NCBI GenBank assembly: GCA_016719395.1
Contig: JADJZF010000003.1
Coordinates: 303,391 to 327,390, forward strand
Direction: 5' to 3'
DNA from: Candidatus Amarobacter glycogenicus
GTDB taxonomy: Bacteria; Chloroflexota; Dehalococcoidia; Tepidiformales; Tepidiformaceae
DNA length: 24,000 nucleotides
In this document: positions 1 to 24,000 of the stretch, one piece after another
Position numbering within the stretch: the first letter of the stretch is position 1
Layout: every line of letters begins with the position of its first letter
The notes under the pieces: generated by a model
What the model saw: the letters and a program-made list of their open reading frames with translations, nothing else
Told to the model about the DNA's origin: nothing
The model's database searches: none
Position numbers and translations under genes: made by a program

Positions 1-2
1 AG

Positions 3-569
3 GTAGCCGATTCGCTCACGTTCCAGGAGGACATCGCCGAGCTGATGGTGAAGATGCGTGAGTGCCCGCAACCGCTCATCGCCGCGGTCAACGGCCCTGC
101 GACCGGGGGCGGTCTTTCGATCGCCATCGCCTCGGACATGCGTATCGGGACAGAGCACGCGCGGTTTGCTTGTTCGTACCTCAATCTCGGTCTTGGTGGC
201 GCCGATGTCGGCTCGTCGTACTTTCTGCCCAAGCTCGTCGGTGCCTCCCACGCGGCGGACATGCTCTATTCCGGCCGGATCGTCGATGCACCCGAGGCCA
301 GAGAGATGGGCTTGCTCTCACGAATCGTCGGGCAGGAGGAGCTCCTCCCGGCGGCGTTGGGCGTCGCAGACGGCATCCTGCGCAAGGCGAGCCCGCTCGG
401 CCTCCGGCTCACGAAGCAGGTGCTCAACGAGACCGTGAACGGCATACCGCTCGAAACCGCCCTGAAGCTCGAAAACCGGAACCAGATCCTCGCCTCCCAG
501 ACCGCAGACGCCGCCGAGGCCCGCCAGGCCTGGTTCGAAAAGCGAGAGCCGCAGTGGCGCGACGCCTGA
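3..569 (+). CDS. enoyl-CoA hydratase/isomerase (crotonase) family protein, 5' end outside window
   Basis: The frame is open from nt 3. The translation ...PLIAAVNGPATGGGLSIAIASDMRIG...YFLPKLVG... is the typical crotonase oxyanion-hole region. Stop TGA at 567-569. Confidence 0.85.
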   Translation, partial: VADSLTFQEDIAELMVKMRECPQPLIAAVNGPATGGGLSIAIASDMRIGTEHARFACSYLNLGLGGADVGSSYFLPKLVGASHAADMLYSGRIVDAPEAREMGLLSRIVGQEELLPAALGVADGILRKASPLGLRLTKQVLNETVNGIPLETALKLENRNQILASQTADAAEARQAWFEKREPQWRDA

Positions 570-697
570 GGCCTGGCCGCGAGGGAGCCGCTTGCACCGT
601 CCAATAAGGGTGACCCCGGCGCCCGAACGGGCCGGCCCGTGACATCGTGGTCACCTGTACGAAGGGGTAGTTGCGAAGAAATAGTCGCCTTCGCGGA

Positions 698-718
698 TTG
701 TTCGCTTCATGCGAACTA
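698..718. promoter_or_regulatory. near-perfect palindrome TTGTTCGC-N5-GCGAACTA upstream of the MFS gene (candidate repressor operator)
   Basis: Read directly: inverted arms at 698-705 and 711-718, with a perfect 6-bp core GTTCGC/GCGAAC. It lies 47 nt upstream of the ATG at 765. Confidence 0.3.
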
Positions 719-731
719 TGTAGTCTCGTCG

Positions 732-754
732 CACCTCCTCCCGAATTGGAGGTG
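732..754 (+). promoter_or_regulatory. hairpin pairing CACCTCC with the GGAGGTG Shine-Dalgarno of the MFS gene
   Basis: CACCTCC (732-738) is the exact reverse complement of GGAGGTG (748-754), with a 9-nt loop. The 3' arm is the ribosome-binding site, 10 nt before the ATG at 765. Confidence 0.3.
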
Positions 755-764
755 AGGAGACCTC

Positions 765-2441
765 ATGCAGCCTGCCGGCCCCGAAACACCCCTCAGCGAC
801 ACCCTTGATAGCCGGCAGAAGTGGCTCCTCCTCGGTAGCTTGATGACGTGCCTGTTCGTGGGCGCGCTCGATCAGACCGTAGTTTCCACGGCGACGCCGA
901 AGATCCTCGCCGACCTCGGCGGATTCGCAATGATCTCGTGGCTTTTCACCAGCTACATGCTGAGTTCCACGGTGGTCATCCCACTCGTCGGCAAGCTCGG
1001 TGACATCTACGGCCGCAAATTCTTCCTGATTGGCGGCGTTGGCATCTTCATGGTGTCCTCGGCGGCCTGCGGCGCCTCCACCTCCATGCCCATGCTGATC
1101 TGGATGCGGGTTATCCAGGGCTTCGGCGGCGGCATGATCTTCGCTTCGGTGTTCGCGACGATGGGGGACCTCTTCGCTCCCGCCGAGCGAGGGAAGTACG
1201 TCGGCCTTTTCACGGGCATGTTCAGCCTTGCCAGCCTGTTGGGGCCGACTGTCGGCGGCACACTGACGGACCACTTGAGCTGGCGCTGGGTCTTCTTTGT
1301 CAACGTGCCGGTGAGCCTGATCGCGATGCCGGCCATCTGGTTCAACCTGCCATCGAAGGCGCGCCACCTCCAGCCCAAGCTCGACTTCGTTGGGGCGGCA
1401 CTGCTTTCGGCGGCCTCCGTCATGGTGCTGCTGGCACTCGTCTGGGCCGGGGATAAGTACGCCTGGGGTTCGACCGAGATCCTTGGGCTCTTCGGCGGCG
1501 CAGCTCTATTGCTTGCCGGGTTCATCATCCAGGAGTTGCGGCACCCCGAGCCCATACTGCCGCTTCACCTGTTCAAGAACGGCGTCTTCCTGATGTCGAA
1601 CCTGATTGTGTTCACGTTCGGGATGGGAGTCTTCGGCGCGTTCCAGTACCTCGGCATTTTCATCCAAACGGCACTGGAGGCTTCGGCGACGACGTCAGGC
1701 GTCATCTCCACGCCCCAGAGCCTCGGTGTCCTCGCGACCAGTATCTTCGGTGGCCAGGTGATCGCCCGCGTTGGGCGGTACAAATGGCAGACAGTCTTCG
1801 GCACCCTGCTCATCGCGGTTTCGTTGGCGATGCTGACGACGATCGCGCTGGACACGAAGCTCTGGCACATCAGCGTGACGATGTTCATCCTCGGACTTGG
1901 GTTCGGGCTGGTCCTGCCGACGATGTCGCTCGTGGTCCAGAACGCCGTCAGTTACCAGTACATCGGCGTCGCGAGTTCTTCCAGCCAGTTCTTCCGCCAG
2001 ATCGGCAGCGTCCTCGGCATCGCCATCTTCGGCTCCATCCTGGCGAACACCTACCACGATGAGTTCGCCGAACGCTTCTCGGCGGAAGACCGTGCCGCCG
2101 TCGCAGCGGTGAACCCGGCCTTTGTGGAGGCGCTGGACGACCCCACGATCCGGCTGAACGAACGCCAATACGCCGCCATCGAACAACAAGTAGGCTCGTT
2201 GCCTGACGGCGCCGCGATCCTGGAGCGCGCTGAACTGGCCCTCGGTGAGAGCGTCGTGGTCGCCGTGCGGCGCATCTTCTACGGCGCCGTGTTAGCCGCC
2301 ATCGCCTGTGCGCTGTGCGCCATCTTCATGAAGGAACTGCCGCTCCGGAAGACGGTCTCCGGCGGACCAGCGGGGCCACAGCCCGGGGGCGCGCCTGCAG
2401 TTGCTGCGCCGGAGCCGAATCCGGGCGCAGTGGGCCACTAG
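765..2441 (+). CDS. MFS transporter, DHA2 (EmrB/QacA-like, 14-TMS) drug/proton antiporter family
   Basis: 558-aa ORF with many hydrophobic helices. It has the MFS motif-A-like LVGKLGDIYGRKFFLIGG, the length and layout of DHA2 exporters, and a strong SD GGAGGTGAGGAG upstream. Confidence 0.85.
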   Translation: MQPAGPETPLSDTLDSRQKWLLLGSLMTCLFVGALDQTVVSTATPKILADLGGFAMISWLFTSYMLSSTVVIPLVGKLGDIYGRKFFLIGGVGIFMVSSAACGASTSMPMLIWMRVIQGFGGGMIFASVFATMGDLFAPAERGKYVGLFTGMFSLASLLGPTVGGTLTDHLSWRWVFFVNVPVSLIAMPAIWFNLPSKARHLQPKLDFVGAALLSAASVMVLLALVWAGDKYAWGSTEILGLFGGAALLLAGFIIQELRHPEPILPLHLFKNGVFLMSNLIVFTFGMGVFGAFQYLGIFIQTALEASATTSGVISTPQSLGVLATSIFGGQVIARVGRYKWQTVFGTLLIAVSLAMLTTIALDTKLWHISVTMFILGLGFGLVLPTMSLVVQNAVSYQYIGVASSSSQFFRQIGSVLGIAIFGSILANTYHDEFAERFSAEDRAAVAAVNPAFVEALDDPTIRLNERQYAAIEQQVGSLPDGAAILERAELALGESVVVAVRRIFYGAVLAAIACALCAIFMKELPLRKTVSGGPAGPQPGGAPAVAAPEPNPGAVGH

Positions 2442-2461
2442 AACCAGCCGAACAAAACGAA

Positions 2462-2489
2462 AGCGCCCCGGCCGTGCGGCCGGGGCGCT
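2462..2489. terminator. intrinsic terminator between convergent MFS gene and rplS
   Basis: Perfect 12-bp GC-rich stem AGCGCCCCGGCC / GGCCGGGGCGCT with loop GTGC. On the minus-strand RNA it is followed by UUCGUUUUGUU, so it fits rplS best. Confidence 0.7.
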
Positions 2490-2517
2490 CTCAATGTGAA
2501 TCACCAGGATGCGCAGA

Positions 2518-2865
2518 TTAGAAGCGCTTCTCCTTGATGCGGGCGGCCTTACCCGTGAGGCCGCGGAGGTAATACAGGTTCTTGCGGCGAACCTTGCCGC
2601 GCCGCATCACCTCGACTTTGTCGACGCGCGGGCTGTTCATCGGGAACGTGCGCTCGACACCAACCCCGCTCGCGATCTTGCGGACCGTGAAATTGGAGAC
2701 GAGGCCCTTCATCCGCTTGCGGATGACGACCCCTTCGAAGACCTGGATGCGCTCTTTGTCGCCTTCGACGACCTTTGCGTGGACGCGGACGGTGTCGCCG
2801 CTGCCAAAATCCGGAATATCAGAGCGCTGGCCGGTGAGGGCGAGCGCATCGAGTTCGTAAGCCAT
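2518..2865 (-). CDS. rplS: 50S ribosomal protein L19
   Basis: The translation [51 protein letters not shown]...RRAKLYYLR-like tail is unmistakable L19. The internal ATG at 2865 was chosen over the ORF-track start at 2985. Confidence 0.95.
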
Positions 2866-2950
2866 GAGAAGCCAACCTTTGAGGGCGTAACTTGCTAACG
2901 ATAGCGGATCGCCGTTTATGTTCCACTGCGGCAAAGGCCCCGCGTTCGCT

Positions 2951-3385
2951 TCAGCGCCCGGTACTCCCGTGCCCGCCGGCCCCACGGATCGTCTCCGAGA
3001 GCACCAGCGCCTGCTCGAAGGCGATCTCCGCCAGCCTCGTGACTACGAGCTGGGCGATCCGGTCGCCATGCTGGACCGTGTGGGAAATGTCGGGCGCGAC
3101 CGAGTACAACGTGATCATGATTTCGCCGCGGTAGTCCGAATCGAGCGTGCCGAAAGTCGAAAGAATGCCCTGCCGCGCCAGTCCGCTGCGCGGACGGAAC
3201 TGGGCATCCAGCCCCGGTGGCACTTCCATCGCGAGGCCGGTGGGTATGACGACCGGGCGTTGCCCGATGACGACGGGGCCGCCTTCGAGGCAGGCGTGAA
3301 TGTCGTAGCCCGAGGCCTGTTCCGTCGCCCGGAAAGGGAGACGTGCGCCTGGCCGAAGAAGTTGGACGCGAATGGTCTCAAGCAT
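2951..3385 (-). CDS. dut: dUTP diphosphatase (dUTPase)
   Basis: Contains ...[12 protein letters not shown]..., [11 protein letters not shown] and [11 protein letters not shown], which are the trimeric dUTPase motifs. The start is uncertain: ATG at 3385 or TTG at 3421. Confidence 0.88.
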
Positions 3386-3434
3386 GGACGACAGGATGCG
3401 CCGCCGGAGGAGGGTGGGCAATCCCGGCTGCCAG

Positions 3435-3471
3435 TTGACTGGTTATGCAAGCGTAGCCACTATGTGGCTAC
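3435..3471 (+). promoter_or_regulatory. candidate vapBC promoter (TTGACT -35) with overlapping operator palindrome GTAGCCAC-TAT-GTGGCTAC
   Basis: TTGACT at 3435-3440. A perfect 8-bp inverted repeat at 3453-3471 covers the expected -10 position, 23 nt upstream of the antitoxin GTG at 3494. Confidence 0.4.
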
Positions 3472-3493
3472 TTTCTTTTCGGAGCTTGGCCGG

Positions 3494-3778
3494 GTGAGGA
3501 CTATCGGCGTCCGTCAACTCAAGAACGAGGCAACCCAGATTGTCCGGACGGTGAAGGAACAGCATGCGCTGTACGTAATCACCGTGAACGGCCAACCGGT
3601 GGCCACCCTGCGGCCATACTCAGACCGTGACATCGCCGGGATGGAGCGCGGGCAAGCCGTTTCCGAACTCCAGGCCATCGAACGCCTGGCGAGCGCCGTC
3701 GGCGAGGCATGGCTGGATGCCGGGTCCGCCGGCGACGGAGAGGAACCCGCGCCGGCCCGCGCGCGGAGGGAGGGCTGA
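3494..3778 (+). CDS. type II antitoxin, Phd/YefM family (partner of VapC)
   Basis: GTG start in frame. The N-terminus VRTIGVRQLKNEATQIVRTVKEQHALYVITVNGQPVATLRPY is the typical Phd/YefM fold signature. Its stop lies 2 nt before the toxin start. Confidence 0.8.
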   Translation: MRTIGVRQLKNEATQIVRTVKEQHALYVITVNGQPVATLRPYSDRDIAGMERGQAVSELQAIERLASAVGEAWLDAGSAGDGEEPAPARARREG

Positions 3779-3780
3779 CC

Positions 3781-4191
3781 GTGGCCACCATCGACTCGAG
3801 TGTCCTTATCTCTCTCTTCAACAGCCGCGACCGGTCGCACGCCCAGACGGTCGCCTGGTTCCGGGAGGCAGTCGCCGACGGCGAACCACTTCGGGCCCCG
3901 GTCACCGCACTCGCCGAAGTTTCGGCCGCCATCGCCGCCGGCACCGGGGAGAAGCAACTCGCCCGGGATGTTGAGACCCACGTCCAGCATTCACCGCTGT
4001 TTGAACTCCTCCCCATCGCACTGCCCCTGGCCGACCGGGCGGCGACACTCGCGGCAGAACACCAGCTGCGGGGGAGTGACGCGATCTACTTTGCGGTCGC
4101 GGAGACGCTCGGCGACACACTCGTAACCCTGAACCCCCGCCAGCTGCAGCGGGGAAGCGCCGTCGTCGAAACACAGCGCCCGAGGGTATAG
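3781..4191 (+). CDS. vapC: type II toxin VapC, PIN-domain ribonuclease
   Basis: GTG at 3781. VATIDSSVLISLF (Asp5), an acidic E around residue 46, and RGSDAIYFAVA (Asp100) follow the PIN pattern. About 136 aa and tightly coupled to the upstream antitoxin. Confidence 0.82.
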   Translation: MATIDSSVLISLFNSRDRSHAQTVAWFREAVADGEPLRAPVTALAEVSAAIAAGTGEKQLARDVETHVQHSPLFELLPIALPLADRAATLAAEHQLRGSDAIYFAVAETLGDTLVTLNPRQLQRGSAVVETQRPRV

Positions 4192-4193
4192 GC

Positions 4194-4946
4194 CTACCTG
4201 AACAGGTCACGCTCGCTATCGCGGATGATCGATTGCATCGTCGCGGTCTCGTCGCGCTCCCAGGGCAGGCCACGGACCACCGCCGCGGGGACGCGTGAGA
4301 GGTTGCCCTTCACGAGTTCGGCTGCGCCCGCCACTTCGTCCGCGGTGCAGAGCGCCTGGACGCGGAACTCATGCCCATGCGGGTCGACCTGACCGATGTA
4401 GCTGAGGATGGGTTGCATGCCGGCGATGCCGATGGCGATGTCCGTTTGTGCTTCCCGCCAGGGCCGCCCAAACGTGTCTGAAATGATGACCGCGACATCG
4501 AGGCCGCGCATTTTCAACTCGGCTCGGACTTTCGCGCAGGATGCGTCCGGGTCGACCGGCAGCAGCACGGCGAGCCCGTGCCCGCCTGAACTCGACTGAT
4601 CGATCCCGGCATTGGCGCAGATGAAGCCGTGGCGCGTCTCCGTGATCATGATCGGGCCGACCTGGCGCACCACACGCCGCGACTCCTGGAGCACCAACTC
4701 GACGACGGCGGCGTCTTTCTCGGTGCGTTCGGCATATTGCTGAGCGAAGGGTGAGACGGCCACGTCTTCCAGCCGGACGACACGGCCTTCAGCCTTCGAA
4801 ACGATCTTCGAGGTAATCACGAGGATGTCACCGGAGGTGAGCGGTGTGCCCGAGGCCGTAGCGGCATCGAAGATGGATGCCGCGAGGTCCGTCCCGGCCG
4901 TGATTTCCGGGAGCCCGTGGATCCCGAAGATAGAAAGTCCTGCCAT
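4194..4946 (-). CDS. cofE: coenzyme F420-0:L-glutamate ligase (CofE/FbiB N-domain family)
   Basis: GDILVITSKIVSKAEGR, ICANAGIDQSS and ISDTFGRPWREAQTDIAIG match the CofE family. The ATG at 4946 is preceded by AAGGAG. Confidence 0.85.
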   Translation of the reverse strand: MAGLSIFGIHGLPEITAGTDLAASIFDAATASGTPLTSGDILVITSKIVSKAEGRVVRLEDVAVSPFAQQYAERTEKDAAVVELVLQESRRVVRQVGPIMITETRHGFICANAGIDQSSSGGHGLAVLLPVDPDASCAKVRAELKMRGLDVAVIISDTFGRPWREAQTDIAIGIAGMQPILSYIGQVDPHGHEFRVQALCTADEVAGAAELVKGNLSRVPAAVVRGLPWERDETATMQSIIRDSERDLFR

Positions 4947-4986
4947 GGCGAGCTCCTTGTTCCGTCCCGGCGAATGGCGAGCTCCT

Positions 4987-5637
4987 TTAGAGCCCAACGA
5001 TGCGGATTGAAGACTGGGTCTTGTGCTTTCGGTTCAGGTTAATGAGGAGTGACGTCAGCATCTCGACGTAACGGCTCTGAGAGGGCCCGCCGGCATCGAT
5101 CCCGCGGACGCCCTCGATCTGGTTGGCCAACCCGATGACCAACTGCTTCGCTTCGGCATCGCGGCCGCAGACCAGGACATCGGCCTCGATCTGGTGATCG
5201 AGATGTTGCAGCTCCTCGGCGCTCATGTTCTGGAAAGCCGAGACGACGCGGCTAGCGGGCAGCTGCGCGATGGCTTCCTGGAGCGCGCTGCTGCCGGCGA
5301 CGTTGAGCGCGACCGCGCCGACCCCCTGCTGGAACTCCAGGGGAGCGACCACGTTGCAGACGAGTTTGCCTGCGAGGGCGCCCGAAAGCGCGTCCAGCGT
5401 CGCCTGCTGTCCGCTGTAGGGAAAGGTGAGAAAGACGACATCGGCATCGCCAACAACTGAAGCGTTATCGCCGCCCGAGGCGACGGCGCCAGGCACGGTT
5501 TCGCGGATCCGCTCGGCGCCCTCTTCACCGCGCTCAGCCGAACGCGAACCGATAGCGACTTCGTGGCCGGCCTTCGCAAAGCGCATGGCGAGCCCGAGGC
5601 CCTCCGGGCCAGTACCGCCGACAAACGCAAGCTTCAT
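4987..5637 (-). CDS. npdG: NADPH-dependent F420 reductase
   Basis: MKLAFVGGTGPEGLGLAMRFAKAGHEVAIGSRS is a Rossmann N-terminus. The 216-aa length and the C-terminal ...NLNRKHK... resemble NpdG/Fno. It lies directly upstream of cofE on the same strand. Confidence 0.82.
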   Translation of the reverse strand: MKLAFVGGTGPEGLGLAMRFAKAGHEVAIGSRSAERGEEGAERIRETVPGAVASGGDNASVVGDADVVFLTFPYSGQQATLDALSGALAGKLVCNVVAPLEFQQGVGAVALNVAGSSALQEAIAQLPASRVVSAFQNMSAEELQHLDHQIEADVLVCGRDAEAKQLVIGLANQIEGVRGIDAGGPSQSRYVEMLTSLLINLNRKHKTQSSIRIVGL

Positions 5638-5931
5638 GTGGACTCCATTGGGGCAGATATCGGGTAAAGCCTACCCGGCTTCCGGCTGCCGGGCGATGGC
5701 CCGGGACGCGCCTCGGATCTGGGGGAATTTCCGGGGGAGAACGCGGGCGACACCCTGCGGCGATCGGCCCGCGCGGGCGTTATTACTGGGGAGAGCGTTG
5801 CCGGCGTTCGGAGGGGACGGCAGGCCGTATAGGCCCGCTTACCCTTCGGTCAAGGTAAGGCTGGATCGGTCTGCTATACTCGAAACATAGGACGCGGACT
5901 TCCCCAACCCGCGATCCCGGAGTGCGCTGCA

Positions 5932-7935
5932 TTGTATTCCCGCTGGATTCGCAACAGTTTCATCTATCTCCTCATCCTCGTGGCGGTCATCGCCATCGTT
6001 TTCGCCTTCTTCAACAGCGGTCCGGATCACGCCAAGATTGCCTTCGGCCAGGTCATCCAGGACGCCCAGGCGAACCAGATTCAGCAGATCGAAGTCGACG
6101 GACGGAACCTGACCGTCACCTACGCCACCAAGGGTGACGACGACAAGCCGATCGTCAAGAGCTCGAAGATGGGCTCGAATACCGATATCGAGACGCTGCT
6201 CACGGAAAACGGTGTGGCCCTCAGCCGCGACCAGGCCCCGACACAGCCCGCGTTGGACCTCGAGTACAAGGACTCCTCGGGCTTTGGCCCATGGCTGGGC
6301 CTGCTCCTGAACGTCCTCCCCTTCTTGCTCTTCGGCCTCTTCCTCCTGCTCATCATGAGGCAGGCACAGGGCTCGAACTCCCAGGCAATGAGCTTCGGCA
6401 AGAGCCGCGCACGCCTGTTCACCGGCAGTAAGGTCACGGTCACGTTCTCGGACGTCGCCGGTGTGGATGAAGCGAAGGAAGAACTGGCCGAAGTGGTCGA
6501 GTTCCTGAAGTACCCGGAGAAGTTCGCGGCGCTTGGCGCCCGCATCCCGAAGGGCGTGCTCCTCGTGGGCCCTCCCGGCACCGGCAAGACGCTCCTCTCG
6601 CGCGCGGTCGCGGGCGAAGCGGGTGTCCCCTTCTTCAGCATTTCCGGTTCGGAATTCGTCGAGATGTTCGTCGGCGTCGGCGCCAGCCGTGTTCGCGACC
6701 TATTCGACCAGGCAAAGAAGAACGCGCCGTGCATTGTGTTCGTCGACGAAATTGACGCCGTCGGACGCCAGCGCGGCGCTGGTCTGGGCGGCAGCCACGA
6801 CGAGCGCGAACAGACCCTCAACCAGATTCTGGTCGAAATGGACGGGTTCGATACGGGGACGAATGTCATCGTCATCGCCGCCACGAACCGGCCCGACATC
6901 CTCGACCCGGCGCTCCTCCGTCCGGGACGCTTCGACCGCAAGGTCATCCTCGATGCGCCCGATGTGAAGGGACGCGAAGCCATCCTCGCCGTCCATGCCA
7001 AAGGCAAGCCGATCGCCGATGACGTCCTCGTTCCGACGTTGGCGAAGTCGACCCCTGGCTTCAGCGGCGCCGACCTGGCCAACCTCGTGAACGAAGCGGC
7101 CATCCTCGCGGCGCGGCGCAACAAGAAGATCATCACCATGAAGGAGTTCGAGGAGGCGGTTGACCGCGTCATCGCCGGCCCGGAACGGAAGAGCCGCGTG
7201 ATGTCACCCAAGGAGAAGCGCCTCACCGCTTACCACGAAGGCGGCCACACGGTCTGCGCCTTCTTCCTCGATCATCACGACCCGCCCCACAAGGTGACCA
7301 TCGTGTCTCGCGGAATGGCCGGCGGTTACACCCGCTTCCTCCCGGACGAAGAGACCCACTACCGCACGCCGAGCATGTTCAAAGACCAGCTCGTCAGCGC
7401 GCTCGGCGGACATGCGGCGGAGGAGCTTATCTTCGGTGAAGCATCCACAGGCCCTTCGAACGACATCGAACAGGTGACACGGATCGCCCGTGCGATGGTG
7501 ACTCGCTGGGGCATGAGCGACCGCCTCGGGCCGCGGACTTTCGGCAAGACCGAGGAGATGGTCTTCCTGGGACGCGAAATCGCCGAGACCCGCAACTACA
7601 GCGAGAAGATCGCCGAAGAGATCGACGATGAAGTTCGCCGGCTCATCGAGGAAGCCCAGGAACGTGCCCGGCAGATGCTGCGCGATAAGCGGGACATCCT
7701 CGAAAAGCTGGTCAACGTCCTGATGGAAGTGGAGACGCTTGAGGGCGAAACCCTGACGCGGCTGCTCTCGAGCGACCCGAAGGAGCCCTGGCCACCAACC
7801 GACCTGGAATCGAAGAACCAGGCTCCGCCGCCCCCGGCCGCTGAAGAGCAGCCGCGGCGCCCAGCCTTCGAGCCGAAGCCGGCAGCCGGTCTCGCCTGGG
7901 AAGGTGGGAGCCAGAGCCGGACTGACGCCAGCTAA
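5932..7935 (+). CDS. ftsH: ATP-dependent zinc metalloprotease FtsH
   Basis: Walker A GPPGTGKT, Walker [10 protein letters not shown], the SRH region, and the HEGGH zinc motif (AYHEGGHTV). N-terminal TM helices. TTG start at 5932. Confidence 0.95.
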
Positions 7936-8062
7936 CACCGCCCACACCCGCGTAGCCGCGGGAGCAACCCCAGCCGAAGCCCGGGAACGGCTCCGTTATT
8001 GACGGAACCGGACTCGGGTTTCAGACTGGAAAGACCGTCCACGGAATTCCCGGGAGATCAGT

Positions 8063-8374
8063 ATGGAAGCGATCGTACGCGCCGATGGGCGCCAACTGCG
8101 CCTTGCAGAGGGGCAAGAATTTGAGATCAGCCGCGTTGCGGGTGAACCTGGGGACACGGTGGACCTCGATGTGATGATGGTGCTCGATGGCGCCAGCGTG
8201 ACCGTCGGCACTCCACTCGTATCCGGGGCTTTGGTGAAAGCGCGCATTACCCAGCACGGCCGCGCTCCGAAGCTCGTCTTCATGAAGTACAAGAACAAGG
8301 TGCGTTACCGCCGCAAGTTCGGGCACCGCCAGCAAGTGACTCGGCTCGTCGTCGAGTCCATCTCGAAGGGTTAG
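8063..8374 (+). CDS. rplU: 50S ribosomal protein L21
   Basis: [18 protein letters not shown]...[16 protein letters not shown] is typical L21. The SD GGGAG lies upstream. Confidence 0.95.
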
Positions 8375-8379
8375 GCCAG

Positions 8380-8649
8380 ATGGCTCACAAGAAGGGCGTT
8401 TCGAGTTCCAAGAACGGCCGCGACAGCCAGAGCCAACGGCTCGGTGTGAAGCACTTCGATGGCGAAGTGGTGAAGCCCGGTTCGATCATCCTTCGCCAGC
8501 GGGGGACGCGGTTCCACCCGGGCCTGAACGTCGGCCTCGGCCGCGACTACACCATCTACTCGTTGATCGATGGGCAAGTGAAGTTCGAGCCCTATGCCAA
8601 GGGCAGGCGCAAGAAGATCAGTGTCTACGCGGCCGCAGGCCAGGAGTAA
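8380..8649 (+). CDS. rpmA: 50S ribosomal protein L27
   Basis: [24 protein letters not shown]...[12 protein letters not shown] is canonical L27. Confidence 0.95.
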
Positions 8650-8654
8650 GGACG

Positions 8655-8861
8655 ATGAAGGCGGGACTCCACCCCAACTATCAGGAAGCCACCATCCATT
8701 GCTCGTGCGGCAATGAGATTAAGACCCGGTCGACCAAGACGGCGATGCACCTGGACGTCTGCAACATGTGCCACCCGTTCTTCACGGGCGAGCAGCGCAT
8801 CATCGACACGGCGGGCCGCGTCGAACGCTTCAACCGCCGTTTCAACCGCAGCGGAAACTAG
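8655..8861 (+). CDS. rpmE: 50S ribosomal protein L31 (Cys-containing, zinc-ribbon type)
   Basis: [21 protein letters not shown]...[12 protein letters not shown] is canonical L31 type A. Confidence 0.95.
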
Positions 8862-8885
8862 CCAGAACAGAGGCAACACCAAGAG

Positions 8886-8910
8886 GGGCGCCCACAGGGC
8901 GCCCTTTCTG
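8886..8910 (+). terminator. intrinsic terminator after rpmE
   Basis: 8-bp stem GGGCGCCC (8886-8893) / GGGCGCCC (8897-8904), 3-nt loop, followed by TTTCTGTCTT. Confidence 0.7.
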
Positions 8911-8936
8911 TCTTCACTCAGCCCAGCCGTCCGGCG

Positions 8937-10013
8937 CTAGAGCCGCTGGCCGGTCCCTGGGTCGAAGAGGTAGGCGGAACTCAGGGAAGGTTTTAACACC
9001 ACAGTCTCGCCCACGCGTACGAGGCACGCCGGGTCGAGCCGCGCGGTCACATCGCCCGAACCGGTCTCAGCCGTCACGAAGAGGTCGCTACCGTGCGGTT
9101 CTACGAGCCGCACTTCGCCCGCGAGACCGCCGCCACCGGTTGCGGGTTGCCGGTCAAACTGCTCGGGGCGAATTCCCAGCAGGACCGGACCGGGCTTCAG
9201 GTCCGTAGGGACACTGTCAGCCGGGAGCGGCATGGTGAAGCTCTTGCTGACGAACGCTACTGACTCACCCAGGTACACGATTTCGCCCGGGATGAGGTTC
9301 ATCGCCGGGCTGCCGATGAATGTCGCGACGAACGCATTCGCCGGCCTGTCGTAAAGCTCCTGGGGCGGGGCAACCTGCTGAAGCAGGCCGTCCTTCAGGA
9401 CTGCGATGCGTGTGCCCATCGTCATCGCTTCCACCTGATCGTGAGTCACGTAGATCACCGTGGCTTCGAGCCGCCGATGGAGCGCGCTGATCTCCGCCCG
9501 CATCTTGAGCCGCAACTGGGCGTCGAGGTTGCTGAGCGGTTCATCCATCAGGAAGGCGCTCGGACGGCGCACGATGGCGCGCCCCAGTGCGACTCGTTGA
9601 CGTTGGCCACCTGAGAGTTCGCGCGGCTTGCGTTCCAACAGTCCGCCGATGGCGAGCATCTCGGCCGCCTGTACTACCCGTGCCTTGATCTCCTCGCGCG
9701 ATGTCTTCCGCTGCTTCAAGCCGAACGCCAGGTTGTCGTAGACGGTCATGTGCGGGTAGAGGGCGTAGCTCTGGAAGACCATCGCGATGTCTCGCTGGGA
9801 AGGCTCAACGAAAGTCACATCGCGGCCACCGATGGATATGACGCCGGAGGTCGGCGTTTCGAGACCCGCCACCATGCGCAGGGCAGTGGTCTTGCCGCAC
9901 CCGGACGGCCCAACAAGCACGAGGAACTCCCCCTCAGCCACATCGAGACTGAGATTATCGACGGCGCGGACGTTGCCAAAGTGCTTGCTCACCGAATCAA
10001 TTTCAACCGTCAT
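8937..10013 (-). CDS. ABC transporter ATP-binding protein, MalK/UgpC/MsiK-like (CUT1 family)
   Basis: Walker A GPSGCGKTT, signature LSGGQRQR, Walker B FLMDEPLSNLD, and a C-terminal MalK-type regulatory/TOBE-like extension. Confidence 0.9.
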   Translation of the reverse strand: MTVEIDSVSKHFGNVRAVDNLSLDVAEGEFLVLVGPSGCGKTTALRMVAGLETPTSGVISIGGRDVTFVEPSQRDIAMVFQSYALYPHMTVYDNLAFGLKQRKTSREEIKARVVQAAEMLAIGGLLERKPRELSGGQRQRVALGRAIVRRPSAFLMDEPLSNLDAQLRLKMRAEISALHRRLEATVIYVTHDQVEAMTMGTRIAVLKDGLLQQVAPPQELYDRPANAFVATFIGSPAMNLIPGEIVYLGESVAFVSKSFTMPLPADSVPTDLKPGPVLLGIRPEQFDRQPATGGGGLAGEVRLVEPHGSDLFVTAETGSGDVTARLDPACLVRVGETVVLKPSLSSAYLFDPGTGQRL

Positions 10014-10035
10014 TCCGTTACTCCACGCAGGAAAG

Positions 10036-10067
10036 AAGGGGCGGGCGGAGGGGGGAGCCCGCCCCTT
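10036..10067 (-). other. intercistronic GC-rich stem-loop between the binding-protein gene and the ATPase gene
   Basis: Perfect 11-bp stem AAGGGGCGGGC / GCCCGCCCCTT with a 10-nt loop, lying in the 71-nt gap between the stop at 10085 and the start at 10013. Confidence 0.5.
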
Positions 10068-10084
10068 GGACCGAAAGCCGAAGG

Positions 10085-11473
10085 TCAGGCCTTCAGCTTC
10101 GGCTTCACATCGTTCTCATAGGCCTTTTCGAGCTCCTTTTTCACGTCGGGCCAGACGTTCTTGGCGTCTTCGTTGTTGAGGATCATGCGCTCAAGGCCCT
10201 TGCCAAGGATGGCGTCGCCGCCGGGGATGTAGACGCGCGCGGAGTCCTGCGGCTGAGTTTTTGCGAGCTGGTCGATGGCTGTCTTGAACTGAGGCTTCGA
10301 CTTGAGGAACTCGGCCATCGGCCCGGTGACCGCCGACTTCCGCACCGGCATGTAACCCACGTTCTGGGAGTAGTAGGCGGTGTTTTCGGGCTCGGTGATG
10401 AACTTGATGAAGGTCATCGCCGCGACCTTGTTGGCGTCCGGGACAGCCTCAGGGATGCCGAGCCCGGCGCCGCCCGTCGGACAGCCGAACTTCGTCTTCT
10501 CCGGGTAGAAGGCGGTCCCCACTTCGAATTTCGCGTCCCGGAGGACGCCGGCGAGGCCGCCCGTGGACGACAGCATCGAGGCCGTGGTACCGGCGACGAA
10601 GTCAGCTGTCTCGCTGTTCGCAGTCACGTTCGCGTACTTCTTCGAAAAGACCTGGCTCCGGACGTAGTTGCCGGCGTCGATCGCCTGTTGAGAATCGAGG
10701 AGCATCTTGAACTGCTCATCGCTGTAGCGGCCACCAAACTGCCAGATGATGCCTTGAAAGGTCCATGCGGCGTAGCTGTCACCCTTCACGTGGGTGAAGG
10801 CGTACTCGTTTGCACCGGCTTTGGCCTGGAGCTTCGCTCCCCACTCATCCATCTCGTCCCAAGTTTTCGGGCCGCGATCCGGGAGGCCGGCCGCCGACCA
10901 CTTCTGCTTGTTGTAGTAGAAGAGGGGCGTGGAACGGGCGAACGGCATGGCCCACTGTTTTCCGTCGTACTGATAGTCCTTGAAGAGCGTGTCCTGATAG
11001 TCCGCCGTCTCGACTTTAAGCTCCTTCAAGAGGTCATCCATCGGCGTGATCGTCTTGGCGAGGAAGTACTTGAACCACCAGACATCGGAGAGCATGACGA
11101 CGTCGGGGATCTGTTTCGCTGCCAGGCCGGCATTGAACTTCTGGGACACTTCGGCGTAGTTGGCGCCGGCGGTTTCGAGTTTGACCTTAATGTCCGGGTT
11201 CTTGGCCTCGAAGCGCTTGATCAGCTCTTCTTCCACAGCCTTGGAATTGGCCGGATGGACGCTCCAGAAGGTGATCTGGGCGGCCGGCTTCACGCCGCCG
11301 AACTTCGTGGTCGTCGCCGGGCTGGCCGAATTGCCGGCCGTCGAAGCTGGCCCGGTGGTCGCCGGGTCCCCGCCGGTGGTGTCGTCATCGTCATCGCCGC
11401 CGCAGCCGACGAGGCCCAAAGCCGCAGCTCCGCCGGCCATGCCGAGGAGGTGCCTTCTCGTGAGTTTGGACAT
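10085..11473 (-). CDS. ABC transporter extracellular solute-binding lipoprotein (family 1, sugar/glycerol-phosphate type)
   Basis: Start moved to the ATG at 11473. MSKLTRRHLLGMAGGAAALGLVGCGG has a twin-arginine-like n-region plus a lipobox Cys, followed by an Asp/Thr-rich linker. The body resembles family-1 SBPs. Confidence 0.85.
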   Translation of the reverse strand: MSKLTRRHLLGMAGGAAALGLVGCGGDDDDDTTGGDPATTGPASTAGNSASPATTTKFGGVKPAAQITFWSVHPANSKAVEEELIKRFEAKNPDIKVKLETAGANYAEVSQKFNAGLAAKQIPDVVMLSDVWWFKYFLAKTITPMDDLLKELKVETADYQDTLFKDYQYDGKQWAMPFARSTPLFYYNKQKWSAAGLPDRGPKTWDEMDEWGAKLQAKAGANEYAFTHVKGDSYAAWTFQGIIWQFGGRYSDEQFKMLLDSQQAIDAGNYVRSQVFSKKYANVTANSETADFVAGTTASMLSSTGGLAGVLRDAKFEVGTAFYPEKTKFGCPTGGAGLGIPEAVPDANKVAAMTFIKFITEPENTAYYSQNVGYMPVRKSAVTGPMAEFLKSKPQFKTAIDQLAKTQPQDSARVYIPGGDAILGKGLERMILNNEDAKNVWPDVKKELEKAYENDVKPKLKA

Positions 11474-11529
11474 GAAAGTACTCCGTTCCCCTGTTTCGAA
11501 TTGCCTGTGTACCGCCACCAGGGCGGGAA

Positions 11530-12417
11530 TCACCCTTTCACGGACCCGGCCGTCAGGCCCTCCACGATGTGCCTCTGGGCCCACACAAAGAGCGCCAGGA
11601 CCGGCACGATGACGAGCACCGCTCCCGCCATCACCACGCCCCACTGCGTTTGGCCCTCCGAGTTCTGCAACTGCTGCAGACCGAGGGGCAGCGTGCGCAC
11701 CGTGTCATCGGTAGCGATGAGCAGCGGCCAGACGTAGTCGTTCCACTTCTCCACCACCGTGATGAGAACAAATGCGACCAGCGTCGGCCGCGACATCGGA
11801 AGGACGACGCTCCAGAGCATCCGCAAATTGCCCGCACCATCCATCCGCGCGGCCTCGATGACCTCGCGCGGGAGGGTGAGGAAGTGCTGGCGCATGAGGA
11901 ACGTGCCGAAGGCAACGCCCCCGCCCGGGATGATGATCCCCTGGTAGCTGTTTACCCAGCCGAGTTCCGAGACCAGGACGTAGTTGGGGATGAGCGTGAC
12001 CTGTTCCGGCACCATCAGCGCGGCGAGGATGCCCAGGAAGATCAGGTTCTTCTTCGGGAAGTCGAGGAACACCAGCGCGTAGGCAGTCAGCACCCCGTTG
12101 GTTACCTTCAGAAGACTCCCGAGCGACGTCGTGACGATGCTGTTCACGAAGTAACGCTCGAACGGCACGGCGGTCCACGCCTGTCTGAAGTTCTCCCAGG
12201 CGTACGTCTCCGGAAGCCAGGAAATTGGGAGCGTATAGATCTCCTGGCGAGTCTTCACCGATGCCGTCAGCATCCAGAAGAGCGGGGCGCAGATCAGGAG
12301 GACGACGCCGGCCACCAGCGCGTACTGCACCGCTAATCCCAGCCACGACTGCCAGGGCATCCGGCGAGAGCGGGCGGCGCCGGCGGGAAGCGGCTGCCGG
12401 TTGATCACTGTCATCAC
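11530..12417 (-). CDS. ABC transporter permease (MalG/UgpE-like)
   Basis: Six-TM protein with the EAA loop EVIEAARMDGAGNLRMLWSVVLPMSRP. Confidence 0.9.
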   Translation of the reverse strand: MMTVINRQPLPAGAARSRRMPWQSWLGLAVQYALVAGVVLLICAPLFWMLTASVKTRQEIYTLPISWLPETYAWENFRQAWTAVPFERYFVNSIVTTSLGSLLKVTNGVLTAYALVFLDFPKKNLIFLGILAALMVPEQVTLIPNYVLVSELGWVNSYQGIIIPGGGVAFGTFLMRQHFLTLPREVIEAARMDGAGNLRMLWSVVLPMSRPTLVAFVLITVVEKWNDYVWPLLIATDDTVRTLPLGLQQLQNSEGQTQWGVVMAGAVLVIVPVLALFVWAQRHIVEGLTAGSVKG

Positions 12418-12424
12418 TCGACCC

Positions 12425-13333
12425 TCATGAGTAGTGCACCCGTCGTTCGAGGAACCGCACCTGCAGCACCGTTACAACGAGCAGGAAGACGAACAGCACC
12501 GTGGCCACGGTCGACGCTGCCCCTACGCGGTAGTTCACGAATCCCTGCTCGTAAACCTGGTAGACCATCGTCTTGGTGGAGTCGAGCGGGCCGCCCTGAG
12601 TCATCACCCGGATGATGTCGAACGCCTGCATCGAACCCAGGATGCTTGTGACCAGCAAGAAGAACGTGACTGGAGAGAGATGCGGCAGGGTGATCCGGCG
12701 GAACCGTGTGAACGACCCGGCGCCATCGACCCGGGCGGCCTCGTACAGTTCGCGCGGGATTGTCTGGAGCCCGGCGAGGTACACGACGACCGCGTAGCCA
12801 AGGTTCCGCCACGTGTAGACGATGATGACCATCGGCATGGCGTAGTTCGGGTCGTTGTACCAGTTCGGCGATGCGATTCCGAGCCGATCGAGGATTGCTG
12901 CGACCAGCCCGAAACGCGGGTCGAAGACGAAGAGCCAGACGATGCCGATGGCCGCCCCGCTGACCACGTAGGGCGCAAAGAGCACCGTGCGCGCAGCGTC
13001 CCTGCCCCGGAGCCTCCGGTTCAGCAGGAGAGCAAGCATCAACCCGAACACCAGCGTCGAGCAAACGGTCGCGAAAGTGAATACAAACGTGTTGCGAATG
13101 ATGTAGCGGTCAGTTTCGTCCGAGAAATAGTCGGTGTAGTTGTCCATCCCAACCCACGTCTTGGTGGGTGAAATCAAGTCCCAGTTGTAGAACGAAAGAC
13201 GGAATGTTTCGAGGAGTGGTTTGTAGGTGAAAAGCACGAGCAGGACGAGGTTCGGTGAAACGAACGCCAGGAATAGCACCCACTCTTTCCAGGGCAGTTT
13301 TCGCACTCGGCGTCCTGGGATGACGTGTTGCAC
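12425..13333 (-). CDS. ABC transporter permease (MalF/UgpA-like)
   Basis: Multi-TM protein with the EAA loop ELYEAARVDGAGSFTRFRRITLPHLSP. It is the first gene of the minus-strand operon. Confidence 0.9.
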   Translation of the reverse strand: MQHVIPGRRVRKLPWKEWVLFLAFVSPNLVLLVLFTYKPLLETFRLSFYNWDLISPTKTWVGMDNYTDYFSDETDRYIIRNTFVFTFATVCSTLVFGLMLALLLNRRLRGRDAARTVLFAPYVVSGAAIGIVWLFVFDPRFGLVAAILDRLGIASPNWYNDPNYAMPMVIIVYTWRNLGYAVVVYLAGLQTIPRELYEAARVDGAGSFTRFRRITLPHLSPVTFFLLVTSILGSMQAFDIIRVMTQGGPLDSTKTMVYQVYEQGFVNYRVGAASTVATVLFVFLLVVTVLQVRFLERRVHYS

Positions 13334-13399
13334 CTGCGGAAGACTGACTCCTGAGCATTAACGGTATTGCAACAGTCTGCGATCGGAGTGTTAGCAGAT

Positions 13400-13418
13400 C
13401 TTCACCTGCCAGGTGAAG
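13400..13418. promoter_or_regulatory. perfect 19-bp palindrome CTTCACCTG-C-CAGGTGAAG in the divergent ABC/DUF1385 intergenic region
   Basis: Read directly. It lies 67 nt upstream of the permease start at 13333 and 102 nt upstream of the DUF1385 start. Confidence 0.3.
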
Positions 13419-13519
13419 CGTCCTCACCATGAACTGGCCGCGAAGGCGCAAACTGACGACAATGGCAGTTCAACAAGAAGGCCCCTCCATGCGGGAGGCG
13501 GCCCACGTTAGGCGGATTC

Positions 13520-14512
13520 ATGGCGGCAGCAAACCCACCGGCCCCACCGGCGAACGTCTACTTCGGTGGCCAGGCCGTCATCGAAGGTGTCATGATCCGC
13601 GGGCCCGAGCACATGGCCGTGGCAGTCCGCCACCCGAAGGGCCACATCGTCACGCACTCCGAGAAGCTCGGCGGAATCTACACCGGGCGCTCGCGCCGCA
13701 TCCCGCTGATGCGGGGCGTCGTGGTCCTCTGGGAAACGATGGCCCTCGGCATGCGCGCGCTGAACTACTCGTCGCGCATCGCCTTCGAAGAAGACACGGA
13801 CGAGAACGGAGAGCCGGCCGAGTTCCCGGAAAAGGTGTTCTTCGGGACGATGGCGTTGGCGCTCGTGTTCGTGGTCGGGATCTTCTTCGCCGGGCCGATC
13901 CTGCTCGCGAACCTGCTCGAGATGGTCGACGCCCACCGCATCGTGATCGTCGCGGTCGAAGGCGTCGTGCGGCTCGTCTTGTTCGTCGGCTACATCTGGC
14001 TGATTGGCCTCGTGCCGGATATCCGCCGCGTCTTCCAGTACCACGGCGCCGAACACATGACCATCCACGCCTACGAGGCGCGGAAACCGCTCATCGTCTC
14101 CGAGATTCGCCCGTTCCCGAAGGAGCACACGCGCTGCGGCACGAGCTTCCTCCTCGTCGTCGTCTTCGTGGCCCTCATCACCTTCTTCATCTTCGACCTG
14201 CTCGTCGACAAGGGGCTCATCGTCCGGACGGCCTCACGAATCGTCTTCATGCCGATCGTCGCAGGCATCAGCTATGAGATCCTTCGCATCGGCGCGCGCT
14301 TTGGCGGGAACTGGTTCGTACATGCGATGTTTGTCCCGAACATCGCCCTCCAGGCACTGACCACGAAGGTCCCCGACGACGGCCAGATCGAAGTGGCGAT
14401 CGCCTCGTTCAAGGCGACGCTGGAAGCCGCGGGGCTTGGACCGATGCCTGAAGAGGACGGCGAACACCGGGAGATTGCCGGAGCGCTGGCGGCGTCCCCG
14501 CCGCTGGACTGA
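13520..14512 (+). CDS. DUF1385 domain-containing membrane protein (YqhQ-like)
   Basis: N-terminal YFGGQAVIEGVMIRG and the later QYHGAEHMTIHAYE motif, plus several TM helices, match my recollection of the DUF1385 family. Confidence 0.75.
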   Translation: MAAANPPAPPANVYFGGQAVIEGVMIRGPEHMAVAVRHPKGHIVTHSEKLGGIYTGRSRRIPLMRGVVVLWETMALGMRALNYSSRIAFEEDTDENGEPAEFPEKVFFGTMALALVFVVGIFFAGPILLANLLEMVDAHRIVIVAVEGVVRLVLFVGYIWLIGLVPDIRRVFQYHGAEHMTIHAYEARKPLIVSEIRPFPKEHTRCGTSFLLVVVFVALITFFIFDLLVDKGLIVRTASRIVFMPIVAGISYEILRIGARFGGNWFVHAMFVPNIALQALTTKVPDDGQIEVAIASFKATLEAAGLGPMPEEDGEHREIAGALAASPPLD

Positions 14513-14687
14513 AGTGCCACTCGTGATGAGAACCATGGCTTCGGCGCTTTCAGCGCGGGGGGCCGGCGCGGGCGGGGCCGACCAGGCGAACACCTGGCAT
14601 CGTTGAACTCGGCGTTGTGCATTGTCCAATCGTAGAGGGAGCGGTGTGGTGGGCGGTAATCTTCACGTTATGGCTCTCCACATTTTA

Positions 14688-14705
14688 GAACGTTTGTTCT
14701 ATACT
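14688..14705 (+). promoter_or_regulatory. LexA (Cheo-type) SOS box GAACGTTTGTTC abutting a TATACT -10 hexamer, upstream of imuB
   Basis: GAAC-N4-GTTC at 14688-14699 and TATACT at 14700-14705. The ATG follows only 10 nt later with no SD, which implies a near-leaderless mRNA. The same composite is found upstream of dnaE2. Confidence 0.75.
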
Positions 14706-14715
14706 CCCAGATCCC

Positions 14716-15996
14716 ATGGACGTGGCCTGCCTCATCGTGCCGAACTTCCTCGTGGCGCTGGCCCGCCGCGAACATCCCGAGCTGGCGAAACGCCCGGTGG
14801 TGGTTGGCGGCGCCCCGGAAGAGCACGCGGCAGTGACCGCCTGTTCGCCCGAAGCCGCGGCTGCCGGCGTCACCGTGGGGACGACGCTCCGCCGGGCGCT
14901 GGCGCTCTGTTCGGACGCCGTCTTCCTCCCGCTGCAGGAGGGGTTTGCGCGCGCCGAAGCCCAGGTCCTCGCCGAACTCGTTCGCAACCGCAGCCCGCTG
15001 GTCGAATCCGTGGGCCCGGGGCACCTGCACTTCGAAGTCCGTGGCCTCCCCCGCCTGGCGGGCCTCAGTGACGAGGAGTACCTGGAGCAGTTCCAGGAGA
15101 GCATTGCCGCGCGCACCCGCCTGCCGGTGCACCTGGGCGCAGCAGTGAGCGTGTTCGCAGCCCATGTGGCAGCGCTCAAGCCCTCACCTCCAGGCCCCCT
15201 TCCCCAGGCTCGGGAACGAGGGAGCAACCTGCGCGCCGCGAAATCAATCGTCAATCCACAATCCACAATCCGAAATTGGACGCTTGTACCGGGCGCGAGC
15301 GAGCGGGAGTTTCTCGCAACGGCACCCGTGGATGTGTTGCCTGTGGACCCGGTTATGCACCTGCGGCTGCGGCTATTTGGGCTGGAGTGGCTGGGCCAGG
15401 TGGCAGAGATACCCATTTCGGCGATGCAGGCGCAGTTCGGGGCAGATGGCACGCGGGCAAGGGGCCTCGCGCGGGGAGAAGACCACTCGCGCATTGTCCC
15501 GGAGCGGGAAGAAATACGCGTGACCGAGGAGATCGAACTGCCGGCTCCCGCCGCCACCAGCGAACCACTGGTGGCGGGCACCGAGGCACTCCTCCAGCGG
15601 GCTCTCGGGCATGCGGATGTGCGCGGGCAGACGGTCCGGCGGGTCGATTGGTGGCTCGCACTGGAGAGCGGCGAGCAGGTCACCCGGCGGGTGGTCTTTC
15701 GCGAACCCACAAGCGATGTGCGCCGGATGGTCTTCGTCCTCCGCGGGAAGATCGAACGACTCGCACTCGATTCCGCAGCCGTCGGCCTGGGCGTTGCGCT
15801 CTCCGGCCTCTGCAGCGAATACGCCCACCAGGGAAACCTCTGGCAGCTTGGCCCGCGTCGCCAGCGCGAACTCGACGACGCAATCGAACAACTGAACACG
15901 CGAGCCGGCGAACCACAGGTCTACCGCGTCGTGGAGGTCCAACCATGGTCGAGAATCCCCGAACGGCAGGTGGCACTGGTGGCCTACGGCTCCTGA
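14716..15996 (+). CDS. imuB: ImuB-like inactive Y-family DNA polymerase (core domains; C-terminal domain is out of frame downstream)
   Basis: Y-family fold pattern, but the catalytic acidic residues are replaced. IVPNF stands in place of DMDxFF, and VGPGHLHFEV in place of SLDEAYLDV. A clamp-motif-like QGNLWQ and an ...RIPERQ... segment lie near the end. Confidence 0.8.
   Translation: MDVACLIVPNFLVALARREHPELAKRPVVVGGAPEEHAAVTACSPEAAAAGVTVGTTLRRALALCSDAVFLPLQEGFARAEAQVLAELVRNRSPLVESVGPGHLHFEVRGLPRLAGLSDEEYLEQFQESIAARTRLPVHLGAAVSVFAAHVAALKPSPPGPLPQARERGSNLRAAKSIVNPQSTIRNWTLVPGASEREFLATAPVDVLPVDPVMHLRLRLFGLEWLGQVAEIPISAMQAQFGADGTRARGLARGEDHSRIVPEREEIRVTEEIELPAPAATSEPLVAGTEALLQRALGHADVRGQTVRRVDWWLALESGEQVTRRVVFREPTSDVRRMVFVLRGKIERLALDSAAVGLGVALSGLCSEYAHQGNLWQLGPRRQRELDDAIEQLNTRAGEPQVYRVVEVQPWSRIPERQVALVAYGS
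15180..15272. repeat. GC-rich palindromic element inserted in frame in imuB, ending in four tandem heptamers CAATCGT/CAATCCA/CAATCCA/CAATCCG
   Basis: Starts with GCCCTCACC...GCCCCC...GGGAACGAGGGAG...TCAATCGT. It encodes the low-complexity segment PSPPGPLPQARERGSN... A related copy lies at 21431-21503. Confidence 0.45.
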
Positions 15997-16274
15997 ACCA
16001 GCCGAAACCGGCCGCGGTGGAAGCAAATGCACATGGCGAGCCGGACGCTGTCGTTGTCCAGGGCCGCTTCCAGCGCGTCCGCGCTATCCAGGATAGCTGG
16101 CGAATCGACGACGAGTGGTGGCGCGAAGAGATCGCCCGCCGCTACTTCGCTGTCGAACTCGAAAACGGCCGCAAACTCACCGTCTACCACGACCTCGTCG
16201 GCGGCGGCTGGTTCGCCCAGGCGTACGACGGACCGCAGCCGGCGAAAGGCACTCCCAACAAGCGCCGCGACTGA
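15945..16274 (+). CDS. ImuB C-terminal domain, encoded in the -1 frame relative to the imuB core (separate small protein or frameshifted tail)
   Basis: LRLLNQPKPAAVEA...DSWRIDDEWWREEIARRYFAVELENGRKLTVYHDLVGGGWFAQAYDG resembles the conserved RLL..P.P / ERI..EWW / RDYY.VE..G / WFLHG C-terminus of ImuB proteins (from memory). The ATG at 15945 has GGAGG 7 nt upstream. Confidence 0.6.
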   Translation: MVENPRTAGGTGGLRLLNQPKPAAVEANAHGEPDAVVVQGRFQRVRAIQDSWRIDDEWWREEIARRYFAVELENGRKLTVYHDLVGGGWFAQAYDGPQPAKGTPNKRRD

Positions 16275-16326
16275 TCGTAAGCTTCGGTGGCTTCGTACCT
16301 GTATCACCACCACGGGAGAACCCCCT

Positions 16327-17088
16327 TTGAATCGCACCATCCCGGTCACCGAGGCCCAGGCGAAACGTCTGCGCCGGTACAACGCTCTGATGGGCCTCCT
16401 CCACGCCGGGCAGGGTATCGTCATCCTCCTGCTCGCAAACGGCTTCGTCCTCCCCGTGACAAGCACATTCATGGAGGGGCCGCCTGGCACCGAGAGCGCA
16501 CTCCGCCACCTGTTCGATGTCCGCATCGCCCTGGGCGTGGCGGCGTTCGTGTTCATCTCCGCGGCCGCGCACTGGCTGGTCGCCGGGCCGTTCTACGGCT
16601 GGTACGTGGCGAACCTCCGCGAGCAGCGGAACTATGCCCGCTGGGTGGAGTACTCGGTGAGCGCCTCGGTGATGATCGTCCTCATCGCGATGCTCACCGG
16701 GATCAGCGAGATCGCGGCGCTCATCGGACTGTTCGCAGCGAACGCCGCCATGATCCTCTTTGGGCTCGCGATGGAACACTACGAGCAGCCTGGCCGCCCG
16801 AACTGGCTGATGTTCTGGTTCGGATGCCTCTTTGGCGCGGTCCCCTGGCTGGCGGTCGGCATCTACGTCTGGAGCCCGGGGCTCGCTGCCGAGCCTCCAG
16901 CTTTCGTCTACGGGATATTCGTCTCGCTTTTCATCTTCTTCAACTGTTTCGCCCTCAACATGTGGTTGCAGTACCGGCGCATCGGGCCGTGGCGGAACTA
17001 CCTGTTCGGAGAATCTGTCTACATCTTCCTCAGCCTCACGGCGAAGTCCGCCCTCGCCTGGCAGGTGTTCGCCTCGACACTCGTTTAG
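16327..17088 (+). CDS. heliorhodopsin (retinal-binding, inverted-topology 7-TM photoreceptor)
   Basis: 253 aa from the TTG at 16327, with GGGAG 8 nt upstream. Strong resemblance throughout to HeR 48C12: RWVEYSVSASVMIVLIA (counterion Glu108), FWFGC..G.VPW, FVYGI.VSLF.FFN.FAL and SLTAKSALAWQ (Schiff-base Lys240). Confidence 0.9.
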   Translation: MNRTIPVTEAQAKRLRRYNALMGLLHAGQGIVILLLANGFVLPVTSTFMEGPPGTESALRHLFDVRIALGVAAFVFISAAAHWLVAGPFYGWYVANLREQRNYARWVEYSVSASVMIVLIAMLTGISEIAALIGLFAANAAMILFGLAMEHYEQPGRPNWLMFWFGCLFGAVPWLAVGIYVWSPGLAAEPPAFVYGIFVSLFIFFNCFALNMWLQYRRIGPWRNYLFGESVYIFLSLTAKSALAWQVFASTLV

Positions 17089-17118
17089 CAGTGCATTCCA
17101 CGGCTATGCTTTGGCTGC

Positions 17119-18303
17119 ATGGACTACCAACAGCTGCTTGCCGACCGTACTCGCCTGATGGAGGCGAGCGTCATCCGAGAAATCCTGAAGGTCGCTTCGT
17201 CCCCCGGGATGATTTCACTGGCCGGGGGCCTCCCGGCCGCCGAGAGCTTCCCGCTGGAGATCATGGAAGAGCTCATGGGCGCCGTCCTCGGCAAGTACGG
17301 GAGCAAAGCCCTCCAGTACGACGCCAGCGAGGGCTGGGGCCCGCTCCGCGAAGCGCTCGTCCCTCACCTGGCCGCCCGCGGCGTGACCACCACCGCTGAC
17401 GGTGTCCTGATCATGAGCGGCTCGCAGAGCCTGCTCGACGGGATCGGGAAGATCCTCATTTCACCCGGTGATTATGTCGCAGTGGAAGCACCGACTTATC
17501 TCGGCGCCCTCCAGGCATTCAACCCGTACGAACCGCGCTACCTCGAAATCGAGACAGACGACGGCGGGCTCATTCCCGAATCGCTTGAACGTGTCCTTTC
17601 GGGCCAGCGCGTGAAGCTGGTGTACCTCGTCCCGACATTCCAGAACCCCACGGGCCGCACGCTTTCGCTGGCGCGGCGGAAACAGGTGGCCGACATCCTG
17701 AAACGTCACGACACCCTCCTGCTGGAGGACGACCCTTACAGCGACCTCCGTTACTCGGGCGAACGCGTCCCCCCGATCAAGTCGCTCGCGCCGGAGCACG
17801 TGGTCTATTCAACCACGCTCTCAAAGACGTTCGCGCCCGGGCTACGGATCGGGGTTTGCATCGCCCCGGAGTTCATCCAACGCTGGCTCGTGACGGCCCG
17901 GCAGGGCGTCGACCTCCATACGAACACGCTCGCGCAGGCGCTGGCAGCCGAATACCTGACCGGCGGATATCTCGATCGGCAGCTTCCCAGGATCATCGAG
18001 CTTTACGCGCCCCGCCAACTGGCGATGCTCGATGCACTCGAACGCCATATGCCTGAAGACTTCACCTGGTCCCACCCGGAAGGCGGCATGTTCGTCTGGG
18101 TCGAAGGACCGAAGGGGTTCGATGCCGTAGAACTCCAGCGACGCGTGCTCGAACACGGCGTCGCCTTCGTGCCGGGGCGGTACTTCTACGTGAACGAAGA
18201 GGAGGGTGCGGCGACCCTGCGGATGAACTTCACTGCCGCGGATGCCGCAACGATCGAGCACGCGGTAGGAGTCATTGCCGACGTGATGGCAGAGATGCTC
18301 TAG
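17119..18303 (+). CDS. PLP-dependent aminotransferase, class I (2-aminoadipate/LysN-like family)
   Basis: IREILK...ISLAGGLP, QYDASEGWGPLREAL, PTFQNPTG, and LSKTFAPGLRIG carrying the PLP lysine. 394 aa. Confidence 0.85.
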   Translation: MDYQQLLADRTRLMEASVIREILKVASSPGMISLAGGLPAAESFPLEIMEELMGAVLGKYGSKALQYDASEGWGPLREALVPHLAARGVTTTADGVLIMSGSQSLLDGIGKILISPGDYVAVEAPTYLGALQAFNPYEPRYLEIETDDGGLIPESLERVLSGQRVKLVYLVPTFQNPTGRTLSLARRKQVADILKRHDTLLLEDDPYSDLRYSGERVPPIKSLAPEHVVYSTTLSKTFAPGLRIGVCIAPEFIQRWLVTARQGVDLHTNTLAQALAAEYLTGGYLDRQLPRIIELYAPRQLAMLDALERHMPEDFTWSHPEGGMFVWVEGPKGFDAVELQRRVLEHGVAFVPGRYFYVNEEEGAATLRMNFTAADAATIEHAVGVIADVMAEML

Positions 18304-18335
18304 GAACCGGGCGGTCGATCACGCGTTCGGCTCGC

Positions 18336-20090
18336 CTAACCGAAATCGTGTGAATCCATCTTCTCAATATGCCCTGGTAATGGGCAGGCATGGAACTCCT
18401 CTGCGATGATGTTCGGGAAGCCGCTCTGCTCGTTATCGATGCGGCCGCGGACGATGACGAAGGGCGTGCCACGGACGAGTTCGCGCCGGCGCTCCTGAAG
18501 CGGCGTGTACACGACGAGATTCGCGAGCCCGAACTCGTCTTCCAGCAGCATGAACATCACGCCACTCGCCGTGGATGGCCGTTGCCGCGTTACCACCATG
18601 CCGGCCATTTCGACCATCATCCCCTGGGGCATGCGGTTCGGGTTGTGGACCCCGCCAAGGTGGCGGCTGGTTATCATCCCTTCGTGGAGGAGCGGCCGGA
18701 CGAGTTGCATCGGGTGGTTGCCGGGGCTGAGGCCGAGTTTCTCCACATCCCATGCGAGTGAAAGCCAGGGCGTGAGTGGCGGCAGTTCGACCATGTCCTG
18801 CTCGGTGGGGAGGGCGAGGGCGAGTTGCTCTTTCAGCCCCTTCCGGCTTCTCACATGCGAGGGGGCGGCGCGCACTTCAGTGAGAAGCCCCAGCTGCCAG
18901 AGGAGTTCGCGCCGTGGCAGGCCGAACTCTTCCATGGCGCCTGCGCGGATGAGCGTTTCGGCCTGCTCGCGCGAGATATGCGCGCGTACCAGCAGGTCGC
19001 GCAGCGAGACGTACGGGCCATTTGCCTCGCGCTCGGCGACGATCTGGTCCGGGGTAGTAGCGTAAGCCGGGTCGCGGTGATGCTGGCGGATGTCCTGCCA
19101 ACCGCCGCCGAGGCCTTTCACCTGCTGCAGTCCCAGGCGGATATCCCCGTTTTCCGGCCAGGCGCCGGCCCGGCTGGCGTTGATCGAAGGCGGCAGCGTC
19201 TGGATACCGTGCCGGCCCGCATCCTGAGTGAGCACTTCGACCGAGTAGAAGCCCATCGGCTGGGCATTGAAGAGCGAGCAGTAGTAGGCGGCAGGATAGT
19301 GGTAGCGCAGCCAGGTGGACTCATATGCGAGGAGGGCAAAAGCCACCGCATGGCTCTTCGGGAAACCGAAGGCCGCGAACGCCGCCATCTTGTCGAAGGC
19401 TACTTTGGCGGCAGCGCGGCTCAATCCCTGGCGATCGGTGCCGGCATAGAACTCCTCGGCGAGCGCCTGCATCGCCTCGGATGAGCGCTTCCGGCTCATC
19501 GCCCGGCGGAGCTTATCGGCCTGTCCCGGAGTGAATCCTGCGACTGACGTCGCAATCTGGAGCACCTGGTCCTGGTAGAGCACATGCCCGAGCGTTTCGC
19601 CCAGGCACCAGGCGAGCTTTGGAGCCAGTTCCGGATGACCGTAGTCCACCTCGACGTGTTCACCGCGGGCGAGGGCCTCGCGGTAGTGCATATAGGGCCG
19701 GAAGGCACCCGCCATGATTGGCCCCGGACGGATGATCGCCACCTGCACGGCGAGGTCATCAAGGTTTCGCGGCTGTGTCCGCGGCAGCGTCTGCACCTGT
19801 GCCCGGCTCTCGATCTGAAAGACACCCATCGTGTCGCCCTCCCGGATTGAGTCGTAGATCTCCGGGCTGTCATGGGGGATACGCCCAAGGTCGACTCGTA
19901 TGCCATGCACCTCTTCGATGATGTCGAGACACTCATCGACCGCTGAAAGCATGCCGAGTGCGAGGAAGTCAATCTTCACGAAGCGTGCATCATCGGCCGA
20001 ATCCTTATCCCACTGGCAGACAAAGCGACCATCCATGCGCGCCGGCTCGATGGGCACAACCGAAGACAGGGTCTCTGCCGAGATGATCAC
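18336..20090 (-). CDS. dnaE2: error-prone DNA polymerase DnaE2/ImuC, C-terminal fragment (frame continues upstream to about 20120 without a start codon)
   Basis: Contains CQWDKDSADDARFVKIDFLALGMLS, GVFQIESRAQ, FGFPKSHAVAFA, the OB-fold region and a terminal ...SHDFG. These are the Pol III alpha palm, fingers and OB domains. Confidence 0.85.
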   Translation of the reverse strand: MIISAETLSSVVPIEPARMDGRFVCQWDKDSADDARFVKIDFLALGMLSAVDECLDIIEEVHGIRVDLGRIPHDSPEIYDSIREGDTMGVFQIESRAQVQTLPRTQPRNLDDLAVQVAIIRPGPIMAGAFRPYMHYREALARGEHVEVDYGHPELAPKLAWCLGETLGHVLYQDQVLQIATSVAGFTPGQADKLRRAMSRKRSSEAMQALAEEFYAGTDRQGLSRAAAKVAFDKMAAFAAFGFPKSHAVAFALLAYESTWLRYHYPAAYYCSLFNAQPMGFYSVEVLTQDAGRHGIQTLPPSINASRAGAWPENGDIRLGLQQVKGLGGGWQDIRQHHRDPAYATTPDQIVAEREANGPYVSLRDLLVRAHISREQAETLIRAGAMEEFGLPRRELLWQLGLLTEVRAAPSHVRSRKGLKEQLALALPTEQDMVELPPLTPWLSLAWDVEKLGLSPGNHPMQLVRPLLHEGMITSRHLGGVHNPNRMPQGMMVEMAGMVVTRQRPSTASGVMFMLLEDEFGLANLVVYTPLQERRRELVRGTPFVIVRGRIDNEQSGFPNIIAEEFHACPLPGHIEKMDSHDFG

Positions 20091-21718
20091 GCCGCCGACG
20101 TGCTGGCCGATGTGACGGGGAAGCCCGCTGCCTGCCCGGCCAGCTCCACCATGTCGCGCCAGATTGGTGCGTCGATGAGCTGGCGGAGTTCTGGCACACG
20201 TTTCATCTCCTCTGCGATATCGGTTGCGTTGGCGAAGTGGCCGCCGAATTTGTTGAGTTTCGCCAGGACCGGCAACGGCAGGCCGAGGGCCTTCCCAATA
20301 TCCAGTACCGCGCTGCGAAAGCGGTATGTCGGGAAGGCGGCGACAATCGCCGCGTGCTCGTCTCCGTAGCGGTCGTAGATCCGCTGGAGCACCTGGTCGC
20401 GGATGTCACGCGGGAAGTCCAGGTCGATATCCGGGAGCGAGTGGAGCTCCTCGTTGAGGAAGCGCTCGAGGTAGAGGTTGTTGCGTACCGGGTCGATGTG
20501 GGAAAGCCCGATGAGGTAGCAGACGATTGAACTGACTGAAGAGCCTCGGCCCCGGCCGACCGGGCGTTCGTCTGGCTGGAGGCGCGGATCGCGCCCGCGG
20601 ACTTCGACGGCGATCTCATTTACGAGCAGGAGAATGTCCCAGTAGACCAGGAAGAAGCCGGCGAGCCCGTGCTTCGCTATCAGTGTCAGTTCGCGTTCGA
20701 GACGTTCGCGCGCCTCCTTCTGGAAGGGGTCGGTCGCCGGGTACTTGCGCCGGAAGGCTGGTCCGCAAATGCCGCGCAAATGACTGTCGAGCGTGGCTCC
20801 TTCAGGAACGGGGTAGTCCGGCAGGCGATAGGGAAGGTCACGCGTGAGATCGAACCGGCAGCGCTCCGCGATGGCGAGCGTGTTCTCAATCGCCTGCGGG
20901 TAACGCTCGAAACGGCGTGCCATCCCTGCGGCCGGCTTCAGGAAGAACTCCGAGTTGGGCCTTCGCACCTGGTGCGAACTATCGAGCGTCTGCCGATGGC
21001 GGACGGCGACCAGCACATCGTTCAGGCGGTGACGGGTGCGCACGTGGTAGTGGACGTTGTTCGTTGCCACCGTCTCGATTCCCAATTGCTCGGCCAGGCT
21101 CGCGAGGGCGGCAACCCGCTCCGTATCGCCGAAAACATCGTGGTGCTGAAGTTCGATGTAGTAGCGGTCGCCGAAGATGGCACGATAAGCCGTGGCCAAC
21201 TCCATCGCGGCACTATGCGACGACGACGCAACGGAGGGGTCGCTGAGGCGGACGAGTTCGGAATCTCGGCAGCCAGAAAGGACGATGAGGCCTTCGTTCA
21301 GCTCGAACAGCCACTCACGTTCGACGAGCGGGGTGTCTTTCCCGTGCACCTGGTAGGCGCGGCTGAGCAAACGGCAGAGGTTGCGGTAGCCGGTGACATC
21401 CATCGCGAGGATGGTCAGGTGAGTGGTCGGGCCCTCACCCCCCGCCCCCCTCTCCGGACTTCCTGCGGTCGCGGGAGAGGGGGAGTATCCAATCGTGATT
21501 TCCGCTCCGGTGATCGGCTTCAGCCCACGCTCGTTCGCAGACTTTGCGAACTCCATCGCGCCATAGAGGTTGTCGTGGTCGGTGAGGGCGAGGGCGGGAT
21601 AGCCCAACTGCAACGCGCGGTCGATCAGCTCATCGGTGGCGCTGGCGCCTTCGCGCGGGGACCAGCAGGAGTGTGCATGGAGTTCGACGTAGTTGGAGGA
21701 ATGCCGGGTGGCGTTCAT
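20087..21718 (-). CDS. dnaE2: error-prone DNA polymerase DnaE2/ImuC, N-terminal fragment (PHP domain and palm with PDIDLDF)
   Basis: The ATG at 21718 gives MNATRHSSNYVELHAHSCWS (PHP domain). It has the catalytic LPDIDLDFP and ends ...ELAGQAAGFP, then runs out of frame to a stop at 20087. Confidence 0.85.
   Translation of the reverse strand: MNATRHSSNYVELHAHSCWSPREGASATDELIDRALQLGYPALALTDHDNLYGAMEFAKSANERGLKPITGAEITIGYSPSPATAGSPERGAGGEGPTTHLTILAMDVTGYRNLCRLLSRAYQVHGKDTPLVEREWLFELNEGLIVLSGCRDSELVRLSDPSVASSSHSAAMELATAYRAIFGDRYYIELQHHDVFGDTERVAALASLAEQLGIETVATNNVHYHVRTRHRLNDVLVAVRHRQTLDSSHQVRRPNSEFFLKPAAGMARRFERYPQAIENTLAIAERCRFDLTRDLPYRLPDYPVPEGATLDSHLRGICGPAFRRKYPATDPFQKEARERLERELTLIAKHGLAGFFLVYWDILLLVNEIAVEVRGRDPRLQPDERPVGRGRGSSVSSIVCYLIGLSHIDPVRNNLYLERFLNEELHSLPDIDLDFPRDIRDQVLQRIYDRYGDEHAAIVAAFPTYRFRSAVLDIGKALGLPLPVLAKLNKFGGHFANATDIAEEMKRVPELRQLIDAPIWRDMVELAGQAAGFPVTSASTSAA
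21431..21503. repeat. GC-rich palindromic element inserted in frame in the dnaE2 PHP domain
   Basis: GCCCTCACC..., then a 10-bp perfect stem CCCCCTCTCC (21446-21455) / GGAGAGGGGG (21474-21483), then ...CCAATCGTGA. It encodes SPSPATAGSPERGAGGEG and is related to 15180-15272. Confidence 0.45.
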
Positions 21719-21724
21719 GGGCCG

Positions 21725-21742
21725 AGTATAGAACATTTGTTC
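21725..21742 (-). promoter_or_regulatory. LexA (Cheo-type) SOS box GAACAAATGTTC abutting a TATACT -10 hexamer, upstream of dnaE2
   Basis: The minus strand reads GAACAAATGTTC TATACT CGGCCC ATG. The box is at 21731-21742 and the -10 at 21725-21730. Only 6 nt separate it from the ATG at 21718, which suggests a leaderless mRNA. Confidence 0.75.
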
Positions 21743-21933
21743 GCTTTGGTGTCTTGGGCCCGGGCCAGCCCCGCTCTTTCGACTGTCCACCTGATCATCA
21801 CGGAGCAGTAATCGGTCGGCGTCCTGAACGTTCGCAATGCGGGCCTTGCCACCCGCGATCGGGGATTTCCCTGTTGCACGCAGCAGAGGGAAAGGACTAC
21901 AGTGCAAGTCCACTTCACAGTTGGAATGACATT

Positions 21934-22728
21934 ATGTTTGCTCGTCTGGGAATCCTCTTTGCAATGGCGGTCGCGATCGGGACACTTGGGCTCGGCTTTG
22001 GCCAGCGCGAGGCCTCGGCCGCGGACAAGGTCGTCACGCTCAACCCGACCTCGGGGATCGTGGGGACGGTGGTGACCGCCGAACTCTTCAATGCCCCACC
22101 CGACGACTTCATCACGGTCATCTTCAAGATCCCCGGCGACCCTATCCTGACTACCGGCACAACTGACGCGAACGGCTACGCGAAGTTCACGTTCACCATC
22201 CCGTACGTCCCCGGCGGCGGCACCTGGCCCGTGTTCTTCACCGACTTCAAGTGCTCCTGCCAGATTGCGACGTACTTCACCGTCATCAACAGCCGTCCGA
22301 CACCGATCCCCACGGCCACACCAACTGTCCCACTGCCCACGAGCACCCCTGTAACTCCGCTCGCGACCGCAACCGCAACCCCAACCAGGACACAGACGCC
22401 TGCCGTGCCGGTGCTTGGCACGGGACAGATCGGCGGCGGCGGTCCCGGCCCCAACCTTGGCATCCTCGCGCTCGGCGCGATGGCCGTCGTGACGGTGCTC
22501 GCCTGGTTCGCCGCGACACGCCGCGGACCGGCAAGGGCGTTTGCCCTGGCGCCGATCGATTCTGACCCAACTCCGGACTATTCGACGGACCTCGACCTCG
22601 CGACGCTCCACAGCTTGCGACGCGCGCGCCCGGCAGCTCCCGCTGCGCGCGGAAGCGGTGGGTTTGGCTGGGTGCTCGGCGCGGGGCTTGGCGCGATTGC
22701 TGGCATCGTCCTGCTACGGAAGAAGTAG
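21934..22728 (+). CDS. secreted, membrane-anchored protein with a beta-sandwich-like domain and a Pro/Thr-rich linker
   Basis: Signal peptide MFARLGILFAMAVAIGTLGLGFGQREASA|AD, PT-rich residues 121-158, a TM helix at 174-194, and a second hydrophobic segment plus RKK at the extreme C-terminus. Confidence 0.7.
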   Translation: MFARLGILFAMAVAIGTLGLGFGQREASAADKVVTLNPTSGIVGTVVTAELFNAPPDDFITVIFKIPGDPILTTGTTDANGYAKFTFTIPYVPGGGTWPVFFTDFKCSCQIATYFTVINSRPTPIPTATPTVPLPTSTPVTPLATATATPTRTQTPAVPVLGTGQIGGGGPGPNLGILALGAMAVVTVLAWFAATRRGPARAFALAPIDSDPTPDYSTDLDLATLHSLRRARPAAPAARGSGGFGWVLGAGLGAIAGIVLLRKK

Positions 22729-22777
22729 GCCGGACTGACCGGGGCCGCTCTTCGACTTGAGCGCTGAGCGGCAGTGC

Positions 22778-23260
22778 TCAACGGCTGAGCCGCTGCCGTG
22801 ACGCCGGCACTGCCTCGCCCTTCAACTTCGCGCTGTATTCCTCGTGAGGGGGGACTTCCTCGCCCACGACATACAGGAAGTAGTACACGCCGAAGTTGCC
22901 GACATGCTTGAAGCGCTTCTTGATGTCGGAGAGCTGCGACTCGAACGGGCGCATCGCTTCAAGGTACTTCGCGAAGCTCCCGAACTCTTTTTCGGCGGCG
23001 AGCATCGCCGCGGCATTGTGGACCGTAGCTTCGACTTTCCGCCCATTCCGGATGATGCGCGAGTCCGCCAGTAGCCGGTCGGTATCGACGGGTGAATAGG
23101 CGGCCACCTTCACCGGATCGAACCCATCGAAGGCCGCCTGGAACCCGGGCCACTTGTTCTCGATGACCTTCCAGTTCATGCCGGCTTCGAAGACCGCCTT
23201 CGAGAGCACCTCAAGGTAATCTGCCAGCTTGGTTGGTTTGATCTGGACTGGTGCTTCCAT
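22778..23260 (-). CDS. DNA-3-methyladenine glycosylase I (Tag) family protein, lacking the N-terminal zinc-motif region
   Basis: FEAGMNWKVIENKWPGFQAAFDGFDPVKVAA, SRIIRNGRKVEA and FKHVGNFGVYYFL parallel E. coli Tag (QAGLSW..., FDPVKVAA, IIRHRGKI, FKFVG). The ATG at 23260 has GGAGG upstream. Confidence 0.7.
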   Translation of the reverse strand: MEAPVQIKPTKLADYLEVLSKAVFEAGMNWKVIENKWPGFQAAFDGFDPVKVAAYSPVDTDRLLADSRIIRNGRKVEATVHNAAAMLAAEKEFGSFAKYLEAMRPFESQLSDIKKRFKHVGNFGVYYFLYVVGEEVPPHEEYSAKLKGEAVPASRQRLSR

Positions 23261-23412
23261 TTGGCGTTCCTCCCCCAAAGGTTGGAGAAGAATGTAGCCC
23301 ATCCTGCGGCGGCCTGGGCGCCCCTTGCTGCGCTATCCTGTCCTTCGTCGCCGGCATCGCGTTTGGGGAGCTATCGCGGTGACATCTCAAGAGAACTGAG
23401 GTGAGATAGCTC

Positions 23413-24000
23413 ATGACCGCTGCACTGGGCGAACGAGTGGGGACCGGCCGAAACGCCGAGGTGTTCCGCTACGCCGAATCCGACGTAATCAAGCTGCTCC
23501 GTGACGTTGGCCCGGCAGCCGGCCTCGAACGCGAAGCGGCATCACAGCGGGCCGCCACCGAAGCCGGTGTCCGGGCGCCCATCGTGCGAGGGATCGAAGT
23601 CCTCGACGGCCGGCCGGGGCTGGTCATGTCGGAACTTCAAGGCCCCGACTGCCTGACCGCCGTCGAGCGCCGGCCGTGGCGCGTCTGGGCCATCGGCCGC
23701 GGGGTCGGGAGGCTCCATCGCGAGCTGGCGGCGGTGAAGGCGCCGGCCGAATTGCCGCGGCTGGTCGACATCCTCCGGCACGCCTTCGAATCGCCGAAGG
23801 TTCCCGAGGCGGCAAGGTCGCGGCTCCTCGCCATTCTCGAAACGCTCCCGGAGGGTGACGCCCTCTGTCACTTCGATTTCCACCCGGGGAATGTCATCGA
23901 AGCACCTGGCGGCGATGCCGTCATCGACTTCGCGAGCGCCTGCGCGGGCGATCCGATCGCAGACCACGCGAAGTCCCTGGTGATACTCGGGAGTGGCACG
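23413..24000 (+). CDS. aminoglycoside/choline-kinase-type phosphotransferase (APH family), 3' end outside window
   Basis: The ATG at 23413 follows GAGGTGA, and the frame stays open to the window end. Catalytic-loop motif CHFDFHPGNV, followed by VIDF. Confidence 0.7.
   Translation, partial: MTAALGERVGTGRNAEVFRYAESDVIKLLRDVGPAAGLEREAASQRAATEAGVRAPIVRGIEVLDGRPGLVMSELQGPDCLTAVERRPWRVWAIGRGVGRLHRELAAVKAPAELPRLVDILRHAFESPKVPEAARSRLLAILETLPEGDALCHFDFHPGNVIEAPGGDAVIDFASACAGDPIADHAKSLVILGSGT

Follow-up and report, generated by a model that had tools for sequence, protein, structure and literature searches.

The 24,000-nucleotide stretch of Candidatus Amarobacter glycogenicus DNA analysed here (the window) raises the question of why a heliorhodopsin gene (HeR) and an aminotransferase gene (AT) lie between the imuB and dnaE2 genes of an SOS mutasome. 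The initial annotation had interpreted imuB, imuB-C, HeR and AT as a single LexA-controlled operon, in which HeR, with AT, would act as a mutasome accessory connecting light sensing to damage tolerance. On the evidence of the sequence, we consider it fairly probable (about 0.6) that two unrelated things stand side by side, namely a split SOS mutasome and a HeR-AT pair with an ECF-type promoter of its own. The mutasome, its LexA boxes and the adjacency within the clade were thus recognised correctly, and the part that found no support is that HeR depends on, or works with, the LexA unit.

The four genes are arranged head to tail on the forward strand as initially described, and coordinates and Pfam identities agree. 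The imuB-C/HeR gap is 52 nt (16275-16326) and the HeR/AT gap 30 nt (17089-17118), and dnaE2 runs towards the 3' end of AT from the opposite strand. As had been noted, neither gap contains a terminator-like hairpin, folding being no better than that of shuffled sequences (z of +0.9 and -0.5, respectively). The common strand, the short gaps and the missing hairpins would all suit a single operon, but a missing terminator is not diagnostic, and none is recognisable at the convergent AT/dnaE2 junction either.

The identification of the flanking genes as mutasome genes was confirmed by Pfam and NCBIfam matches and by residue alignments. The imuB-like gene (14716-15996, forward strand) encodes a Y-family polymerase (Pfam IMS, 2.4e-22) that scores far under all DinB cut-offs in NCBIfam and is predicted to be catalytically inactive; in the alignment with Pol IV 4dez, a Pro (PNF) stands opposite the Asp of the conserved N-terminal DQF, which we take to be a catalytic position, and GH stands opposite the catalytic DE. 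The following reading frame (15945-16274, forward strand) shares 52 nt with the 3' end of imuB in another frame and has a Shine-Dalgarno sequence, GGAGG, 7 nt ahead of its ATG. A frameshifted imuB tail was considered for this region and rejected; it is a separate, conserved gene for a small standalone ImuB-C, in agreement with the earlier proposal of an imuB C-domain encoded on its own. Its match to DUF6504 is weak (20.6 bits, below the Pfam cut-off of 24.2), and DUF6504 is matched by 14 of the 43 members of the ImuB-C family, at best with 8e-8. The family has invariant W58, W59, R65 and Y67, plus a C-terminal W89, which fits ImuB-C as defined and described previously (PMC3765255), and in the surveyed loci its gene always has the polymerase gene on one side and dnaE2 on the other. 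The dnaE2 gene (18336-21718, reverse strand; PHP, DNA_pol3_alpha, finger, HHH_6 and OB domains) encodes an error-prone DNA polymerase. In the window a G5 run (20117-20120) has lost one nucleotide, which breaks the gene and splits its domains over two reading frames; the copy in locus L002 is intact, with 1127 aa, and reaches 969 bits against NF004225 ("error-prone DNA polymerase"), for which the cut-off is 939. The locus lacks imuA.

The putative imuB promoter (14677-14705, forward strand) comprises a -35-like TCCACA (14677-14682), a 17-nt spacer and the -10 element TATACT (14700-14705). The Cheo-type LexA operator GAACGTTTGTTC (GAAC-N4-GTTC, 14688-14699), which is extended to the palindrome TAGAAC-N4-GTTCTA (14686-14701), overlaps this -10 element; the imuB ATG follows 10 nt past it, and the mRNA is predicted to be nearly leaderless. 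The dnaE2 promoter (21725-21742, reverse strand) is of one design with it, a LexA box, GAACAAATGTTC (21742-21731), being fused to a -10 TATACT (21730-21725); the ATG, at 21718, lies 6 nt past the -10 element, and a leaderless mRNA is predicted. These two are the only GAAC-N4-GTTC sequences in the whole window (0.43 expected). The imuB box is found at -28 in the relatives L009, L169 and L171, the dnaE2 box at the matching place in L007, L009, L171 and L093, and LexA boxes precede 30 of the 41 complete imuB starts in unrelated metagenomic dnaE2 loci. The SOS boxes originally assigned to imuB and dnaE2 are therefore real, as a LexA-controlled operon would require. One half of the mutasome would consist of the inactive polymerase and the standalone ImuB-C and the other of the convergent dnaE2, each under its own LexA-repressed promoter that would yield a leaderless or nearly leaderless mRNA. 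Against an extension of this control to HeR, no LexA box stands just upstream of HeR at any other HeR locus, and the boxes of the clade are those of imuB and dnaE2.

HeR itself (16327-17088, forward strand, 253 aa) is unambiguous: PF18761 is matched with 1.2e-97, NCBIfam NF038020 with 313.6 bits (cut-off 100) and the 48C12 structures with E=1e-72, and the protein keeps the residues opposite those that we take to be the retinal Lys (SLTAKSALAWQ), the counterion Glu (RWVEYS) and both His of 48C12. A Shine-Dalgarno sequence, GGGAGA (16314-16319), lies 7 nt ahead of its TTG start, which was independently chosen by the gene caller; the RefSeq form also has 253 aa. AT (17119-18303, forward strand; PF00155, Aminotran_1_2, 1e-31) is a class I/II PLP-dependent aminotransferase of the 2-aminoadipate transaminase or MocR-effector-domain type, without HTH. 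It stays under all specific NCBIfam cut-offs, and is annotated in the sources as PLP-dependent aminotransferase family protein or 2-aminoadipate transaminase. AT directly follows HeR in all clade loci that have the cassette and enough downstream sequence (L173 has a short downstream reading frame with no AT match), and would most likely be co-transcribed with it.

The SOS box/-10 composite had been described as the only recognisable promoter, which is true of sigma-70-type scans only. In such a scan of positions 14300-22200 the imuB promoter was the sole match, and no sigma-70-like promoter was detected within 430 nt upstream of HeR, relaxed thresholds included. This result would be expected of one operon, but the scans also miss most other operon starts in the window. 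The alignment of HeR upstream regions revealed in the 52-nt gap a conserved bipartite motif, TGATCG-N16-CGTAC (16272-16299, forward strand), with a candidate -35 element TGATCG (16272-16277), a 16-nt spacer and a candidate -10 element CGTACC (16294-16299). It was matched in 12 of 88 HeR loci (0.44 expected). The exact motif occurs in 11 of the 17 loci of the HeR subclade of at least 69% identity, compared with 0.4% of control windows, and in 1 of 71 more distant HeRs, although these subclade loci are related, so that the enrichment counts partly depend on one another. Nine of the 11 gene-proximal strict matches at all loci are upstream of HeR, and perfect matches in clade loci are upstream of HeR only. 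The spacer is fixed at 16 nt and carries no sequence information. The motif stands behind at least six different upstream genes (imuB-C, DUF6582, DUF1385, PaaD-like, HIT and Peptidase_M16), 20-35 nt ahead of the Shine-Dalgarno sequence in most lineages; L009 and L172 have no good match. From these features we infer that TGATCG-N16-CGTAC is a promoter, and likewise the sigma factor using it; HeR would be transcribed from this element inside the gap, and its nearest known consensus is that of ECF11 RpoE-ChrR, which responds to singlet-oxygen and light stress.

The gene order was then compared within the clade, a narrow Dehalococcoidia group of wastewater Chloroflexi around Candidatus Amarobacter glycogenicus. 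The adjacency is indeed shared by relatives. Nine distinct lineages were compared (HeR 75-94% identical to that of the window), and eight of them carry imuB-C ahead of HeR in the same orientation, HeR-AT being kept between imuB-C and dnaE2. This conservation, together with the lack of terminators, would also fit a maintained SOS-linked unit. The junction has no intervening gene in five lineages, one or two same-strand genes in L172 and L173, and three genes in L009, one on the same strand and two on the other. Because the intervening genes vary from 0 to 3, some of them on the opposite strand, the boundary between imuB-C and HeR is not constrained. Moreover, L167, which is nested in the clade, has HeR with the motif directly after DUF1385, and imuB, AT and dnaE2 are all missing within 10 kb of HeR. 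HeR thus carries its own conserved motif whatever gene precedes it, and its dependence on the LexA unit is not sustained.

Outside the clade, no general association was observed. Among 80 metagenomic dnaE2 loci, the colinear pattern, seen where the loci extend far enough, places imuB (52 of 80) and ImuB-C (60 of 80) upstream of dnaE2 on the same strand, and none of the 80 contains HeR or AT. Of the other HeR loci (about 70-76 surveyed), only L055, with a distant HeR, has a dnaE2 cassette nearby, at 1.3 kb; by a rough estimate 0.3-0.5 such cases are expected over about 1.25 Mb of surveyed flanks, and this co-occurrence, which might have spoken for a functional link, is about at chance level.

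We propose that the order imuB-C, HeR-AT, dnaE2 originated once in the clade ancestor and has persisted by descent, and that deletions in the window species would have pulled HeR so near imuB-C that the -35 element overlaps the imuB-C stop codon TGA, as it also does in L007 and L169. Since a terminator is absent, damage-induced imuB transcription may run into HeR-AT; such read-through is possible in this species but would be incidental, a by-product and not a maintained design, its extent being a matter of inference. HeR appears to be tied to DNA-damage control by inherited gene order and not by shared function, because it carries what appears to be its own stress-type promoter.

A variant in which this read-through is substantial, so that HeR-AT of the tight-junction lineages would receive a dual input from the ECF-type promoter and from the imuB SOS promoter, is unlikely. 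The motif and the missing terminator do coincide in the window, L007, L169 and L170 (gaps of 40-62 nt), and in the first three the junction is as tight as survival of the motif allows; photo-oxidative stress and DNA damage would then each raise HeR-AT expression, which may be useful and would have arisen secondarily. Rho-dependent or other termination is, however, invisible in sequence, HeR-AT could equally suffer interference from the convergent, SOS-induced transcription of dnaE2, and the lineages with intervening genes show that the coupling is dispensable. It is similarly doubtful that TGATCG-N16-CGTAC is a dimeric-regulator site, another operator-like element or a 5'-UTR element, with HeR expression driven from another site, perhaps the imuB promoter in this species. 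In L167, L010 and L012 only 3-11 nt separate the CGTA box from the annotated start codon (in L173 and L013 the two are also awkwardly near each other), several lineages have a partly palindromic TGTA(C) after CGTAC, and the sigma factor is a candidate named from consensus likeness. Two short invariant boxes with a fixed-length, free spacer ahead of a Shine-Dalgarno sequence are, on the other hand, what a bipartite promoter classically looks like and match a documented ECF consensus, spacing included (PMC5507510); the boxes are neither inverted nor direct repeats of each other, and Rfam has no RNA family in this region. The single LexA-controlled operon, in favour of which the stimulation of photolyase by a HeR (PMC9769723), correctly mentioned in the initial annotation, may be cited, is improbable in view of the HeR-specific motif, the opposite-strand pair of L009 and the solitary HeR of L167.

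No paper was found that reports HeR with imuB/dnaE2, in line with the initial statement that such a link is undescribed. The mutasome itself resembles the ImuA-less operon type of Kyrpidia tusciae, with an inactive PolY, a standalone ImuB-C and DnaE2 (Timinskas and Venclovas 2019, PMC6511836). The likeness extends to the same three proteins, a polymerase without catalytic carboxylates, LexA control, and a small, beta-rich ImuB-C made as a protein of its own, in which a C-terminal Trp is conserved. Unlike that operon, the one in the window is split: an inverted dnaE2, with a LexA box and a promoter to itself, converges on the other half, and two unrelated genes lie between the halves. The LexA operator is of the Cheo or Gram-positive type and in no way unusual, a perfect GAAC-N4-GTTC palindrome over the -10 element of two classic SOS genes that is conserved in orthologous promoters; in a 2002 J Bacteriol paper, Dehalococcoides LexA reportedly binds this sequence. 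The window shares with the split mycobacterial imuA'-imuB/dnaE2 cassette the two separately transcribed units (PMC6511836, PMC10421592), but that cassette includes ImuA', its ImuB-C is fused to ImuB, and no photoreceptor is involved. In mycobacteria, the two units are both LexA-regulated and are not known to be neighbours.

HeR has been described with photolyase (PMC9769723), glutamine synthetase and ABC transporter partners, and in ten groups of flanking genes (PMC11109279); regulatory-helper roles were deduced from the pattern of a HeR with a same-strand partner gene, and neither survey lists imuB or dnaE2 beside HeR. The HeR of the window is likewise directly followed by a same-strand gene for a soluble enzyme, but aminotransferases are outside the ten groups (PMC11109279) and HeR-AT is confined to one small clade. 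The candidate HeR promoter agrees with the ECF11 (RpoE-ChrR) consensus, TGATCC-N16-CGTA (PMC5507510, PMC4336711), in five of six -35 positions, the exact 16-nt spacer and the CGTA of the -10 element, and differs in a -35 element that ends in G in most clade loci and in its Chloroflexota hosts. No further members of such a regulon were seen in the DNA surveyed; known ECF11 regulons, which respond to singlet oxygen and light stress, include light-related genes such as photolyase and a bacteriophytochrome operon (PMC5507510, PMC4336711, PMC6852236).

The Y-family polymerase homologue gene imuB (14716-15996), the gene imuB-C for a standalone small protein (15945-16274), the heliorhodopsin gene (16327-17088) and a class I/II aminotransferase gene (AT; 17119-18303) lie head to tail on the plus strand, to the right of a DUF1385 gene (13520-14512), with intergenic gaps of 52 and 30 nt around the heliorhodopsin gene. 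The dnaE2 gene, on the minus strand, converges on the 3' end of this string. No terminator-like site was found in the two gaps, where folding was no better than that of shuffled sequences (z near 0), nor was a terminator or hairpin found in the convergent AT/dnaE2 gap, and an Rfam scan of the whole window returned zero matches. Canonical intrinsic terminators can be observed elsewhere in the window, at 2493-2458 (minus strand; 16-bp GC-rich stem followed by TTTTGTT) and 3453-3471 (plus strand; 8-bp stem followed by TTTCTTTT); since the organism evidently uses them, their absence around the heliorhodopsin-AT pair becomes slightly more meaningful. The tight gene string and the convergence of dnaE2 described in the initial annotation were thus confirmed. 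As a whole its observation was largely correct, and its interpretation, that heliorhodopsin and AT ride on a LexA-controlled imuB unit, is only partly supported.

Two further features were noted at the edges of the locus. In another locus of the same species (L003) an additional methyltransferase gene (7558-8340 of that locus) is located between DUF1385 and imuB; the left edge of the cassette thus varies at strain level. A gene for 3-methyladenine DNA glycosylase I (Tag; 22778-23302, minus strand) lies approximately 1 kb past the dnaE2 promoter, and is found in the same neighbourhood in three related loci (L007, L009 and L171); it has no LexA box.

Judged by its sequence, the gene at 16327-17088 encodes a bona fide heliorhodopsin. 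The protein matches the full length of Pfam profile PF18761 (326.5 bits against a cut-off of 26.7; E-value 1.2e-97) and the NCBIfam heliorhodopsin equivalog NF038020 (313.6 bits against a cut-off of 100), and it can be aligned over its whole length with 6uh3 and 6su3, the structures of 48C12. The aligned segments (window/48C12) are SLTAKSALAWQ/SLVAKSALAWQ, RWVEYS/RWVEYS, GLLHAGQ/GVFHLLQ and SAAAHWLV/SALFHFIV. The 48C12 positions which we take to be the retinal-binding Lys in TM7, the counterion Glu in TM3 and two conserved His are all kept.

The identity of the three mutasome genes was likewise borne out by profile scores, alignment and family position. The imuB product matches Pfam IMS (2.4e-22) and falls far under every DinB cut-off in NCBIfam. 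In a pairwise alignment with Pol IV (4dez) the Asp of the DQF motif is replaced by Pro (PNF) and DE by GH, so that a Y-family fold with its catalytic carboxylates lost, predicted to be inactive, is encoded. The 109-aa imuB-C product matches DUF6504 only weakly (20.6 bits), but 14 of the 43 members of its family match that domain, which we take from context to be equal to ImuB-C. The gene is kept as an ORF of its own in all relatives, the family is always positioned between the polymerase gene and dnaE2, and a profile search against the PDB gave nothing significant. Certain Trp and Arg residues never vary within the family, a C-terminal Trp among them, and this pattern fits ImuB-C as defined in PMC3765255. 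The intact dnaE2 allele of the window species (L002) scores 969 bits against NF004225, 'error-prone DNA polymerase' (cut-off 939). Neither the window nor the related loci showed an imuA-like gene.

In every clade lineage checked (15945-15996 in the window; also L009, L169, L172 and L173), the ORFs of imuB and imuB-C share exactly 52 nt, which are read in different frames. A programmed -1 frameshift from imuB into imuB-C was considered and rejected, as no slippery heptamer could be read and imuB-C has its own SD sequence and ATG; a lone 519-aa fusion (P0159, from one MAG) goes back to one inserted nucleotide near 15961. The two look like translationally coupled genes with an unusually long conserved overlap. 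In the window the loss of one nucleotide from a G5 run at 20117-20120 breaks dnaE2 into two ORFs, 18336-20090 and 20087-21913 on the minus strand. The gene is intact, with 1127 aa, in three other assemblies of the species, and the break probably reflects a homopolymer indel that arose in assembly or at strain level and does not mark a pseudogene.

Two copies of the LexA box GAAC-N4-GTTC occur in the window, against 0.43 expected, and both abut a TATACT -10 element located 10 nt (imuB) and 6 nt (dnaE2) from the ATG; these short distances predict imuB and dnaE2 mRNAs that are leaderless or nearly so. The boxes stand at identical positions in L007, L009, L169 and L171. In unrelated dnaE2 loci boxes also precede imuB, at 30 of the 41 starts that are complete. 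A putative LexA operator that overlaps the promoter and is conserved in orthologues is therefore present at both genes. The SOS box/-10 composite at imuB and the box at dnaE2, as initially annotated, are real by count and by conservation, and LexA control of the mutasome is predicted from them. No LexA box was found directly upstream of the heliorhodopsin gene in any locus, and neither this gene nor AT qualifies as a predicted member of the LexA regulon.

The composite at imuB had been considered the only recognisable promoter of the string, which a comparison across the clade, the narrow Dehalococcoidia group around Candidatus Amarobacter glycogenicus, did not confirm. Alignment of the DNA upstream of the heliorhodopsin gene revealed two short conserved blocks, TGATC(G/C) and CGT(A/T), separated by a 16-nt spacer of unrelated sequence. 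In the window this ECF-type, promoter-like motif occupies 16272-16299 of the plus strand, with TGATCG at 16272-16277, overlapping the imuB-C stop codon, and CGTACC at 16294-16299; an SD sequence, GGGAGA, is found about 15 nt past CGTACC, followed by the TTG start of the heliorhodopsin gene. The motif accompanies the heliorhodopsin gene whether the gene in front is imuB-C or encodes a DUF6582, DUF1385, PaaD-like, HIT or Peptidase_M16 protein, and it lies at most 130 nt from the heliorhodopsin gene in 12 of 88 non-redundant loci (0.44 expected). The exact motif was present in 11 of the 17 loci of the nearest heliorhodopsin subclade (at least 69% identity), in one of 71 distant heliorhodopsins and in 0.4% of control windows; L009 and L172 have no good match. 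Invariant boxes at fixed spacing around a free spacer are the signature of a bipartite promoter, and we infer that the 52-nt gap holds an ECF-type promoter dedicated to the heliorhodopsin gene. The four genes resemble a single operon in strand, gap length and lack of terminators, but a predicted internal promoter is present.

In all the DNA examined, 11 strict matches were found near any gene start, nine of them upstream of a heliorhodopsin gene. The other two, at a bicupin gene in mutasome cassettes (L102 and L116), were rejected, since they are conserved coding sequence of dnaE2 read on the opposite strand; there the spacer is conserved too, unlike the free spacer at the heliorhodopsin gene. 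No conserved sigma-70 promoter was found upstream of the heliorhodopsin gene, even at relaxed thresholds, a silence that means little, as the same scan fails to detect roughly half of the operon starts of the window. The motif agrees with the ECF11 (RpoE-ChrR) consensus TGATCC-N16-CGTA (PMC5507510, PMC4336711) in nine of the 10 specified bases and in the exact spacing. Singlet oxygen and light stress are the signals to which RpoE-ChrR regulons respond, and a photolyase and a bacteriophytochrome operon are among their members (PMC5507510, PMC4336711). ECF sigma genes near heliorhodopsin genes were few and found in distant lineages only, none with the motif.

Nearly all functions proposed for heliorhodopsins derive from gene neighbourhoods, so that a neighbourhood shared with translesion synthesis would have offered a striking new clue. 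Among the 80 closest heliorhodopsin loci in species-representative genomes, mutasome genes flank the heliorhodopsin gene only in L007, L009 and, with a different geometry, L055; L001-L006 are the window species itself. Further close heliorhodopsins, obtained by protein search and traced to contigs, brought the clade to nine distinct lineages, whose heliorhodopsins are 73-94% identical to one another. Eight of the nine have imuB-C upstream of the heliorhodopsin gene and in the same orientation. The two genes are direct neighbours (40-147 nt) in five lineages (the window, L007, L169, L170 and L171), and are separated by one same-strand gene (DUF6582) in L172, by two (FMN reductase and DUF6582) in L173, and by two opposite-strand genes (DinB_2 and GDSL-like) plus DUF6582 in L009, where an amidase gene also separates AT from dnaE2. 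Possible hairpins follow DUF6582 and imuB-C in L172 and L173. AT follows the heliorhodopsin gene by 24-55 nt in every assessable cassette-holding lineage of the clade and in no other heliorhodopsin locus; imuB/imuB-C and heliorhodopsin/AT are the only junctions never broken. As a separate observation, the DUF6582 gene is immediately upstream of the heliorhodopsin gene in L009, L172 and L173, and in L172 an 11-bp perfect hairpin (1690-1725) is located between them, and this lineage lacks the ECF-like motif at that place.

By heliorhodopsin similarity the ninth lineage (L167/L008, Tepidiformaceae) falls inside the clade. L167 (GCA_963851475.1) shares the whole left flank of the window, about 10 kb from an MFS gene to L31 and DUF1385, and in its segment 8895-10798, which corresponds to 13520-17088 of the window, the heliorhodopsin gene directly follows DUF1385 with only the ECF-like motif between them. 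In this locus imuB, AT and dnaE2 are all absent within 10 kb of the heliorhodopsin gene, which suggests that the mutasome and AT were secondarily lost or moved; where the window has AT and dnaE2, the heliorhodopsin gene is faced by a convergent M19 dipeptidase gene.

An independent link in L055, whose heliorhodopsin shows 65% identity and where a cassette of colinear imuB, imuB-C and dnaE2 converges 1.3 kb away, was rejected, as its nearest heliorhodopsin relatives lack the cassette and roughly 0.3-0.5 chance co-occurrences are expected from about 1.25 Mb of surveyed flanks. With this outlier at about chance level and the other loci outside the clade lacking the link, the adjacency is clade-specific synteny. 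The proposed linkage with imuB and dnaE2 is thus kept as gene order in eight of nine clade lineages and, in the loci surveyed, does not extend beyond them; being inherited within a single small clade instead of recurring, it does not belong on the list of heliorhodopsin partners.

The reverse survey, centred on dnaE2, covered 80 metagenomic loci (38-75% identical; 862 kb), none of which contained heliorhodopsin or AT. Where upstream sequence was available, imuB, imuB-C and dnaE2 were on one strand, at times interrupted by unrelated genes. It is worth mentioning that in about 20 loci (L095-L102, L105, L108, L110-L117, L122, L126, L134, L156 and L162) opposite-strand genes interrupt the cassette between imuB-C and dnaE2; those scanned encode a bicupin (Cupin_2/ChrR-cupin-like) and a small TfoX_N-like protein, and imuB is usually preceded there by tandem GAAC-N4-GTTC boxes, located at -31 and -14. 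In L135 a GAF-GGDEF gene occupies the same slot. Unrelated genes have repeatedly entered the imuB-C/dnaE2 junction.

The units imuB/imuB-C and dnaE2, each with a LexA box, thus face each other across the heliorhodopsin-AT pair. LexA would repress both promoters until DNA damage, whereas the putative ECF-type promoter would drive heliorhodopsin, probably together with AT on one transcript, in response to stress of another kind, plausibly light or oxidative stress. The variable junction, the retention of heliorhodopsin and motif without the cassette in L167, and the lack of association elsewhere indicate that any coupling of heliorhodopsin to the SOS response is incidental. An inherited juxtaposition with independent regulation is the most likely explanation (probability about 0.6). 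By analogy with known partners (PMC9769723, PMC11109279), AT would be a more plausible heliorhodopsin client than the polymerase, and the clade-specific pair is a binding candidate, as were the glutamine synthetase, photolyase and ABC-transporter partners.

That the heliorhodopsins of this Chloroflexota subclade belong to an ECF-sigma light/singlet-oxygen stress regulon is a tentative proposal, standing at slightly below even odds, and is more probable than a role of the heliorhodopsin-AT pair as a mutasome accessory. The originally suggested light sensor tied to the SOS unit retains one element, since in the window species no terminator follows imuB-C and some damage-induced read-through into heliorhodopsin-AT might occur; against it stand the separate motif, the broken junctions and L167. 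It is improbable that in this clade the pair is a selected accessory of the split mutasome, retained between imuB-C and dnaE2 for an expression fed both by an ECF11-like photo-oxidative-stress promoter and by LexA-controlled read-through, with the light sensor tuning damage tolerance, perhaps via the aminotransferase or direct contact, when light and DNA damage coincide.

Elsewhere in the Chloroflexota, one protein cluster is encoded directly downstream of the heliorhodopsin gene in 20 of 79 loci (L044, L046, L057, L066 and about 16 others). The member scanned, from L066 (gene coordinates in the heliorhodopsin neighbourhood 10759-11607 and 9310-9888), has an HTH_17 and two B12-binding domains, like the light-responsive regulators CarH/LitR, and the cluster is probably the 'MerR family' group of PMC11109279. 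A lipoprotein gene is directly upstream of the heliorhodopsin gene in 17 loci, the L066 copy having a fasciclin domain. The adjoining of two photoreceptor types, heliorhodopsin and a CarH/LitR-like regulator, is noteworthy.

Published surveys of heliorhodopsin neighbours do not list imuB, dnaE2 or aminotransferase among the partners. In the literature we found no paper linking heliorhodopsin to an ECF sigma factor, and no ECF-sigma light or singlet-oxygen regulon link described for any heliorhodopsin. The part that might be new is therefore the ECF-sigma lead and not the SOS link. The motif is close to the RpoE-ChrR consensus and, if real, would offer a testable regulatory handle on heliorhodopsin; it also fits earlier hints tying heliorhodopsins to genes for photolyase and oxidative stress. 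Every component belongs to a known kind: a heliorhodopsin, an ImuA-less mutasome, a Cheo-type LexA operator and a putative ECF-type promoter. The cassette of the window corresponds to the ImuA-less arrangement described by Timinskas and Venclovas (PMC6511836), consisting of an inactive PolY, a standalone ImuB-C and DnaE2, and its split, convergent form recalls the mycobacterial cassette, which is likewise split.

Follow-up and report, generated by a model that had tools for sequence, protein, structure and literature searches.

Two structurally characterised heliorhodopsins can be set beside the protein described here: 48C12 from a freshwater actinobacterial fosmid (PDB 6su3, 6su4, 6uh3) and the archaeal TaHeR from Thermoplasmatales archaeon SG8-52-1 (PDB 6is6, 7u55). 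Heliorhodopsins were reported to occur in monoderm prokaryotes and to be absent from diderms (10.1101/356287; PMC8612252). Regulation of a partner protein has been described for glutamine synthetase, a photolyase and an ABC transporter, encoded in the operons AbHeR-glutamine synthetase, TfHeR-photolyase and OcHeR-OmrDE (PMC9529153, PMC9769723, PMC11109279). Heliorhodopsins of Chloroflexi and Dehalococcoidia have been published, too (10.1101/2021.02.16.431466). Furthermore, Tepidiformaceae/Dehalococcoidia proteins with 80% identity to ours are already annotated as "heliorhodopsin HeR", an identical sequence is present in the MAG assemblies GCA_016708155.1 and GCA_016704105.1 as well as on more than 20 other contigs, and homologues number in thousands. 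The protein as such is not novel and is recognised by standard annotation.

The window, i.e. the whole 24-kb stretch of DNA analysed in this study, contains the heliorhodopsin gene (in the following HeR) together with a possible ribosome binding sequence:

16327 to 17088, plus strand: HeR coding sequence, 253 aa, with a TTG start, a TAG stop and no internal stops
16314 to 16318, plus strand: Shine-Dalgarno-like GGGAG, read from the sequence, 8 nt in front of the TTG of HeR

Both the TTG start at 16327 and the GGGAG are kept in the related locus L001. A longer ORF of 353 aa beginning with ATG at 16027 was rejected, because its extension is of low complexity (rich in S, T, A and R) and runs over the upstream 85-aa gene in a different frame, and because homologues comprise 250-265 aa; gene callers assign 253 aa to the identical protein. 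GC3 amounts to 0.878 in the HeR frame versus 0.61 and 0.46 in overlapping alternative ORFs, which confirms the coding frame.

The original prediction of a full-length heliorhodopsin of 253 aa is borne out by end-to-end matches to both family models, with scores far over the cut-offs: Pfam PF18761 (326.5 bits, E = 1.2e-97, model positions 1-242 of 242; cut-off 26.7 bits) and the NCBIfam equivalog NF038020 "heliorhodopsin HeR" (313.6 bits, model positions 1-244 of 244; cut-off 100 bits). The alignments to 48C12 and TaHeR, proposed as a further check, are full-length in both cases (E = 1.3e-72 and E = 2.9e-64, respectively, for the PDB sequences). TaHeR is the more distant homologue, with the same fold. 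Judged from its sequence, the ORF is a genuine, intact and canonical heliorhodopsin. The closest loci belong to Dehalococcoidia/Tepidiformaceae MAGs, pointing to a Dehalococcoidia/Tepidiformales-like Chloroflexota bacterium as host, and thus to a monoderm as reported for the family.

Four residues of the predicted chromophore site are encoded as follows:

17044 to 17046, plus strand: AAG codon of Lys240, the predicted retinal Schiff-base lysine (K241 of 48C12), motif SLTAKSALAWQ, invariant in 40 homologues
16648 to 16650, plus strand: GAG codon of Glu108, the predicted Schiff-base counterion (E107 of 48C12), motif RWVEYS
16402 to 16404, plus strand: codon of His26 (H23 of 48C12), motif LLHAGQ
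16570 to 16572, plus strand: codon of His82 (H80 of 48C12), motif AAAHWLV

The lysine and the counterion had been assigned to these motifs and codons, and the two conserved histidines to these motifs, from the DNA before; all four assignments are exact, and each motif occurs only once. Lys13 and Lys240 are the only lysines of the protein. HeR shows 51% identity to 48C12 over 245 aligned residues at similar length. About 30 residues of 48C12 which are listed as structurally important by Kovalev et al. 2020 (PMC7049168) are identical in HeR, except for Q213 (Met212 in HeR) and D127 (Glu128). Besides the Schiff-base lysine, the Glu counterion and the histidine pair, this applies to the Schiff-base stabilisers including the serine cluster, the cavity, the hydrophobic barrier, the Glu149 region, the surface clusters and the prolines Pro40 and Pro172. 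Glu108 is the single counterion in helix C, Ser236 (S237 of 48C12) replaces the second carboxylate of type-1 rhodopsins, and Ser112 and Ser78 are the further stabilisers. The Schiff-base cavity (H26, H82, N102, Y109, N19, E229, R105, Y93) is identical to that of 48C12 (H23, H80, N101, Y108, N16, E230, R104, Y92). An alignment of 40 homologues with 65-94% identity contains 82 invariant columns, including the chromophore-site and other structurally important residues. Unlike HeR, the Chloroflexi heliorhodopsin HULAa30F3 lacks both conserved histidines; since HeR keeps them, a typical photocycle is expected. The exchange of Q213 for Met was called frequent (PMC7049168). Met212 is nearly invariant across the HeR clade in our alignment and, located near the beta-ionone ring, could shift the colour of HeR. 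Host phylum and genomic context differ from those of 48C12 as well.

The AF2 model of HeR, which is of moderate confidence (pLDDT 75.9), comprises seven helices (residues 9-37, 67-86, 103-123, 129-152, 160-182, 192-217 and 225-252) and a beta hairpin in the AB loop (strands 42-48 and 58-65). The ten best PDB matches of this model were all heliorhodopsins with TM-scores of 0.67-0.73, 48C12 being the best one (0.73). The loops on the N-terminal side contain 12 lysine and arginine residues compared to 2 on the other side. According to the positive-inside rule, the sole test used for orientation, the topology would be inverted with the N-terminus in the cytoplasm.

HeR is very probably a canonical photosensor which, likely without pumping, regulates a partner protein bound to it. 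Retinal binding, photocycle and lack of transport are taken over from the heliorhodopsin family. Accommodated in a seven-helix membrane protein with a cytoplasmic N-terminus, all-trans retinal would be linked to Lys240 by a protonated Schiff base; Glu108 would serve as counterion, and Ser236, Ser112 and Ser78 as stabilisers. After photoisomerisation the Schiff-base proton would move to a water-filled cavity formed by His26, His82, Asn102, Tyr109, Glu229 and Arg105. HeR would then be held in a long-lived signalling state, in which it would pump no ions and would alter the activity of the bound partner.

HeR is surrounded by the following genes and putative regulatory sequences:

14688 to 14699: perfect GAAC-N4-GTTC palindrome (LexA/Cheo-type box), 16 nt in front of the imuB ATG
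14716 to 15996, plus strand: ImuB-like Y-family polymerase homologue, 426 aa (Pfam IMS, E = 2.4e-22)
16017 to 16274, plus strand: gene of 85 aa with a weak DUF6504 match (20.2 bits, under the cut-off of 24.2)
16272 to 16297, plus strand: bipartite promoter-like motif TGATCG-N16-CGTA, 29 nt in front of the HeR start
17119 to 18303, plus strand: class I/II PLP aminotransferase, 394 aa (Pfam PF00155), 30 nt behind HeR
18336 to 21718, minus strand: dnaE2, error-prone DNA polymerase, start ATG at 21718, convergent with HeR and the aminotransferase
21731 to 21742: second perfect GAAC-N4-GTTC box, 12 nt in front of the dnaE2 start, followed by TATACT

The ImuB homologue stays under the cut-offs of the NCBIfam Pol IV models, and its gene adjoins dnaE2 in relatives. 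The 85-aa gene travels with imuB and is placed between imuB and dnaE2 in locus L049. In the window, dnaE2 is split where one nucleotide is missing from a G run near 20116, be it a genuine frameshift or a homopolymer error; the two halves match NCBIfam PRK05672 with 548 and 373 bits, and the copy in L082 is intact (1127 aa). The closest solved structures of the aminotransferase are PH0207/1x0m, the multiple-substrate aminotransferase 1wst and the 2-aminoadipate aminotransferase LysN 2egy. On the plus strand, the gaps are 20 nt between imuB and the 85-aa gene, 52 nt between the latter and HeR and 30 nt between HeR and the aminotransferase, and terminator prediction gave no site in any of them. 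Two plus-strand terminator-like sites inside HeR (16526 and 16911) are weak and no commoner than in shuffled sequences. HeR and the aminotransferase are probably co-transcribed, and the common transcript would start from the ECF-sigma-type promoter motif of HeR itself; read-through into HeR from the LexA-box promoter of imuB is possible.

The box in front of imuB overlaps a promoter-like pair of -35 and -10 elements (14677-14705) and is kept in L003/L088, L081-L083, L089 and L090. The dnaE2 box, whose trailing TATACT is also present at imuB, is kept in L001, L003/L088, L081/L082 and L089. These are the only two perfect boxes in the window, for which the frequency in related DNA predicts about 0.3. 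We take this palindrome to be the sequence to which LexA binds in Chloroflexota and in Gram-positives; a literature source for the LexA operator of Dehalococcoidia was not found. With such a box in front of each gene, the ImuB homologue and DnaE2 have the features of a LexA-regulated imuB/dnaE2 mutagenesis cassette, which characterises the neighbourhood and not HeR. Direct control of HeR by a LexA box was rejected: none of 80 loci contains a perfect box within 400 nt in front of HeR, and in the window there is none with up to one mismatch between 15990 and 16340. Literature searches for heliorhodopsin together with DnaE2, LexA, ImuB or SOS returned nothing relevant.

Six related lineages share the order imuB - small ORF - HeR - aminotransferase, with dnaE2 running towards it. 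The pair of HeR and aminotransferase recurs in L001, L003/L088, L089, L090 and L091; in six lineages the enzyme is encoded 30-55 nt behind HeR on the same strand, at HeR identities of 78-93%. This pairing was present in two of 65 related loci surveyed (three of 66 including the window). A general link of heliorhodopsins to imuB, dnaE2 or the aminotransferase was rejected, as tblastn of the window proteins against 80 HeR loci found such neighbours in L001, L003 and L049 only; targeted look-ups added L089-L091. The link is clade-specific and not general. In L088, two genes on the opposite strand lie between imuB and HeR, and in the more distant L049 HeR adjoins a contiguous imuB-DUF6504-dnaE2 operon. 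Locus L085 contains an 80%-identical HeR relative and neither aminotransferase nor imuB nor dnaE2. The absence of the aminotransferase there indicates that the pairing may be inherited synteny instead of a functional link. The usual downstream partner of related Chloroflexota heliorhodopsins, a CarH/LitR-like MerR regulator with a B12-binding domain, is absent from the 24-kb window. As in the published heliorhodopsin-partner operons, a soluble enzyme is encoded shortly behind HeR on the same strand, and DNA-damage genes are nearby. A difference is that none of the ten published neighbour groups (PMC11109279) comprises the aminotransferase, ImuB or DnaE2, which are candidate partners at most.

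The TGA of the first element of the promoter-like motif also serves the preceding 85-aa gene as its stop codon. The motif occurs once in the window when both strands are searched. In the window plus the de-duplicated related loci (about 1.4 Mb), eight of ten exact occurrences are located just in front of HeR; the two others precede ORFs without a Pfam family and look like chance. TGATCG and CGTA are invariant across lineages and the sequence of the 16-nt spacer is variable. About six lineages keep the motif, among them L085 with a different upstream gene; L088/L003 lack it. The promoter consensus of sigmaE/ChrR (ECF11) is TGATCC-N16-CGTA, with -35 and -10 separated by 16 nt. Of the ten bases specified by this consensus, which is proteobacterial and not derived from Chloroflexota, the HeR motif has nine at identical spacing, and the motifs of L006 and L007 have all ten. 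In proteobacteria, the sigmaE/ChrR regulon holds light-related genes, e.g. for a photolyase and a bacteriophytochrome. This system was described for alpha- and gamma-proteobacteria and not for Chloroflexota. The motif may act as a promoter, and its assignment to an ECF sigma factor, made by analogy to sigmaE/ChrR promoters, is a lead only. Promoter prediction called no sigma-70 promoter in the 52-nt gap in front of HeR, and nothing relevant was found in the literature on heliorhodopsin and ECF or other sigma factors.

The leading candidate for the partner of HeR would be the probably co-transcribed aminotransferase. HeR might be a light-dependent regulator specifically of this enzyme, binding it at the membrane in the signalling state. 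The close same-strand arrangement in six lineages, the absence of a terminator-like site between the two genes and the control of an adjacent nitrogen-metabolism enzyme, glutamine synthetase, by AbHeR (PMC9529153) are consistent with this, as is the type of the enzyme, a broad-specificity 2-aminoadipate/kynurenine/aromatic-type transaminase. We nevertheless consider it rather unlikely: the pair is confined to one narrow clade and missing in L085, the enzyme does not belong to the ten recurrent neighbour groups and was not detected beside more distant heliorhodopsins, and as the remaining neighbourhood is syntenic too, the adjacency may be mere inheritance. If true, amino-acid or nitrogen metabolism would be tied to light. 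Alternatively it might be that HeR belongs to the DNA-damage response, induced together with imuB by read-through from the LexA promoter and linking sunlight to translesion synthesis or repair. The only two perfect boxes of the window in front of imuB and dnaE2, their conservation in relatives, the position of HeR between two SOS units in six lineages and beside the operon in L049, and published ties of heliorhodopsins to photolyase or UV repair (PMC9769723; PMC8612252) would fit. But HeR has its own conserved promoter-like motif, LexA-type boxes are absent from the 400 nt in front of HeR in all 80 loci, imuB and HeR are separated in L088, HeR occurs without imuB or dnaE2 in L085, and 75 of the 80 related loci lack such neighbours, so that we regard this role as improbable.

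Two further explanations concern the photochemistry itself. No carotenoid or blh gene is among the annotated genes of the 24-kb window, in agreement with the original prediction regarding retinal-synthesis genes, and blh is generally rare near heliorhodopsin genes and in genomes having a heliorhodopsin only (10.1101/2021.02.16.431466). HeR could hence be made but inactive for want of retinal, i.e. an apo-opsin or relic. The strict conservation of the chromophore-site residues in the 40 homologues makes this very unlikely, and some other retinal route or retinal uptake has been proposed (10.1101/2021.02.16.431466). Hardly credible is a function as light-gated proton transporter like the viral V2HeR3, which transports protons (PMC9448325), or as light-driven enzyme, e.g. 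one that remodels lipids or handles anion chemistry within the Schiff-base cavity, such enzymatic roles having been a matter of speculation (PMC7049168; 10.1101/2021.02.16.431466). HeR is close to 48C12 and TaHeR, both without transport according to the family literature, and shares every cavity and barrier residue with 48C12, while viral heliorhodopsins form the most divergent subfamily (PMC7049168).

Only two features of HeR are out of the ordinary: it is encoded within a polymerase locus inducible by DNA damage, and it is preceded by a conserved promoter motif of the stress type that is its own. What heliorhodopsins do in the cell is still largely open, with experimental proof for just three partners, which lends this context a modest weight. 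It is conceivable, though doubtful, that HeR is dedicated to a programme against sunlight stress. An ECF-sigma promoter of the sigmaE/ChrR type, as in the singlet-oxygen regulon, would then drive its expression between the LexA-controlled ImuB and DnaE2 units, and HeR would use light to modulate the aminotransferase or the damage-tolerance machinery. If so, this would be a new class of heliorhodopsin partner and the first regulatory circuit for heliorhodopsin expression. The conserved promoter-like motif could reveal the sigma factor, and hence the stress, that switches on a heliorhodopsin, and the conserved pairing of HeR with the aminotransferase amid SOS mutasome genes suggests candidate partners beyond the ten published neighbour groups.

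The 253-aa product of the heliorhodopsin gene (HeR) matched the family model PF18761 over its whole length (326.5 bits, E = 1.2e-97) and the NCBIfam HeR equivalog with 313.6 bits (cut-off 100). It aligned full-length with two structurally solved heliorhodopsins, the freshwater actinobacterial 48C12 (PDB 6su3, 6uh3; E = 1.3e-72) and the archaeal TaHeR (6is6; E = 2.9e-64), bearing out the original prediction of a full-length heliorhodopsin. The four chromophore-site residues named in that prediction lie exactly where they had been placed: Lys240 (codon 17044-17046, SLTAKSALAWQ; the protein has just one other lysine), Glu108 (codon 16648-16650, RWVEYS), His26 (codon 16402-16404, LLHAGQ) and His82 (codon 16570-16572, AAAHWLV).

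The reading frame (16327-17088, plus strand, 253 codons followed by TAG, no internal stop) starts with TTG at 16327, with GGGAG 8 nt 5' of it. Its GC3 is 0.878, compared to 0.61 and 0.46 in overlapping alternative ORFs. A mechanical ORF call extended the frame back to ATG 16027 (353 aa). We rejected this extension because the sequence is of low complexity and overlaps the upstream 85-aa gene in another frame, and because homologues have lengths of 250-265 aa and public assemblies give 253 aa for the identical protein.

HeR is 51% identical to 48C12 over 245 aligned positions. The residues marked as structurally important by Kovalev et al. 2020 (PMC7049168) were mapped onto HeR (48C12 numbering). 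Identical were the Schiff-base stabilisers S237, E107, S111, S76 and K241, the cavity residues H23, H80, N101, Y108, N16, E230, R104 and Y92, the hydrophobic barrier L12, L96 and L227, the Glu149 region (E149, Q216, Y226, W105), the surface clusters (Q26, S242, W246, Q247, S201), the pocket residues M141, I142, F206, F72 and M115, as well as P40, P172 and the dimer residue Y179. In an alignment of 40 homologues (65-94% identity) the mapped positions were invariant or nearly so. D127 is replaced by Glu128 in HeR, and Q213, beside the beta-ionone ring, by Met212 (codon 16960-16962), a frequent variant (PMC7049168). Met212 is nearly invariant within the clade of this protein and so a possible colour-tuning difference from 48C12.

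An AlphaFold model (pLDDT 75.9) exhibited seven helices and an AB-loop hairpin. Its best ten PDB matches were all heliorhodopsins (TM-score 0.67-0.73); type-1 rhodopsins ranked below these and only at E > 0.01. The loops carry 12 Lys and Arg residues on the N-terminal side versus 2 on the opposite side, as is characteristic of the inverted, N-terminus-in topology. We conclude that HeR is an intact heliorhodopsin in which all residues of the chromophore site and the cavity are conserved, confirming the original observation and supporting its interpretation.

At least 24 public contigs, among them contigs of the NCBI assemblies GCA_016708155.1 and GCA_016704105.1, carry a gene for the identical protein, and they share about 99.3% identity with the window. 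A protein search gave 7351 matches at E <= 1e-20 among 8000 candidates scored. Relatives with 80% identity are already labelled "heliorhodopsin HeR [Tepidiformaceae bacterium]", and the nearest genomes are Dehalococcoidia/Tepidiformales MAGs. Expression and characterisation of Chloroflexi heliorhodopsins, Dehalococcoidia included, have been published, and blh was rare near HeR and in HeR-only genomes (10.1101/2021.02.16.431466). The absence of retinal-synthesis genes from the 24 kb of the window, also correctly predicted, is therefore typical and not special. HeR is an uncharacterised new member of a well-known family, its exact sequence is already public, and the protein itself is ordinary.

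The genes and sites around HeR, in window order, are:

FtsH, first in the gene order
Ribosomal proteins L21, L27 and L31, after FtsH
8937-13333, minus strand, sugar-type ABC transporter of four genes (MalK-like ATPase, solute-binding protein, two permeases)
Plus strand, DUF1385, between the ABC transporter and imuB
14688-14699, GAAC-N4-GTTC box 1, overlapping a promoter-like -35/-10 pair, with the imuB ATG 16 nt downstream of the box
14716-15996, plus strand, imuB-like Y-family polymerase
16017-16274, plus strand, 85-aa gene with a weak, sub-threshold DUF6504 match
16272-16297, plus strand, TGATC[G/C]-N16-CGTA motif, 29 nt before the HeR start
17119-18303, plus strand, PLP aminotransferase, next after HeR
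21718-18336, minus strand, dnaE2
21731-21742, GAAC-N4-GTTC box 2, 12 nt before the dnaE2 ATG
Unannotated ORFs, between dnaE2 and tag
Minus strand, tag glycosylase, last in the gene order

The bipartite motif TGATC[G/C]-N16-CGTA emerged from an alignment of HeR 5' regions from seven lineages, with both blocks invariant and no invariant spacer column. It occurs only once in the window, counting both strands. Eight of its 10 exact occurrences in the window and the de-duplicated loci (~1.4 Mb) lie directly 5' of HeR, the other two ahead of ORFs without recognisable family. With one first-block mismatch allowed, 7 of 80 loci carry it within 250 nt 5' of HeR (0.76 hits expected). The motif is present in L085 (a Tepidiformaceae locus, HeR 80% identical) despite a different upstream gene and therefore travels with HeR. 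It matches TGATCC-N16-CGTA, the sigmaE/ChrR (ECF11) promoter consensus, which is proteobacterial whereas our host belongs to the Chloroflexota. Evidence for this consensus comes from Pseudomonas syringae and Shewanella; their regulon serves the singlet-oxygen/oxidative-stress response and has photolyase and bacteriophytochrome genes among its members (PMC5507510, PMC4336711); the system is described for proteobacteria (PMC6852236). We regard the resemblance as a lead by analogy, not as a claim of membership.

The two GAAC-N4-GTTC boxes are the only perfect palindromes of this type in the window (background 0.013 per kb in 1.28 Mb of related DNA), and TATACT directly follows both. Such boxes also precede imuB and dnaE2 in the related loci L001, L003/L088, L081-83, L089 and L090. 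We take them to be LexA operators of the Gram-positive/Dehalococcoides SOS-box type; published confirmation was not found in the literature searched. The imuB (14677-14716) and dnaE2 (21718-21745) promoters are built alike (AGAAC-N4-GTTC, TATACT, about 10 nt, ATG), suggesting co-regulation and very short leaders. The 85-aa protein is always found with imuB, in L049 between imuB and dnaE2 (15592-15744), and may be an accessory (ImuA-like) mutasome subunit in these Chloroflexota. In the window, dnaE2 is split into two overlapping minus-strand ORFs (20087-21913 and 18336-20090) because one nucleotide is missing from a G homopolymer at ~20116 (within 20100-20130), compared to the 99%-identical contig L082 with an intact gene (1127 aa). 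This is probably an assembly/homopolymer error or a strain-level frameshift.

Among 80 related HeR loci, neighbours of the imuB/aminotransferase/dnaE2 type were found in L001, L003 and L049 only. In the closest metagenomic relatives, L089, L090 and L091 (HeR 78%, 83% and 79%), which were looked up individually, dnaE2 likewise faces the series imuB, small ORF, HeR, aminotransferase. Between imuB and the HeR-aminotransferase pair, L088/L003 (79%) has a DUF6582 gene and two genes on the opposite strand; in L049 (65%), imuB, DUF6504 and dnaE2 form a contiguous operon with which HeR converges; in L085, HeR directly follows DUF1385, without imuB, aminotransferase and dnaE2. The arrangement is therefore clade-specific. 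Since the general synteny L21-L27-L31-DUF1385 is conserved too, adjacency alone is weak evidence for a functional link. The ABC transporter, located between the L21-L27-L31 genes and DUF1385, is missing there in L085 and L089 and therefore looks like a lineage-specific insertion. Elsewhere in the window, a Phd/YefM-like antitoxin and PIN-domain toxin pair adjoins two F420-related genes, F420-0:gamma-glutamyl ligase CofE and F420-dependent NADP oxidoreductase (~3500-4191 and 4194-5637).

Among 66 related loci, the aminotransferase directly follows HeR only in the clade of the window. The commonest gene at this position (18-19 loci) encodes a CarH/LitR-like MerR regulator with B12-binding domain, which is absent from the window. 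In related Chloroflexota loci (L039, L041, L044, L051, L055, L058-L060, L064, L066, L072, L074, L079 and others, ~10750-11610) this light-responsive type (HTH_17, B12-binding_2, B12-binding) often runs into the stop codon of HeR (gap 0 or -3); the literature has it as the 'MerR' neighbour group. Other genes here are threonyl-tRNA-synthetase-like (tRNA-synt_2b, tRNA_SAD, HGTP_anticodon; L004, L006, L007, L011, L013), DegV (3 loci) and DUF2867/NmrA (4 loci).

By family analogy, retinal would be bound at K240 with E108 as counterion, and after photoisomerisation the proton would pass into the water cavity at His26/His82. The protein would then signal to a bound partner from a long-lived state, without ion pumping. 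The locus suggests that HeR and the aminotransferase, 30 nt apart with no terminator predicted in this gap, probably form one unit under the control of the ECF-type motif; transcription reading through into HeR from the imuB SOS promoter would be possible too (gaps 20 and 52 nt). With PH0207/1x0m, 1wst and LysN 2egy as its closest structures, the aminotransferase falls into the broad-specificity 2-aminoadipate/kynurenine/aromatic group. Of the candidate partners of HeR it ranks first, on the analogy of HeR-glutamine synthetase, but it is still a rather unlikely one. We found nothing in the literature searched linking heliorhodopsin with ECF sigma factors, LexA, ImuB or DnaE2. The conserved promoter motif of stress type and the position of HeR within an SOS mutasome locus are undescribed there and easily testable.
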